Assembly: GCA_964507055.1 (NCBI GenBank)
Contig: CAZDOJ010000001.1
Coordinates: 849,313-913,312, forward strand
Source of the DNA: an uncultured Gammaproteobacteria bacterium
GTDB lineage: Bacteria > Patescibacteriota > Microgenomatia > Levybacterales > UBA12049
Length of the DNA: 64,000 nt
Direction: 5' to 3'
The number at the start of each line of letters is the position of its first letter. Within the stretch, counting starts at the first letter, position 1. The notes beneath the pieces were generated by a model, which saw only the letters and a list, made by a program, of their open reading frames with translations, had not been told where the DNA came from and made no database searches. Below, one piece after another: positions 1-64,000 of the stretch. The position numbers were made by a program, and so were the translations under genes.

Positions 1-623
1 TAGTCTGCAATATTTTAATCTTTCCATTAACGTACCAGTTCATGATAAACACAAGAATTGCCACCGCAGCTGCAAGAAAAAGTGAAATATAATGCAATTG
101 GATACAAATTCCGAGAAGAATACCAGTAAGGATATAATATTTCCACGACCTTGCGGTTGTAACAGCTTTAAGAAGCGAATACATTGTCAAAAGAGCAAAA
201 AATGGTACGACATTGGGGTTCCATGACGACCGTGAATATTGAATAACAAGTGGTGATACAGCATAGAGTGCAGCTGCAAATAGTCCAGCTTTCTCGTCAA
301 ATAACTTTCTACCCATCAGATAAACAATCCATGTAGTGAGCGTACCGATAATCCCAACCATAATCGCTGGCCCTACTGGATCTAATTGCCAAAGCCATAA
401 GAAAGGAGCCATCATATAGTAGTAAATTGGTCCTGTAAAGAAGTCACCAGCTGATGCACGTGGACCAAGCAGCGTAAGATTTCCTTCAAGTATTCCTTTT
501 ACCACGAGCACATCTCGTCCTTCATCACCCAAAAAGGTCATATAATCGGAGACTCTATAAATCCGCATAAATGCTGCAACAAGAAGAATAACTACTAAAA
601 ATAGAATAGTTTTATATTTCATG
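1..623 (-). CDS. Integral-membrane GT-C glycosyltransferase (PMT_2/ArnT-like, GT39/GT83 type), N-terminal fragment; the gene runs off the window start
   Basis: ATG at 621-623 (rc) with an open frame to position 1. The translation MKYKTILFLVVILLVAAFMRIYRVSDYMTFLGDEGRDVLVV... shows a TM helix followed by a DEGR-type loop, then several more TM helices, as in lipid-carrier-dependent GT-C enzymes. It lies directly downstream of a polyprenol-phosphate sugar synthase gene. Confidence 0.5.
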
Positions 624-630
624 ATTTCTG

Positions 631-1812
631 TTAGACAAGCTCACTATGATGCTTTTGATTATTTTTTAAATAATGTGTTTTCCAAATTACTTTGTTATAG
701 ATAAAGTAGTTTAATGGTATGACAAGAAGTATTATTGTCGGAACCAAAATAACCATAGATGTTGGAACATTGAAACCATACAGATAAATATGTTCGCCTA
801 AATTATGTACAGCTATATAAACTACTAATGTTTGTAAACCGATAGATCCAAGCGAGGCAACATTGAACTTCACAAGTCTCTTAAAAAAGCCACCTTGTTC
901 TGGAATAGATTTAGTGTCACCAAATGTCCAAAGATTATTAAGAATAAAATTAGAAAGAATTGCTGTTTCTCCACCAATCGTTGCAGCTATGAACTGTTCT
1001 ATTCCAAACCGATATAAAATGTATACGGTGAGAAACTGCAAAAAGAATCCTGTGCCACCAATAACGAGAAATTTTATAAATCGCTTTCGTGAATAGATTC
1101 CAAGACGTAAAACAACATAGAATGATTCGAACTGATCTTTCTGACTAATCTTACTTGTCCCCTTTTCACGCTCTAAGAAAACAATTGGAACTTCTTTTAC
1201 CTTTGCTCCAAGTTTTACAACATCATGAAGAATTTGCATTTTATAGGCAAAATTATTCGAGAGAAGATTATCGAGATCAACTTTTTTAAGAATTGATGTT
1301 CTCGAAAGTTTGAAACCAGAGGTCATATCATGGATCGAGAAGTTACCCCAAACAACTCTCGTAAAGAGGTTGCCAAAGACACTCAATACTTTCCGGTCGA
1401 GTCCCCATTCCTTCGGTATGGATCCACCAGGAACATATCGACTACCGATAACATAGTCAGCACCATCGTCCATTGCTTCAATAAGTCGTGGGATGTCATG
1501 AGGATTATGCTGAAAATCTGCATCAAACTCCATGACTGCATCTGCATCCATTTCAACCATGGCATGCTTCATACCACGGACATATGCATAACCTAAACCT
1601 TTTTTGTCTCCAGAAAGAAGTGTTATATTTTTCCACTTTTTTATGAACTGCTTCACTTCATCTGCTGTCCCATCTGGAGATTTATCATCAACGACAAGAA
1701 TTTGCATAGTATGCTTTTTAATTTGCGGAAAAATCTCTTCCTCAAGAAGTGGGATAAGACGGGAAATGTTCACACGCTCATTATACGTGGGTAGGATAAT
1801 AACAATTTTCAT
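631..1812 (-). CDS. Polyprenol-phosphate glycosyltransferase: GT2 (DPM1/GtrB/ArnC-like) catalytic domain fused to a C-terminal GtrA-like 4-TM domain
   Basis: IILPTYNERVNI, VVDDKSPDGT and DADFQHNP motifs are typical of dolichol-P-mannose synthase-like GT2. The C-terminal about 120 aa are hydrophobic and GtrA-like (FIKFLVIGGTGFFLQFL...). Confidence 0.85.
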   Translation of the reverse strand: MKIVIILPTYNERVNISRLIPLLEEEIFPQIKKHTMQILVVDDKSPDGTADEVKQFIKKWKNITLLSGDKKGLGYAYVRGMKHAMVEMDADAVMEFDADFQHNPHDIPRLIEAMDDGADYVIGSRYVPGGSIPKEWGLDRKVLSVFGNLFTRVVWGNFSIHDMTSGFKLSRTSILKKVDLDNLLSNNFAYKMQILHDVVKLGAKVKEVPIVFLEREKGTSKISQKDQFESFYVVLRLGIYSRKRFIKFLVIGGTGFFLQFLTVYILYRFGIEQFIAATIGGETAILSNFILNNLWTFGDTKSIPEQGGFFKRLVKFNVASLGSIGLQTLVVYIAVHNLGEHIYLYGFNVPTSMVILVPTIILLVIPLNYFIYNKVIWKTHYLKNNQKHHSELV

Positions 1813-1956
1813 GCATTTCGAAATGACTGATTTGCCGACTGCTTAATAAGTGTAACATAATTTAACTGCATACTCGTATGATACTAAAATCCATAGATTA
1901 TTGGAAGAGCAAGTGATATTGATAAATCAAGCTATTAGGCAAAATATAGAAGAATT

Positions 1957-2928
<972 letters not shown>

Positions 2929-2944
2929 TTAATATTTCTCTATT

Positions 2945-3892
2945 CTAAACTATATTTCTCCAATAGTCCAGTGTATCTTTCAGCGTTTTTTCAAAAGGAA
3001 TTTCAGCTTCCCAACCTATCGCATCTTTTACTTTTTTTGTGTCTGCAAAAATATCAGGAACATCACTTGGACGCATTTTTGCAGGATCTTGTTCAACTGT
3101 GATCTTTGATTCAGATAAAGCTAAGAGTCCATCAAGAATTTCTTGAGCACTTCTGGATTTTCCCGAACCTGCATTATACACTTCTCCAGGCTCGCCTTTT
3201 TCTAAAAGCATTGGGTATAAGCGAACCATATCTCGAACATCAGTGAAATCACGTTTGGCATCTAAATTTCCGACTCTCATTATTGGTTCTCGTTTTGATT
3301 TTTCTATCTCGGCAATTTGCTTAGCAAAATCTGAAACAACAAATGTGGGAGCTTGTCTTGGACCGACATGATTAAATGGACGGACGCGAACAATAGGAAG
3401 TTTATATGATAACTGATATTGAAATCCGAGGTAATCCTGAGCAATTTTTGAAACTGCATATGGGTTTGCAGGACGATGTGGAGTGTTCTCGCTTACGGGA
3501 AGATCTTCGGGTCGGATAAAACCATAGACTTCCGCTGATGTAACAAGCAGTACTTTTGTCTGCAGCATTTCTTTTTCTTTTAAACTGAGAAAAAGATTAA
3601 GTTGTGAATCGATATTTGCATGAAAGGTATGGATTGGATCTTTTATGCTCTGAGGGACATTTGATTGTGCAGCCAAATGAAAAATCCAGTCAGGTTTTAC
3701 TTCATCGAGTAGTACATCCACGTCTGATTTATTTTGCAAATCAGCTTTAAGAAATTTGAGGCGATCACCTGATCCGGTTGGGGATTCTGATCTATATGTC
3801 CCGTAAATTGTGTAATCACTAGTTGCAAGTAAATGATCAGTTAAGTGACTTCCGACAAAACCTGAGGCTCCAGTAATAAGTACCTTTTTCAT
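2945..3892 (-). CDS. NAD-dependent epimerase/dehydratase; probable GDP-4-dehydro-6-deoxy-D-mannose reductase (Rmd-like)
   Basis: MKKVLITGASGFVGSHL Rossmann motif and 315 aa. It lies immediately 5-prime of gmd in the same operon. The exact substrate is inferred. Confidence 0.6.
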   Translation of the reverse strand: MKKVLITGASGFVGSHLTDHLLATSDYTIYGTYRSESPTGSGDRLKFLKADLQNKSDVDVLLDEVKPDWIFHLAAQSNVPQSIKDPIHTFHANIDSQLNLFLSLKEKEMLQTKVLLVTSAEVYGFIRPEDLPVSENTPHRPANPYAVSKIAQDYLGFQYQLSYKLPIVRVRPFNHVGPRQAPTFVVSDFAKQIAEIEKSKREPIMRVGNLDAKRDFTDVRDMVRLYPMLLEKGEPGEVYNAGSGKSRSAQEILDGLLALSESKITVEQDPAKMRPSDVPDIFADTKKVKDAIGWEAEIPFEKTLKDTLDYWRNIV

Positions 3893-5181
3893 TATCTTCC
3901 TACACCGATGTAATTAAAGCCGAGTTCACGTGCTTCTTCAGGATTATAGAGATTACGAGCGTCAACAATGAGTGGTGAGTTCAGCCATTTTTTAACTTGT
4001 TTAAGCTCCAAATCTTTAAATTCATTCCATTCAGTTAATACAAGCATAGCGTCTGCATCTGTAAGTGCTTCTTTCGCAGACTTAGCAAATGTTATATCAG
4101 AAATAACTTTTGCTGCCGTTTCACGTGCTTCAGGATCATAGGCTGAGATAATTGCTCCGTCATTTTTTAGCAACTCCAAAATATCAATTGCAGGAGCATC
4201 ACGCATATCATCAGTATTTGCTTTAAATGCTAATCCAAGAACTCCAATACGCTTTCCACGAACATCACCTAATGCATGTCTGACCTTCTTCACAATGTCA
4301 CGTTTTGCTTGAGAATTAACTTGTTCTGTTTGATTGAGTAAACCAAAATCATAATCGAAATCTTTTGCAATTGTGATCAAAGCACGAACATCCTTCGGGA
4401 AGCAACTTCCACCGTATCCTGGTCCTGGAGCCAAGAATTTATCCCCGATACGATTATCCATACCAATTCCCTCAAGCACTTTGATACCATCTGCACCGAC
4501 AAGTTCGGATAACTTTGCAATTGCATTTGCATATGAAATTTTCATTGCTAAGAAAGAGTTAGCCGCATATTTGATCAACTCAGCTGTATCAAAATCTGTA
4601 GAAACAACTGGAGCATCTACTGGTTTATGCAAGTCTACTAATAATTTTTTAGCCCGATCACTTTTTGTACCGATAACAACACGATCGGGATGTAACGTAT
4701 CTGAGATTGCACTTCCTTCACGCAAGAATTCTGGAATTGATGCATAATCAAATTCTGCACCCTGAGGCTTATTTTCTTGAATAATTCTACTCACTTTTCT
4801 ATTGGTACCTGATGGTACTGTACTCTTTGTTGCAACGACTGTGTATCCTGACAAATGCTTTGCTATCTTTTCTGCAACACTTAATACAGTTTTCAAATTA
4901 GCATCGCCAGTCTTTGTTGTCGGAGTTCCAACTGCAATAAACACAGCATCTGAATCAGGGATAGCTGGATTATAATCAAGAGTAAAAAGAAGACGTTTTG
5001 CTTTAATATTCTTTTTAACCAGCTCTGTAAGGCCTGGTTCGTAAAACGGAGTAATTCCCTTTTTAAGATCATCAATTTTTTCTTGCGTATGTCCTATGAC
5101 GTAAACTGTATTTCCAAAATCAGCAAAAACAGCTGCTGTTACTAAACCCACGTATCCATGTCCAATGAAAGTTATTGTCAT
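3892..5181 (-). CDS. ugd: UDP-glucose 6-dehydrogenase
   Basis: MTITFIGHGYVGLVTAAVFADFGN... with the GGSCFPKD catalytic Cys motif, 429 aa. Confidence 0.9.
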   Translation of the reverse strand: MTITFIGHGYVGLVTAAVFADFGNTVYVIGHTQEKIDDLKKGITPFYEPGLTELVKKNIKAKRLLFTLDYNPAIPDSDAVFIAVGTPTTKTGDANLKTVLSVAEKIAKHLSGYTVVATKSTVPSGTNRKVSRIIQENKPQGAEFDYASIPEFLREGSAISDTLHPDRVVIGTKSDRAKKLLVDLHKPVDAPVVSTDFDTAELIKYAANSFLAMKISYANAIAKLSELVGADGIKVLEGIGMDNRIGDKFLAPGPGYGGSCFPKDVRALITIAKDFDYDFGLLNQTEQVNSQAKRDIVKKVRHALGDVRGKRIGVLGLAFKANTDDMRDAPAIDILELLKNDGAIISAYDPEARETAAKVISDITFAKSAKEALTDADAMLVLTEWNEFKDLELKQVKKWLNSPLIVDARNLYNPEEARELGFNYIGVGR

Positions 5182-5182
5182 A

Positions 5183-6046
5183 TTATTTCAATTCCAAGAG
5201 GCCTTCTTCGAAGGATTTCATTCTTACCCCAAGTTGATCTATTTTATCATTATTTATTGTTAAGTCAAATGGTCTTGGGGCTTTGCTTGCAAAGTATTCA
5301 GCACGTGTTGTCTTACTAATCAACGATTCATCATAACCAAAATTCTTAGCAATAAGGAGACTTGCATCATATGGAGTTAAACTCTGGCTACCAACAGCAT
5401 GATAAATTCCGGTTGCATTATTTGTTATTAAAGCATCAATAGCTGGAGCAAGATCGTCAATAAATGTTGGAGTAAAGATATGATCAGTAATTGCTTTAAT
5501 TGGTAATCCTTCTGCTAATCTTCCTGCAACTGCTCGAACAAAATCTTTCTTCGCATCAAACGATTTTCGATACGGATAAGCAATTCGCAAAATGATATAG
5601 GGTATTCCTGCTTTTTTAACAACTTCCTCACCTTTTTCCTTGGTCTCAGCATACCAACCGAGTGGTAAAGGTGTATCTTCTTCTGTATATCCACCTTTTG
5701 GTGTATCCTCACCATTAAAGACAAAGTCGGTCGATATATAAATCATTTTTTTATTACCGATCTTACATGCAGTAGCTACATTTTGTGTTCCAGCAACATT
5801 AATCTTATATGCAGGGCCTTCTTCTCCTAATTCTTTATCTTGTTCACAACCATCTACATCTGCTTTTGCTGCAAGATGAATAACTACAGCATGTTCAGTA
5901 TCATTTTTTATAACATCAAGGCTATCAGGATTGGTTATATCAACACCACTTGTCAAACTCAAATCATCAAATGAATATTTGTATTGCAACAATTCAACGA
6001 TTCGTGAACCAACTAAACCTGATCCTCCAATTGTAAATATTTTCAT
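5183..6046 (-). CDS. RmlD-like SDR reductase (dTDP-4-dehydrorhamnose reductase family)
   Basis: MKIFTIGGSGLVGSRIVELL N-terminal Rossmann fold and a YAETK catalytic YxxxK, 287 aa. It sits between ugd and the NUDIX/rfbB genes. Confidence 0.55.
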   Translation of the reverse strand: MKIFTIGGSGLVGSRIVELLQYKYSFDDLSLTSGVDITNPDSLDVIKNDTEHAVVIHLAAKADVDGCEQDKELGEEGPAYKINVAGTQNVATACKIGNKKMIYISTDFVFNGEDTPKGGYTEEDTPLPLGWYAETKEKGEEVVKKAGIPYIILRIAYPYRKSFDAKKDFVRAVAGRLAEGLPIKAITDHIFTPTFIDDLAPAIDALITNNATGIYHAVGSQSLTPYDASLLIAKNFGYDESLISKTTRAEYFASKAPRPFDLTINNDKIDQLGVRMKSFEEGLLELK

Positions 6047-6570
6047 AATTTTCCTTGTTCCAATAACTCCTTATATAATAATATAGTAGCACTATGGCTT
6101 GCTGCAACTATTTTGCCTGAGATAACATTATCAACAGCCTCATCCAATGTCATCTGTATCTGACTAATTTCTTCATCTTCATCCGGATGAGCTTCTCCTT
6201 CAGATAGATCAGTTGCGACAAAAACATAAATCTTGGAATTCATGTTTACTGAAGCTTCCCACTCTGCTATTTGCTTCCAAGATTTTGCAGTGAGACCAGT
6301 TTCCTCCTGCAATTCTCTTTGGGCAGTTGCCATAGGTTCTCCATCTTCTTCCATCGTTCCGGCAACTACTTCCAATAATGTCTTATTAAATGCGTCACGA
6401 TGCTGTGAGATTATATGAAGCTTTCCATCAGGATAGATTGGGAGAATAAACACAGCAGAATTCCTTTCTATAAATTCTTTCGTAAATGTTTTCCCATGCT
6501 TCTCTAAGATAACTTTATTTATGCGGAAATACTTTGCACGGTATGCTTCTTCTTTGGAAATAATCTTCAT
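6043..6570 (-). CDS. NUDIX hydrolase (nucleotide-sugar or ADP-ribose pyrophosphatase type)
   Basis: Nudix box GTMEEDGEPMATAQRELQEETGL. I trimmed the start to ATG 6568-6570 (MKIISKEE...), which overlaps the rfbB stop as ATGA. The track ORF 6043..6633 would overlap rfbB by 67 nt. Confidence 0.75.
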   Translation of the reverse strand: MKIISKEEAYRAKYFRINKVILEKHGKTFTKEFIERNSAVFILPIYPDGKLHIISQHRDAFNKTLLEVVAGTMEEDGEPMATAQRELQEETGLTAKSWKQIAEWEASVNMNSKIYVFVATDLSEGEAHPDEDEEISQIQMTLDEAVDNVISGKIVAASHSATILLYKELLEQGKL

Positions 6571-7580
6571 CTGTCTTCGTATTGTTTTTGATAGTATTCT
6601 GCGTACTCTCCAGATTTGATTCGTTGCCACCATTCAGGATTATCCCGATACCAAGCAACTGTCTTTTCAAGCCACTCATCAAAACTATGCTGCGGAGCCC
6701 AACCTAATTCATTTTTGATCTTTGACCAATCGACATCGTATTTTCGATCATGTCCTGGACGATCTTTCACATATTCAATTGAACTCTCATCTTTTCCCAA
6801 AAGTTTAATAATCTTCCTTGCGATTTCAATGTTGGGAGCGAGTTCTGTCATACCCCCAACTAAATATGTTTCACCAATTTTACCTTTTTGTAAAACCATG
6901 TCAATTGCTCGACAATGATCTTCAACATAGAGCCAATCTCTGACATACAGTCCGTCCCCGTAGATTGGAACCTTTTTCCCTTCGAGCAAATTAGTGATCG
7001 TTAAAGGAATAAATTTTTCGGGGAATTGATATGGTCCAAAATTGTTTGAACAATTTGTAATTGTCACAGGCAAACCAAATGCGATATTGTAAGCTCGGAC
7101 TAAATGATCTGATCCAGCTTTACTTGCAGGATAAACACTTCTTGGTTCGTAATTAGTCTTTTCTGTAAACTTTCTTGTATCTCCAAGTTCTATGTGTCCA
7201 AAAACTTCATCAGTTCCGATATGGTGGAATCGTTTCACTTGATTTTCCAATGCTGCATCTAAAAGAACCTGTGTTCCAACAACATTGGTTAAAACTGTCG
7301 TAAGACGATCCATATTTGCACGATCATTATGGCTTTCAGCTGCGAAGTGAACGACAACATCAATTCCTGGCATGACTGCATTGACTGCATCAGGATCGCT
7401 GATATCACCTTGGACAAATGAGTAATTTTCATTCGCCTCAATCGATGCAAGATTTTCAAGATTTCCTGCGTAGGTTAATTTATCGAAGTTAACGATATGG
7501 TCTTCGGGATGGTTTTTAAGCCAATACAGAATAAAATTAGAGCCAATAAATCCGGCGCCACCGGTTACGAGTATTTTCAT
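6567..7580 (-). CDS. rfbB: dTDP-glucose 4,6-dehydratase
   Basis: MKILVTGGAGFIGSNFILYWLKNHPEDHIVNFDKLTYAGNLENL..., 337 aa, classic RmlB. Confidence 0.9.
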   Translation of the reverse strand: MKILVTGGAGFIGSNFILYWLKNHPEDHIVNFDKLTYAGNLENLASIEANENYSFVQGDISDPDAVNAVMPGIDVVVHFAAESHNDRANMDRLTTVLTNVVGTQVLLDAALENQVKRFHHIGTDEVFGHIELGDTRKFTEKTNYEPRSVYPASKAGSDHLVRAYNIAFGLPVTITNCSNNFGPYQFPEKFIPLTITNLLEGKKVPIYGDGLYVRDWLYVEDHCRAIDMVLQKGKIGETYLVGGMTELAPNIEIARKIIKLLGKDESSIEYVKDRPGHDRKYDVDWSKIKNELGWAPQHSFDEWLEKTVAWYRDNPEWWQRIKSGEYAEYYQKQYEDR

Positions 7581-7593
7581 ATAAAGACAGTGT

Positions 7594-8334
7594 TTACTTG
7601 AGTTCCCCAGCTGCTACTTTTTCTTGAACCAAAATATTGGCACGAAGAAGTTCATCATAAGAAGTGCCAGCATCAATCCACCAGTCAATAAGCTCGAATG
7701 ACATGGTACCTTCTTTTACGTAGAAGTTATTGAGATCAGTAACTTCAAGTTCTCCACGAGCTGATGGCGACAATCCTTTGATAAACTCGAAGACTCGACT
7801 GTCATACATATAGATACCTGTTTGAGCATAATCTGATTTAGGGAACTCTGGCTTTTCTTCGATTGAAAGTACTTTTCCGTTCTCATCTGTTTCGATGACA
7901 CCATATTGCTTTGATTCTGTTGGCATCTTTATACCAAATATTTTTGCACCTTTATCTTGGGATTCCAATGCTTCAACAGATTTCTTTAAGTTATGACCAA
8001 AGATATTATCACCAAGCAATACTGTAACTTTTTCACCTCTCGCGAATTCTTCAGCAAGCATAATTGCATCAGCAATTCCACCTTTTGGATTTTTTTGTAC
8101 TGCATAATAAAGCTTGAGACCAAACTCTTCTCCCGCTCCAAGTAAACTTGCAAAATGACCAGCATGATCAGCAGATGAAGTTAAAAGTACTTCTTTAATC
8201 CCTGCTTTTGCCATAGCTTCAAGGGGATAATAGATCATCGGTTTATTGTAGATCGGAAGGAGATGCTTATTGGTTACGTATGTAAGTGGACGGAGTCTTG
8301 TTGCCAAACCTCCAGCTAATATAACACCTTTCAT
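7594..8334 (-). CDS. rfbA: Glucose-1-phosphate thymidylyltransferase (short form)
   Basis: MKGVILAGGLATRLRPLT... nucleotidyltransferase signature, 246 aa. Confidence 0.9.
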   Translation of the reverse strand: MKGVILAGGLATRLRPLTYVTNKHLLPIYNKPMIYYPLEAMAKAGIKEVLLTSSADHAGHFASLLGAGEEFGLKLYYAVQKNPKGGIADAIMLAEEFARGEKVTVLLGDNIFGHNLKKSVEALESQDKGAKIFGIKMPTESKQYGVIETDENGKVLSIEEKPEFPKSDYAQTGIYMYDSRVFEFIKGLSPSARGELEVTDLNNFYVKEGTMSFELIDWWIDAGTSYDELLRANILVQEKVAAGELK

Positions 8335-8382
8335 AGATTACTTGTCATTATACTACAAGAGTTTCACTTTCACAAAGCGTGA

Positions 8383-9318
8383 TTATTGCTTCACTTTTAG
8401 CTTTGATAGTGCTCTTTTTTGCATAAGATCAATCCCTTTAAAAATCCCCCACTGTACAAATGCAGGATATGTATTATGATAATTTTTTCTGTAAAATGTT
8501 CTCATAGAATCAAATCTCCATCCTTGTGCTCGCTTCTTTCCCTCAACATTTGCTGTCGTAACATTTTGCGAGGCAGCCTTGATACCACTTGAAGCTCCGC
8601 CAATATGCATAATCTTTACTTCTCCTATATAATATACTTTGTATCCAAGTTCGTGGATATCGTAACAAAACTGAAGATCTTCGCCGTAAAAGAAATAATC
8701 TTCATCCCACCAACCGACTTTCTCTCCAACTTCACGCCGTACCATCATGAAAGCTCCTTCAACTGCATCGACTTCATGCGTGGTATTGAGATCTTTCCAA
8801 CCTTGTGTGTATCCGGAAAATAAACGATTCTTTGGGAACTTTCTCTGTAATCCCGAAAAGAATGTGAACGCATTCCATGGGGTTGGAAATCCGCGATGAC
8901 AATTAAAATCAAGATCACCATCTTTATTTATTAGCTTACAAGAAGCTGCACCAGCATCTGGATGTGCATCCATGAAGGAGATTAGATGAGTAAGTGTTTT
9001 GGGGTAAACGATTGTATCGGGATTGAGGAATAGAACATATCGTCCCTTTGCAAAAGGTAGTCCTTTATTATTTCCAGCTGCAAATCCAATATTCCCACCA
9101 TTATCGACCGCATGAAAAGATTTGATCTTTGTGTGCTTTTTGTATTCTTTAAATGCTTGATAAGAATTATCCGGAGATTGGTTATCGGTGACAATAACTT
9201 CAATATTTCCAGAAGCAACATCTTGGGGATAATGCTTTTCAATTGATTTAATAGCATCAAGCGTTATTTCCTTTGTATTATATGAAAGAATAATAATCGA
9301 TAAATCTACACGTGCCAT
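8383..9318 (-). CDS. Glycosyltransferase family 2
   Basis: LSIIILSYNTKEIT...VIVTDNQSPDNS; a DxD-type GT2-A fold. Confidence 0.8.
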   Translation of the reverse strand: MARVDLSIIILSYNTKEITLDAIKSIEKHYPQDVASGNIEVIVTDNQSPDNSYQAFKEYKKHTKIKSFHAVDNGGNIGFAAGNNKGLPFAKGRYVLFLNPDTIVYPKTLTHLISFMDAHPDAGAASCKLINKDGDLDFNCHRGFPTPWNAFTFFSGLQRKFPKNRLFSGYTQGWKDLNTTHEVDAVEGAFMMVRREVGEKVGWWDEDYFFYGEDLQFCYDIHELGYKVYYIGEVKIMHIGGASSGIKAASQNVTTANVEGKKRAQGWRFDSMRTFYRKNYHNTYPAFVQWGIFKGIDLMQKRALSKLKVKQ

Positions 9319-9386
9319 ATCAAAATCATTATATACAGATTGGTATCAAATGAACAGCTTAGTCGCAATTAGTATATAATAGAAGC

Positions 9387-10316
9387 ATGAAACACGTTGC
9401 TGTCGTCACAGTAAACTACAATACAGAACAAGATACGATTGATCTCCTTCACAGCCTTAAAAAAATAAATAAACAAAATATTAAACTCGATATTATTATT
9501 GTCGATAATGGTTCAAAAGATGTTTTTGAACTTCCAAACGATAGTAAGAAAGATCACATTAAACTTATACGATCCGATACCAATACAGGCTTTTCTGGTG
9601 GATACAATATGGGGATAAAAGAAGCATTAGTAAAACAAGCAGAATATGTATTGATCGTCAATAACGATACATTAATGCATCCGGATATGATTGTGCATCT
9701 CTTAGCAGTCCTTGATAGTGAGGCATCTATTGGAGTCACTACACCAAAGATATACTTCGCGAAGGGACATGAATTCCATAAAGATCGGTATAAGAAAGAC
9801 GATCTTGGGAAAGTATTTTGGTTCGCTGGAGGACATACTGATTGGGCAAATGTACAGAGTATCCATAGAGGCGTTGATGAAGTTGATCATGGACAATATG
9901 ATAAAACTGAAGAAATTGGATTTGCAACGGGATGCTGCATGATGTTTAAGAGAGAAGTGCTAGAGAAAGTCGGAATGTTTGATGATGATTTCTTTCTTTA
10001 CTACGAAGATGCTGACCTCAACGAACGAATCAGAAGAGCGGGATATAAGATCTTCTATGTACCAGATGCTGTTTTAACACATGTTAACGCTGCATCTTCA
10101 GGTGGAGCCGGAAACGGAAATGTATTGCAGGATTATTTTATTACGCGAAACAAAATGCTCTTCGGTATGAAATATGCACCGTTCAGAACCAAATTGGCAT
10201 TGATTCGAGAAAGTTTACGATTACTGAGAAATGGACGGGAATTTCAAAAAATTGCTCTTCAAGATTATTATCAAGGAAGATTTAATAAAGGTACATTCTT
10301 TGAAAAGCGTAAATAA
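9387..10316 (+). CDS. Glycosyltransferase family 2 (WbbL/rhamnosyltransferase-like)
   Basis: VAVVTVNYNTEQDT...IIIVDNGSKD...YEDADL motifs. Confidence 0.8.
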   Translation: MKHVAVVTVNYNTEQDTIDLLHSLKKINKQNIKLDIIIVDNGSKDVFELPNDSKKDHIKLIRSDTNTGFSGGYNMGIKEALVKQAEYVLIVNNDTLMHPDMIVHLLAVLDSEASIGVTTPKIYFAKGHEFHKDRYKKDDLGKVFWFAGGHTDWANVQSIHRGVDEVDHGQYDKTEEIGFATGCCMMFKREVLEKVGMFDDDFFLYYEDADLNERIRRAGYKIFYVPDAVLTHVNAASSGGAGNGNVLQDYFITRNKMLFGMKYAPFRTKLALIRESLRLLRNGREFQKIALQDYYQGRFNKGTFFEKRK

Positions 10317-10317
10317 T

Positions 10318-11199
10318 TTAGATAGCTTCTAGAGCTTTTGTATAAGTTTCCACAAGATAAGGTTTATTTGTAACTTTCCCTAAGCGAATCAAACTTTTTG
10401 CTTTAGTAACCATCATCGCTTTGACAATCTTATATTCCGTAGGCGAACGATGTTTCTTATAAAAATACAAAAGGTTTTTATAGATATTAACTATCGCAAA
10501 AGTTTTATTTGTACTTCCATGCTCTTTATGCAAGACCAAGACATCTGGATAGAAGTAAACATCTTTTCCAGCCAGATGTGCTCGATAGCAAATTTCCATA
10601 TCTTCTGTATACATAAAAATCTTCTCATCAAATCCACCTAGTGCATCAAATGCAGTTTTGCGAATCATCATAAGTCCACCTTTTACCCAATCAACTTTCT
10701 CAATTCCGTCAGGACTTTTATCAAGCATTCCATAGCGTTGTCCGCCAGCCAAAAGTAAAGCCGCATAGCCTAATGTATAAAACTTTCCAGTTGATGCTTG
10801 AAGCGTGCCATCAAAATTACGCAATTGTCCACCTAAAATAGCAACCTCTTTATGTTCATCCATGTATTTTGCCATTGCAAAAACTCCATGATCTTTGACA
10901 ATAGTGTCATTGTTCAAAAATAGTATGTATTTTCCCTTCGCTGATTTTGCTCCAAGATTGCATCCTGCTCCAAAACCACTGTTGGAAGGATTAGCGATGA
11001 CATGCATATTTTTGTATGCTTTTTCTTTTATTTCTTTTTTCATTGCATGCACCGAACCATCTTGAGAATCATTATCAACGATGATAAGTTCGATATCATC
11101 GAACTCAAATTCGTGCTTAAATACTTCATACAATGACTGCATACAATCAATTGTTAATTGATGTCTCTTATAATTTAACGTCACAATAGAAAGTGTCAT
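10318..11199 (-). CDS. Glycosyltransferase family 2
   Basis: LSIVTLNYKRHQLT...LIIVDNDSQDGS...YTEDMEI. Confidence 0.8.
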   Translation of the reverse strand: MTLSIVTLNYKRHQLTIDCMQSLYEVFKHEFEFDDIELIIVDNDSQDGSVHAMKKEIKEKAYKNMHVIANPSNSGFGAGCNLGAKSAKGKYILFLNNDTIVKDHGVFAMAKYMDEHKEVAILGGQLRNFDGTLQASTGKFYTLGYAALLLAGGQRYGMLDKSPDGIEKVDWVKGGLMMIRKTAFDALGGFDEKIFMYTEDMEICYRAHLAGKDVYFYPDVLVLHKEHGSTNKTFAIVNIYKNLLYFYKKHRSPTEYKIVKAMMVTKAKSLIRLGKVTNKPYLVETYTKALEAI

Positions 11200-12149
11200 A
11201 CTTTATTCTCCTTTAAAACAGATCTATCTGTACGTACGAAGAGTTTTCGGGCTCTATAGCGGGAATCTTTCACCCTATCCATCTGTGCAAGTGCCAAAAG
11301 AAATCCCTGAATAAAAACAAAATCTCTTCGGAGAATCGCTTTGAGCAAATGATATGGCATCCAAAAAATATGTGAAAGTAATAAATTTTTATCTGTTATA
11401 TTTTTCCATATAAAAAAGTATTGATTTCGATATGCGATCTTCTGAATATGCTTTGGCTTAAATTTTGTTTTTATTGCTCCTTCTTCATGTTCATGGACAA
11501 CGACGCTTTGTGGTTCAAAAATTATTTTGTATCCCGATTTCCACGCACGGTAGCAAAGATCAATGTCTTCCCAATAGAACGGATTAAACAAGTTATCAAG
11601 TCCTCCTAATTTATCCCAAATCTTCTTATTGAAAGCACTACTTCCCCCACTTGCCCAAAGTGAATGACCCGCTGAAACATCTGCTGCTTTATGCTGGAGA
11701 AATCCTCGTTGCCACCAACCAACTGCACGGCCACGAGGAACACTTTTGCCTTCTTCCATACTTTCATCAAGACATCCAACTGCAAACACTTTTTCATCTG
11801 AAAAATGAGCAAGTAACGGTTCGAGAAATTCCTTGTATGGCCGAACATCTGAGTTAAACAAGATAAGTATATCTCCTGTAGCAAGCAATACTCCACGATT
11901 CACATTCTTTGAAAAACCTGATTCCTCTCTTTTTGTATTATCAATTGTTTTTCCAATAATATGTTTTTCCTTAATTGCGTTAATGAAATCGGCAATAACT
12001 TCCGCTGATTTATCAGTGGAAGGGTCATTGGGAATAATGATTTCTACTTTTCCTTTTTTATATTCTTTTACTGATTCGAGAACATGCGGAAGATTTTTCT
12101 TTAATATCTTTTCTCCATTGTAGTTTGGGATAATAATACTAATGTTCAT
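11196..12149 (-). CDS. Glycosyltransferase family 2
   Basis: MNISIIIPNYNGEKILKKNLPHV... I trimmed the start to ATG 12147-12149. The longer track ORF begins with an implausible hydrophobic 18-aa extension. Confidence 0.75.
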   Translation of the reverse strand: MNISIIIPNYNGEKILKKNLPHVLESVKEYKKGKVEIIIPNDPSTDKSAEVIADFINAIKEKHIIGKTIDNTKREESGFSKNVNRGVLLATGDILILFNSDVRPYKEFLEPLLAHFSDEKVFAVGCLDESMEEGKSVPRGRAVGWWQRGFLQHKAADVSAGHSLWASGGSSAFNKKIWDKLGGLDNLFNPFYWEDIDLCYRAWKSGYKIIFEPQSVVVHEHEEGAIKTKFKPKHIQKIAYRNQYFFIWKNITDKNLLLSHIFWMPYHLLKAILRRDFVFIQGFLLALAQMDRVKDSRYRARKLFVRTDRSVLKENKV

Positions 12150-12156
12150 AACTCGT

Positions 12157-12417
12157 CTATACACTAAAAAGGTACAGGGAGAGTACCACACCCAGGCAGG
12201 CAATCAAAATATATTCTATAACAAGTCGCACATGTAATTCATGATGTACATAATGATGAAGCAACGACCAGATGAAATAGCAAGTCGCTGTCATCGTAAT
12301 AATAAGTGCCTGTAACTTATTATCATGATTATTTAAAACGATAAGCGTCAAACCCAATCCAAAAATGATCAGCGTTGAACTGTAATACCAAATATGTTTG
12401 CGAAGATCTGTAATCAT
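12157..12417 (-). CDS. Small hypothetical membrane protein (2-3 TM)
   Basis: 86-aa hydrophobic ORF whose start codon shares one base with the stop of the upstream CAP gene (TAATG). Confidence 0.45.
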   Translation of the reverse strand: MITDLRKHIWYYSSTLIIFGLGLTLIVLNNHDNKLQALIITMTATCYFIWSLLHHYVHHELHVRLVIEYILIACLGVVLSLYLFSV

Positions 12418-13409
12418 TATAAAATAACTCCTCTCCCTATAATTATACCTGCTACCAAAATGAACAATAAGAAGAGAATATGATCAAGATTATGAGAGAA
12501 TGCTCTGACAATCTTCTTGCGTTCAATGATAACGGCATCCAGTACTAAGACAAAAATAAAGAATAGGAGGAAGAAGTAGGAGATATTCTGCTTAACAGAA
12601 TTTACATCAAGAAGTGGTGTACTTTGTACCGATGCGACACCAGCCAGGTCTTTCGGATCTTGATCAGTACTCGCAGTTACCGCTTCTGGCGTTGGTGACG
12701 GTTCAGGCGTTAATGTTGGTTCATTGGTATTAACAGGTGGTGCCAAACCCGTTGGAACTGCCGCTAATTGTCCATTTTCATCTTTCGGAGTATAAGGACT
12801 TCCAAACATCTGTACTACTAAAACTGTATCTGAACCGGTAAGTGTTCCTGGTAAGACCGCAAACCCAATGTCTGTATAATTAGGTGATAGCATATTCTCC
12901 CGATGTGTTGGACTATCCATCCAGGCATCAACAACTGCCTGACCACTATCAAAACCTCGTGCCAAATTTTCACCAGCATAAAGATATTGATACCCTGAAT
13001 CCTTTATAAATACCCAAGGAGTTGTCCCATCAGGTGCGACGTGTGCCCAATAATTCTTGGCAAACATATGATGTGCTTTATGATCTGCGGCTGACGATAA
13101 TTTGGCATTGAGCTTCAAAGGGGCAAGTCCATTTGCTTGCCGTTTGATATTCGTGTATGTAAGTAAATCTTGTATCGATATACTTGTTGAATCTCCGAGT
13201 ACAGCGGGATATTGCTTTTCAACCCCAGCCAAGGTTATCAATCCGGACATCAAAAAGGCAACGATTAGAAAGATGATTTCGTAGTGTAATACTCGTGGAC
13301 GATAATTATTGGTATGTCGAGGAATAAATAAATGGTGAAGAAAGTTTTTCATACTATGTAAAGTATACATTGTCGAGATGAGAGAGTAAATCTGCTTTTG
13401 CATTGACAT
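12417..13409 (-). CDS. CAP/SCP (PR-1-like, YkwD-type) domain membrane protein
   Basis: CAP-domain signature LNAKLSSAADHKAHHMF...YLYAGENLARGF...HRENMLSPNYTDIGFA. It has an N-terminal signal-anchor TM, a Pro/Thr-rich linker and two C-terminal TM helices. A strong SD (AAGGAGGA) lies 1-8 nt upstream of the ATG. Confidence 0.75.
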   Translation of the reverse strand: MSMQKQIYSLISTMYTLHSMKNFLHHLFIPRHTNNYRPRVLHYEIIFLIVAFLMSGLITLAGVEKQYPAVLGDSTSISIQDLLTYTNIKRQANGLAPLKLNAKLSSAADHKAHHMFAKNYWAHVAPDGTTPWVFIKDSGYQYLYAGENLARGFDSGQAVVDAWMDSPTHRENMLSPNYTDIGFAVLPGTLTGSDTVLVVQMFGSPYTPKDENGQLAAVPTGLAPPVNTNEPTLTPEPSPTPEAVTASTDQDPKDLAGVASVQSTPLLDVNSVKQNISYFFLLFFIFVLVLDAVIIERKKIVRAFSHNLDHILFLLFILVAGIIIGRGVIL

Positions 13410-13410
13410 A

Positions 13411-13418
13411 TCCTCCTT
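13411..13418 (-). promoter_or_regulatory. Shine-Dalgarno sequence of the CAP-domain gene
   Basis: rc reads AAGGAGGA, 2-9 nt upstream of ATG 13409. Confidence 0.6.
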
Positions 13419-13668
13419 AACTGACTACAATCGCAAGACTTCTATGACAGAAAATCCAAGGCCCACACCAAGAACAGCTACAGAAAGATTAGGAGATAGA
13501 ACGCTCTTGCAGCATATGCTTCAACGAGCACATGACGTATCTCCGACAACAGATCAAACACCTTGTATGGGTCACGATGTTGGAAGTAGTTTACGTGATA
13601 AGCTTGTGGATAATACTGCAAAGATTGAAAGATTACGAAGCGATCCTACATTATTTACGACTGAATAA

Positions 13669-13986
13669 CTAGCTATAAATTGCTTCAACACTTTCCCCTA
13701 CTTTATTAGTATTTACAGGAATATTTAATAGTTGACCTAAAGTATTTGCAATTGTTATACCAACGCGTACCCCAGTAAATGAACCCGGTCCAGGATGCAC
13801 TTCTATTCCTGTAATATCTTTTAATGCAAGCTTATGGTCCGCAAGCAATGATTGAATCATTGGTATAACAACTTGTCCTTTCCGATGATTAGGAATTTGT
13901 TTACGAATATCTTCTTTTCCATCAATTTTTAGACTGATAATAATCTCTTTATTATTTGATGTATCTATATAAAGAATGTTTTCCAT
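13669..13986 (-). CDS. tsaB: tRNA t6A biosynthesis protein TsaB (YeaZ), truncated N-terminal-domain-only form
   Basis: EVHPGPGSFTGVRVGITIANTL is the TsaB/YeaZ hallmark. The protein is only 105 aa, against about 230 aa typically. It lies adjacent to tsaC, with tsaE nearby. Confidence 0.7.
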   Translation of the reverse strand: MENILYIDTSNNKEIIISLKIDGKEDIRKQIPNHRKGQVVIPMIQSLLADHKLALKDITGIEVHPGPGSFTGVRVGITIANTLGQLLNIPVNTNKVGESVEAIYS

Positions 13987-13990
13987 AGTA

Positions 13991-14566
13991 TTACACTTTT
14001 ACTTGTACAGCACCTTGTCGTAAAATCTTCCAAGGAGTTTCAACAACAGAAATAACCGTAGAAGCTTCCTTAGTGAACGTTTCTCCTGGTACAACATAAT
14101 CAACTAATCGCACTAACTCTGGATCCAAAGCTTCAAAAGTATATGGTGTCTGATGCTTTGGGAAATTAGCCGAAGAACCAATTATGGGTACACCAACACC
14201 ATTGATTATTTCGAGTGTCGTCAAATGATTTGGAACGCGTACTCCTAGAGTATCACCTTTGCGAACCAATGCAGGAATCTTTTCACTTTTACATGGCAAT
14301 ACAATTGTTAACCCACCGGGCCAATGTGGAGCAATGAGTTTATCAATGACATCTTGTGATACTGGTTGGGTAAATGGTTCAAGCATTTCAAGACTTGCAG
14401 CTAAGACAGGAGTTGCCTTGTCTTCAGGACGCCTCCGCAAAGCAAATAAACGCTCTACAGATTCTTCATTATCAATTCTACAACCAATTCCAAATGCTGT
14501 ATCTGTAGGAAAAATGACTACGCCACCATCTTTGAGTATTTGCACTGCTTTTTGTATGTGATCCAT
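13991..14566 (-). CDS. tsaC: L-threonylcarbamoyladenylate synthase (YrdC/Sua5 family)
   Basis: VVIFPTDTAFGIGC...RRRPEDKATPVL...GVRVPNH, 191 aa. Confidence 0.85.
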   Translation of the reverse strand: MDHIQKAVQILKDGGVVIFPTDTAFGIGCRIDNEESVERLFALRRRPEDKATPVLAASLEMLEPFTQPVSQDVIDKLIAPHWPGGLTIVLPCKSEKIPALVRKGDTLGVRVPNHLTTLEIINGVGVPIIGSSANFPKHQTPYTFEALDPELVRLVDYVVPGETFTKEASTVISVVETPWKILRQGAVQVKV

Positions 14567-14636
14567 GAGAGCATTTTATCATAAAATGAGCTTGACAAGC
14601 CTCACTCTTCCCATCTATGCTTAAGATGAGGTCATA

Positions 14637-15215
14637 ATGGATCAAAACGTCGAAACAGCTACTTCGTATTACAATGCACATAGAAGAAAGTCATTTTTTC
14701 TATCTCGTCTCTTTGTATTAATATCAATGCTTGTGCTTATTGTTACTCTCGGTATTAATGTAGCTGTTCTTTATCAACAACGAACTTCAGCAACGACAAG
14801 AGCATCAGGACCTGTGGGACAAAATAATCTTCCGGCACTGCCGCAAGGTTGTGAATATCAAACAAAACAAAATGGTGTTGTCGTTGTTTGCCCAACGGAT
14901 AAGCCAAACGCATCACCAACCCTAGCATCAAATCCTGAATTTCCAATTAAGGTGGAATTACCAGAACTTCCTGAACCATGTACATATGCTTCTTCGAATG
15001 GAGGCTTTGCTGTAAATTGTTCTTCTCCAAATGTAGTTATCCCAACATCCGCTGTCAGGACAGTAACTTCATGTCAGGTTGGCACAGAGAAAGATACGCT
15101 TATTTGTCGGGAAACTGATAATGATAAAGTGGTAGTACCATTGCCTCCATTACCGCAGGGATGCGAATACCAAGTAGTTGCGAGAAATTATTTTGTTGCA
15201 TGTAAGCCAAATTAG
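14637..15215 (+). CDS. Hypothetical membrane-anchored Cys-rich protein with an internal duplicated LPxLPQGCEYQ...VxCxP motif
   Basis: One TM helix (residues about 20-45), 8 Cys in the ectodomain, and two copies of LP(A/P)LPQGCEYQ. Confidence 0.6.
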   Translation: MDQNVETATSYYNAHRRKSFFLSRLFVLISMLVLIVTLGINVAVLYQQRTSATTRASGPVGQNNLPALPQGCEYQTKQNGVVVVCPTDKPNASPTLASNPEFPIKVELPELPEPCTYASSNGGFAVNCSSPNVVIPTSAVRTVTSCQVGTEKDTLICRETDNDKVVVPLPPLPQGCEYQVVARNYFVACKPN

Positions 15216-15226
15216 TAGTGGCTTTA

Positions 15227-15835
15227 TTATCTTTGTGCTGGGATATCTTTTACTTGTACACTAACACTAGCACGCATAACTTGAGCTTTCCCATCATCAA
15301 CAAATTCACCTGTAAAAATTGTTTCTCGCGTTGCGGTCCCCCAATATTTGGCTTCCATTGTATAACCATCTTTTTCAAAATCTAATTTTAAAGATTCGGA
15401 GTGGAACCCATTTTTCCCAGAGCCATGTGTCACAACCTCCACTGACTCTCTATCATCAGAGTATTTGTCATAATAAATTTCTGCGTGTTCTCCAGGAGGG
15501 CAAGCAAGGCTTATAATAAGTTTATCTTGCATCACATGTGCTTCTCCGACACCATCTTCTGCATAGTTACCCTTTGGTACTGTATCAAAAGCCCTGCACA
15601 ACAATTCGAGACCTACTAAATCAGCAAATTTTGATCTTTCCAGACCCTCATACGCAGGAGGAATCTGATCAGCTTCTAAACGTGGGACACCAATAGTTCG
15701 CGGAAGAAGTACTCCAATAGCAGGCATAAATTCCTTTTCGAAACGAGAGATAATAACTTCAGGACGGGGTACTCTATCCTTTCGTGAAGATATATCTGCA
15801 TTGCTTTCCAATAAAAATCTTGGTCTATCCACCAT
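15227..15835 (-). CDS. Hypothetical protein
   Basis: 202-aa ORF in coding-like composition; no family recognised by eye. Confidence 0.5.
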   Translation of the reverse strand: MVDRPRFLLESNADISSRKDRVPRPEVIISRFEKEFMPAIGVLLPRTIGVPRLEADQIPPAYEGLERSKFADLVGLELLCRAFDTVPKGNYAEDGVGEAHVMQDKLIISLACPPGEHAEIYYDKYSDDRESVEVVTHGSGKNGFHSESLKLDFEKDGYTMEAKYWGTATRETIFTGEFVDDGKAQVMRASVSVQVKDIPAQR

Positions 15836-15889
15836 AATTCGGGGATTATCTCATAGCACTATAGACGCTGTCAATAAAATGAGTGATTG

Positions 15890-16321
15890 CTACTGAGCAA
15901 TTCGTATTTTCCTCTTATCCTCTTGAAGATACTCAAAATAAATATCAATTTTATTCTTAGGAAGCACCTTTTTAATCTTTTCTGGCCATTCAATTGCTAC
16001 AATATTTTCTTTCTCTCCGAGTAACTCTTTTAATCCTAGACCATCAATATCATTTTCAGATGCAATTCTGTATAAATCTACATGATACAAATTCTGAATA
16101 TTGGAATCGTTTCCAATAGCATACGTTCGCATGATAATAAATGTTGGTGAAATGATATTTCGTTTAATACCTAAGCCTTTGGCTAATCCTTGCATAAATG
16201 TTGTTTTGCCAGAACCTAAATCACCATGCAATGCTAACACTTCGCCACCTTTTAATTTCTTCGCAAGTTCCAAACCGAGTGCTTGAGTTTCCTCAAAGCT
16301 TTTTGTAATTATTTTTTCCAT
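15890..16321 (-). CDS. tsaE: tRNA t6A biosynthesis ATPase TsaE (YjeE)
   Basis: Walker A LHGDLGSGKTTF, 143 aa, with typical TsaE size and motif order. Confidence 0.85.
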   Translation of the reverse strand: MEKIITKSFEETQALGLELAKKLKGGEVLALHGDLGSGKTTFMQGLAKGLGIKRNIISPTFIIMRTYAIGNDSNIQNLYHVDLYRIASENDIDGLGLKELLGEKENIVAIEWPEKIKKVLPKNKIDIYFEYLQEDKRKIRIAQ

Positions 16322-16322
16322 A

Positions 16323-17198
16323 TTATGCTCGCTGCTTTAATTTTTTCAAAAATAAAAGAACAGCACACGCAATTATAAACCCTGCACCCAAAATTGTAAA
16401 AAGAGCAGGTGCACTGGAAGCACCTTTCACTTTCATCGGAATTGATGGTAGAGGAATTCGAGTCGGTTCATTTGCTTTCGTTTTTGCTCCAAGAACAGCG
16501 GTTGGATACGCACCTCGACTGGCAACTTTTGCTGAGGGACTTACGGAGCGAGGTGATATAGGAACTCCTGAAATTCTTGGAGAAGACGTTGGGGAAGAAA
16601 CTCGTGTTGTAGGTGTTCGTGTGGCAGTGGTTCTTGAAATAGTAGATCCCGATTGTGTTTGATTTGACGAAGCGACTTGAGTGACTGCAGGTTTTGCGGT
16701 TGGTTCGGGTTCGTCGGTTGCCGTTGGCATTGGGCCAGCATTTGCACTTCCCCGTGTGGGATTAGATAGATACGCAAAACTACCAGTTCCATCAGGATAT
16801 CTTCCCATTGCGACATCATAACCAGGCCCATCAGTATAAGTGAGCTGGTCTGCGATAGATCCATTTGGATTAAACAGAACGACAGTATCACCATCGTTAT
16901 TAAACATTGATGCACTCAACTCAATATAATAATGCTGACTATCACTTCCAGCAATTACTCCATCAAGGCTTTTCTTTGCACTCCCACCTTCATCACTTGC
17001 AAAATCTGCATCATCATCAATCCAATAATTTTTGAGATTACTACTATCCGTGACATAGAATTCCACCCATTCTTTACTTCCTGCATTTGGATGAGTGAGT
17101 ACTTCATTAAGAGAAACTGGACCTGCTGCATAAGCTTGATTTGGCACACTCACCAGTAAAACAAGAAGAGAACCTAGTATAATGAGAAGAGACTGCAT
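16323..17198 (-). CDS. Lamin-tail-domain (LTD) cell-surface protein
   Basis: Signal peptide, then an LTD signature (LNEVLTHPNAGSKEWVEFYVTD...GDTVVLFNPNGSIADQLTY), an S/T/P-rich linker, and a C-terminal TM with a basic tail (LLFLKKLKQRA). Confidence 0.75.
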   Translation of the reverse strand: MQSLLIILGSLLVLLVSVPNQAYAAGPVSLNEVLTHPNAGSKEWVEFYVTDSSNLKNYWIDDDADFASDEGGSAKKSLDGVIAGSDSQHYYIELSASMFNNDGDTVVLFNPNGSIADQLTYTDGPGYDVAMGRYPDGTGSFAYLSNPTRGSANAGPMPTATDEPEPTAKPAVTQVASSNQTQSGSTISRTTATRTPTTRVSSPTSSPRISGVPISPRSVSPSAKVASRGAYPTAVLGAKTKANEPTRIPLPSIPMKVKGASSAPALFTILGAGFIIACAVLLFLKKLKQRA

Positions 17199-17251
17199 GA
17201 TAATTTAATCATACATGAGAATTATGCCAATGTCATTAGTTTTGGAGAAGG

Positions 17252-18415
17252 TTAGTTATACCAACCATATGAAGAAATGCCAGCGTAGTAATCAGAAAAC
17301 TTTAGATCAGGACCGTTCCATGGATCATGCATTATGTAATTCCCAGAAGAACCACTTTTCAAAACAATAAAATGGGAATTTCCTTTAACTCCAACAATAA
17401 CGGGCTCACCACCTGCTAACTTACTATCAATTGCTGATTGGTTGTAGCCGGATGCCGAAGAAAATTTACCTCCACCCCACGGAATTGCCATGTAGGCTGT
17501 ATTTGAAAAGAAGTATGAACTATTGCTTGTTACTGAGGCCGGAGTTACATCTTCTCCGTGCTTTTTCATAATCATTGCCATTGATGTCGCTAAACATCCA
17601 ACTTCCCAAACATATTCTGGCGAAGATCCCATATTTGAATTGCCCCATCGAGAATCACGTTGATTAAAATACCATCCATCAGGACTTGCTTGAGGAGGTA
17701 GAACAGATCCACCGTGTCCTCTTGCAAAAGACTTCATAGAATTGACCTGTGCTCGAGCTTGGGAGAGTAGCTGTTGGTAGTGAGCTTCGTCGTTCTTGGT
17801 CGTGGCCAGAAGAGTTTGTTTTGATGCTTTATCTTTATCTAACTGTACTTGATATCCTTCTAATTGCTTGTTCAATTCTTCAACCTTCTTTTTCTTTTGC
17901 TCGAGGATGACTTTTTGATTCGCGTAATCATTACGTGCTTGCTGAGTATCATAGAGCAGTTGTCTATCATGACTTTGAACAATTTTTAAATAATTTGATC
18001 GAGACATAAGGTCGGATATATTTCCGGATGCCAACAACACTTGTAACTCTTTCGCATCACCTGCTTGATAGGTTGCGACAATTCTATTAAGTAAGACTTT
18101 TGTCACGTTATCGAGTGAGCCTTCCAAATTACTCATCCGCTTACTTGCTGATTCGATATCGAGGGTAATCTCCATTACTTCTTTTTGCGTTGTATCAATA
18201 CGATATTCAGTCAATGAAATTTGCCCATCCATTGCAGCTATTTGAGAAGAGAGAGAATTACCCTGCGATTTGAGATCGGATACTTTTCTTTCTAATTCGC
18301 GGATACGATTATTGAGATCCGAAACTTGTTGCTGATTAGCAGTTTGTGCATAAACGAATGCACCACTTAATCCAAAACCTAGGATAGCAAGAGTAAATAT
18401 TATTAACTTTTTCAT
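17252..18415 (-). CDS. Secreted coiled-coil protein with a C-terminal C39-like (Peptidase_C39_2/papain-fold) cysteine-peptidase domain; putative FtsEX-associated peptidoglycan hydrolase
   Basis: Signal peptide, about 200 aa of heptad-rich coiled coil, then NQRDSRWGNSNMG...VGCLATSMAMIM...GNSHFIVL...IMHDPWNG. This gives a Q...C...H...D order consistent with C39-like domains. It lies immediately downstream of ftsE-ftsX. Confidence 0.7.
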   Translation of the reverse strand: MKKLIIFTLAILGFGLSGAFVYAQTANQQQVSDLNNRIRELERKVSDLKSQGNSLSSQIAAMDGQISLTEYRIDTTQKEVMEITLDIESASKRMSNLEGSLDNVTKVLLNRIVATYQAGDAKELQVLLASGNISDLMSRSNYLKIVQSHDRQLLYDTQQARNDYANQKVILEQKKKKVEELNKQLEGYQVQLDKDKASKQTLLATTKNDEAHYQQLLSQARAQVNSMKSFARGHGGSVLPPQASPDGWYFNQRDSRWGNSNMGSSPEYVWEVGCLATSMAMIMKKHGEDVTPASVTSNSSYFFSNTAYMAIPWGGGKFSSASGYNQSAIDSKLAGGEPVIVGVKGNSHFIVLKSGSSGNYIMHDPWNGPDLKFSDYYAGISSYGWYN

Positions 18416-18461
18416 ATGTTTGTAATTAAGTTCCTGAATTACTTCAGGAGAACATTATAAA

Positions 18462-19373
18462 CTATTTCAAATACCGACGTACGGCAAGTGAGCTGGCGAG
18501 GATGCCAAGGAAAACTGCGATAAGCAATTCTCCAAAAAGTAGTGCAACCAAAAAGATTGGTGACACCGGCAGTACAGGAATACCCTTTAAGAATGTTTCA
18601 AGGTATGGCGTCGCATAAAGCAATCCACCTGAGGCAATCACCCAACCGATAAGTGTTCCAAGTACTCCATAGAAAATACCTTCAAGAATGAAAGGCCAAC
18701 GAATATACCAATTCGTCGCGGAAAGTAACTTCATAATTTCAATTTCTTCCTTCTTTTGTGAAACTTTGAATCCGATGACCGTCATCATAATAAAGACTGA
18801 AACCAAGGCTAAGACTGCAATTAATGTAATACCGATAATACGCACGGCGTTGGTCCAACTTGCCAAGGTAGAAACAATATCCTTCTGATAAATCACTTCA
18901 TTTACATAGGGAGACGATCGTAAAGTATTTGAAACAGGCTCAAGATCTTCAATTTTGTATGTCGAAATCTCAAGTGATGCAGGCAAAATATCTTCTGTCA
19001 CAAGATCAAGAAGCAAAGGATCATCTTTATTTTGCTCTTTGTAAATTTGTAGTGCTTCAGCCTTGGAGACATACTTTGTTGAGGCAATTTGTCCTGATTG
19101 TTGGAGCTGAGCTCTCAGTTGATCAATATCTTGTGGTTTTGCTTCATCTTTAAAGAAGGCTGTTACTTGTGGCTTTGATTCGAAATATTGAATAACCGCT
19201 GATGATCCAAAGACGATAAATGAGAAAATGGTAATCGAAAGAAATGTCAGCATCATAATAAAAACAGCTGCCATTGACTGATATGGACTTCTTCGAATAT
19301 GTTTTAATGTTGTTTTGGTTGCTCGCATATTATTCTTCTTTCTTCGCATGAGACTTTGGCTCACGCTTATCAT
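18462..19373 (-). CDS. ftsX: Cell-division ABC transporter permease-like protein FtsX
   Basis: Four TM helices with a large extracellular loop after TM1. It follows ftsE. The true start is probably ATG 19349 or 19328, because the track start overlaps ftsE by 44 nt. Confidence 0.75.
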   Translation of the reverse strand: MISVSQSLMRRKKNNMRATKTTLKHIRRSPYQSMAAVFIMMLTFLSITIFSFIVFGSSAVIQYFESKPQVTAFFKDEAKPQDIDQLRAQLQQSGQIASTKYVSKAEALQIYKEQNKDDPLLLDLVTEDILPASLEISTYKIEDLEPVSNTLRSSPYVNEVIYQKDIVSTLASWTNAVRIIGITLIAVLALVSVFIMMTVIGFKVSQKKEEIEIMKLLSATNWYIRWPFILEGIFYGVLGTLIGWVIASGGLLYATPYLETFLKGIPVLPVSPIFLVALLFGELLIAVFLGILASSLAVRRYLK

Positions 19374-20025
19374 CTCTTGTCAGAATACCTTTTTCAAGAA
19401 TTAATGTTCTTTTCTGCATACTATTTACAATGTCAGCATTGTGGGTCGCCATAATAATTGTTGTGCCGCTATCATTGATATCTTGCAACAATTTTACAAT
19501 CTCCCACGTAGTAGCATTATCTAAATTACCAGTTGGTTCATCTGCAAGCAAGATCTCGGGATTAAAAGCCAAAGCTCTCGCAATTGCTGCTCTTTGTAAT
19601 TCTCCTCCGGATAGTTGGATAGGAAATTTGTTAATATGTTCCTGAATTCCGACACGTTCGATAATCTCTTCAACACGCTTTTTAGCATCATGTGTATCCA
19701 TATTTCCAACTTCTAAAGGAAACATGATATTTTCAAAAATTGTACGATCACGCAAAAGCTTTAAATCCTGAAATACCATTCCAATATTTTTTCTAAGATG
19801 ATGCACTTTTTTATGAGGAAGTGTAACTAAATCCCAATCACCAATATGAATTGCACCACTTGTCGGGACAGTATCTCGGATCAATAACCGGAACAATGTT
19901 GTCTTCCCAGATCCGGAAGGACCCACAAGAAAGACAAATTCACCTCTATCAATATTAAAAGTAACATCGGCAAGTGCTGTATTTCCCGTCGGATATGCTT
20001 TGGTAACATTTTCTAGTCGTATCAT
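19330..20025 (-). CDS. ftsE: Cell-division ATP-binding protein FtsE
   Basis: GPSGSGKTT Walker A, LSGGELQRAAIARAL signature, and ADEPTGNLD Walker B. Confidence 0.9.
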   Translation of the reverse strand: MIRLENVTKAYPTGNTALADVTFNIDRGEFVFLVGPSGSGKTTLFRLLIRDTVPTSGAIHIGDWDLVTLPHKKVHHLRKNIGMVFQDLKLLRDRTIFENIMFPLEVGNMDTHDAKKRVEEIIERVGIQEHINKFPIQLSGGELQRAAIARALAFNPEILLADEPTGNLDNATTWEIVKLLQDINDSGTTIIMATHNADIVNSMQKRTLILEKGILTRDDKREPKSHAKKEE

Positions 20026-20112
20026 AAGTCATTGCGAGGAATATTTATGAAGCTGCAATCTCTTCCCCGACGAGATCACTGCTTCCGCCCAATGACGGAT
20101 TGTTCTACGAGA

Positions 20113-20670
20113 TTATTGAACCTCAACTCGTCCAACATCCATGAGCCAGCCTGCATGCTGTGCGGTTTGAGTAGCTCCCCATACCTTTATCTTCTTATCA
20201 ACAAATTTGGATAGATCAACGGTTGAAGAAGTCATATAGACGTTTTGACTTTCACCACCTGGTCGCTCCAAATGATATTGTCCTTCCCCTTCAATGCCGC
20301 CTTCTTTAAGCGTTCCCTCAGCTGTATCTTTATATGCTGAAGTATCTTCTGTACCAAAGGTCTGACCTTTTGCAGGGGCATTTGGATTAAGTGCACCGGG
20401 TACCACACTTTTTTGTCCTGGTTTCGAAGAAAACGCTGCAACTCCATAGCCAGTGCCTACTCCAAGTGCTGCCATAACCAACAGTACGACAAGAATTTGT
20501 ACTGTTGATGGTCCTTTCTTTGTATCCTTAAATGATTGCATAGTTGATCCTGATGATTTGCTTTCAAATGCTAATTTTGAGGTAGAAGACCCGTCTGTTT
20601 TTGTAGCAACAGAAGCCGGTGTTGAACTTGTTGCTGGCTGAGATTGTTTTGGTGTTTCTTTGCTTTCCAT
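20113..20670 (-). CDS. Hypothetical bitopic membrane protein
   Basis: S/T-rich N-terminus, one TM helix (VQILVVLLVMAALGVGTGYGVAAF), and a C-terminal domain of unknown function. Confidence 0.5.
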   Translation of the reverse strand: MESKETPKQSQPATSSTPASVATKTDGSSTSKLAFESKSSGSTMQSFKDTKKGPSTVQILVVLLVMAALGVGTGYGVAAFSSKPGQKSVVPGALNPNAPAKGQTFGTEDTSAYKDTAEGTLKEGGIEGEGQYHLERPGGESQNVYMTSSTVDLSKFVDKKIKVWGATQTAQHAGWLMDVGRVEVQ

Positions 20671-20767
20671 ACGGATTTCTTACCTGGCCGTTATCCTTAG
20701 TAAAACATATTTGCGATCTTTTGGCAACACTCGCAAACTCGCCTGAAAGTCTTGGTATAATACATCA

Positions 20768-21616
20768 ATGGTAAAACACAATGTACAAATAATGGGGATA
20801 TTAAATATTACACCCGATTCATTTTCTGATGGAGGCTTATATAAAGATAAAAATCATGCTGTCCACCATGCCGAAAAAATGGTACAAGAAGGTGCAGATA
20901 TCATTGATATTGGTGGAGAGTCAACAAGGCCTGGTGCAAGTGAAATAACTGAAGACGAAGAGTTAAAACGTGTTATTCCCGTTATTAAAGAGCTCAAAAA
21001 GAAATTGCCTCATCTGATTCTTTCGATTGATACCCGAAAGTCAGCTGTTGCACAAGCAGCTGTAAAAGAAGGATGCACTATTATTAATAGCCTTGGAGGA
21101 TTTTTATATGATGAAAGACTAGCAAACGTCGCTGCAAATGCTCAAGTACAATGTCTTATCTACCACATAAAAGGCACCCCAAAGACCATGCAAAAAGGAA
21201 AGATAACCTATGACAATGTCATTGATGAAATATCTCAGTTCTTTAAAAACCAAATCGAAATTGGTAAAAAAGCAGGAATGAGAGATGAGCAATTCATCAT
21301 CGATCCTGGAATTGGATTTGGAAAAACAATGGAACAGAATTTCGCAATAATCCGTCATCTTCATGCCTTCAAAAAACTTCAGTACCCAATTGCCATTGGA
21401 GTCTCAAGAAAAAGTCATCTGGGCATGTTGTTGCAGGAACAATTGCAACTTGATACACTACCATCCGTTGATGAGAGACTCGAAGCATCACTTGCTGAAA
21501 CTGCAATTGCAATAATAAACGGTGCAACCATCGTACGAACGCATGATGTACTGCAAACCAAGAAATTTATAACAACACTAGAAACAATAATTTCCAATGA
21601 ACATTCAAGCATTTAA
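20768..21616 (+). CDS. folP: Dihydropteroate synthase
   Basis: ILNITPDSFSDGG...DIGGESTRPGA pterin-binding motifs. Confidence 0.9.
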   Translation: MVKHNVQIMGILNITPDSFSDGGLYKDKNHAVHHAEKMVQEGADIIDIGGESTRPGASEITEDEELKRVIPVIKELKKKLPHLILSIDTRKSAVAQAAVKEGCTIINSLGGFLYDERLANVAANAQVQCLIYHIKGTPKTMQKGKITYDNVIDEISQFFKNQIEIGKKAGMRDEQFIIDPGIGFGKTMEQNFAIIRHLHAFKKLQYPIAIGVSRKSHLGMLLQEQLQLDTLPSVDERLEASLAETAIAIINGATIVRTHDVLQTKKFITTLETIISNEHSSI

Positions 21617-22340
21617 AACAAAAAAAATAACCTCAGGAGATAGTCTCTTTACTATTCTCGATGAGAGTTTACCAAAACCTCAGGAGAATTCTGTTATTGC
21701 TGTGACCTCAAAAATTGTAGGCATTTGTGAGGGACGTTTGGTCAAAGCAGGGACACTTGAAGAGAAATTTAAACTTGCAGAAAAAGAAGCAGATTATTAT
21801 CTCCCACCGGAAGAAAACCAGTATGGCATCATGCTCTCCATCAATCATAATCTCTTGGTCGCATCTGCAGGTATTGACGCATCCAACAGTGACGGATACT
21901 TTAGTCTCTGGCCAAAAGATCCACAAAAAAGCGTCAATAAGATACGAGAATATTTGTCAAAGAAACATAACCTCAAACATATTGGTGTCATTCTCACTGA
22001 TAGTAAATTAAGTCCGCTCCGCTGGGGTGTCACTGGCTATGCAATAACGCATAGTGGTTTTCGGGCACTTAATAGTTATATCGGCAAGGAAGACCTTTTT
22101 GGAAGAGAGATGCATATGGAACAAACAAATGTTATTGATTCACTTTCGTCAGCTGCTGTATTAGTCATGGGAGAAGGCTCAGAACAAACCCCACTGGCAG
22201 TTGTAACAGATTTGCCTTTTGTAGAGTTTCAGGAGAGAAATCCCAATGAAGAAGAACTCAACGCATTGAGAATTGAAATAAAAGATGACGTCTACGCTTC
22301 AATGCTTTCAGCAGTGCCGTGGAAAAAAGGCAAAAAATAA
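21597..22340 (+). CDS. CofE-like gamma-glutamyl ligase (F420-0:gamma-glutamyl ligase family; putative folate-metabolism gamma-glutamate ligase)
   Basis: VTSKIVGICEGR and AGIDASNSDGY motifs characteristic of CofE. It overlaps the folP 3-prime end by 20 nt. Confidence 0.7.
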   Translation: MNIQAFKTKKITSGDSLFTILDESLPKPQENSVIAVTSKIVGICEGRLVKAGTLEEKFKLAEKEADYYLPPEENQYGIMLSINHNLLVASAGIDASNSDGYFSLWPKDPQKSVNKIREYLSKKHNLKHIGVILTDSKLSPLRWGVTGYAITHSGFRALNSYIGKEDLFGREMHMEQTNVIDSLSSAAVLVMGEGSEQTPLAVVTDLPFVEFQERNPNEEELNALRIEIKDDVYASMLSAVPWKKGKK

Positions 22341-22342
22341 CC

Positions 22343-22681
22343 TCACTTTAATAATTTGCTACCTTTAAGATCTGCTGCAGTAACAACCAGCTTTTCTCGA
22401 ATTACACCGGCAACTTCAGGCTTGATCGCATTTAAAACCATCTCAGCTCTGGGAAGATCTTCCACTGGTCCTGCAACAATTCCAACTGCCAGATGCAATG
22501 CTCTTTCACGCCTATTTACTCGCTCTATGGAATCGGGGACGTTACTCGTCGTAGTTGTAGTTAAAATTTTTCCTAATTCAAACACTCTATTTACTACTGT
22601 TTGGCCCTGCTTAGGTTCTTGGGGAGTAACTAAACTTTGTTGGATAGTCGCTAAATATTCTGCTTTTCTTCTTTCACTCAT
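22343..22681 (-). CDS. Hypothetical protein
   Basis: 112-aa charged ORF downstream of prfB on the same strand. I preferred it over the fully overlapping plus-strand ORF 22356..22715, whose translation is low-complexity. Confidence 0.35.
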   Translation of the reverse strand: MSERRKAEYLATIQQSLVTPQEPKQGQTVVNRVFELGKILTTTTTSNVPDSIERVNRRERALHLAVGIVAGPVEDLPRAEMVLNAIKPEVAGVIREKLVVTAADLKGSKLLK

Positions 22682-22720
22682 AGGAAATATTATACTAAAA
22701 ATAAAAGCATATTGAGGATA

Positions 22721-23728
22721 TTAAGAAAGCATACGCAGTTCCTCTTCAATAAATTGATCTAATTCTCCCCCTAGTACTGCATCGGTATTTCCTGTTTCGA
22801 CATTTGTACGAAGATCCTTTACCATACGATATGGATGCAGGACATACGATCGGATTTGATTTCCCCACCCTGGAGTTTTATAGCCACCTTTTAATGCAGC
22901 TTCTTCTTTCTTTCTTTTTTCCTCTTCAATTGCCCAGAGTTTTGCCTTGAGAAGTTTCATCGCGAACTCTCTATTCTGTCCTTGATAGCGTTGTGTTTGG
23001 GCGGTGACGACAATTCCTGAAGGAATATGCTTCAAACGTACAGCAGTACTCACTTTATTTACGTTTTGTCCACCGTGACCACCTGAACGAAAAGCATCAA
23101 ATTCGATGTCATCATCTTTAATTTCAATTGTGTCATCTTGTACAATTTCGGGCAAAACTTCAACCATCGCAAATGATGTTTGGCGAAGTGCATCAGCATT
23201 AAATGGTGATAGTCGGACCAAACGATGGACGCCAGCTTCGTGTTTGAGATATCCATATGCATACTTCCCTTCAACAGCAAGTGTAATACTTTTGAGTCCA
23301 GCTTCTTCGCCAGGAGTTTGATCAAGGATGTCATATGCCCAACCTTTTTTCTCAAAATACTTTGTGTACATACGAAAAAGGATCGAAACCCAATCCATCG
23401 CTTCTGTCCCACCTTGTCCGGAATGAATCGCGAAAATTGCATTGGATTTATCATTTGGGGATGAAAAGAACATTAAGAGTTCCATCTTTTTCAAGAGTTT
23501 CTCAGCTTCAGCATGTTCTCCTTCTTCCATCCAAAATTCAAGCAGTTCTACTTCTTCAACCTCTTTCTGCAGAGAAGACATCTCTTTCATTTTCGTTGCA
23601 GCGGTTTGATGATCATCCCAGAAACCAGGCTTCATACTTTCGGCTTCCAGCTCACGAATGCGTTTCCGTTTTTCGTCGGCATTAATCTTTTCTATTAATT
23701 TGGTACTACGCGTGTGTAAATCGTCCAT
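22721..23728 (-). CDS. prfB: Peptide chain release factor 2
   Basis: SPF tripeptide (RLSPFNA) and GGQ (SGGHGGQNVNK). It is a single uninterrupted ORF; I found no in-frame UGA or upstream frame-0 leader. Confidence 0.9.
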   Translation of the reverse strand: MDDLHTRSTKLIEKINADEKRKRIRELEAESMKPGFWDDHQTAATKMKEMSSLQKEVEEVELLEFWMEEGEHAEAEKLLKKMELLMFFSSPNDKSNAIFAIHSGQGGTEAMDWVSILFRMYTKYFEKKGWAYDILDQTPGEEAGLKSITLAVEGKYAYGYLKHEAGVHRLVRLSPFNADALRQTSFAMVEVLPEIVQDDTIEIKDDDIEFDAFRSGGHGGQNVNKVSTAVRLKHIPSGIVVTAQTQRYQGQNREFAMKLLKAKLWAIEEEKRKKEEAALKGGYKTPGWGNQIRSYVLHPYRMVKDLRTNVETGNTDAVLGGELDQFIEEELRMLS

Positions 23729-23737
23729 GATCTGTAC

Positions 23738-23743
23738 ATTATA
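23738..23743 (-). promoter_or_regulatory. Candidate -10 box (TATAAT) immediately upstream of prfB, suggesting a leaderless or near-leaderless transcript
   Basis: rc gives tagTATAATgtacagatcATG; the -10 lies only 10 nt before the start codon, and there is no SD. Confidence 0.3.
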
Positions 23744-23757
23744 CTACGAGTAAGAGT

Positions 23758-24072
23758 TTATTTTTCTCGATTGGTGAAGTTGTTGAGCTGGTCCTCTGAA
23801 TATTCCCTGGCATTTTGTAAATCTTGAGGAATTTTCTGGAAGCGTTGGAGGAAACCGAAAATATCTCCAACCGTTACATCACTTGCACTGTCTGCTGCTT
23901 TCTCAGCTTGTTTCCCTATATCGGATTGGATCTCGTTACTGACTTCTTGAGCTTTCTCTGTACTTGCACCTTTTACACCTACTGTTTGCTGTGCTATTCC
24001 ATAATAATTACTTACAGCATACACAATAGCAGCAAGGACCAAAAAAGCGATGATATTTCTTAGGACAGACAT
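23758..24072 (-). CDS. Hypothetical small membrane-anchored protein
   Basis: N-terminal TM (IIAFLVLAAIVYAVSNYYGI) then a charged tail; 104 aa. Confidence 0.45.
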   Translation of the reverse strand: MSVLRNIIAFLVLAAIVYAVSNYYGIAQQTVGVKGASTEKAQEVSNEIQSDIGKQAEKAADSASDVTVGDIFGFLQRFQKIPQDLQNAREYSEDQLNNFTNREK

Positions 24073-24127
24073 CGTATCTAGTATACCAAATAGAAAGAAA
24101 TAGGAACCTTTACTTCCTCATCAATTT

Positions 24128-25180
24128 TTGACATACTTAATTATGGATCACCACTTTTCTAAAAATCCTCGAACTTTTCCAGACTTTCCACTCGCAGAAC
24201 TGCACACGCATATCGGATCAGCAATTAATCCTTTTGTGTATTGGCAAATCGCACATGAACAAGGAGAGAAACTTCCGAAGAAAGATTACCATGAATTCGT
24301 CGAACATATTACCCTATCTCCAAACAGAAAAATGAAGCTCAATGAATATCTCAAAAAAATTTACCATCCAGTCCTAGACAAACTCAGTTCAGGAACATTT
24401 GCTCTTGAAAAAGCGATGTATGAAACCATGGGCGGTGCATATAGAAACAACATTAAGCATATTGAAATTCGCGGAAATATCATGCGACACAATAATAACG
24501 GAGAACAGGATCTTGATCACATCATCATGGCAATGCTTCGGGGTATGGAACGAGCATTTCTTGAATATCCAAATCTTTCTGGTGGATATATATTCTGTCT
24601 TGCACGGGAATTTGATATTGAGAAAAACGCGATAATGATTGAGAAAGCTATTAAGTATAAAAGACGTGGCGTTGTCGCAATCGATTTTGCTGGTGGTTCT
24701 AATCCGAATTTCCATTTGAAGGATTATAAAAACTTGATTGTAAAAGCAAAACGTGCTGGACTTGCTGTAACAACACATTCAGGAGAGGTTGATGATTCAA
24801 ATGACATGTGGGAAGCACTTGAATATATTAAGCCTCAGAGAATCGGACATGGGATTAAAGCAGCTTACGATAAACCATTGATGAAAGAATTGGTGAAACA
24901 GGACATTGTTCTTGAAGTTTGTCCTCTGAGTAATCTGATGACCAAAGCTGTTGAAAATGAAGAAGAGCTAAAATTTATTTTACGGACATTTATTGAAAAT
25001 AATGTAAAATTCACAATCAATACGGATTGGCCCGAAATGATTGCTGATGCCCATTTATGGAGACAATTTGCATTCCTGCGAGAGAAAGGAATTATGACCG
25101 AAGAAGAACTTAAGCGATGTAATAAAATTGCTTTTGCTTCGGCTTTTGCACCAAAGGGCGGCCTCAACGCTTATTTGTAG
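24128..25180 (+). CDS. Adenosine/AMP deaminase-family metal-dependent hydrolase
   Basis: LAELHTHIGSA (HxH metal site), THSGEV, and TINTDWP (SLNTDDP-like) motifs. Confidence 0.75.
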   Translation: MTYLIMDHHFSKNPRTFPDFPLAELHTHIGSAINPFVYWQIAHEQGEKLPKKDYHEFVEHITLSPNRKMKLNEYLKKIYHPVLDKLSSGTFALEKAMYETMGGAYRNNIKHIEIRGNIMRHNNNGEQDLDHIIMAMLRGMERAFLEYPNLSGGYIFCLAREFDIEKNAIMIEKAIKYKRRGVVAIDFAGGSNPNFHLKDYKNLIVKAKRAGLAVTTHSGEVDDSNDMWEALEYIKPQRIGHGIKAAYDKPLMKELVKQDIVLEVCPLSNLMTKAVENEEELKFILRTFIENNVKFTINTDWPEMIADAHLWRQFAFLREKGIMTEEELKRCNKIAFASAFAPKGGLNAYL

Positions 25181-25192
25181 TATAATACGCTT

Positions 25193-25834
25193 ATGGATCA
25201 GAAAAACATTTGCACAATGTATATCGTTCGCCATGGACAGTCGGTTGCGAATGAACAAGGTAGACACGGTATGGATACGCCTTTAACTGAAAAAGGGCAA
25301 GAACAGGCATGTGAAGCAGCACAAAAACTAAAAGATGTTCATTTTGATATAGCATTTTCTTCTCCATTGCAGCGTGCATATGAAACAGCAAAAACAATTG
25401 CGGCAGAACATAATTTAGCAGTAAATATAAAAGAAGCTTTGAAAGAAAGAAACGAAGGAGCAATTGATGGAAGGCTTAGTCAAGAAGTTCGAGAAGAATT
25501 AAAGGATCTTTATGAAATGCGTCACACACTTCCCTACGATGAATGGAAATCAGTAAAGCTAACCGAAGGTTATGAAAGCGACGAAGAATTAATGTCACGC
25601 TTCATCACGGAACTTCGTGAAATCGCTATTGCTTACCCTAGTAAAACTGTCCTTGTTGGAAGCCATGTCGGCCTGATGAAAACGCTTCTCGTCCATTTAG
25701 GCGAAGGTACACATGCAACATTGAAGGGTCAAGCGTTTAAGAATACTGGCTATATTGTGTTGAAGTCTGATGGTATAGAGTTTGAAATCGCAGAAACATA
25801 CGGTATCAACAAGCCAGAAGATCAATTAAAATAG
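25193..25834 (+). CDS. Histidine phosphatase family protein (phosphoglycerate mutase-like)
   Basis: IVRHGQSVANE (RHG motif) ... SSPLQRAYETA ... GSHVG. Confidence 0.75.
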   Translation: MDQKNICTMYIVRHGQSVANEQGRHGMDTPLTEKGQEQACEAAQKLKDVHFDIAFSSPLQRAYETAKTIAAEHNLAVNIKEALKERNEGAIDGRLSQEVREELKDLYEMRHTLPYDEWKSVKLTEGYESDEELMSRFITELREIAIAYPSKTVLVGSHVGLMKTLLVHLGEGTHATLKGQAFKNTGYIVLKSDGIEFEIAETYGINKPEDQLK

Positions 25835-25842
25835 TTCCTCGT

Positions 25843-26520
25843 ATGACAGATAAAACAAACTGGAGTATCTCCCGCCAGTCCAATCAATATATTGAAGATC
25901 TTTTTATCCCGAAGGATGAAGCATTGGATTTTGCTATCAAAAATAGTAAGAAGCATAATCTCCCACCGATTCAGATTAATGCAGTCATCGGACGCATGCT
26001 GTACCTTCAAGCAAAATCGATCAATGCCAAAAACATATTGGAGATTGGGACACTCGGAGCATATAGCACTATTTGGTTGGCAAAAGCATTACCAAAAGAT
26101 GGAAAGATTGTCACAATTGAACATAATTCTAGTTATGCAGCAGTCGCTCAAGAAAATATCGAACATGCCAAACTTGAAAACAAAGTAGAACTCAAAATTG
26201 GTGAAGCATTAGAAGTCTTACCAAAAATAAAGCAAACCTTCGATTTCTTTTTCATTGATGCTCACAAAGAAGAATATATTCAGTACGTTGAGCATGCAAT
26301 TCAATTGAGCAAACCTGGATCAGTCATTATTTGTGATAATGTCCTAAGGAATGGTTGGGTAACCAAAGGAACTTTTGAAAAAGAATATTATGCAAAGCTC
26401 CATGAATTCAATCAATGGCTAGCCAATAATGAACAACTTGAATCAACGATTGTACCAACAGTCCTTCCACTAAAGGATCGAGATTATGTCGATGGAATTA
26501 GTGTGAGTTTGGTAAAGTAG
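25843..26520 (+). CDS. Class I SAM-dependent O-methyltransferase (family 3, caffeoyl-CoA OMT-like)
   Basis: ILEIGTLGAYSTIWLA (SAM motif I) ... FDFFFIDAHKEEY ... typical OMT-3 order. Confidence 0.75.
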   Translation: MTDKTNWSISRQSNQYIEDLFIPKDEALDFAIKNSKKHNLPPIQINAVIGRMLYLQAKSINAKNILEIGTLGAYSTIWLAKALPKDGKIVTIEHNSSYAAVAQENIEHAKLENKVELKIGEALEVLPKIKQTFDFFFIDAHKEEYIQYVEHAIQLSKPGSVIICDNVLRNGWVTKGTFEKEYYAKLHEFNQWLANNEQLESTIVPTVLPLKDRDYVDGISVSLVK

Positions 26521-28668
26521 CTACCTCATAGACGAAAGCTCACGTAAAAAGAGATTATAATCGCCACTATCCACTTTTCCATTATCATCAAGATCCGTAT
26601 TGATTGCAGGAACGTGAACTTGGCATACATTCTTGTTAAAAGGAGCATTTGGATCACTCATAGGAAGTGGATTAATTACTCCGTACCCACAATCAAGAAA
26701 AGCATTGTAGTCCATAACATTGATCAAATTGTCTCCCGTAACATCACCAGCATTCAAAATGATTTGTGATACAACATTTTCTTGATTAGATGTTATCGTA
26801 ACAGCTACATTCCTTTGCAGATATTTATCACTTTTGACATGCATAACATATGTACCAGAAGGAAAAGCACTTCCTAGATCCAATTTCCCTACAAAGTTTC
26901 CTGAAGCTGCATCATAGGTAATAGCAGCTGATTTACTGGCAACTTGGTTATTTGCACTATCAAACAGACGTACAGACAAATTCCGTTGCGGAGTTTGAGG
27001 AGACTTATTACTTAAGCTTCCTCCACCAGGATTAGAATTATCTCCTGACGACCCAACTCCGTGAAGAGCAATTGTAAATGAAAGTGTTGTAGAAGGACCT
27101 CCAGGATTTGGTGTCGTTGAAACCACCGGACTAACAGTTGGCTGTGGAGTAAAAAATGGCGTTGGAGGCGTTGCCCCAAAGTGAATAGCCACCGTTGCTT
27201 GTGTTGTAGTTGCTGTCATCGTTTGCACAGAGATCTTATGGTCTTCGTCAAAGAAAACCATACCTGGCTCCAATGCGGCATCAGCAAATGTAGTAGTTCC
27301 TGGATTTGCATCAAGAAGAACAGCATCACACTTCGATCCACCTGGGCAATCTGCTGGGGAAAGCCGGAGACTTATACCCTTAAAGACATTCGAACTAGGA
27401 CGATCTGGAATGGAAAGATACGTAAAGAAATTATCTAGCGTATCAAGACCATAAGGTTGTCGATATTCTAAATAATAGTACTGCTGAGCACCAGAAGCGG
27501 TAGTCGTACTTCTCGGTATTTTAATAAGCTGGACAGACGAAGACGATTGTTCTTGTGGAGCAAGTGTATATGTTCCTGTAGAGGTTACCTGCTGAATATT
27601 TTCAGGTGCAAACCATCCTGATAATTCTTTGTGAACATTACTGATGTGACCCAAACCGCCCCCTAATGGTTCATATGGATCACCTGCATCATCCACACAG
27701 TTATTGCTTATCGTAACTCTTCGTCCAGTGCTATCTGTACAAGAAAATGCATAAGCATGATCTAAATAGTCAACACTTGACTGGTCATTCTCAAGCGGTA
27801 ATGCATGAGCAATTTCATGGAGCAATACATGTTTGTAATTGTCTATTGGCCACGTTAGATCATACATAACGATATAATGACTTGTTGCACTTGTTAAGCC
27901 AACAAATCCTTTACATCCATTTGTCACAGGGAACATAAAAATGAACTTATCGTAGTTATTCATATCATTTCCTGCTTTTTGTGCTTCTTGTTTGGCTAAT
28001 TCTCCCCAATTTCGAACTTGCTCATTTGGACATTCTGTCGAAGGTGTTCCAATAGTAAGATCATATGGGATTGTGTACCAGCCAAAGACATCTCCATCAG
28101 GGCTTGTTTTGCCCTGCATATTATATAAACCATAAGATATTTCCTTAAAATAATTTTTGCTTGAGTCTGCATCAGTAAATATTTGCTTCTTTGCATCGGC
28201 TGGAGTTACAGGTTGAATCGTGTTATTTCTGAAATTAAACAAAATGACTGCAGTCTTAATATTTTTGGTAGTTGAGGAAGCTGTAACTTTGGACTGTGGC
28301 TCATCAATAATTTGTATAGCATTTGGAAGCTTTACGTCCACATGCAGTACGTTATTATGTTGTGTACCGACTACTTTAACTCGTGAACCTGAAGTAAGTT
28401 GTGAAGGAATCCCATTTACAAACTGCAGTCGTAAACTTCGCCTATCTAAAGTTTCTAATAGATATTCTTCTGTCGACTTTCCTGAGATTTGATCAAGAAT
28501 AAGAATTGAAACTTTCCCTTCAACGACACTTGTTGTTGATTGTGTGGACGAACGAGAGCGAATATCATTTATCTCTAAACGAAATATGCTTACAGGGAGA
28601 ATAATCAGTCCCATAAGCAAACTAAGTAAAATAAAAAAGGTCGGAGTATTGCGAAATTTTCGCATCAT
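26521..28668 (-). CDS. Secreted HExxH zinc metalloprotease with a C-terminal dockerin-like module
   Basis: Signal peptide/TM at the N-terminus, then a YKHVLLHEIAHAL zincin motif. The C-terminus has two Ca-loop-like repeats, GDVTGDNLINVMDYNAF and DLDDNGKVDSGDYNLF, that fit the dockerin pattern D-x-[DNT]-x-[DN]-G-x-[IV]-[ND]-x-x-D. Confidence 0.7.
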   Translation of the reverse strand: MMRKFRNTPTFFILLSLLMGLIILPVSIFRLEINDIRSRSSTQSTTSVVEGKVSILILDQISGKSTEEYLLETLDRRSLRLQFVNGIPSQLTSGSRVKVVGTQHNNVLHVDVKLPNAIQIIDEPQSKVTASSTTKNIKTAVILFNFRNNTIQPVTPADAKKQIFTDADSSKNYFKEISYGLYNMQGKTSPDGDVFGWYTIPYDLTIGTPSTECPNEQVRNWGELAKQEAQKAGNDMNNYDKFIFMFPVTNGCKGFVGLTSATSHYIVMYDLTWPIDNYKHVLLHEIAHALPLENDQSSVDYLDHAYAFSCTDSTGRRVTISNNCVDDAGDPYEPLGGGLGHISNVHKELSGWFAPENIQQVTSTGTYTLAPQEQSSSSVQLIKIPRSTTTASGAQQYYYLEYRQPYGLDTLDNFFTYLSIPDRPSSNVFKGISLRLSPADCPGGSKCDAVLLDANPGTTTFADAALEPGMVFFDEDHKISVQTMTATTTQATVAIHFGATPPTPFFTPQPTVSPVVSTTPNPGGPSTTLSFTIALHGVGSSGDNSNPGGGSLSNKSPQTPQRNLSVRLFDSANNQVASKSAAITYDAASGNFVGKLDLGSAFPSGTYVMHVKSDKYLQRNVAVTITSNQENVVSQIILNAGDVTGDNLINVMDYNAFLDCGYGVINPLPMSDPNAPFNKNVCQVHVPAINTDLDDNGKVDSGDYNLFLRELSSMR

Positions 28669-28711
28669 TAGTACATTATCGTGCCTTTACCCTGCAAAGT
28701 AAACTCTCTGA

Positions 28712-29458
28712 CTATTCAGACATTTCCCATTTTCCATACAACCACTCTAAATTTTCCTCTGGAAATTGCTCCCTGACAGTACTCGCAACATGTTGCTTTA
28801 TCTCATAGAGCCATCGACCTTGTGCTGAAGACTTTGCAGATACTTCTCTTTTATAGTTTTCGGAAATCTTCTTTCCCTGATCATCATTCACAGCATCTGA
28901 AACCAAAGCCATGGTTTGACGTAAAACATCAACACGATTAGCTTGGTGAGGATCATTAAAAAAGAACGATATATCATTAATTATTTCTGAATCTATTGTC
29001 GTACCTGGATAATAATATTTATTATTAATAAACCCTAGTATGACACGACCAACCTCTTCTGTTGAACCTACCCATAAGTTCTGTAATCTCTCTGGCGTTA
29101 TCTGGAATCGGCCTTCTCGCTTTACTTTTGAAAGTATACGCTGAGAAAGAGCTGCATCTTTAGTAAGTGGATATTCTGTAGAATAACGAACTTCTGCTTT
29201 TCGATGGTGAGAATTCATTGCTTTTCCGATACGATCCACTTGATCCTCCGTGACATCAGTATCAAAAAAATGATCCCATGTATCTGGAGGGTCTTTCAGG
29301 ACCGCATCCGTCAGAAGTGAACCTATACCTTCTCTATTTGTTTGTGGAAATCGACTATTACCTTTTAAATAGTCATTAAACCATGAGTCCTTTACATCTT
29401 GCGAAGAATCTCTTTCATAGGACATTGTAACTTCTGTACCAATACCACCTTCTGCCAT
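28712..29458 (-). CDS. Hypothetical cytoplasmic protein
   Basis: 248-aa ORF with no signal peptide, located 43 nt upstream of the metalloprotease gene. Confidence 0.5.
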   Translation of the reverse strand: MAEGGIGTEVTMSYERDSSQDVKDSWFNDYLKGNSRFPQTNREGIGSLLTDAVLKDPPDTWDHFFDTDVTEDQVDRIGKAMNSHHRKAEVRYSTEYPLTKDAALSQRILSKVKREGRFQITPERLQNLWVGSTEEVGRVILGFINNKYYYPGTTIDSEIINDISFFFNDPHQANRVDVLRQTMALVSDAVNDDQGKKISENYKREVSAKSSAQGRWLYEIKQHVASTVREQFPEENLEWLYGKWEMSE

Positions 29459-29516
29459 AGTAATTTATGATATCACAGCATTGCTAATGAAGTTATTTAT
29501 CAAAGCCACGAAGTTA

Positions 29517-30656
29517 TCAGTAATTCTCCCCTGCATTAGTAATAAGAAGTGAATGAGGATGTGATTCTGTAAGACTTGCTTGGGTAATTTGGAGGAATTG
29601 GGCTTTCCTTTGGAGATCTGGAATTGTCTTGGCACCGACATAATAAAGACCAGATTTGATACCTCCAATTGCTTGATCAATGACAGACTGGACACTACCT
29701 TTGACGGGAACCAACCCCTCAACTCCTTCCGCAACCAAAACTCTATCTTTATAATCTTTACCGTGATATTCATCTTCAGATTTGATTTTGGTTCCTTTTT
29801 GCATTGCACCGATTGAACCCATGCCCCGATACTCTTTAAAAACGTAATTGGATTTATTTTTTTGGAAAATACTTTGAAAACGCTGAGGCACTTGAGCACG
29901 TGTCAATGTAACTTTCTTTCCAGGAGACTCTTTGGTAGAAGCAAAAAAGCTTCCCATCATCACAGCTGACGCACCGGTTGCAAAGGCTTTGACCATGTCC
30001 CCTGAGTATTTAATCCCACCATCAGCAATGACTGGTATCTTTTTCTTTGCCGCACTTCGTACAACTTCAGTTAGAGCAGTAATCTGTGGAACTCCCATTC
30101 CTGAAATAATTCTCGTTGTACAAATAGCACCAGGCCCCATACCAACTCTGAGACAATCTGCTCCTGCTGCAATTAAGGCTTCCGCTCCATCAAATGTTGC
30201 AATATTGCCACCCATGATTTCAATCTTGGGATACTTCTTTTTGATAAACTTTATTGCATCAATAATTTGCTTGGTATAACCATGTGCGGAGTCGACAACA
30301 ACCAATGACACATCTGCCTTCACCAATGCCTCAAGTCTTTCCTGGTAATTCCCACTTGCTCCGACAGCTGCACCGACAAATAATCCTTTTACTCTCACCT
30401 TTGCAACATGTTTTGCTTGATCATTAATGGAAAGATTGCGGTGGATAATACCAATGCCACCGAGCTCCGCCAAACCGATAGCGAGTTCTGACTCTGTGAC
30501 GGTATCCATTGGTGCTGAAACAAATGGAGCAGTCAATGTAATCTTCTTCGTTAATTTTGTGGACAAATCTATGTCACCACGAGAAAAATCTGCATAGCCG
30601 GGAAGAAGGAGGACGTCGTCAAAGGTCAAACCGAGAGGAAGTGTTTGCTTAACCAT
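29517..30656 (-). CDS. guaB: IMP dehydrogenase/GMP reductase family protein lacking the CBS subdomain
   Basis: GMGPGAICTTR catalytic Cys loop and GGIKYSGD; 379 aa, about 110 aa shorter than CBS-containing IMPDH. The overlapping ORF 29465..29899 is out of frame and spurious. Confidence 0.8.
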   Translation of the reverse strand: MVKQTLPLGLTFDDVLLLPGYADFSRGDIDLSTKLTKKITLTAPFVSAPMDTVTESELAIGLAELGGIGIIHRNLSINDQAKHVAKVRVKGLFVGAAVGASGNYQERLEALVKADVSLVVVDSAHGYTKQIIDAIKFIKKKYPKIEIMGGNIATFDGAEALIAAGADCLRVGMGPGAICTTRIISGMGVPQITALTEVVRSAAKKKIPVIADGGIKYSGDMVKAFATGASAVMMGSFFASTKESPGKKVTLTRAQVPQRFQSIFQKNKSNYVFKEYRGMGSIGAMQKGTKIKSEDEYHGKDYKDRVLVAEGVEGLVPVKGSVQSVIDQAIGGIKSGLYYVGAKTIPDLQRKAQFLQITQASLTESHPHSLLITNAGENY

Positions 30657-30696
30657 AATTTAATTTATATCATTTAAGCCGTCTTGTCAATGAAAA

Positions 30697-30975
30697 TTAC
30701 TTTCTTTGACGTTTGGATCTTTGTATTCTAATGTTCTTAATTTTATAATCTTCAATCGTGGGATTAGCGAGAAAACCTGCGGTAAATTCTCTTACAATTT
30801 CTGAAACTTTATCTCTTGATTCTGCTGTAACCGTAAGATCATAAAATTTGCCAGCTTGCATATCAGTAACAGGATGACCCTTTCGTACGAGAGCACTTTC
30901 AATAGCAGCTGTTTGGGGATCAAGTATTTCAGGTTTCTGAAATGTTTCAACTCTAACTCGAAACTCAGGAGACAT
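30697..30975 (-). CDS. purS: Phosphoribosylformylglycinamidine synthase subunit PurS (orphan)
   Basis: MSPEFRVRVETFQKPEILDPQ...GKFYDLTV...FLANPTIEDYKI matches the about 80-aa PurS fold pattern. I trimmed the start to ATG 30973-30975 (the track used GTG 30981). Confidence 0.65.
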   Translation of the reverse strand: MSPEFRVRVETFQKPEILDPQTAAIESALVRKGHPVTDMQAGKFYDLTVTAESRDKVSEIVREFTAGFLANPTIEDYKIKNIRIQRSKRQRK

Positions 30976-30998
30976 AAGCACATTATATAAATTCTTTT

Positions 30999-31019
30999 TA
31001 CTATGTCAATAACATAGTA
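30999..31019. promoter_or_regulatory. Perfect inverted repeat TACTATGT-CAATA-ACATAGTA; candidate operator in the purS/GH130 divergent intergenic region
   Basis: 8-bp perfect arms (9/10 if extended) with a 5-nt spacer, 24 nt upstream of the purS ATG. It is AT-rich with no T-run, so it is not a terminator. Confidence 0.4.
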
Positions 31020-31176
31020 AGCTCATCCATTCTCTAAGCTAATAAGAGAGCCATAGACAATGATACAAAAATTTAATTAATAGTGTATGAGTTTGTCTGT
31101 TATATTGACACCCAAACTAGCTTCATGATAGCTTTAATTAGACCCTGTTTTCTACAGAGTATTTATTGCTTCAAAA

Positions 31177-33015
31177 ATGATTAGATTAATTGGTGTTACT
31201 AAAAAAGATAAGGATATACTACTCTACTACGCCTATACAAAAAACGGTAAGAATTTCTTTAAATGTGTCGCAAGTTCCGATGGATTTGAATTTGATGGTA
31301 CGACAAAGTATGTAATAATCACAGACACCAAAGGTCGTGAGGATGCAAAGTATGATTTCAGGAACTTTAATATAACTCCACAAGGTGATAAATTTGCGGT
31401 AGCATTTAAAGCAGGTCCCAAAGCAAAAGACCTTACTTTTGCAGTCTCAGACCAACTACTCCGCTGGACCAAAATCAACAAAGAAGAAACTATTAAAGAA
31501 GCCGGAGCACTTGTACCGGATTATAAGTACAAGCACCGACACGTTCTCTACACAGGCGAACAGAGTATAAAAGTCGCCTACTCGTCTCAGCTTGAGAGTT
31601 GGAAAACAGTCGATAAGCCTGTCCTTGAAAGTCGTGCAGGCTTTTTTGATGATGGAGACCTTGAGATTGCAAAAGTCTTTATCCATGCAGAGCAAATCCT
31701 TGTGATCTACTACTCGAAGTCACAAAAAGGAAAACACACTGTCTATAAAGTCGGTGCTGCATATTTTGATCCAAAGAACCCTGAACATCTTCTTTGGAGA
31801 ACTGAGAAACCTCTTTGGGAACAACCAGCACACCAACATGCAGATCCTTTACAGCCGCTTGATGTCGAAATGACGAAAGAGTACCTCATCCTTTATTGGA
31901 CAGTAAATGATTCCAATATTTATGCAGTAACATGCCCACTTCCAGGTGGAAGTCTCAGAGAAAAGGATATTCAAATCCTTTTGAAGAAGCCTCACCAGAA
32001 TCCAATTTTGAAACCACGTCCTGATCGAGTTTGGGAATCACGAGCAGTATTTAATTCAGCAGCACTGTATGAAGATGGCAAAGTACATTTCCTGTATCGT
32101 GCATTGGGAGATAGTGATCTTTCAGTCATTGGCTATGCAACAAGTTCCGATGGACTGACCATCGATGAGCGGTCCGAAGAACCGATTTATCTTCCACGTG
32201 AACCATTTGAAACCCCTGGCGGACAAGCATTCAAATCATTTGCAGATCACTTCGCATCCGGTGGAGGATATGGTGGAATCGAAGACCCACGTGTCACCAA
32301 AGTTGATGATACAGTCTTTATGACATATGTTGCATTTGATGGATGGAGTCCCCCACGAGCAGCTCTAACATCAATTCCTCTTGAGGATTTTCTCGCAAAG
32401 AATTGGAGCAAATGGAAAAAACCGCAACTCATTTCCCCTCCAGGGATGGTCAACAAGAGTGCAGTTATCTTCCCAGAAAAAATCAATGGAAAATATGTCG
32501 TTATCCATAGAGTGTATCCAAACATTCTGATTGATGTTCTTGATGATTTGAACTTCGATGATAAATATCTTACTGGTCATCATTTCATTCCACCTCGAAA
32601 GGGTCATTGGGACAGTAAAAAGATTGGTGCTGGTGCTCCTCCGATGTTAACGAAAGATGGGTGGCTCCTCATTTACCAATCTGTTGGATACCAAGATCCA
32701 GGTCGATATAAGATCGGTGCTATGGTTTTGGATAAAGACGATCCAACAAAGGTTCTGTATCGAACGAATAATCCAATTGTCTCACCAGACATGCCATATG
32801 ATAATGAAGGTTTTAAAGCAGGCGTTGTCTATCCTTGCGGTGCAGTTATCAAAGATGACAATCTCTTTGTCTATTATGGTGGAGCAGATACAATCGTGGC
32901 AGCCGCTACCGCAAACGTCGATGACTTCCTCGATAAGATGAAGAATCACAAAGAACCAAAGATGAGAAAAGTTAAAGCACCTGTGCTACACTCTAATCAC
33001 ACAGCACATGTGTAA
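31177..33015 (+). CDS. Two-module GH130 (DUF377) glycoside phosphorylase/hydrolase family protein
   Basis: The C-terminal module is an unmistakable GH130 match (GIEDPRV...YVAFDG...FPEKINGKY...DDPTKVLYRT...VYYGGADT). The N-terminal about 270 aa form a divergent second module (LLYYAYTKNG...ASSDGFEF). Confidence 0.75.
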   Translation: MIRLIGVTKKDKDILLYYAYTKNGKNFFKCVASSDGFEFDGTTKYVIITDTKGREDAKYDFRNFNITPQGDKFAVAFKAGPKAKDLTFAVSDQLLRWTKINKEETIKEAGALVPDYKYKHRHVLYTGEQSIKVAYSSQLESWKTVDKPVLESRAGFFDDGDLEIAKVFIHAEQILVIYYSKSQKGKHTVYKVGAAYFDPKNPEHLLWRTEKPLWEQPAHQHADPLQPLDVEMTKEYLILYWTVNDSNIYAVTCPLPGGSLREKDIQILLKKPHQNPILKPRPDRVWESRAVFNSAALYEDGKVHFLYRALGDSDLSVIGYATSSDGLTIDERSEEPIYLPREPFETPGGQAFKSFADHFASGGGYGGIEDPRVTKVDDTVFMTYVAFDGWSPPRAALTSIPLEDFLAKNWSKWKKPQLISPPGMVNKSAVIFPEKINGKYVVIHRVYPNILIDVLDDLNFDDKYLTGHHFIPPRKGHWDSKKIGAGAPPMLTKDGWLLIYQSVGYQDPGRYKIGAMVLDKDDPTKVLYRTNNPIVSPDMPYDNEGFKAGVVYPCGAVIKDDNLFVYYGGADTIVAAATANVDDFLDKMKNHKEPKMRKVKAPVLHSNHTAHV

Positions 33016-33035
33016 AGTAGAAATTCGGGTACAGT

Positions 33036-34985
33036 ATGATAAAACTACAACGCTCTTCAAATAATCCAATCCTCAGCCCTGATCCAAAAAATCCTTGGGA
33101 ACACGATGGAGCGTTCAATGGATGTGTCGCCTATCATGAGGGGACTTATCATATGGTTTACCGTGCTTTATCTTCAGAGAAAAGACAAAACGGTGTCAAC
33201 CTGCGTGTATCCACAGTTGGTTATGCTACAAGTACTGATGGAGTAACTTTTGGAGAACATAGAATGCTCTTTGAACCAACAGAAGATTGGGAAATATATG
33301 GAGTCGAGGATCCACGTATTACATTCCATAACGGCAAATTCTATATATTCTACACAGCACTTTCAGTCTATCCATTTGCAGCCTATGGTATTAAAACCGC
33401 TGTCGCTATTACAACTGATTTTAAGACATTTGAGAAACATCCAGTTAGTACATTCAATGCAAAAGCTCAGGCACTTTTCCCCGAAAAGATTAATGGAAAA
33501 CTTGCGTCCCTCATTACAATAAATACAGATATGCCACCGGCAAAAATATGTGTCGCGACATTTGATAATGAAGCAGATATTTGGTCACCTTATTATTGGC
33601 AGGAATGGTATGACAATGTAAATCAACATTCGCTGCATTTATTGCGTGATCTTCGTGATCAAATAGAACTTGGTGCACCACCAATCAAAACACCAGATGG
33701 ATGGTTTGTCATCTATTCATATATAGGGAATTATCTTTCAAACAATAAGAATTTTGGTATTGAAGCTGTACTTTTGGATTTGGATGATCCGAGGAAAGTT
33801 ATTGCGAGAACTGAGCATTCACTTCTTGATCCTGAAGCGGAGTATGAATTGCATGGAGATGTGCCAAACATTGTTTTTCCTTCGGGTGCACTTGTGAAAG
33901 ATGATGAACTCTTCGTTTATTATGGAGCGGCAGATACACGAGTTGGACTCGCTTCGGCAAAGATCGCTGATATCATAGCTGAAATGAAACCGGCAGAGTC
34001 TGTACCAAATCTTGCACTTTCCGCAGAAGCAAAACAAGCAAATGCCAAACAACCGAAATTCCAACGCTTTGAAGGAAATCCCATTATCAAACCAGCACTT
34101 GAATCAGAATGGCAGGCTTTTGGGACATTTAATCCTGCTGTAGTTTATGAGAAAAACAAATTCCATATCGTCTATAGAGCACAAGCCGTCAAAGGAACGT
34201 CTGTCATGGGATATGCCGTGAGCAGTGATGGCTTCACAATAGATGAGAATTTAGATGAACCAATTTATTTTCCACGTGAATCATTTGAACAAAAGATTCA
34301 TGAAACCGGCAACTCAGGATGTGAAGACCCAAGACTTTCCCGAATTGATGACAAGTATTACATGCTTTATACAGCATATGACGGCGTCAATCCTCCTCGT
34401 GTCGCGATGACTTCAATACCGGTTGAGGACTTTCTTAATCGCAAATGGAATTGGTCACCAGCACAACTCATCTCTCCACCCGAAGTTGATGATAAAGATG
34501 CATGCATAGTGAAAGGTAAGGCTGCTGGAACGTACTTAGCATTCCATCGACTTGGATATGATATTTGGTTGGATATCAGAAAAGATCTTATCTTTAATGA
34601 ATCTAATTGGCTCAAAGGTGAAGTGATAGCACATCCAAGAGCAGATCATTGGGATAATGTGAAGTTGGGTATTAGTGCTCCACCAATTGAAACAGAAAAA
34701 GGTTGGTTATTACTGTATCATGGGGTTTCAGAACCAGGAAATGTTTATAAAGTTGGTGCGATGCTTTTGGACTATGATGATCCAAGAAAGGTTCTTGCTA
34801 GAACCGATGAACCAGTCTTTGAACCCGAAACAGAATACGAAAAAGTCGGAGTCGTTCCAAATGTAGTCTTCCCTTGCGGTGCAGTTGATGTAAACGGAAC
34901 TATCTTTATGTACTATGGCGGTGCTGATGAAGTAATTGGAGTTGCTACTATGAAGGTAAACGATCTACTGAATCTTCTTAAATAA
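33036..34985 (+). CDS. Two-module GH130 (beta-mannoside phosphorylase family) protein
   Basis: Two complete GH130 modules, each with YRA...GYA.S.DG, EDPR, LFPEKINGK, PIKT..GW, LDxDDPRKV and YYGxADT strings. These align with the EDPR, PIKT..GW, LDDP and YYxxxDT strings of a Bacteroides fragilis GH130 enzyme as I recall it. Confidence 0.8.
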   Translation: MIKLQRSSNNPILSPDPKNPWEHDGAFNGCVAYHEGTYHMVYRALSSEKRQNGVNLRVSTVGYATSTDGVTFGEHRMLFEPTEDWEIYGVEDPRITFHNGKFYIFYTALSVYPFAAYGIKTAVAITTDFKTFEKHPVSTFNAKAQALFPEKINGKLASLITINTDMPPAKICVATFDNEADIWSPYYWQEWYDNVNQHSLHLLRDLRDQIELGAPPIKTPDGWFVIYSYIGNYLSNNKNFGIEAVLLDLDDPRKVIARTEHSLLDPEAEYELHGDVPNIVFPSGALVKDDELFVYYGAADTRVGLASAKIADIIAEMKPAESVPNLALSAEAKQANAKQPKFQRFEGNPIIKPALESEWQAFGTFNPAVVYEKNKFHIVYRAQAVKGTSVMGYAVSSDGFTIDENLDEPIYFPRESFEQKIHETGNSGCEDPRLSRIDDKYYMLYTAYDGVNPPRVAMTSIPVEDFLNRKWNWSPAQLISPPEVDDKDACIVKGKAAGTYLAFHRLGYDIWLDIRKDLIFNESNWLKGEVIAHPRADHWDNVKLGISAPPIETEKGWLLLYHGVSEPGNVYKVGAMLLDYDDPRKVLARTDEPVFEPETEYEKVGVVPNVVFPCGAVDVNGTIFMYYGGADEVIGVATMKVNDLLNLLK

Positions 34986-34986
34986 A

Positions 34987-36657
34987 TTACAATTCGTAGT
35001 GCTCGTATGATTTCGTAATTACAGGTAAATATGTCTTTTCAAAATAATCCCGCAGCATACGCGTCGCACTAAATTGGTGCAGAATAAGTTCACGACCATC
35101 CCGTTGCATCATATGCCACTTTGTTTGGTCCTGATCGTAATAAGTTGGAATAACTTGTTGCTCGAGTATATCGAGAAGACTTGTTTGGATAGTATCACTA
35201 TCAAAAGACCATCCAATCCTGTTCACGTCAATTTCATCCATCCATCCATCTTTGGTGCTTAATGGTAAAACTCCATTGAGACTCGCTTTCATACCACTTG
35301 TCCCACATGCTTCTGAACCGACGACTGGAGTATTGAGCCAAACGTCTGATCCGCTGATCATTAATTTTGCCAATGTTTTATTGTAGTCTGCCAAATAAAC
35401 CACGCTTCCTTTTAACTCATTGTCGAGCATCTTTTGCAAAGTATTAATAAGCTCTCGCCCTTCATCATCTGCCTGATGAGAGATACCAGCCATTACAATG
35501 CGTACAGGTCGATCTGCATTTTTTGCAATTGAAACAAACCGCTCCAGATCTCCATATAAAGCTAGCGGTCTCTTATAACGAACCATTCTTCTTGCCCAAC
35601 CCAAAAGTAATTCATTTTCATCCCAATGCTGGCCAGTTTCTTTTGCAATATAACTAAGCAAAGCTTTTTTACTCGTGTCATGATATGCCATACTTTCCCA
35701 ACTTGGTGTATGAATGCCGTTTGTAACTGGTTCCCATACAAAATCCGGCCAAAACTTGCTTGCTTCTTTGACGTGCAACTTACTCACTCCGTTGATTTTT
35801 CCTGCCAATCGCATTGCAAAGACTGCAAGGTAAAAATCATGTGAATCCTCAATCGTTCCTAAATCGGAAATCTTTGTGACAGGAATTTCTAGTTGACTAG
35901 CATACTTACCAAGCATCATATGAATCAACTCATTACTAAAGATATCGTTGCCAGCTGGAACTAATGTATGATTGGTAAAAACCACATGATGGGAAGCCAT
36001 TTTTGATGCCTCTTCAAAAGAGATGTTTCGCTTCTGCATCTCATGTCTTATGATTTCCAAGACAAGTAAAGCGGAGTGACCTTCATTCATGTGATAAAGT
36101 GAAGGTTGTACACCAAGTGATTCAAGTAATCGAAATCCACCAATTCCCAAAATCATTTCTTGTTTGAGTCGAACTTGCTTATCCGCGTCATACAGTTTGT
36201 AACCAATTGCACGGTCTTCAGGAGAATTCTCAGGAACATTGGTATCAAGTAAGTACAGTGGAATAGAATTATTTTGCCAAACCCAACATCGGACAAACAC
36301 ATCATGGTCTCCTACTGGAACTGCTATTATGAGCGGCTTTTGGTCTTTCTTATCTAAAACAGGTTGTAAGCCTTGATTTTCAGGTGTTGGGATAATATGC
36401 TCACTATCCTTATCATGATGTGGGTCAAAACCATATCGACTTTGATAATATAAACCTACAGAAACAGCAGGAATATGCCTATCTGCAAGTTCTTTGATAA
36501 AGTCCCCTGCAAGAATCCCAAGCCCACCTGCATACGTTGGAAGCTTATCTGAGAGAGCATATTCAATACTAAAATACGCTAGGGGTTTTTTCTGCAAAAG
36601 TTGATAGGGCTTAGTTGTTCGAAATTCTTCAAACCAAATTTCGTGTTCATTAACCAT
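34987..36657 (-). CDS. glgP: Alpha-glucan phosphorylase (GT35, short maltodextrin/glycogen phosphorylase type)
   Basis: LPTYAGGLGILAGDF, NEGHSAL, and about 555 aa, typical of the compact GT35 subfamily. Confidence 0.85.
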   Translation of the reverse strand: MVNEHEIWFEEFRTTKPYQLLQKKPLAYFSIEYALSDKLPTYAGGLGILAGDFIKELADRHIPAVSVGLYYQSRYGFDPHHDKDSEHIIPTPENQGLQPVLDKKDQKPLIIAVPVGDHDVFVRCWVWQNNSIPLYLLDTNVPENSPEDRAIGYKLYDADKQVRLKQEMILGIGGFRLLESLGVQPSLYHMNEGHSALLVLEIIRHEMQKRNISFEEASKMASHHVVFTNHTLVPAGNDIFSNELIHMMLGKYASQLEIPVTKISDLGTIEDSHDFYLAVFAMRLAGKINGVSKLHVKEASKFWPDFVWEPVTNGIHTPSWESMAYHDTSKKALLSYIAKETGQHWDENELLLGWARRMVRYKRPLALYGDLERFVSIAKNADRPVRIVMAGISHQADDEGRELINTLQKMLDNELKGSVVYLADYNKTLAKLMISGSDVWLNTPVVGSEACGTSGMKASLNGVLPLSTKDGWMDEIDVNRIGWSFDSDTIQTSLLDILEQQVIPTYYDQDQTKWHMMQRDGRELILHQFSATRMLRDYFEKTYLPVITKSYEHYEL

Positions 36658-36666
36658 TACTTTATT

Positions 36667-38226
36667 TTAAGCTAATTGCTCCGGAGATGCTACTGTCGCG
36701 ATTGTTTCTTTTCTTTTTGCAGCGACCCTTTTATACCAGCTGTCGTATTGTGTCGCAGCATGGCTCCATGAAAAATCACTTTCAAGACAATTTTTAACAA
36801 GCATTTTCCATAATTTCGGATGATTATAGATAATCAATGACTGCATGATCGTACCATATAAAGACCATGCGTCTTTATTTTTGAAAGAGAACCCATTCCC
36901 TTCTTTTGTTGCAGGATTATAATCAGTGATAATATCACTTAATCCCCCTGTTCTTCGTATAATTGGGACACAACCGTATCGTAATGCTTCTAAAGCAATG
37001 ATACCGCCTGGTTCAAAAAGGCTAGGAATAAGCATCATGTCAGCACCTGCGAATATCTTCTTTGGTAATCGGAAATCTGGACGCAAATGCAAACCTACTT
37101 GTTCAGGAAATGTCTTTTGTAAGACTGTTAATTCCAAACGATAGCGTTCTTCTCCACTTCCAAGAAAAACAATTTGTACATCAGGTCGTTCACTCAATAA
37201 ATGAGGTAACGCTTCAAGTACCATATCTAATCCTTTTTGTTTTACCATTCGTCCACTTAACGCAAGCAGCGGTCGATGAAAATCCGGTGTAAGACCGAAA
37301 AGCTTTTGTAGTTCTCTTTTATTTTCTTCTCGTGCATGGACAAAAGAATTGGCATTAAAGTTTTTCTTAATAGACTTATCTGTATGTGGATTAAATTTTT
37401 CTGTATCTAGTCCATTAAGAATTCCTGTCAACCGTCCTCGTACTTCTTGTAAAATTTCATCTAAACCTTCAGCGTATTCAGGAGTCATAACTTCGACTGC
37501 ATGTGTTGGACTAACAGTATTGATAGCATCAGCATTCAACAAACCTCTTTTTAATGGATTTTGTAACTGAAGTACTGGATTTGTCAGAGCAGCAGGTAAC
37601 GGTTTACCTGTATCGAATTCTTCTTTCGGCGAATAACGAAAATCATAGTTACCTTGAAGAGAAAAATTATGAACTGTATAGACAATTGGTGTTTTACGGA
37701 AGATATCTTTATATCGAGGATGTCGGCGAGCTAAATCAAGGAAATAGCCTGTATGCCAATCGTGAGCATGAATAATATCAGGCTTCCACCCATCATTCAT
37801 GCCTGAGTTTGTTGAAAGCTTAACTTGTTGCTGCATCATCCATTCAAGACATGCTTTGGATAAAAGTGCAAAGCGAGTGTGATCATCTTTATATCCATAC
37901 ACATTTGCACGGAGTTCGTAATATTCTTTATTCTCAAGAAAGTATGCATGGATTTTAGAATTTTTATCTCGATATGATTTTACATTACAAATAATTGGTC
38001 GATCTTCTATGTCCATATCCTCAGGCACTTTCAGATCAGTATATTCCATTTGTAATTTCCAATTGCCTTCGATTGTTGTTTCATCCATCGCACCATATTT
38101 CGGAGTAAAAATGCGGACATCATGTCCTAATTTGCGGAGCTCCTTAGGGAGAAAATACATGAATTGACTCAACCCCCCAACTGAAACAAAAGGAGCAACT
38201 TCAGCAGCAAGTAAGAGGATATTCAT
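36667..38226 (-). CDS. glgA: Glycogen/starch synthase (GT5)
   Basis: MNILLLAAEVAPFVSVGGL (KxGGL-like), a GT-B fold C-terminus, and 519 aa. Confidence 0.8.
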   Translation of the reverse strand: MNILLLAAEVAPFVSVGGLSQFMYFLPKELRKLGHDVRIFTPKYGAMDETTIEGNWKLQMEYTDLKVPEDMDIEDRPIICNVKSYRDKNSKIHAYFLENKEYYELRANVYGYKDDHTRFALLSKACLEWMMQQQVKLSTNSGMNDGWKPDIIHAHDWHTGYFLDLARRHPRYKDIFRKTPIVYTVHNFSLQGNYDFRYSPKEEFDTGKPLPAALTNPVLQLQNPLKRGLLNADAINTVSPTHAVEVMTPEYAEGLDEILQEVRGRLTGILNGLDTEKFNPHTDKSIKKNFNANSFVHAREENKRELQKLFGLTPDFHRPLLALSGRMVKQKGLDMVLEALPHLLSERPDVQIVFLGSGEERYRLELTVLQKTFPEQVGLHLRPDFRLPKKIFAGADMMLIPSLFEPGGIIALEALRYGCVPIIRRTGGLSDIITDYNPATKEGNGFSFKNKDAWSLYGTIMQSLIIYNHPKLWKMLVKNCLESDFSWSHAATQYDSWYKRVAAKRKETIATVASPEQLA

Positions 38227-38293
38227 GCCTATATGATACCATAAAAATGAAACTTAAGCGATAAGCAGACTGTGAAGACAATCTAAACTACCG

Positions 38294-38860
38294 TTATAGA
38301 GGCTTTCTTTTAAGCTTTAACAAATAGCCAAGAAATGTTGCGGTCGGGTGAATAATAATCCACATAAAGATAATCAGTAAATACTGATACCACTCCAATG
38401 GAATGTAAAAGAAAGTAAATACAATACCACCCAATATAAAATCAATTTGATCAAAAGGAACCCAACTTCGTCCAGGTTGAATATTCTGTCTCCTTTTGAA
38501 GAAACTTTTCACCGCATCTCCAGCTAACGCTCCAAATCCAAGAAGAAAACCCAATAGAATCGGATTTACTTCGTTATAATTTATGGGCAGGAAATCACGC
38601 TGCCAACTGATTGTGTTGTAAAAGAAAATTTGTAAGTAGACGCCAATAATTGCTACAATTGTTCCAAGTAAAAAGCCACGAATTGTTTTATGACTTCCAA
38701 GAATTCTTTTTCCTTGGAATTTTAATCCAAAATCTACAGGATAATTATATGGTCGCAAAAACTTAATTTTTCCAGAACCAAACGCCACGACATTTGCGAG
38801 TCCTGCGGGTCCAAAAAACCAAAATGCAAAGAAGAATTCTTTAAGAAGCTGTTCAACCAT
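38294..38860 (-). CDS. CarS-like membrane CTP:lipid cytidylyltransferase (CDP-archaeol synthase family, DUF46)
   Basis: 188 aa with about 5 TM helices. GSHKTIRGFLLG (G..KT.RG) and AGDAVKSFFKRR...GRSWVPFDQIDFILGG match the CarS signature (GD..SF.KRR...FDQ.D). It is translationally coupled (8-nt overlap) to the upstream PHP gene. Confidence 0.65.
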   Translation of the reverse strand: MVEQLLKEFFFAFWFFGPAGLANVVAFGSGKIKFLRPYNYPVDFGLKFQGKRILGSHKTIRGFLLGTIVAIIGVYLQIFFYNTISWQRDFLPINYNEVNPILLGFLLGFGALAGDAVKSFFKRRQNIQPGRSWVPFDQIDFILGGIVFTFFYIPLEWYQYLLIIFMWIIIHPTATFLGYLLKLKRKPL

Positions 38861-39521
38861 TTGTTAATATTATCTTATTTTTAATACGATTTACCAATGG
38901 GCAAAGTAACGTATACATTGGTGCTCTCTTGCGGGAAAGCTCAGGGTTAATCAAAAGTCGTTTCAAAGATTTTTGTGTCGGCATTTCAGCGACAATACTA
39001 TATGTTTTTCCCATTCCCATAATACAATGAGAATCACTACTAGCTGCCTGAGATTTTTGATGCAGATTGGCAAATGCTAATGATTCTTCTGGCTTTCCTC
39101 TGACCTGCCCTCGTCCGTTAAAGACTTCTACAATATCTATTTCATCTTTTATCTTATCAAGACTTGATTGCTGTAACCCTTTTCTAAATATTTCATATGG
39201 ATGCGGTATATAGACAAGTGCATCCTGTTGTCTGATTCGGTTAACAGTCTCTACTGCATCTAATCCAGCGGGTATTGTTTCTTGCAAAAACAATCCTATG
39301 ATTTCTCCCTCCGTCGTTGTGATCTCTTCACCGATAATGATCTTATCACCATGTTTTTGTTGCATAATTCGAGCAAAACTAGTTTCATTATGATCTGTTA
39401 TAGCAATGCAATCGAGTCGTTCGGAAGAAAGTAATTTCTCATATTCCTCTGCAGTAATACCTCCATCATGTGATATGATTGAGTGAGAATGTAGATCAAC
39501 TTTATACTGTGTTTTATCCAT
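38853..39521 (-). CDS. PHP-domain metal-dependent phosphoesterase
   Basis: VDLHSHSIISHDG at the N-terminus (PHP motif I), ITDHNE, and HPYE. 222 aa. Confidence 0.75.
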   Translation of the reverse strand: MDKTQYKVDLHSHSIISHDGGITAEEYEKLLSSERLDCIAITDHNETSFARIMQQKHGDKIIIGEEITTTEGEIIGLFLQETIPAGLDAVETVNRIRQQDALVYIPHPYEIFRKGLQQSSLDKIKDEIDIVEVFNGRGQVRGKPEESLAFANLHQKSQAASSDSHCIMGMGKTYSIVAEMPTQKSLKRLLINPELSRKRAPMYTLLCPLVNRIKNKIILTNG

Positions 39522-40107
39522 GCTAAGTCAAAGTAAACAATCAGTCGAAAAAGTCCTCGAGCCACTAATTGAACCATTATCAAAGGTTAACCCAAACGTG
39601 CTTACTCTCTTAGGTAGTATACCACCTCTGGTATTCTTTGTCGCTATTATTAACCATATATATTGGCTGGCAATAGTTGCTTTCATTGGAAATCTCTTTG
39701 ATCTTCTCGATGGTATGGTTGCTAGAAAATATAAAAAAGTGACAGCATTTGGAGGCTTTTTGGATTCCACACTTGATCGAGTTGGAGATTTTCTGATCAT
39801 TACTTCATTTTCATTTGCAGGAATCGTTCGTTGGGAATTAACTATTCCATTACTACTTTTTGCATTCCTCACAAGTTATATTAGAAGTCGTGGAGAATTA
39901 GCAAAACCATCAGTAAGTTTTGCAGTAGGAATTGTTGAGAGAACAGAGCGTTTGATTGTTGTTGTTCTGGCATTAATCCTTCACATGATCTTTCCAGATT
40001 ACTCATTTTCAGGACTTAATGTGATGGAAGTAAGCTTTTTATTCTTAGCAATTTTATCCTTTTACACAGTTTTGCAGAGAATTATGTATGCCTACCGAAA
40101 ATTATAA
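39520..40107 (+). CDS. CDP-alcohol phosphatidyltransferase (archaetidyl/phosphatidyl-inositol-phosphate synthase-like)
   Basis: Complete D-x2-D-G-x2-A-R-x8-G-x3-D-x3-D signature (DLLDGMVARKYKKVTAFGGFLDSTLDRVGD). 195 aa with 5-6 TM helices. It is convergent with MIPS. Confidence 0.85.
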   Translation: MLSQSKQSVEKVLEPLIEPLSKVNPNVLTLLGSIPPLVFFVAIINHIYWLAIVAFIGNLFDLLDGMVARKYKKVTAFGGFLDSTLDRVGDFLIITSFSFAGIVRWELTIPLLLFAFLTSYIRSRGELAKPSVSFAVGIVERTERLIVVVLALILHMIFPDYSFSGLNVMEVSFLFLAILSFYTVLQRIMYAYRKL

Positions 40108-40143
40108 ATACTATTTCAACTTCACGCCTATTGAAGTCTGACA

Positions 40144-41238
40144 CTAATCAATCTTGTACTTTTTGATAAACTCTTCAACTTTTTCTCGTGCTATTGAATC
40201 TGTATATTGTTTGGGTGGAGACTTCATGAAATATGATGATGGCTCAACCAAAGGACCTCCTACATTATTGTCTAAAGCAAGTTTACAACATCTGATTGCA
40301 TCAATTACAACTCCCGCTGAATTTGGTGAGTCCTCCACAGAAAGACGTGCTTCAATATGCATTGGCACATCTCCAAAATGACGACTTTCAATCCGTATAA
40401 ATGCCACTTTATTATCTTTCATCCATTCAACGTAATCACTTGGGCCTATGTGTACATTTTCAGGAAGAATCGAGTCATCATGTAAATCAATTTGAGAAGT
40501 GACAGATTGTGTTTTGGATATTTCTTTGGACTTTAGTCTTTTTCTTTCGAGCATGTTTTGAAAGTCAGTATTGCCGCCAACATTTAATTGATACGTTCTA
40601 TCAATTGGCATCCCTCGATCTAAGAATAAATTAGTTAAAACTCTGTGAACAATTGTCGCTCCAACTTGTGCTTTTATATCATCACCAACAATTGGTACAT
40701 TTGCTTCTGTAAATTTTTTGCTCCATTTTTTGTCTGTTGCTATAAATACAGGCATACAATTAACCATTCCTACTTTTGCACGTAAGCAAATATCAGCCCA
40801 ATACTCTACTGCTTTTTGACTACCTACAGGAAGATAATTCACAAGGATTTCAGCACCAGAATCTTTTAAGATTTTTACTGGATCTGGAATTTTATTCTTG
40901 GAAACTTTGATAACATCTTTGACATACTCACCAATTCCATCCATTACCTCAGCATTTTTAACAGTAACACCTAGTTTTTGAACATTCGCGAAAATCGCGG
41001 TATTATTTGGATGTGCATAAATTGCCTCTCCCAAATCTTTTCCAACTTTTGTTTCATTGACATCGAAGGCAGCAACAACTTCAATATCACTAATAGTGTA
41101 GCCACCAAAATTCGTATGCATCAAACCAAATATCCGGTCATCTTCCTTAGCATTTTTATAATAAGTTAGTCCTTGAATAAGTGAAGATGCACAGTTGCCA
41201 ATGCCTACAACCGCAATTTTTATTTTTTTATTCCTCAT
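40144..41238 (-). CDS. ino1: myo-Inositol-1-phosphate synthase (inositol-3-phosphate synthase, short prokaryotic form)
   Basis: IKIAVVGIGNCASSLIQG NAD-binding N-terminus, 364 aa, matching compact archaeal/bacterial MIPS. Confidence 0.85.
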   Translation of the reverse strand: MRNKKIKIAVVGIGNCASSLIQGLTYYKNAKEDDRIFGLMHTNFGGYTISDIEVVAAFDVNETKVGKDLGEAIYAHPNNTAIFANVQKLGVTVKNAEVMDGIGEYVKDVIKVSKNKIPDPVKILKDSGAEILVNYLPVGSQKAVEYWADICLRAKVGMVNCMPVFIATDKKWSKKFTEANVPIVGDDIKAQVGATIVHRVLTNLFLDRGMPIDRTYQLNVGGNTDFQNMLERKRLKSKEISKTQSVTSQIDLHDDSILPENVHIGPSDYVEWMKDNKVAFIRIESRHFGDVPMHIEARLSVEDSPNSAGVVIDAIRCCKLALDNNVGGPLVEPSSYFMKSPPKQYTDSIAREKVEEFIKKYKID

Positions 41239-41308
41239 AAGATCTAAAGATACCAGATGAGTTGATAGTTGTAAAATTAATGATTCTTATGTTATATTAA
41301 TAAAATTA

Positions 41309-42157
41309 ATGATAGAAGAATTACACAGATTTATACTATTGGTTGAGAAGCGAAATGTAACGAAGGTCGCAGATAAGGTTTTTATCACACAGTCTGCAAT
41401 GTCTCAATCAATCAAACGACTTGAGAAAGAACTTGGAGTAAAGTTAGTCATTCAGAAAGGTAAGCAGTTAGATATTACGAGTGATGGTATGGCAGTTGCA
41501 GAACTCGGGACAAAAATCCTTCAACTCTGGGAACGTGCAAAAGATCCTCAAAAGCGTATAGGCGAAAAACAAATAATATCTCTTGGCCTTTTTGATAATG
41601 CAGCACTTAAATTAGGTGAGTATTTTCAAGATTCAATTATAAAAAATGATTTCAAAATAGAGCTAACGATTAATGCATCAGGAAAAATTTTCTCACAGCT
41701 TATGCTTGGCATATATGATCTTGCAATCTGTGTCGTAGATAATAAAAATTCCCTTCCGAAAACAGTACATCATATAAAAAGCTTCACCGAAGAATTGATT
41801 CCTGTTTCATCAAAAAAATTTAAGGGTAAGCTTGAAGATATCCCATTTATTTTATATAACATTGGTTCACATACAAGAGAACATATTGATGAGATATTTG
41901 AAAAAAATCAAATCAAGCCAAATGTCTTTGCAGAATCAACGAGTACTACTTTTATGAAAGAACTTGCTCTTCTTGGAAGCGGTATCGCTTTATTACCAAA
42001 GAATTCTGTTTCTGCTGAATTGTCACAAGGACTTCTAAAAAAATACTCTTTGCCTTTTAAGTTTTATCGCGAATATGGTCTTTATATTTCGACACAAAGT
42101 CTACTTCAAAAGGACCATCAGATTATTAAGGATATAAGTAAGATATTGGGGAAATAG
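41309..42157 (+). CDS. LysR-family transcriptional regulator
   Basis: N-terminal wHTH (VTKVADKVFITQSAMSQSIKRLEKELGVKL) plus a C-terminal substrate-binding domain. It is divergent from ino1 across a 70-bp intergenic region. Confidence 0.8.
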   Translation: MIEELHRFILLVEKRNVTKVADKVFITQSAMSQSIKRLEKELGVKLVIQKGKQLDITSDGMAVAELGTKILQLWERAKDPQKRIGEKQIISLGLFDNAALKLGEYFQDSIIKNDFKIELTINASGKIFSQLMLGIYDLAICVVDNKNSLPKTVHHIKSFTEELIPVSSKKFKGKLEDIPFILYNIGSHTREHIDEIFEKNQIKPNVFAESTSTTFMKELALLGSGIALLPKNSVSAELSQGLLKKYSLPFKFYREYGLYISTQSLLQKDHQIIKDISKILGK

Positions 42158-42904
42158 TTATTTCGTTTTTCCTAAGCCTTTCATTGCTTCAAGGACTTCG
42201 ATTGGGACAGCAAAAACAACTGTATTGGATTGATCGGAAGATATGTCATTGATTGAATTTAATGTTCTCAAATGCAATGCTCCAGGTGCATTAGCCATAA
42301 GTTTTGCGGCTTTTGAGAGATTTTCTGCGGCAACAACTTCTCCCTCAGAATTAATAATAGTAGCTCGTCTTTCTCGCTCTGCTTCAGCTTGTTTTGCCAT
42401 TGTTCTTTTCATGGTTTCTGGCAAAACGATATCTTTTAATTCAACAGTGAGAACTTCAAGTCCCCATTGTGTCGTTGTTTCTCGAACAATATCCTTAATT
42501 CTCGTTGCTACCTTATCACGATTTGTAAGTAAGGAATCGAGGTCAATTTCACCAATAACATTTCGCATAGTAGTTTGTGCCAATTGATGAACTGCCACAT
42601 AAAAATTCTCTACTTCAAGAACTGCTTTCGATGCATCTGTTACTTTGTAATAAATAACTGCGGAGATACTCGCAGAGATATTATCTTTGGTAATTGCTTC
42701 TTGATTTGGGACATCTACAGCTTTTGTACGGATATCAATTTTTTGATATGACTGCACAATCGGAAGCACAATTCTCCATCCAGGTTCCATAACACCTGTA
42801 TATTTCCCAAATGAGAATTTTACACCGCGTTGATATTGATTAATTTGTTTAATCGAAATAAGTAGAATAAAAAGAATCGGCAAAATGATTATTGCAAGTT
42901 CCAT
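42158..42904 (-). CDS. SPFH/band-7 (stomatin/prohibitin-like) membrane protein
   Basis: N-terminal TM, then band-7 core (QRGVKFSFGKY...VLEVENF...) and a C-terminal coiled coil (AKQAEAERERRA). Confidence 0.85.
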   Translation of the reverse strand: MELAIIILPILFILLISIKQINQYQRGVKFSFGKYTGVMEPGWRIVLPIVQSYQKIDIRTKAVDVPNQEAITKDNISASISAVIYYKVTDASKAVLEVENFYVAVHQLAQTTMRNVIGEIDLDSLLTNRDKVATRIKDIVRETTTQWGLEVLTVELKDIVLPETMKRTMAKQAEAERERRATIINSEGEVVAAENLSKAAKLMANAPGALHLRTLNSINDISSDQSNTVVFAVPIEVLEAMKGLGKTK

Positions 42905-43146
42905 TGAAGTTATTGTATACCCGGGAGAGAGCTATTGCAAGCTTTATCTATGAAATATGTGCCTATACATCTCTTCAACAAATCTTACAATACTATATAG
43001 ACAATAACGAGTCTTGGGTATATAATTCTTTTTTATGCTAAGATTTTGCTCATTCATTGCCACACAGGGAAAACACTTAACTCCTTAAATCGCACGTATT
43101 AATACGAATATTTACTTGCAGGAATAACCTGACCACTATTATCGTT

Positions 43147-44337
43147 ATGCAAACTCAAATAATTACAAATCATATAAATCAATTTGCTTCAAATGCCCCA
43201 ACTGTTGTTGTATCTGCAACAGGTAAAGAAAGGCTTGTTTGGACAGAAATCGATTTGAAGAAATTTAGAGACAATTATCTAAATATCAAAAAGTTTGTGC
43301 AACCTGATGTAAAAATTATGGGAGTTCTTAAAGCCAATGCATATGGACATGGAATCAAGCATATTGGCCATGAATTAGAGAAATTAGGTGCAAATTACCT
43401 TGCAGTTGCATGTATTTATGAAGGAAAGCAATTAAGAGACGCTGGTATTACTTTGCCTATTCTTCTTCTTGGATATACGGATCCACACAGCGTTGCTTTA
43501 GCACTTGATTACAATTTAACTATAAGCGTCAAAGATGAAGATGTATTGAAAGAAATTGCGGAACAGGCGGAAAAAAAGAATATCACTGCAAATATTCACG
43601 TAAATGTTGATACTGGTATGCATTTTTATGGGGTTACTCCTGACAAGGCTATTCCTCTTATTATTAATACACAGTCGTACAAACATGTTTTCTTGGAGGG
43701 TATCTTTAGTCATTTTGCTGATGCAGAAGCAGAAGATTTAACATATGCATATCAACAGGTCGCTGCATTTGAATATATTCTTGATGAAGTTAAGAAATAT
43801 GGGATAACTCCTCCTTTAATTCATATGGCAAATGGGGCTGCGATAGTAAGAATGCCGAAAGCTCACTTCACAATGGTCCGACCTGGGACATTTTTATATG
43901 GCCCGCAAACCGGTGAGCAAATTCCAGGATACACGCCCGAACAAGTTTTATCTTTTAAAACTGTAATTACACATATAAGAAAACTAAACGAAGGCGAAAG
44001 TGTAGGATATGGACAATCTTTCATTGCCAATAAGGAATCTGTCATTGCTTCAATACCCGTGGGCTATGCAGATGGCTTCCACAGAAACACGGAATACTTC
44101 GGATATGTTTTAGTACATGGGAAAAAAGCTCCAGTTATTATTAAACCAGCAATGGATCAGACCGCAATTGATATCACAGGAATCCAAGATGTAAAAGTGG
44201 GAGATGAAGTTGTATTAATAGGAGAACAAGGCAAATCAGAAATAACTCTCAATGAAGTTGCTGAACATATGCATACCGCAAATTACGCAATTTTATCGGG
44301 TATTACAGAACGTGTATCAAGAAAGTACAAGGGGTAA
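43147..44337 (+). CDS. alr: Alanine racemase
   Basis: VLKANAYGHG PLP-lysine motif, WTEIDL, and a C-terminal beta-domain; 396 aa. Confidence 0.85.
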   Translation: MQTQIITNHINQFASNAPTVVVSATGKERLVWTEIDLKKFRDNYLNIKKFVQPDVKIMGVLKANAYGHGIKHIGHELEKLGANYLAVACIYEGKQLRDAGITLPILLLGYTDPHSVALALDYNLTISVKDEDVLKEIAEQAEKKNITANIHVNVDTGMHFYGVTPDKAIPLIINTQSYKHVFLEGIFSHFADAEAEDLTYAYQQVAAFEYILDEVKKYGITPPLIHMANGAAIVRMPKAHFTMVRPGTFLYGPQTGEQIPGYTPEQVLSFKTVITHIRKLNEGESVGYGQSFIANKESVIASIPVGYADGFHRNTEYFGYVLVHGKKAPVIIKPAMDQTAIDITGIQDVKVGDEVVLIGEQGKSEITLNEVAEHMHTANYAILSGITERVSRKYKG

Positions 44338-44341
44338 TTTT

Positions 44342-45922
44342 ATGCAAAAAAACATACATGCACATACAATAAGTACCAAAGTAATTACATCTCAAGGACT
44401 GAAAGTTTCTGATAAGACATTTGCAAAACTGAGAGATAAAGCATTTGCACGAAGACCTATGCTTCGCCATATTCTTGATATTTATGGTGATATGACATTG
44501 CTCGAATTTGCTAGAATTTATAATAGAACTAACGAAAAGTACATCCCAGAAAAACGGAAAGAAGAATTTATTGCGACATTTACAAATGAAGTCGAACGAC
44601 TACTAGGAAAAGATGTTGCCAGAACATGTCAGAAACAACTAGATGCTATATACAGAGTTATAACAACAGACCATCATGGCCCTATCAGCGAACCTGGAAT
44701 GGTAAACGGTAATATCCATAAAGCAATGCCATATTTATCAGGTGATGATCTGGTCAAAAATATTATTGTCCTAGGATGTGCAAATGTTTCTTTTGATAAT
44801 GAATCATTTCCCCGTGGCCTACTCTTCCATTCTAATCAAGATACTCAGACATTGTTAAATCAAATTGTATTTTATCCACGTGCCGTTCGACCATGTCCTG
44901 TTATTTATTATCCAGCGTATACAACTGAGAATCTTGAAAATGCGAAAAAAAGAATTATCACATGGGTACAAGAGAAGACAATAACTGAAACGCAAAAAGA
45001 AGAATTAAATCAACTTCTCTCAGATATTTATGCACACCCATCTGTCCTTTCTAGTACATTCTTTTCAGAACAGATTACAAGGACAAATTATATGTTGTGG
45101 AAGCGGATCATGAAAGAGCAGCCAAAAGCCCCAAACCTCATTTATATTGAACAAGAAAATATTGTAAATCAGCTTATTCTTAATTATCACTTAGACAATA
45201 AGACTTTGGTCAATAAATTATTATTTACTCCAAAATACCATAAATTGATAGAAAAATATTTTGACGGTATTCTTTGCGGCTTTTCAACAAAAGATAAAAC
45301 TGGCACATACCTATTTTGGGCATTACCAAAAGGACAAAAGTATCGCGTACAATTATGGAAAAAAGGAAATAAACTCCAAACTGAAGATGGACAGTACCAG
45401 ATAGAACTTACACCAGATGGTATTCGAAACGCGATTTTGAATAAAGAACTTATTCCAAGTACACTCATGTCATTTATTCTTCTCGCTTTCTATTATGGAG
45501 TGAGGCTCATTGGTGGATCCAATCAAACAACGTACCTTACCCAAATGAAGGAGGCATTTATGAACATGCAAAAAGAATATGGCGATATGGAAAGTTATGC
45601 ATTTGCTGAAGACGTTGTGACAACAGACCTTTCTATTGCTATAGAAAGTTTATCATTTGTCCAGACGCCAAGCGATAATAAAGTTCCAGCAACAGGTATT
45701 GATTTAGTATTGTACGGAAATAAATCAACTGTTCGGATTATGAGACAAATCGCCAGTGTGTTAACAGTAAAAGAAACTTTTTTTAGATCGCTTCCAGATT
45801 GCTATCGTTGGTATTACAAAGAAGCAGAACGTGATCCAAAACTTTCTCAAATTACCAAAGAAGATATGGAAAAATACTTAGGAATAGAACACAAAATAGT
45901 CGCTTCAGCTACAATAAGCTAA
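44342..45922 (+). CDS. Hypothetical protein (about 526 aa, soluble), translationally coupled to alr
   Basis: I trimmed the start to ATG 44342 (MQKNIHAHTIS...) with AAGGGG 8 nt upstream. The track start 44252 would overlap alr by 86 nt. No recognisable family or nucleotide-binding motif by eye. Confidence 0.55.
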   Translation: MQKNIHAHTISTKVITSQGLKVSDKTFAKLRDKAFARRPMLRHILDIYGDMTLLEFARIYNRTNEKYIPEKRKEEFIATFTNEVERLLGKDVARTCQKQLDAIYRVITTDHHGPISEPGMVNGNIHKAMPYLSGDDLVKNIIVLGCANVSFDNESFPRGLLFHSNQDTQTLLNQIVFYPRAVRPCPVIYYPAYTTENLENAKKRIITWVQEKTITETQKEELNQLLSDIYAHPSVLSSTFFSEQITRTNYMLWKRIMKEQPKAPNLIYIEQENIVNQLILNYHLDNKTLVNKLLFTPKYHKLIEKYFDGILCGFSTKDKTGTYLFWALPKGQKYRVQLWKKGNKLQTEDGQYQIELTPDGIRNAILNKELIPSTLMSFILLAFYYGVRLIGGSNQTTYLTQMKEAFMNMQKEYGDMESYAFAEDVVTTDLSIAIESLSFVQTPSDNKVPATGIDLVLYGNKSTVRIMRQIASVLTVKETFFRSLPDCYRWYYKEAERDPKLSQITKEDMEKYLGIEHKIVASATIS

Positions 45923-46021
45923 TAAGTATTGTATCTGCTACAATAACTAAACAAATGTCTATACTCCCTCAGATAGATATTCGTACAATATTTTTTCTAA
46001 CCAACTACTACGGTACATTCT

Positions 46022-47824
46022 ATGAACACAATTCATCAAACTTTAGAGCAATATTTTGGATATGATACTTTCCGTCCTTTGCAAGAAGAAATTGTAAAAG
46101 ATGTTCTTAATCAAAAGCATGTCTTTGTACTTATGCCAACCGGAGGAGGAAAATCACTTTGTTATCAATTGCCAAGTGTCGTTCTTAAAGGGACAACCAT
46201 AGTGATTTCTCCTTTAATTTCCTTAATGAAAGATCAGGTGGATTCACTCAATATTAGTGGAATTAAAGCAGCATTCTTGAATAGTTCACTTTCATCTTCC
46301 GAGCAGAAAAAAGTATTGCAACAATTACAATCAAAGGAAATTTCTCTTTTATATGTAGCACCTGAAAGACTTGCACAACCCGGTTTTATAGATACTTTAA
46401 AGGATATTGATATAAATTTCTTTGCAATTGATGAAGCCCATTGTATTTCGCAATGGGGACATGATTTCCGACCTGAATATAGACAGCTAAGAATCTTAAG
46501 AAAACATTTTCCCCATAAATCTATCATTGCACTGACAGCGACTGCTACCCCTCGTGTAAAGTCCGATATCATAAAAGAGTTAGACATAACAGACGCTGCA
46601 GTCTATCAAGCAAGTTTTGTCCGTCCAAATCTTTCATACAAAATCCTTCCCAAACAAAAACCTTTTGATCAAACACTTGCATATATCAAGTCGCGACCAA
46701 ATGAAGCAGGAATTGTGTATTGCCAATCTCGAAAGAAAGTTGAAAGTGTTGCGGAGCGACTAGAAGCAGAGGGTATACGAGCACTTCCATATCATGCAGG
46801 GTTGCCAGATGAAATACGTCAAAAGAATCAAGAACGATTTCTCAAAGAAGATGTAGATGTTATTGTCGCAACAGTTGCATTCGGTATGGGAATTAATAAA
46901 TCAAATGTACGATATGTTATCCACTATGATTTACCACAAAGTCTTGAACATTATTATCAAGAAACCGGTCGGGCTGGACGAGACGGGTTACCAAGTGAAT
47001 GTCTTTTTCTTTATAGTATCGCTGACAAGTATACATACGAACGATTTATTTTAGAAAAACAACGTGATGAAGAACAGCTAATTGCAAAGGCACAATTGCA
47101 ACGAGTTGTTGATTACGCCACAAGTAGGATTTGTCGAAGAAATCTTTTACTCCAATACTTTGCAGAAGAATCAAAAGAAACAAAATGTAATGCATGTGAC
47201 AATTGCCTTAATCCTCAAGTAACGATTGATGGCACAGTTCTTGCCCAAAAAATTCTTTCATGTGTTTACCGTGTGCAGGAAAGATTTGGTATTGGGCATA
47301 TTGCAGGAATTCTTACTGGTTCACAACAAAAAAAAATTATGCAATATCAACATGATAAACTTTCAACGTATGGAATAATTACAGATTATTCGTCACAAGA
47401 AATAAAAATGTTTATTTACGAGTTACTGCAATTAGGATATTTACAGCAATCAAAAGACCAATATGGACTTTTGTCATTAACAGCAAAAAGTAAACCACTA
47501 TTACTTGGAAAAGATACAATCCAACTAACAAAACCTATGGAGCAAAAAATTACAGTTAAAGAGAAACGTGATGCATACGATGATTACAACATGAACTCGC
47601 AACTCTTTAACCGTTTGCGATCCGTCCGGAAGAAACTTGCTGATGAACAGAGTGTCCCTCCATATATCATCTTTTCTGATGCAACACTCAAAGAAATGGC
47701 AACAACAATTCCACTGAGTCTAAAGCAGTTTGCACAAATCAAAGGAGTCGGTGCACAGAAATTAGAACAATATGGAGAAATATTTATTAGAACGATTAAA
47801 GGATTTGTAAGTTCATCAGTTTGA
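46022..47824 (+). CDS. recQ: ATP-dependent DNA helicase RecQ
   Basis: MPTGGGKSLCYQLP, DEAHCISQWGHDFR, a Zn-binding Cys cluster (CRRN...CNACDNC), and a C-terminal HRDC domain. Confidence 0.9.
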   Translation: MNTIHQTLEQYFGYDTFRPLQEEIVKDVLNQKHVFVLMPTGGGKSLCYQLPSVVLKGTTIVISPLISLMKDQVDSLNISGIKAAFLNSSLSSSEQKKVLQQLQSKEISLLYVAPERLAQPGFIDTLKDIDINFFAIDEAHCISQWGHDFRPEYRQLRILRKHFPHKSIIALTATATPRVKSDIIKELDITDAAVYQASFVRPNLSYKILPKQKPFDQTLAYIKSRPNEAGIVYCQSRKKVESVAERLEAEGIRALPYHAGLPDEIRQKNQERFLKEDVDVIVATVAFGMGINKSNVRYVIHYDLPQSLEHYYQETGRAGRDGLPSECLFLYSIADKYTYERFILEKQRDEEQLIAKAQLQRVVDYATSRICRRNLLLQYFAEESKETKCNACDNCLNPQVTIDGTVLAQKILSCVYRVQERFGIGHIAGILTGSQQKKIMQYQHDKLSTYGIITDYSSQEIKMFIYELLQLGYLQQSKDQYGLLSLTAKSKPLLLGKDTIQLTKPMEQKITVKEKRDAYDDYNMNSQLFNRLRSVRKKLADEQSVPPYIIFSDATLKEMATTIPLSLKQFAQIKGVGAQKLEQYGEIFIRTIKGFVSSSV

Positions 47825-49072
47825 GGAACTCTGAGGTAGGTTAAAAAAGAATGTTGAACCCCTACCAAGAGTACTTTCTGCCCATATTTCTCCAGCATGC
47901 TGTCTCACGATTTCACTCGATATATATAATCCCAAACCTAATCCTGGAAATGTATTCTCACGAGCTCCGCCAATACGATAAAATCGTTCAAAAACTCTTT
48001 TTAATTTATCAGCACTAATACCCAAACCAAAATCCTGTACACTAAGTTGCATTTTATTATTTCTATTGGTAATGCTCACAATCACTTTATCAGCATTAGG
48101 TGAGTATTTTATTGCATTGGAGATGAAATTTGTCAGTACTTGGCCAACTCTCTCACGATCTGCATTTACAAAAGTGTCCTGCACTTGATTGAAAATAATA
48201 GTATGTTTTTCAGAAGTTTTCTGCATATCCTCAATAATCTCATAAGCTAAATCCGAAAGGTTAAATGATTCTTGCTGCAACGATAATTTTCCTCTTTCAA
48301 TCTTTGTAACATCTAGTAAATCACCAACAAGTGTATTTAATTTTGTAAGCTGCCTATCCATTTTTGTTAAGCCATTAAGTAATTCAGTATTCCCTTCTGA
48401 TGTGGCTTTTTTCTGAAGTATTTGCGTATATGCTTTTAACGATGTTAAGGGTGTTTTTAATTCATGAGATGCTACTCCAATAAATTCATCTTTATATTTC
48501 ACTTCTTTTTTAAGTTGTGCTGCAACCGTACGAAGATTTATTTCTGTCATCACGGATTTTGCAAGTTCCGTTAAAATTTCGATTTCATCTTTTGTCCATT
48601 TTCGTGGTTTAAAATCAACTACACAACAAGTCCCGAGTGCGTACCCCTCAGGAGTAATAAGTGGAATTCCCGCATATGCCACAACTCCCATTCCTTGAAC
48701 AGATGGAAAATCACTAAATAAAGGATTTTCTCTCGCATCTTCAAGTATAAGTGGTTCTGTATGGCTTATTATATGTTGGCAAAATGAAGGATGTGCCCGA
48801 ATCTCTCTTTCTGTCGTGATAGGTTCTGGTAAACCGTAGTGACTCTTCACAAAATCACGGTTCTTTTCAAGCAGAGTAACAAACGAGACAGGTGTTTTAA
48901 GTAACTTAGACGCAAGTTTGGTCAATCTATCAAAAGAAGCTTCAGCAGGAGTATCAAGAAGTTGTGTATTTTTAACAGCTTGGAGTCTCAAAGGATCATT
49001 TACAACTTTTTTAATTTGATTCCTTTGTTTACTTTTATCGGTGCTTACTAAAATTTTCTCTTTTTTACCCAT
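47816..49072 (-). CDS. Cytoplasmic GAF-domain sensor histidine kinase
   Basis: GAF region about 60-200, H-box ASHELKTPLTSLKAY, N/G1/G2 boxes (NAIKYS, QDFGLGI, GLGLGL). No TM helix and no response regulator nearby. Confidence 0.8.
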   Translation of the reverse strand: MGKKEKILVSTDKSKQRNQIKKVVNDPLRLQAVKNTQLLDTPAEASFDRLTKLASKLLKTPVSFVTLLEKNRDFVKSHYGLPEPITTEREIRAHPSFCQHIISHTEPLILEDARENPLFSDFPSVQGMGVVAYAGIPLITPEGYALGTCCVVDFKPRKWTKDEIEILTELAKSVMTEINLRTVAAQLKKEVKYKDEFIGVASHELKTPLTSLKAYTQILQKKATSEGNTELLNGLTKMDRQLTKLNTLVGDLLDVTKIERGKLSLQQESFNLSDLAYEIIEDMQKTSEKHTIIFNQVQDTFVNADRERVGQVLTNFISNAIKYSPNADKVIVSITNRNNKMQLSVQDFGLGISADKLKRVFERFYRIGGARENTFPGLGLGLYISSEIVRQHAGEIWAESTLGRGSTFFFNLPQSSSN

Positions 49073-49075
49073 GTA

Positions 49076-49561
49076 TTATTGCAACTTAGCCTTACTTGAA
49101 ATAACTTTTTCATCCCCAGACGTGGTTGATTGTGAGGATCCAATATTTATCAAAAAAATCGCAATTACTGCAAATACTAATCCAACTATTTGTAACGGGG
49201 TAAGATTATTTTTAAAAATGAGAAATGCTAGAAATGCTACAACGCTTGATTGCATACCTGCAACTGCTAATGCTAATCCTGCATTTGGAGCTATCGCTGC
49301 AGCTTGATATAAAAGATAATTCCCCAATGCACTTAAAAGACCTATTACTAGAAGCAAGGCAATATTGCCGATCGTTATTTCAAATTTCTGATTGCCAAAA
49401 TAAAATGTTTGTACTGAATAGTAAACAACAAATATTACCCCAATTCCTAAAAGGATAAAAGAAACAGGGAGCCCTTTCTTTGCCAAAACAGTTATAAGAA
49501 AAGACATTGCTGAGAGACATGTAAGTGCAGATAAAGAATATATGAACCAAGTGTTATTCAT
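49076..49561 (-). CDS. Small DMT-superfamily membrane protein (single EamA-like domain)
   Basis: 161 aa with about 5 TM helices. Its start overlaps the secA stop (ATGA). Confidence 0.55.
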   Translation of the reverse strand: MNNTWFIYSLSALTCLSAMSFLITVLAKKGLPVSFILLGIGVIFVVYYSVQTFYFGNQKFEITIGNIALLLVIGLLSALGNYLLYQAAAIAPNAGLALAVAGMQSSVVAFLAFLIFKNNLTPLQIVGLVFAVIAIFLINIGSSQSTTSGDEKVISSKAKLQ

Positions 49562-49563
49562 AA

Positions 49564-52350
49564 TTATTCACCTGTTTGTGGATAGTGACATTTCTTCCAT
49601 TTTTTACCTGATCCACACCAACAAGGATCATTGCGGCTTAGTTTTGCTTTTGCTTCTTTTGGTGCGGCCGGGACTGCCGAAACTTCACTTTCAGGAGTAT
49701 TGGTCATCATCTTTCTTGGAGCTGCCTGTCCTGGGACCTCAGGATGTGCTGGACCTTGATGGACTGATCCATCTGCGTGTGTATGTGTTTCAGTTGTATG
49801 GACATGTCCAGGAGCACCGTGTGGTGGATTGGTATTTTGCTGCCCCTGCACTTGAATCTTATAAATCCTTCTAACAATTTCGTCATCGATTCCGACAATC
49901 AATGTTTCAAACATTCTAAATGCCTCATTCTTATATTCAACCAATGGATCTCGTTGTGCATATCCACGCAAACCAATACCTTGTCGCAAATTATCAATAG
50001 CATCAAGATGATTCATCCAAAGATTATCAATAACTGACAATGAGACATACTTTTCGACTTGACGCATTAATTGTGGGCCAAGTTGTTCCTCACGTTTTTT
50101 GTATACATCATCTGCCAGGCTGATAAGAAAGTCTATTTTCTCTTCTGTACCTTTGACCTGTTGTAATTGTGTTATGAGCTGTTCTTTTGAAGCATCATCA
50201 AATGGAATAATGAGAACAAATCCATCAACTATTTCACTATTTAATTTGAGTGGTTCTTCAGAAGCACTTGCAACAGATAATTCGACCAAACTTCGAATTG
50301 CTGTGTGAATTCGTTCAAGGACATCTTCTTTCAATGTACTTTTATCATCAAGTGTCGCTTCAAGAATTGCTCGTCGCCGACCGTAGACAATTTCGCGCTG
50401 CTTATTAAGCACGTCATCATATTCAACCAAATGTTTTCGAGTATCAAAATTAAACCCTTCAACTTTTACTTGAGCATTTTCAATTGATTTACTGACAAGC
50501 GGATGTTCAAGTGGAACATCTTCCGGCATATTAAATCGTGTCATAAGACCTGCAATACGATCTCCGCCAAAAAGACGCATAATTTCATCATCCAATGCTA
50601 CGAAGAATCGTGACGCACCCGGATCACCTTGTCGACCTGAACGTCCACGAAGCTGATTATCAATACGACGTGATTCATGTCGCTCTGTACCGATGACGTA
50701 TAACCCTCCCAATTTCAAAACCTCATCATGCTCTTTCTCCCATTGCTTATATTCCTTTGAACTACGATTGACTGTACCATCATCGTTCTTTGGAGTCTCT
50801 CCACCCAAAACAATATCCACACCACGGCCTGCCATGTTTGTAGCAACTGTAACCGCACCTTTTTTACCTGCATCAGCAATAATTTCAGCCTCTTTAATAT
50901 GATTTTTTGCATTCAATACTTGATGTTTAATTTTACGTCGACGTAATAATTCTGAAATGATTTCATTTTTATCAATAGATGTTGTACCGACAAGAACTGG
51001 TTGTCCTTTTTTATATGCTTCTTCGATTGAATCAACTGCTGCAGAATACTTTGCACGTGCTGTTTTGTAAACGGCATCTGCATGATCAAGTCTTTGCACA
51101 TCACGAAATGTTGGGATAACAACTACATCCAATTTATAAATCTTCTTAAATTCCTCTGCTTCTGTTAATGCTGTACCCGTCATACCAGAAAGAGTTTCGT
51201 ACATACGGAAGTAATTCTGGAGCGAAACTGTCGCAAGAGTTTTGGATTCACGTTGAATTGGAACTCCTTCTTTTGCTTCAATCGCCTGATGAATACCTTC
51301 TGAGAGTCTTCGTCCTTCGAGAAGTCGTCCCGTAAATTCATCTACCAAAACAACTTGATTGTCCTGAACAATATATTCTTTCTCTCGATGGAATAATGCA
51401 CGAGCCTTTAAGGCCGCTTCCAAATGGTACACTGTATCAAAGTCTTTTTCATAAATATTTTTAATTCCGTATAATTTTTCAACTTTCCCAATACCATGAT
51501 CTGTAAGATGAGCTGTTTTGAATTTCTCATCAATTTTGAAATCTGTTTCAGCAGACAATTTATCAATAACTTTTGCGTATTCGTAATATCTCTGTGACGG
51601 AGATTCGTCTGGTGCAGAAATGATGTGAGGAGTTCGAGCTTCGTCAATAAGAACAGAATCGACTTCGTCCACAATTGCATAATTATATCCACGCTGCACA
51701 AGATTATTCATATCTTGTGCCATATTGTCGCGGAGGTAATCAAAACCAAATTCTGAATTAATACCATAGGTAACATCTGCATCATATGCTTGTTTGCGGG
51801 TAATATTTTTTAAATGAAGCAATCGGTAATCTGTCGCTTGAGCATTTGTGTATTCTGTGTCATAGAGAAATGATTGGTCATTAATCATCGCAGCGACACT
51901 GACGCCAAGCATATCAAAGACAGGTCCCATCCAACCAGCATCACGACGAGCGAGATAATCATTTACGGTAACTAAGTGAGCACCTTTACCTGTTAAACTA
52001 TGTAAATAAAGAGCCGGAACAGCAGTTAGTGTCTTTCCTTCACCTGTTTTTTGCTCGGCGACTTTACCTTGAGCAAGTGTAATTGCACCCATTAACTGTT
52101 GATCAAAATGACGCATGCCAAGCGTTCTTCGTGCTGCTTCGCGAGCAAGAGCAAATGCTTCTGGAAGTATATCCATCAATTTCTCACCATCAGCAATACG
52201 CTTTTTAAATTCTTCAGTCTTTTTGGGAAAATCTTTATCTTTGAGTTTTTTTACCTTTTCTTCTTCGGCATTAATCTTGTCGACAATCGGCTGGAGATTT
52301 TTGATTTCTTTCTTATTGGAATCGAATAGTTTGTTGATTATACCTAGCAT
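49564..52350 (-). CDS. secA: Preprotein translocase ATPase SecA
   Basis: TGEGKTLTAVPALYL Walker A, full DEAD-motor/PPXD/HWD organisation, and a C-terminal zinc finger CWCGSGKKWKKCH. 928 aa. Confidence 0.95.
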   Translation of the reverse strand: MLGIINKLFDSNKKEIKNLQPIVDKINAEEEKVKKLKDKDFPKKTEEFKKRIADGEKLMDILPEAFALAREAARRTLGMRHFDQQLMGAITLAQGKVAEQKTGEGKTLTAVPALYLHSLTGKGAHLVTVNDYLARRDAGWMGPVFDMLGVSVAAMINDQSFLYDTEYTNAQATDYRLLHLKNITRKQAYDADVTYGINSEFGFDYLRDNMAQDMNNLVQRGYNYAIVDEVDSVLIDEARTPHIISAPDESPSQRYYEYAKVIDKLSAETDFKIDEKFKTAHLTDHGIGKVEKLYGIKNIYEKDFDTVYHLEAALKARALFHREKEYIVQDNQVVLVDEFTGRLLEGRRLSEGIHQAIEAKEGVPIQRESKTLATVSLQNYFRMYETLSGMTGTALTEAEEFKKIYKLDVVVIPTFRDVQRLDHADAVYKTARAKYSAAVDSIEEAYKKGQPVLVGTTSIDKNEIISELLRRRKIKHQVLNAKNHIKEAEIIADAGKKGAVTVATNMAGRGVDIVLGGETPKNDDGTVNRSSKEYKQWEKEHDEVLKLGGLYVIGTERHESRRIDNQLRGRSGRQGDPGASRFFVALDDEIMRLFGGDRIAGLMTRFNMPEDVPLEHPLVSKSIENAQVKVEGFNFDTRKHLVEYDDVLNKQREIVYGRRRAILEATLDDKSTLKEDVLERIHTAIRSLVELSVASASEEPLKLNSEIVDGFVLIIPFDDASKEQLITQLQQVKGTEEKIDFLISLADDVYKKREEQLGPQLMRQVEKYVSLSVIDNLWMNHLDAIDNLRQGIGLRGYAQRDPLVEYKNEAFRMFETLIVGIDDEIVRRIYKIQVQGQQNTNPPHGAPGHVHTTETHTHADGSVHQGPAHPEVPGQAAPRKMMTNTPESEVSAVPAAPKEAKAKLSRNDPCWCGSGKKWKKCHYPQTGE

Positions 52351-52435
52351 ATGTATTAGTCATTTGAAGGGACAGAATGACGTTTAGCAATTAATAATAG
52401 CACATTGCAGCCTCAATTGAAACAGCAGTTTCAGC

Positions 52436-53692
52436 CTATTTACGAGGAACAATTTTATCTTTACCCATATACTTTTGTAAGACTTCTGGGATCAAAACTG
52501 AACCATCTTCTTGTTGGAAATTTTCAAGTATAGCGGCAATTGGACGATTCATTGAGAAAGCAGTTCCGTTGAGGACATTAAGATATTTTCTTTGATCACC
52601 ATCTTGATAACGCATGTTGAGACGACGTGATTGGAAGTCTGTTACGGTTGAAGTTGAAGTTACTTCACGGTATTTCTCCTGCGATGGGAACCACGCTTCG
52701 ATATCGTATTTGCGGGCTGCATTAAATCCAAGATCTCCCGTGCAAATAAGTAAAACCTGATATGGTAAGCCCAAATCTTGGAAAAACTTTTCTTCAAGGG
52801 CCAACATATATGCATGTTCTTTATCATCTTCACCTTCTGCAACAAATGAAACCATTTCAACTTTATTAAATTGATGTACACGGAAAATACCCTTAGTATC
52901 TTTGCCATAACTCCCTGCCTCGCGACGGAAACACGAAGAATAGCTCACATAACGACGAGGCAATTGTTCTTTTTTCAAAACATCATTCATATGAAGTGGA
53001 ACAACTGATTGCTCTGAGGTACCGACTAAATAGAATCCGTCTTTATCAAGTTCAAAGATATTGTCTGCTTCTCCCATTGCAGTATATCCAAGTCCTTCCA
53101 TGATTTCCTTTTTAACCAAAACTGGTGGAGTAACAGGAATAAATCCTTCTTTAATTAATGTATCAAAAGCAAATTGGCGTAATGCATTTTCGAGCATTGC
53201 TCCATCTCCCAAAAGATAGTTAAAACGTGCACCGCTTACAACTGCTGCTTGTTTGACGTCGATAATACCAAGTGATTCGCCCAATTGGAGATGATCTTTG
53301 GGGGTAAATGCGAACTTCTTTGGTTCACCAACTGTCTTCATTACTTCATTCTCAGAATCATCTTTACCGACTTTTACATCTGGTTTTGATGGATTTGGAA
53401 TACTCATGAGAATTTGCTTTAATTGGGTTTCAACTTCTTGCATAGCATTTTCTTTCACTTCCAAAGCTTCTTTGACTTTCTTTCCTTTTTCTACTTGTTC
53501 AGGCGTGGGTTTGCCAGTAATACCTTTAGCAATGGCATTTCGTTCTTCACGAATCTTTTGAACTTCTTTTGCGATAGATTGAGCTTTTTCATCTAGCTTG
53601 AGAAGGGTTTCAGTATCTACAGTAACACCTTTGGCTTCTGAAGCTTTTTTAATATCTTGAGGGTTCTGGCGAATACGATTAATATCTAACAT
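52436..53692 (-). CDS. serS: Seryl-tRNA synthetase
   Basis: N-terminal coiled-coil arm and class II core motifs (FRREAGS..G.D..G, GLAFKANTDD); 418 aa. Confidence 0.9.
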   Translation of the reverse strand: MLDINRIRQNPQDIKKASEAKGVTVDTETLLKLDEKAQSIAKEVQKIREERNAIAKGITGKPTPEQVEKGKKVKEALEVKENAMQEVETQLKQILMSIPNPSKPDVKVGKDDSENEVMKTVGEPKKFAFTPKDHLQLGESLGIIDVKQAAVVSGARFNYLLGDGAMLENALRQFAFDTLIKEGFIPVTPPVLVKKEIMEGLGYTAMGEADNIFELDKDGFYLVGTSEQSVVPLHMNDVLKKEQLPRRYVSYSSCFRREAGSYGKDTKGIFRVHQFNKVEMVSFVAEGEDDKEHAYMLALEEKFFQDLGLPYQVLLICTGDLGFNAARKYDIEAWFPSQEKYREVTSTSTVTDFQSRRLNMRYQDGDQRKYLNVLNGTAFSMNRPIAAILENFQQEDGSVLIPEVLQKYMGKDKIVPRK

Positions 53693-53706
53693 AGGAACTG
53701 AGAGAG

Positions 53707-53712
53707 ATTATA
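53707..53712 (-). promoter_or_regulatory. Candidate -10 box (TATAAT) for serS, implying a very short leader
   Basis: rc of attata; about 15 nt upstream of the serS ATG, with no SD in between. Confidence 0.3.
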
Positions 53713-53743
53713 CTGCTTTTTGCAAAGCTGTGCAACGAAGGAA

Positions 53744-54100
53744 CTATTTGCGGGATGTTGTTTTTCGCTTTGCTGCTTTTGCGGCACTAGCGATCTTTGC
53801 TTTTGCGAACTTAGCTGCTTTCTTTGATTTCGCTGAAACATTCTTTGGAGCTTCTTTAATAACATCTGAAGCTACATGCTTTGTAAGTTGTGACTTCATA
53901 CGAGCTGCTTTATTTGCGTTAAGAATATTGTGCTTAACTGCTTTATCAACTGCACTAAATGCTTTACTTACAGATTCTGCTTTCTTGTCTGTCTCAGCAA
54001 CTTTCAAGAGACTTTTGAAGAGATCTTTAACTTTTTTGTTACGAGCTGTACGGACTTTGTCCTGTCGTAATTTTTTCTTTGCGTGTTTTAGTAACGGCAT
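53744..54100 (-). CDS. rpsT: 30S ribosomal protein S20 with a Lys/Ala-rich C-terminal extension
   Basis: MPLLKHAKKKLRQDKVRTARN...ILNANKAARMKSQLTKH follows the S20 pattern (KSAKKR..Q.EK.R..N ... H.NKAAR.K..L). About 35 extra KA-rich residues at the C-terminus. Confidence 0.75.
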   Translation of the reverse strand: MPLLKHAKKKLRQDKVRTARNKKVKDLFKSLLKVAETDKKAESVSKAFSAVDKAVKHNILNANKAARMKSQLTKHVASDVIKEAPKNVSAKSKKAAKFAKAKIASAAKAAKRKTTSRK

Positions 54101-54218
54101 TTCGTAATTTTAGCATGTTATGCCTAAAAAAACAACAATCACAACTATATTGCACAAAAGCAAACATAGAACTTCCAATCTCATTTCAGGACGACTATAA
54201 TAGTACAGTACAAGAAAT

Positions 54219-55889
54219 ATGAAAAACGGATTTTTATCCAAAAGCCTCGATCTCCTGACCCGTCGACAAACCAATATTCTTTCGGCGGCATTTGTGATCA
54301 TGGTTACTGTCATTATCTCCCAATTATTAGGATTGGTTCGACAAAGACTCTTGGTCGGTATCTTTGGTGCTTCCAATGAATTAGGTATCTATCTCTATGC
54401 TACACAGCTTCCAGATACTCTTTTCCAGCTAACAATAGCAGCAGCTCTTTCATCTGCTTTTATACCTGTTTTTTCAGATTATCTAGCCAAAGGAAAAGAA
54501 CAAGAGGCACATAAAATGGCTTCGACGTTACTCTCATTAGGTTTTGCAATCTTTACCGTGCTATCGATACTCATGGCTATCTTTGCCCGAGATATCCTCC
54601 AGATTTTTAATCTTGGATCAAATTTCTCTCCACATGACATGGATCTCATGGCAAATATGATGCGTATTATTATTTTTGGACAATTACTTTTCATTGTCGG
54701 GACATTCTTTACGGCATTACTACAGTCGTATAATCATTTCTTTATTCCAGGTATTGCAGCTGCTCTTTATAATTTGGGAATTATTATTGGTGTTATTTCT
54801 TTCTCAAGCAGCTTGGGAATTTATTCGACAACGGTCGGCGTCCTTTTGGGAGGATTTATTTTTATCCTTGTCCAAATACCACTTGCTAGAAAAATAGGTT
54901 TTCGATTCAAACCATCTTTCGCTTATATAAAATCTGATGGTGTAAAGAAGATTGGGAAATTGATGTGGCCTCGTACAATTTCAGTTGTCCTCTTCCAATT
55001 AGGAACTGTGGCAATCGGATCATTTATCTCTTTTCTTTCAGACCCTGGACGTATGAATGTTATTTTCGACTTTGCGAAGACATTGGCTTTTGCACCAGTT
55101 GCACTCTTTGGACAAACTATTGCCCAAGCCGCTTTCCCAGTCCTCTCAAGAGAAAAAGACAAACCTGCTGAATTTAAAGAGACTTTTATTAATAGTTTCA
55201 ATCAAATGCTTTATCTTGTTTTACCGGTTTCAGTGCTTATCTTAGTTTTAAGAATTCCACTCGTTCGATTGGTCTTTGGTGCAAGTAAATTTGACTGGCC
55301 AGCAACTGTATTAACGGGACAAACACTTGCCTTCTTCAGTATTTCTATTTTTGCACAGGCTTTGATTACATTGGTTTTACGGGCTTTTTATGCACAGCAT
55401 GATACGAAGATTCCGCTCATTGTCGGTGCAATTTCAACAGCTGTTTTGATCGCAGCTTCATATATATTTATCATTGTGCTTCATTGGGGCGTTGAAAGTT
55501 TGGGCATAGCATTCTCAATCGCAAGTATTCTCCAACTTGTAGTACTCTTCCTTATTTTGGAGAAAAAAGTCGGAGGATTTAATAAGTTAGCATTGTTAAG
55601 TTCTTGGGCAAAGTTCTTTATCTCGTCATTCCTTACAGCATTTGCATTGTACATCCCAATCAAACTTCTCGATCAACTCGTATTCGACACGACTAGAACT
55701 GTTAATTTAATTATCTTAACCGGTATTTCAAGCCTTTTGGGTCTTTCACTCTATCTCTTCCTCACTTGGTTCTTTGATGTGAAAGAAGCAAAAGCATACG
55801 TCTTGATGGCGAAGAAGATTGGTAACTGGAGAGATATCCTCAAGAAGTCTCAAGAGTTATTGGGAATGGGTACTGGGAAAATGAGCTGA
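54219..55889 (+). CDS. murJ: Lipid II flippase MurJ (MviN)
   Basis: N-terminal LLGLVRQRLLVGIFGAS, 14 predicted TM helices, MOP-superfamily layout. Confidence 0.85.
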   Translation: MKNGFLSKSLDLLTRRQTNILSAAFVIMVTVIISQLLGLVRQRLLVGIFGASNELGIYLYATQLPDTLFQLTIAAALSSAFIPVFSDYLAKGKEQEAHKMASTLLSLGFAIFTVLSILMAIFARDILQIFNLGSNFSPHDMDLMANMMRIIIFGQLLFIVGTFFTALLQSYNHFFIPGIAAALYNLGIIIGVISFSSSLGIYSTTVGVLLGGFIFILVQIPLARKIGFRFKPSFAYIKSDGVKKIGKLMWPRTISVVLFQLGTVAIGSFISFLSDPGRMNVIFDFAKTLAFAPVALFGQTIAQAAFPVLSREKDKPAEFKETFINSFNQMLYLVLPVSVLILVLRIPLVRLVFGASKFDWPATVLTGQTLAFFSISIFAQALITLVLRAFYAQHDTKIPLIVGAISTAVLIAASYIFIIVLHWGVESLGIAFSIASILQLVVLFLILEKKVGGFNKLALLSSWAKFFISSFLTAFALYIPIKLLDQLVFDTTRTVNLIILTGISSLLGLSLYLFLTWFFDVKEAKAYVLMAKKIGNWRDILKKSQELLGMGTGKMS

Positions 55890-55900
55890 GAAGATCTGCG

Positions 55901-56266
55901 TCATTGACCCTTAGCATGCTGAATAGCTTCTCTTAAATTAACAATTACAGCTTCAGTTGGAAGTGTTCCTTCTAATCGGAGCGGTACATGATTTCTCTCA
56001 TGTCCATTATCTATGGTCGCGTACCCCCAATGCGGCATATGTTCAACAGTGACTTTTGATCTTCCAATACCATATTTGTTTGGGATATTGGGGCCAACAT
56101 GACTTTCTTCAATAACATTTAATGGTTTCCCCAAGTCCATAAGTGTCGCAACGACGGACATTCCCGTTTCCCAATGATGGGGAGCAACTTCAGCGGGTTT
56201 TTTCGCAGATGCAGCAATCTTTTCGTATGTAAGCCCTCTAACTCTTCTTTCAGCCATAAGAGGCAT
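55901..56266 (-). CDS. Hypothetical protein
   Basis: 121-aa ORF bounded by the groEL terminator upstream and the murJ 3-prime end. No family recognised. Confidence 0.45.
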   Translation of the reverse strand: MPLMAERRVRGLTYEKIAASAKKPAEVAPHHWETGMSVVATLMDLGKPLNVIEESHVGPNIPNKYGIGRSKVTVEHMPHWGYATIDNGHERNHVPLRLEGTLPTEAVIVNLREAIQHAKGQ

Positions 56267-56315
56267 TATACATCAATAAAGATTGAATACATGACAAAAA
56301 CCAAACATTTTTGCC

Positions 56316-56341
56316 AATAAAAAACCCGCCATAAAGCGGGT
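56316..56341 (-). terminator. Rho-independent terminator downstream of groEL
   Basis: Minus-strand ACCCGC-TTTATG-GCGGGT hairpin followed by TTTTTATT, about 30 nt after the groEL stop. Confidence 0.55.
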
Positions 56342-56369
56342 AATTTGCAGTCTCTTAAACAGATGTCTT

Positions 56370-58037
<1,668 letters not shown>

Positions 58038-58337
58038 TTATTCTACGATTGCGAGTATATCAGTTTGTTTGACAAGTTTCCACTCTTCATTTCCAACTTT
58101 AACTTCATCGCCGCCCCATTTTTTGAACATAATCTTTTGACCAACTTTAACAATCATTGGAATCAAATTACCTCGGTCATCGTATACGCCTGTACCAACA
58201 GCAACGATTTCACCGATTTGCGGTTTTTCTTTTGAAGTTTCTGGTAGATATAAACCTCCTGCGGTTTTGGTTTCAGCCTTCACAGGCTTTACAAGGACGT
58301 TATCGAAAAGTGGTTTGATATTTGTTTTAGTTGCCAT
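58038..58337 (-). CDS. groES: Co-chaperonin GroES
   Basis: MATKTNIKPLFDNVLVKP...GEIVAVG, 99 aa. Confidence 0.9.
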   Translation of the reverse strand: MATKTNIKPLFDNVLVKPVKAETKTAGGLYLPETSKEKPQIGEIVAVGTGVYDDRGNLIPMIVKVGQKIMFKKWGGDEVKVGNEEWKLVKQTDILAIVE

Positions 58338-58358
58338 AGCAATATTATTTACGATGAG

Positions 58359-58385
58359 TTATCACTCGTTTTAACAATATGCTAA
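58359..58385 (-). promoter_or_regulatory. Degenerate CIRCE-like element (TTAGCATAT-N9-GAGTGATAA) in the groES leader
   Basis: Compared with the CIRCE consensus TTAGCACTC-N9-GAGTGCTAA, the right half matches 8/9 and the left half 6/9, with exact 9-nt spacing. It lies 22-48 nt upstream of the groES ATG. Confidence 0.35.
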
Positions 58386-58600
58386 TTTATACAATAGAAC
58401 GCGTATCTTGTCAAGCCCTATAGCCTTAATGCAAACCCTAATTCGTCTCTATACTATAGTATACATACAGTGAAATTCTCTGTCACTTTCACCGCTGGAT
58501 GAAAAAGCTGAGCTTGTGAAAATAATTCTTCTTGACACAGCCATTTTTCTTCTATACGATAAAATTACCGTTTACTTTATAAGCGGATAGTGTAGTATAT

Positions 58601-59812
58601 ATGAACTCAAAAGGTAAAAAATTTCTTCTCGGTGGATTCCTCGTTATGCTTCTCGTAGGTATTCCTCTTTCTGTATATTTGGTTCAACAACAACAAGAAG
58701 TTCGAAGTAGAGCTGAAAAGTCTACAATAGTTACTTTTACACCAGATTCAACGCAAGCTGCACCTATTCAAAAAGCAGTTGGAGACAGTGTCCCTCTTGA
58801 TATTAATGTCGATCCAGGTAAGAATTTAGTTTCATTCGTAAAGCTTGAGATTAGTTATGATCCTGAAGTTTTGGCGACATCTTCAGCAAATGCTTTCCAA
58901 GCAAATACAACGGCGTTCCCTTCTGTTCTTGAAGGACCAGTCTACACACCGGGTAAAATTGCTGTGACCCTTTCTGTTGGACCAGATCCGACGAAAGCTA
59001 TTCAGCAAAAAGTAAAAGCAGCGACAGTAACATTTACTGCATTAAAGGATACTCCTCCTGGTACACCAACTTTGGTTACATATAGCTCAAATACACAAGT
59101 ACTTTCTATTGGATCAAACGATCAGGCTAGTGAGAACGTACTCTCTACGGCAACTCCAGCGACAATTGCTATTGGAGGAGCTGCACCATCACCAAGCGAT
59201 CAACCAATTCCTACAGGCACTATCGCACCAACAGTTCCAATTACAGATAGTCCTACACAAGCACCATTACCAACAGATGTTCCATTGCCTACAGATATAT
59301 TGTCGCCAACACCAACTGGTCCAGTTACAAGTGGCCCACCAAACACTGCACCTGTATGTAGTAGCATCGTTGCTGATCGTGAGTTAACGGGAGCAGCACC
59401 TTTCTCAATCACATTAACTGCAAATGGTAGTGATACTGATGGAACAATTGGCAAAGTTACATTTAACTTTGGCGATGGTCAACAAAGTGATGTCACAACA
59501 TCTGGTGGAATCGGAACCGCTTCTGTTAACGTACAAGCGTCCCATACATATAACAATCCAGGTACATATCAAGCAACTGCAATCTTGACAGACAGCTCTG
59601 CTGGCGTAAGTCTCCCAAGTGATACATGTAAGCAAACTATCACTGTAACTGAAGCAAGTGGTAGTGCAAGTCCTGCACCAAACACTGGTGGTGGAAATGT
59701 AGTTCTTACGCCAACTATGCCTCCAACTGGTGCGACTGAAACAGCTATCGGAATTGGAGTTGCCGTCATGATGTTAATCGTAGGCGGAGGATTACTCTTC
59801 TTCGTCCTCTAG
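58601..59812 (+). CDS. Cell-surface protein: N-terminal TM/signal, cohesin-like domain, PKD domain, C-terminal PPTG-like motif plus TM anchor
   Basis: Cohesin-like beta-sandwich pattern (VGDSVPLDINVD...VKLEISYDPEVLA...GKIAVTLSVG...ATVTFTAL). Then PT-rich linkers and a PKD signature (FSITLTANGSDTDGTIGKVTFNFGDGQ...SHTYNNPGTYQATAILTD). C-terminal MPPTGATE plus a hydrophobic helix. Confidence 0.65.
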   Translation: MNSKGKKFLLGGFLVMLLVGIPLSVYLVQQQQEVRSRAEKSTIVTFTPDSTQAAPIQKAVGDSVPLDINVDPGKNLVSFVKLEISYDPEVLATSSANAFQANTTAFPSVLEGPVYTPGKIAVTLSVGPDPTKAIQQKVKAATVTFTALKDTPPGTPTLVTYSSNTQVLSIGSNDQASENVLSTATPATIAIGGAAPSPSDQPIPTGTIAPTVPITDSPTQAPLPTDVPLPTDILSPTPTGPVTSGPPNTAPVCSSIVADRELTGAAPFSITLTANGSDTDGTIGKVTFNFGDGQQSDVTTSGGIGTASVNVQASHTYNNPGTYQATAILTDSSAGVSLPSDTCKQTITVTEASGSASPAPNTGGGNVVLTPTMPPTGATETAIGIGVAVMMLIVGGGLLFFVL

Positions 59813-59845
59813 TTTAAACGCTATTTCTGCTATACTTCCACAAAT

Positions 59846-60013
59846 ATGTATTCTGAGCAGTATCACCGCATCAAAAACTTAGAACGGAAACTGAGGACAG
59901 CAGGAAGTCCGATAGACGCGGCACGTGTACGAAAAGTTGCGAGCGACTATAAGAAACCTATTGTCATCGTAGAAGTTACCACAAAAAATAAAAAAGGAGA
60001 AATTGTCCTCTAG
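59846..60013 (+). CDS. Candidate small basic protein (55 aa), below the ORF-track size cutoff
   Basis: ATG 59846 to TAG 60011-13 encodes MYSEQYHRIKNLERKLRTAGSPIDAARVRKVASDYKKPIVIVEVTTKNKKGEIVL. It lies in an otherwise unexplained 190-bp gap. There is no clear SD. Confidence 0.3.
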   Translation: MYSEQYHRIKNLERKLRTAGSPIDAARVRKVASDYKKPIVIVEVTTKNKKGEIVL

Positions 60014-60035
60014 TTGCTATGCTATAATTTCTTTG

Positions 60036-60590
60036 ATGAAAAATGTAACTATCCTTCATGGTACTGATGCAACTTCTCAAGACAACTGGTTTCCTTGGGT
60101 GAAAAAAGAATTAGAAGCAGATGGTTGGAAAACCTGGGTACCAAACTTACCAAAAGCAAATAAACCAAACATCAAGCGTTACAATAGATTTCTTGGTGAA
60201 CAAAAAGAATTTGAATTAAATGAAGAAACAGTTTTAATTGGTCATTCATCAGGGGCTGTAGCAATACTTGGATTACTTCAATCTTTACCAAAAGATATTA
60301 TCATCAAACGAATTATTCTTGTTGCAGCGTTCAAAAATGATTTAGGATGGGATTCATTAAAAGAACTTTTTGAAGAACCCTTTGATTTTGAAAGAATTAA
60401 AAAGCATGTTAAAGAGGTAACATTACTTCACGCAGATAATGATCCATATATTGGTTTGGACCAAGCAGAATATTTGGCTGATGTGTTAGATGGAGAATTA
60501 ATAATCCTGAAAGGACAAAAGCATTTTAGCGAAAGTATGGATCCGAAATATAATAAGTTTCCTTTTATTGTGGAATTATTAAAAGACTAG
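60036..60590 (+). CDS. Alpha/beta-fold serine hydrolase (RBBP9/YdeN-like esterase family)
   Basis: VTILHGTDA...LIGHSSGAV nucleophile elbow (GHSSG) and a C-terminal D/H-containing region. I chose the start at ATG 60036 (MKNVTILHG); TATAAT lies at 60024-60029. Confidence 0.7.
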   Translation: MKNVTILHGTDATSQDNWFPWVKKELEADGWKTWVPNLPKANKPNIKRYNRFLGEQKEFELNEETVLIGHSSGAVAILGLLQSLPKDIIIKRIILVAAFKNDLGWDSLKELFEEPFDFERIKKHVKEVTLLHADNDPYIGLDQAEYLADVLDGELIILKGQKHFSESMDPKYNKFPFIVELLKD

Positions 60591-61102
60591 TTAAGAGCAT
60601 AAACATTTCGAACAATACCTGGAATGGTGAGGGCCTGTTTTCTAACTGGATTCACGTTGAACTGCGTCCAATTGTCACCTTTCTTAACTTCTCTCCCTAC
60701 AAGTTCAACACTATCCAGAAATTTAAATTCTTCGTTTAGCATTGCTGGTTTATATGGATCAGACTTATCCTTTGCTATCTTTCTGATGTGCATAAGATAT
60801 TGACCTTTTTCTCCAGCATCTTTCATCGATTCATCTTCCAAATCTATATCTTCAGGTGTTCTTCCAATTGTTACTTGTCTTGATATAGTTTCATCCTTGT
60901 CGCTCGATTCGAACATTATTACACCATTTCCTTGAATCACTTCTACAGGTTTACAACCAATATCATATGTTGTAAGGGAATTAAATTCTCCAAAAGCTGA
61001 AGCAAGAGGTTTCATATCTTCGGGTATATCACTTCTTCGACCGTCACCTATTTTAAGTTCAGGTAAAGTATCTACTCGGCCAGTTTCGCCTAACTCAGAC
61101 AT
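60587..61102 (-). CDS. Hypothetical protein
   Basis: 171-aa acidic ORF located 40 nt downstream of lepA on the same strand. No family recognised. Confidence 0.5.
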   Translation of the reverse strand: MSELGETGRVDTLPELKIGDGRRSDIPEDMKPLASAFGEFNSLTTYDIGCKPVEVIQGNGVIMFESSDKDETISRQVTIGRTPEDIDLEDESMKDAGEKGQYLMHIRKIAKDKSDPYKPAMLNEEFKFLDSVELVGREVKKGDNWTQFNVNPVRKQALTIPGIVRNVYALN

Positions 61103-61142
61103 AATTTATATATATCACAATCTAGCTCACAGATACAATAAT

Positions 61143-62882
61143 CTATTTACTATCTGAAATCATTGAAAAGAGTGCTGATTGTGGAAGCTGTACTTTTCCT
61201 TGTGAAACCATACGCTTCTTTCCTTTTTTCTGTGCTTCCAAAAGTTTATCTTTACGAGTTCTGTCTCCTCCACTCATCTTTGCCAAGACATCTTTTCTAT
61301 ATGGTGGGATTTCTTCACGAGCAACAATATTGTTATTCACAGTCGCCTGGATAATTTGGCGGAACTGCTGCCTCTCGAGTGAATCTTTCAGTTTTTCAGC
61401 TTTTTGACGGGCTACATAAATTGCTTCATCTTTGTAAACCAATTCAGATAATACATCAATTGGATTAGTATTAATAAGAATATCCAATTTGACCAAATCA
61501 GCTTGTTTGTAATCAGTTAATTCATAATCTAGTGACCCAAAACCTGCAGTTACAGATTTTATTTCTCCATCCAGTCCACGAATAAACATACTATATGGCA
61601 TCTCATACGATAAGACGGCATATGCTTCGTGATATTGCATATCTAAAAGAAAACCTTTCTTCTTTTGACAAACGGTCATAATACTTCCAACATATTCAGC
61701 TGGTGCATAAATATTAAGAAGCATGTATGGTTCATAAATTCCCCCATCCTCACGAGTCTCATAAAGTACCTGCGGCATAGTGAGTAAAAGGTCCAAATCA
61801 TATTCTTGCTTCAATCGTTCCTTCACAATGTCGGCATGGAGAAGTCCAAGAAATCCTACTCGGAATCCACTTCCTAAATATGCGGAGTACTCATCAGTGT
61901 AAGTAAGAGCTGTATCATTTAACTCCAATTTCCCAAGTGCTTCACGAAGTCTGACGAAATCATCAGAAGATGTGGGATACATACCGAAGAAAACCATTGG
62001 CTTTGGAGTGACGTACCCAGCTAAAGGTTCAACCGTAGATCCTTCTTCAATAACTGTATCTCCCACACGTGCTTGGCGGATATCTTTTATGCCACAAGCT
62101 ATATAACCAATTTCACCAGTTTCTAAGGAATCAGCTTCTTTGAGAAATGGCGTAAACGTACCTGCTTCTACGACGTTATTTTTTAACTTGTTTTGATAAA
62201 ACTGGACAGAATCACCTTTGGCTATTTTGCCGTCAATGATACGGACATAGGCTATAACGCCTCTGTATTCGTCATACACAGAATCAAATATCAAAGCACG
62301 CAGTGGTGCATCAACTTTTCCTTGTGGTGCTGGGATTTTCTCAACAATCAATTCCAAAAGCTTATCGACATTTTCTCCAGTCTTTGCCGAGATAAAAAGT
62401 ATTTCATCTTTTTTAAATCCAAAAGCTTCAAGCTCTTTCACGACAGACTCTGTCATAGCATTTGGTAAATCGATTTTGTTGAGGACTGGAATCATGACCA
62501 ATCCTTCTTTCTTCGCAACTTGGTAATGTGCCACAGTCTGTGCTTGAATTCCTTGTGTCGCATCAACCAATAAAACTGCACCTTCACAAGCAGCAAGCGT
62601 ACGGGAAACTTCATACGAGAAATCGACATGCCCAGGAGTATCAATCAGATTCAACTGATACGTCTCGTCATTACGCTTGTAGTTCATGCGAACTGGAGCA
62701 AGTTTAATTGTAATACCCCTTTTGCGAGAGATAACATTTTGGTCAAGAAATTGCTCCTGAAGTTTATCCTTTGCAATTGTATGCGTATACTCTAAGAGTC
62801 TATCTGATAATGTAGATTTCCCATGATCTATATGAGCAATGATCGCAAAATTTCGGATATGACTAAGTGTTTGCATGTGCAC
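61143..62882 (-). CDS. lepA: Elongation factor 4 (LepA)
   Basis: IRNFAIIAHIDHGKSTLSDRLLE G1 motif, DTPGHVDF, NKID, and a LepA-specific C-terminal domain ending ...KKGKKRMVSQGKVQLPQSALF. Confidence 0.9.
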   Translation of the reverse strand: MHMQTLSHIRNFAIIAHIDHGKSTLSDRLLEYTHTIAKDKLQEQFLDQNVISRKRGITIKLAPVRMNYKRNDETYQLNLIDTPGHVDFSYEVSRTLAACEGAVLLVDATQGIQAQTVAHYQVAKKEGLVMIPVLNKIDLPNAMTESVVKELEAFGFKKDEILFISAKTGENVDKLLELIVEKIPAPQGKVDAPLRALIFDSVYDEYRGVIAYVRIIDGKIAKGDSVQFYQNKLKNNVVEAGTFTPFLKEADSLETGEIGYIACGIKDIRQARVGDTVIEEGSTVEPLAGYVTPKPMVFFGMYPTSSDDFVRLREALGKLELNDTALTYTDEYSAYLGSGFRVGFLGLLHADIVKERLKQEYDLDLLLTMPQVLYETREDGGIYEPYMLLNIYAPAEYVGSIMTVCQKKKGFLLDMQYHEAYAVLSYEMPYSMFIRGLDGEIKSVTAGFGSLDYELTDYKQADLVKLDILINTNPIDVLSELVYKDEAIYVARQKAEKLKDSLERQQFRQIIQATVNNNIVAREEIPPYRKDVLAKMSGGDRTRKDKLLEAQKKGKKRMVSQGKVQLPQSALFSMISDSK

Positions 62883-62979
62883 ATTGTACCGTATTTAGCT
62901 TCGGATAGCAAAATTATAAACGCATGTGATCCACTTCGATTCTTTTCGTCTTGGTAAAATATGCTACAATAGGAAAACA

Positions 62980-63654
62980 ATGAAAAAATTCCACTACATT
63001 CTTCTTGTGCTTATTGTTGGTGTCTTTATCGCCATTATTTATGCTAACCAACAACAAAATGGCAACACTACAAATGCTACACAAACTCCGACAATTCCAC
63101 CGGATGGTCAGACAATGAACTTTAATATGAACCAAGGAAATGGCCAGCAACAACAACCACAACAACAAGGCGGGCAAGTACAAGGGCAACAAACAGGTGC
63201 TCAACCAACATTTGGCGTTGAAGAAGGTGTAAAGGCAACATATTCAGCTGTCATTAAAACTTCGAAAGGAGATATTGAAGCAACACTCTATGGGAAAGAA
63301 GCCCCAAACACTGTAAAAAACTTCATCACAAAAAGTAAAAGTGGTTTCTATAAGAATCTTAGCTTCCATCGAGTTGAAGATTGGGTTGTTCAGGGAGGAG
63401 ATCCAAAAGGTGATGGAACCGGTGGTGGTTTAATGAGAACTGAATTAAACACACAACCTTTCGTTCCTGGCTCTTTGGGAATTGCACGCGGGGCTGACAT
63501 CAGGGTCTCAAATGATTCACAGTTTTTTATTACAAAGACCGAGGCGTCACATTTGGATCAACAATATACAAACTTCGGAATGGTTACCAAAGGAATGGAT
63601 GTCGTGAATAAGATGCAAATTGGCGATAAAATACTTAGTATTACTGTGAACTAG
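62980..63654 (+). CDS. ppiB: Membrane-anchored cyclophilin-type peptidyl-prolyl cis-trans isomerase
   Basis: Start chosen at ATG 62980 (MKKFHYILLVL..., with AGGA 6-9 nt upstream). TM anchor, Gln/Asn-rich linker, then cyclophilin core FHRVEDWVVQGGDPKGDGTGGG. Confidence 0.85.
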   Translation: MKKFHYILLVLIVGVFIAIIYANQQQNGNTTNATQTPTIPPDGQTMNFNMNQGNGQQQQPQQQGGQVQGQQTGAQPTFGVEEGVKATYSAVIKTSKGDIEATLYGKEAPNTVKNFITKSKSGFYKNLSFHRVEDWVVQGGDPKGDGTGGGLMRTELNTQPFVPGSLGIARGADIRVSNDSQFFITKTEASHLDQQYTNFGMVTKGMDVVNKMQIGDKILSITVN

Positions 63655-64000
63655 TTGGACCATAGACTCTCGGCAACCGCAAGTCCCCCATTCTTCCATT
63701 GCCTATTCCAACTCCCCTAAAAATACCATGGCTATTTGGCTGCCACAAGCTGTGTCTATAATCATATCCTTGAGATTCCCCACCATTAATTGGAACCCTA
63801 TTTAATGGGGACACATTGTGCTTTACTGCAGGAAAAACTTGTGTCACGGTATCAGCAAACCTTACTTCGAGAGGCTCTTCTCGTTGCTCTTTACTGAAAT
63901 AATATATATGGTCTTTATCACGCAAGCGAAATCTGTACGGTTCAATCGATGAAGTACCTCCTATTGTTTTCGTTCCTGCATTTGTTTCACCAGGATGTTT
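63641..64000 (-). CDS. Hypothetical protein, C-terminal fragment; the gene starts beyond the window end
   Basis: The minus-strand frame is open from position 64000 down to the stop at 63641. The track's Met at 63925 is an internal TTG. Confidence 0.35.
   Translation of the reverse strand, partial: KHPGETNAGTKTIGGTSSIEPYRFRLRDKDHIYYFSKEQREEPLEVRFADTVTQVFPAVKHNVSPLNRVPINGGESQGYDYRHSLWQPNSHGIFRGVGIGNGRMGDLRLPRVYGPTSSQ

Follow-up and report, generated by a model that had tools for sequence, protein, structure and literature searches.

The 64-kb window (the whole stretch of DNA that was analysed) carries a PHP-domain gene flanked by lipid genes (Table 1). The PHP and CarS-like genes are co-directional, and the stop of the former overlaps the start of the latter by exactly 8 nt (ATGGTTGA); the CarS-like gene is translationally coupled to PHP. 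The transferase gene is divergent from PHP, and the ATGs of both overlap head-to-head by 2 nt. Its long start is backed by M1, K6 and E10, which are invariant in 17 orthologues. MIPS is convergent with the transferase gene, and the LysR gene diverges from MIPS in turn. A sequence-only reading of this DNA had placed PHP between the CarS-like and the PIP/AIP-synthase-like genes with an 8-nt overlap with the former, and this is exact. It had also described the gene as embedded in a lipid operon, which is overstated: PHP is clustered with lipid genes, but the transferase gene is read in the opposite direction and MIPS converges on it, and the arrangement is a gene cluster rather than a single operon.

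Table 1. Features of the PHP locus, in window coordinates
Feature	Position	Strand	Description	Basis	Proposed role
PHP ORF	38853..39521	-	222 aa, ATG start	Pfam, AF2, Foldseek, synteny	candidate PIP phosphatase
C-terminal helix of the PHP protein	38862..38918	-	residues 202-220, APMYTLLCPLVNRIKNKIIL	AF2 model	putative in-plane membrane anchor
CarS-like gene	38294..38860	-	integral-membrane CTP:lipid cytidylyltransferase	Pfam CarS-like	proposed maker of the CDP-activated lipid donor
AIPS/PIPS-like gene	39520..40107	+	CDP-alcohol phosphatidyltransferase, 195 aa	NCBIfam, motif	proposed maker of lipid-inositol-phosphate
MIPS gene	40144..41238	-	myo-inositol-1-phosphate (inositol-3-phosphate) synthase	Pfam, NCBIfam	supplier of the head-group substrate
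LysR-family regulator gene	41309..42157	+	divergent from MIPS	Pfam HTH_1 + LysR_substrate	
Sigma-70-like match	39646..39673	-	TTGCCA-16-AATAAT, 10/12	best match	possible PHP-CarS promoter, weak

Promoter and terminator scans of the region gave nothing above chance. The best sigma-70-like match, within the transferase coding sequence, precedes the PHP start by ~125 nt, and the region is no richer in such matches than expected from shuffling. The LysR gene stands beside MIPS in ten related loci as well (L004-L009, L022, L023, L028 and L029), a co-conservation from which LysR is likely to be the regulator of the cluster. A lipid kinase gene was sought throughout the 64-kb window and is absent. 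No gene for a lipid phosphatase of PgpA or PAP2 type occurs in the stretches of the window with annotation (~4-24 kb and 29-64 kb), where besides PHP just one gene of phosphohydrolase type is listed, a NUDIX hydrolase gene near 6 kb.

The PHP open reading frame is a real, conserved gene. It has 937 homologues, the best 120 of which share 54-100% identity at a length of ~220 aa, and almost every family representative has a length of 205-260 aa. Its match to the Pfam PHP family (PF02811) is marginally above the gathering threshold (27.2 versus 26.4 bits), and its relatives also match PHP_C (PF13263). The AlphaFold2 model (mean pLDDT 93.5) confirms with high confidence the distorted (beta/alpha)7 barrel of the PHP fold: each of the top 31 Foldseek matches in the PDB is a PHP protein or domain, and the list is led by the PHP proteins 3e38 and 2anu and by RNase AM 7ug9 (E 1e-10 to 1e-12). 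Reading frame, Pfam match and predicted fold thus bear out a PHP protein with the motifs first noted from the sequence, D9-L-H-S-H-S-I-I-S-H-D-G20, D43-H-N-E46 and H107-P108. Residues H11, H13, D19, H44, E65/E66, H107, D163 and H165 are invariant across 27 orthologues. Eight of the nine canonical metal ligands are kept, and the ninth, a histidine, is replaced by Glu73.

The protein ends in a helix, which spans residues 202-220 in the AlphaFold2 model. Over the last 25 residues, 127 family representatives have a median net charge of +5 versus +1 in control ORFs (p 3e-18) and a C-terminal hydrophobic moment of 0.53 versus 0.38. This cationic amphipathic helix is a putative in-plane membrane anchor, though the tail could instead bind nucleic acid.

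Membership of the known PHP families compared here can be set aside. No hisJ_fam match is found at E 0.01 or better and HisK (4gyf) matches at E 0.03 with a TM of 0.39, so that a HisJ/HisK identity is rejected. At the sequence level the best PDB matches are RNase AM proteins (9etk, E 4e-6; 7ug9, E 2e-4). An identity as RNase AM or pAp phosphatase (TrpH, COG0613) is nevertheless rejected by scores of 20.7 bits versus a cut-off of 375 (NF047791) and 21.5 versus 400 (NF041577); the length of 222 aa and an alignment to 9etk and 7ug9 that skips their inserted region also speak against the TrpH type. JGI annotators label relatives of the protein 'TrpH'. As a standalone 222-aa protein it is not a polymerase-attached PHP domain of the Pol III alpha, PolC or PolX kind, and a PgpA-type identity is rejected since neither Pfam nor NCBIfam returns a PgpA family match. 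The nearest folds belong to uncharacterised PHP proteins and to RNase AM, and no substrate is assignable from sequence or structure. Among the best 150 representatives PHP is never fused to the transferase, CarS or MIPS; the multi-domain proteins in this set are GT4::PHP, one PHP::methyltransferase, one PHP::DUF4258 and, in addition, probable chimeras.

The CarS-like protein scores 91.4 bits against the Pfam CarS-like family (cut-off 22) and 125.3 bits against the NCBIfam CDP-archaeol synthase, below the cut-off of 148. The transferase carries the motif D61xxDGxxAR...GxxxD82xxxD86 and likewise falls below the NCBIfam cut-offs, both for archaetidylinositol phosphate synthase (151.5 versus 180 bits) and for PIP synthase (110 versus 170 bits). 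Every inositol-phosphate-binding residue of Mycobacterium tuberculosis PgsA1 (MtPgsA1), as taken from PMC6506517, is present in it: R87, S119, R122, R124, R141, R144 and R187. Because all of these residues are kept, its product is expected to be phosphorylated and to need phosphate removal. MIPS matches Pfam Inos-1-P_synth (121.6 bits) and NCBIfam TIGR03450 (485 bits, below the cut-off of 638).

Linkage of PHP to these genes extends beyond the window. Across species-level loci of PHP orthologues (one genome per species, PHP identity 46-91%), the transferase gene is divergent-adjacent to PHP in 23 of the 25 testable loci and CarS lies downstream in all 19 testable ones. Metagenome loci fetched with the transferase (identity >=56%) give the reciprocal result, with PHP adjoining it in 17/17; at an identity of at least 43% and a GC content of 0.33-0.44, PHP adjoins the transferase in every locus but L114, in which the flanking PHP sequence consists only of frameshifted fragments. 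MIPS adjoins the transferase in many related loci; in the clade of the ultra-small CPR bacteria it is adjacent in only part of the loci. In most relatives a YegS/DgkB lipid kinase gene (Pfam DAGK_cat + YegS_C) lies between PHP and CarS; in L113 a DgkA holds this place. The frequent presence of such a kinase in the operon marks a lipid pathway. It is missing between PHP and CarS in the window and in L004-L006, L013, L019, L023, L024, L027 and L052. Neighbourhood conservation, proposed as a check in the sequence-only reading, is therefore borne out by the transferase linkage in both directions. The opposite outcome it had envisaged, a generic PHP protein that does not co-occur with lipid genes in other genomes, did not arise: synteny is kept and the known PHP families are not matched.

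The association has its limits. PHP stands without an adjacent AIPS in L017 and L021, and L113 and L116 have CarS and AIPS without PHP; a 323-aa protein occupies the PHP slot of L113, and hhalign found no match between it and the CPR PHP profile. Neither PHP nor CarS nor MIPS is encoded near the genes of an AIPS-like clade with a GC content of 0.49-0.58 (12 loci). The surroundings of remoter members of the PHP subfamily are unrelated to lipids: one belongs to a polysaccharide cluster, others adjoin xseAB or AIRS/DHODH, and standalone genes of Streptosporangiales adjoin an APH-like kinase gene. The subfamily is thus not uniformly linked to inositol lipids. Standalone PHP genes of Actinomycetota have no GT4 or lipid neighbour and are found instead with APH-like kinase, acyl-CoA-dehydrogenase-like and ABC transporter genes.

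Linkage between PHP and PIPS or AIPS is conserved in three lineages, two of them unrelated to CPR. Solirubrobacterales have a conserved cluster PAP2_3 - PIPS - MIPS - GT4::PHP, the last being a fusion protein. In a PDB sequence search with its GT4 half, both matches below E 1e-3 are PimA (E 1.2e-12) and no MshA entry appears below E 0.01. The substrate of PimA, phosphatidylinositol (PI), is the product of the reaction proposed here for PHP. The third lineage is an archaeon with Eha-hydrogenase genes (methanogen-like), in which an operon PIG-L - DUF4838 - HisJ-like PHP - AIPS includes a bona fide AIPS (185 bits versus the cut-off of 180). The PHP-like fold of the archaeal protein is confirmed by Foldseek, with the histidinol phosphate phosphatases 2yxo (E 2e-7) and 3dcp as best matches, and the protein matches NCBIfam hisJ_fam at E 1e-4. 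Alignment by hhalign of the CPR PHP profile with the archaeal family is confined to the N-terminal HxH...DH region (E 0.016). Since it is related to the window protein only at the level of the superfamily, the archaeal protein backs the chemistry and not orthology. The PHP-type genes of both lineages accompany PIPS or AIPS without a kinase or CarS.

Conserved linkage and the transferase residues together support the phosphatase reading at the level of a candidate. We consider it somewhat more likely than not that the PHP protein completes PI synthesis as a new type of PIP phosphatase. It would act as a peripheral-membrane, metal-dependent phosphomonoesterase and strip the product of the adjacent transferase, a lipid-inositol-phosphate, of its phosphate, leaving PI. 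In the proposed sequence of events, MIPS would first make inositol-1-phosphate. A lipid precursor, probably host-derived diacylglycerol, would then be phosphorylated, in most relatives by the YegS/DgkB-type kinase, and the CarS-like enzyme would turn the phosphorylated lipid into a CDP-lipid. The transferase would join CDP-lipid and inositol-1-phosphate into PIP and CMP. Finally, PHP would cleave the remaining monoester at a trinuclear metal site while its cationic amphipathic C-terminal helix holds the membrane surface. The substrate of PHP, its association with the membrane, the diacyl rather than archaeol nature of the lipid and the order of the steps are all inferred.

PHP could also act upstream of the kinase. 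A role in lipid salvage, in which it would be a phosphodiesterase or phosphatase (phospholipase-C-like, or active on lyso- and other phospholipids) that frees host diacylglycerol for re-activation by kinase and CarS, is unlikely in our estimate. CPR bacteria are generally considered to depend on host lipids. The order PHP - lipid kinase - CarS is kept in many CPR loci, the family tail suggests membrane binding, and hydrolysis of diesters is possible for PHP enzymes such as RNase AM and cyclic phosphate dihydrolase (weak NCBIfam matches). However, the most constant neighbour of PHP is the transferase and not the kinase, which the window and the loci named above do without between PHP and CarS. 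The absence of both kinase and CarS beside the PHP-type genes of Solirubrobacterales and the archaeon counts against salvage as well, and PIP would be left without a phosphatase.

A soluble substrate is a further, decidedly improbable option. PHP might convert inositol-1-phosphate to inositol, in keeping with its link to MIPS, or might dephosphorylate a glycosyl-inositol-phosphate as in the MshA2 step of mycothiol synthesis, which is so far defined by its activity alone. The Solirubrobacterales fusion of PHP to GT4 directly after MIPS fits a scheme in which GT4 acts on a phosphorylated acceptor and a phosphatase follows, and one of the GT4::PHP fusions is encoded in a cluster of polysaccharide genes. 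Yet the GT4 half matches PimA rather than MshA, the fixed partners in CPR are the transferase and CarS, with MIPS adjacent in only part of the loci, and the tail, being cationic and amphipathic, points to a substrate in the membrane. Moreover, since the transferase is of the inositol-phosphate-using type, a phosphatase of inositol-1-phosphate would destroy its substrate.

The CarS reaction yields pyrophosphate and that of the transferase CMP. Least probable, and to our minds very unlikely, is an enzyme of nucleotides or nucleic acids (a phosphatase of pAp or nucleotides, an exonuclease like RNase AM, or a remover of these two by-products) with only an indirect tie to the lipid genes: the RNase AM proteins at the top of the sequence-level PDB matches, the JGI labels, a basic tail able to bind RNA and one subfamily member that adjoins the exonuclease VII genes are in its favour, but the RNase RNM and pAp phosphatase equivalogs score ~21 bits versus cut-offs of 375-400, the ~60-aa insertion of the TrpH type is missing (222 versus 275-293 aa), and neither head-to-head adjacency to a lipid gene over 46-91% identity nor fusion to a PimA-like glycosyltransferase is expected of a housekeeping nuclease.

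The PIP phosphatase reading bears on a gap in a known pathway. The two-step prokaryotic route to PI and archaetidylinositol has been without its phosphatase since the route was defined, the sole known enzyme being the PgpA-type phosphatase of Bacteroides. The sequence-only reading had the enzyme without a firm assignment in most organisms; papers up to 2022 (reviews and structure papers, including PMC6506517) agree for Actinobacteria and Archaea, where they describe it as unidentified, but not for Bacteroides, in which PgpA-type BT_1525 fills the role (PMC9246714). In the literature covered, which leaves out most subscription journals, there is no prior assignment of a PHP-type PIP phosphatase, an AIP phosphatase, a CPR inositol lipid or MshA2. 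If true, the PHP type would be a second, unrelated solution to PIP dephosphorylation and would offer concrete candidate genes in three lineages. It would also account for the way in which CPR bacteria, reduced as they are, could assemble an inositol lipid out of scavenged lipid, and the GT4::PHP fusion would physically couple the removal of phosphate from PIP to the step at which PI is first glycosylated. The lineages covered are CPR, Solirubrobacterales and one archaeon; the candidate alone does not solve the mycobacterial case.

A wider reading, tentative and in its entirety somewhat doubtful, is that PHP-superfamily enzymes supply the missing PIP/AIP phosphatase of several prokaryotic lineages, with at least three separate recruitments: as a standalone CPR clade, as the Solirubrobacterales GT4::PHP and as the HisJ-like PHP of the methanogen-like archaeon. 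Jointly with this, and under the same reserve, CPR would possess a self-contained PI module (PHP, lipid kinase, CarS-like enzyme, AIPS-like transferase, MIPS and LysR) that turns scavenged diacylglycerol into PI, with archaeal-type enzymes being used by bacteria otherwise unable to make lipids.

Comparison with known systems sets the candidate apart from its structural relatives. The closest folds, TM0559 (2anu) and BVU_3505 (3e38), are similar in size with a TM of ~0.69, but they share only 18-20% identity with it and, as uncharacterised structural-genomics proteins, do not help the assignment. HisJ and HisK have the PHP fold and metal-dependent phosphomonoester hydrolysis in common with the proposed enzyme, and the archaeal AIPS-linked protein is closest to them. 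Unlike them, the window protein is shorter, its structural match to HisK reaches only E 0.03, and no histidine-biosynthesis genes were recognised among its neighbours. TrpH/YciV-type enzymes (RNase AM, the 3',5'-nucleoside bisphosphate phosphatase Cv1693; COG0613) provide its best sequence-level matches among solved structures, and their motifs DLHxHS, DG, TDH, E, HP and SDxH align with it. The window protein differs from this type by the absence of the insertion domain, by Glu73 in place of the canonical histidine, by the extra conserved basic amphipathic C-terminal helix and by its lipid-gene context.

The eukaryotic PI3P phosphatases (Sac1, myotubularins) perform the same net chemistry as that proposed for the window protein. 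They use cysteine-based CX5R catalysis in folds unrelated to PHP, and their role lies in signalling rather than biosynthesis. Bacterial PIP is phosphatidylinositol 3-phosphate in the PgsA1 numbering (PMC6506517). The nearest functional counterpart is BT_1525 of Bacteroides thetaiotaomicron, a PgpA-family PIP phosphatase (Heaver et al. 2022, PMC9246714). The two are alike in the reaction from PIP to PI, proposed in the case of the PHP protein, and in clustering with PIP synthase and MIPS. They belong to unrelated families, the window protein being a barrel with a multinuclear metal site and no PgpA domain, and they differ in standing: the role of BT_1525 is genetically proven, with PIP building up in the knockout (PMC9246714), whereas the PHP protein is a candidate. 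The parallel is closest in Solirubrobacterales, where PAP2_3 - PIPS - MIPS - GT4::PHP corresponds to BT_1522, BT_1523, BT_1526 and BT_1525 of the Bacteroides BT_1522-1526 cluster, with PHP occupying the slot of the PgpA-type enzyme.

The PHP gene sits in a tight cluster with genes for a CarS-like cytidylyltransferase, an AIPS/PIPS-like CDP-alcohol phosphatidyltransferase, inositol-phosphate synthase (MIPS) and a LysR regulator (see table). The sequence-only reading described it as embedded in a lipid operon. The company of lipid genes is borne out but the single operon is not, since the gene orientations require at least three transcription units. The predicted 8-nt overlap of the 222-aa frame with the CarS-like gene is the octamer ATGGTTGA. 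The starts of PHP and the transferase overlap head-to-head by 2 nt, so that the promoter of each gene must lie inside the coding sequence of the other. This overlap recurs in other loci (L004, L025, L026, L061, L071, L075, L080 and L096), and the spacer is 10-140 nt in further orthologous loci. Automatic gene callers give the transferase 169 aa, but the invariance of M1, K6 and E10 across 17 orthologues shows that the long form is real.

Coordinates of the features discussed, in the window unless a locus is named
Feature	Position	Strand	Remark
GH130-family, alpha-glucan phosphorylase and glycogen synthase genes	31177-38226		two tandem large GH130-family genes (612, 649 aa)
CarS-like gene	38294-38860	-	ATG overlaps PHP stop
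PHP gene	38853-39521	-	ORF, 222 aa, start MDKTQYKVDLHSHSIISHDGG
PHP/transferase start overlap	39519-39522		CATG
AIPS/PIPS-like CDP-alcohol phosphatidyltransferase gene	39520-40107	+	opposite strand to PHP
MIPS gene	40144-41238	-	convergent with transferase
LysR regulator gene	41309-42157	+	divergent from MIPS
DgkA-type kinase, CarS and 323-aa protein genes	L113 3241-6573		323-aa protein in PHP slot, divergent from transferase
Archaeal operon PIG-L - DUF4838 - HisJ-like PHP - AIPS	L118 5074-6579; L131 4097-6579; L140-L142 ~1800-6470		conserved
GT4::PHP gene, low-GC	L137 7001-8839		polysaccharide-type cluster

Adjoining the GH130 pair, and directly downstream of CarS in the same orientation, are the genes for alpha-glucan phosphorylase and glycogen synthase; among related loci, only those of the closest relatives (L004-L006, L022) retain this GlgA/GlgP linkage to lipid genes. 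At 38% G+C, the window encodes the usual bacterial housekeeping functions (SecA, SerRS, GroEL/ES, LepA, ribosomal proteins, MurJ), with no tRNA gene in the whole 64 kb (1-64000) and no Rfam family at the gathering threshold. No PgpA or PAP2 lipid phosphatase gene is visible in its annotated parts. Close relatives of the PHP protein that have a named source come from Candidatus Levybacteria and other Patescibacteria.

The Pfam PHP match is barely above threshold (27.2 versus 26.4 bits). Modelling with AlphaFold2 on 27 orthologues gives a mean pLDDT of 93.5, Foldseek finds only PHP proteins as significant PDB matches, and the modelled fold can be considered secure. The closest are the uncharacterised BVU_3505 (3e38) and TM0559 (2anu, TM 0.69), followed by RNase AM, PsfC and BAD_1165. 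All three motifs first noted in the sequence are present (D9..G20, D43-H-N-E46, H107-P108), and H11, H13, D19, H44, E65, E66, H107, D163 and H165 are invariant among orthologues. In an alignment to RNase AM, which has nine canonical ligand positions, invariant residues fill eight; the remaining one, His in RNase AM, is Glu73 here. The protein scores about 21 bits against equivalog cut-offs of 375-400 for RNase RNM and nucleoside-bisphosphate phosphatase, has no match to the HisJ family model and is not joined to a polymerase as in polymerase-type PHP. It is outside the characterised PHP families. Fold, ligands and family scores together point to an active-looking phosphoesterase whose substrate is given by neither sequence nor structure.

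The profile of the neighbouring transferase from ultra-small (CPR) bacteria matches the PIP synthase structures of M. tuberculosis and Renibacterium best (E 2e-21), and the window protein scores below the NCBIfam equivalog cut-offs. The phosphate of inositol phosphate is reported to be bound in PgsA1 by R94, S132, K135, R137, R152, R155 and R195 (PMC6506517). These align with R87, S119, R122, R124, R141, R144 and R187 of the window protein, all but R124 invariant across the CPR family. With these residues kept, the transferase is expected to produce a lipid-inositol-phosphate, so that completing the pathway would need a phosphatase.

The proposed gene linkage extends well beyond the window. 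Scanning one genome for each species gave 26 loci with a PHP product 46-91% identical to the query, in which window proteins were placed by tblastn. Of the 25 that reach far enough upstream, 23 have an AIPS-like gene next to PHP in divergent orientation, and in all 19 that reach far enough downstream CarS follows within 3 kb on the same strand. About a third of the loci also have MIPS and the LysR gene alongside the transferase. When metagenome contigs were instead retrieved via the transferase, PHP was adjacent in 17/17 loci at 56% identity or above, in 11/24 at 43-55% and in only 1/17 below 43%. Twelve of the 13 exceptions in the middle band come from one clade (49-58% G+C); in the thirteenth (L114), PHP fragments are present but frameshifted. 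The AIPS-like genes of this clade (L085-L090, L093, L094, L097-L101; 47-55% identical) are solitary, adjoin glycolysis genes (pgk, pyk, tpi) in several loci and lack PHP, CarS and MIPS in the flanking sequence retrieved. L113 and L116 have CarS and no PHP. In L113 the PHP slot holds a 323-aa protein with no Pfam or NCBIfam match and no similarity to PHP, which may be a non-homologous replacement. Several public MAG records with the Patescibacteria-type cluster (L004 (OZ246394.1), L008, L009, L014, L018, L028 and L029) bear the labels Gammaproteobacteria, Acidiferrales, Lysobacterales, Limnocylindrales or Sulfotelmatobacter; these contigs are probably mis-binned or mislabelled.

The explanation slightly favoured over all others combined is that PHP is a peripheral-membrane phosphomonoesterase, which would convert PIP to phosphatidylinositol (PI). 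It would belong to a CPR module in which scavenged diacylglycerol and self-made inositol phosphate probably yield an inositol lipid. Salvage is suggested by a YegS/DgkB-type lipid kinase (~303 aa; Pfam DAGK_cat and YegS_C) encoded between PHP and CarS in 14 of the 26 loci, which may supply the CarS-like enzyme with diacylglycerol; the kinase is absent from the 64-kb window. It occurs in L007-L011, L014, L015, L018, L020-L022, L025, L029 and many of L057-L092. PHP could itself be a hydrolase upstream in this salvage, which is improbable given its close association with the transferase. A little less probable again is a soluble phosphatase of inositol phosphate or glycosyl-inositol phosphate; the literature names MshA2, the corresponding phosphatase in mycothiol synthesis, only as an activity. 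The model of PHP ends in a helix (202-220). Across 127 representatives of the family (205-260 aa), the final 25 residues carry a median net charge of +5, versus +1 for control ORFs from the window (p 3e-18), with a higher hydrophobic moment as well (0.53 versus 0.38). Such a cationic tail fits a putative in-plane anchor on an anionic membrane. It might instead bind nucleic acid; a nucleotide or nucleic-acid enzyme is the least likely of these readings.

The broader subfamily (6018 proteins at E <=0.001; 459 at E <=1e-30) is heterogeneous in genomic context. CarS follows PHP in member P0300; P0281, P0339 and standalone PHPs of Streptosporangiales have unrelated surroundings. Because unrelated-context members fall between the separate CPR and Actinomycetota branches of a rough neighbour-joining tree, the linkage to PIP synthase either arose twice or was repeatedly lost from clusters.

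As a candidate assignment, the PIP phosphatase reading is borne out by the gene linkage in the CPR loci, the check that the sequence-only reading had called for, and by two further lineages, one of them archaeal. Five loci of ~60% G+C (L118, L131, L140, L141, L142) probably derive from a methanogen, because Eha-type hydrogenase genes are close by in L140-L142. Their AIP synthase passes the NCBIfam cut-off (185 versus 180 bits) and is preceded on the same strand, 26-32 nt upstream, by the gene of a 284-301-aa PHP-like protein (IDLHLH, LLDHSE, GLEV, GCHMN, FHPFH and GSDYH motifs). Genes for DUF4838 (~780 aa) and a PIG-L-family deacetylase lie further upstream. The protein has a weak full-length match to HisJ (E 1e-4), and its model (pLDDT 93.2) best resembles histidinol phosphate phosphatases and YcdX. 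Its relation to CPR PHP is at superfamily level only, so it backs PHP chemistry for PIP/AIP dephosphorylation rather than orthology. The operon has the look of a pathway to glucosaminyl-archaetidylinositol that includes a candidate AIP phosphatase of its own.

In Solirubrobacterales, the PHP domain (30-32% identical to the query overall; best local tblastn segments 37-41%) makes up the C-terminal half of 630-680-aa proteins and is joined to an N-terminal GT4 glycosyltransferase half. This fusion is abundant; both domains are found in 120/120 of the matches listed. Both PDB sequence matches of the GT4 half below E 1e-3 are PimA (E 1.2e-12), and no MshA entry matches below E 0.01. PimA is a mannosyltransferase that uses PI. 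The fusion has the form of a Rosetta-stone-type argument, joining a PI-consuming enzyme to a candidate PI-producing one. Five loci carry the cluster PAP2_3 - PIPS - MIPS - GT4::PHP, the fusion immediately following MIPS in L035, L037, L040 and L135, and after three intervening genes in L134. A low-GC fusion in L137 lies in a polysaccharide-type cluster (five GT4 genes, asparagine synthase, DegT aminotransferase, polysaccharide deacetylases) containing no inositol genes, so the architecture is not limited to inositol lipids.

The statement that PIP dephosphorylation has no firmly assigned enzyme in most organisms holds in part: the 2019 PgsA1 structure paper (PMC6506517) and a 2022 review both call the phosphatase unidentified, but BT_1525 has been identified, the only such enzyme (PMC9246714). 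The literature searched assigns no PHP enzyme to PIP/AIP dephosphorylation. The proposal offers a new candidate substrate for a PHP phosphoesterase. The PAP2_3 protein of Solirubrobacterales has weak similarity to the phosphoinositol-dihydroceramide synthase of Bacteroides, and its cluster parallels Bacteroides BT_1522-1526. There, the PIP phosphatase is the PgpA-type BT_1525 (PMC9246714), to which PHP would be a non-orthologous alternative.
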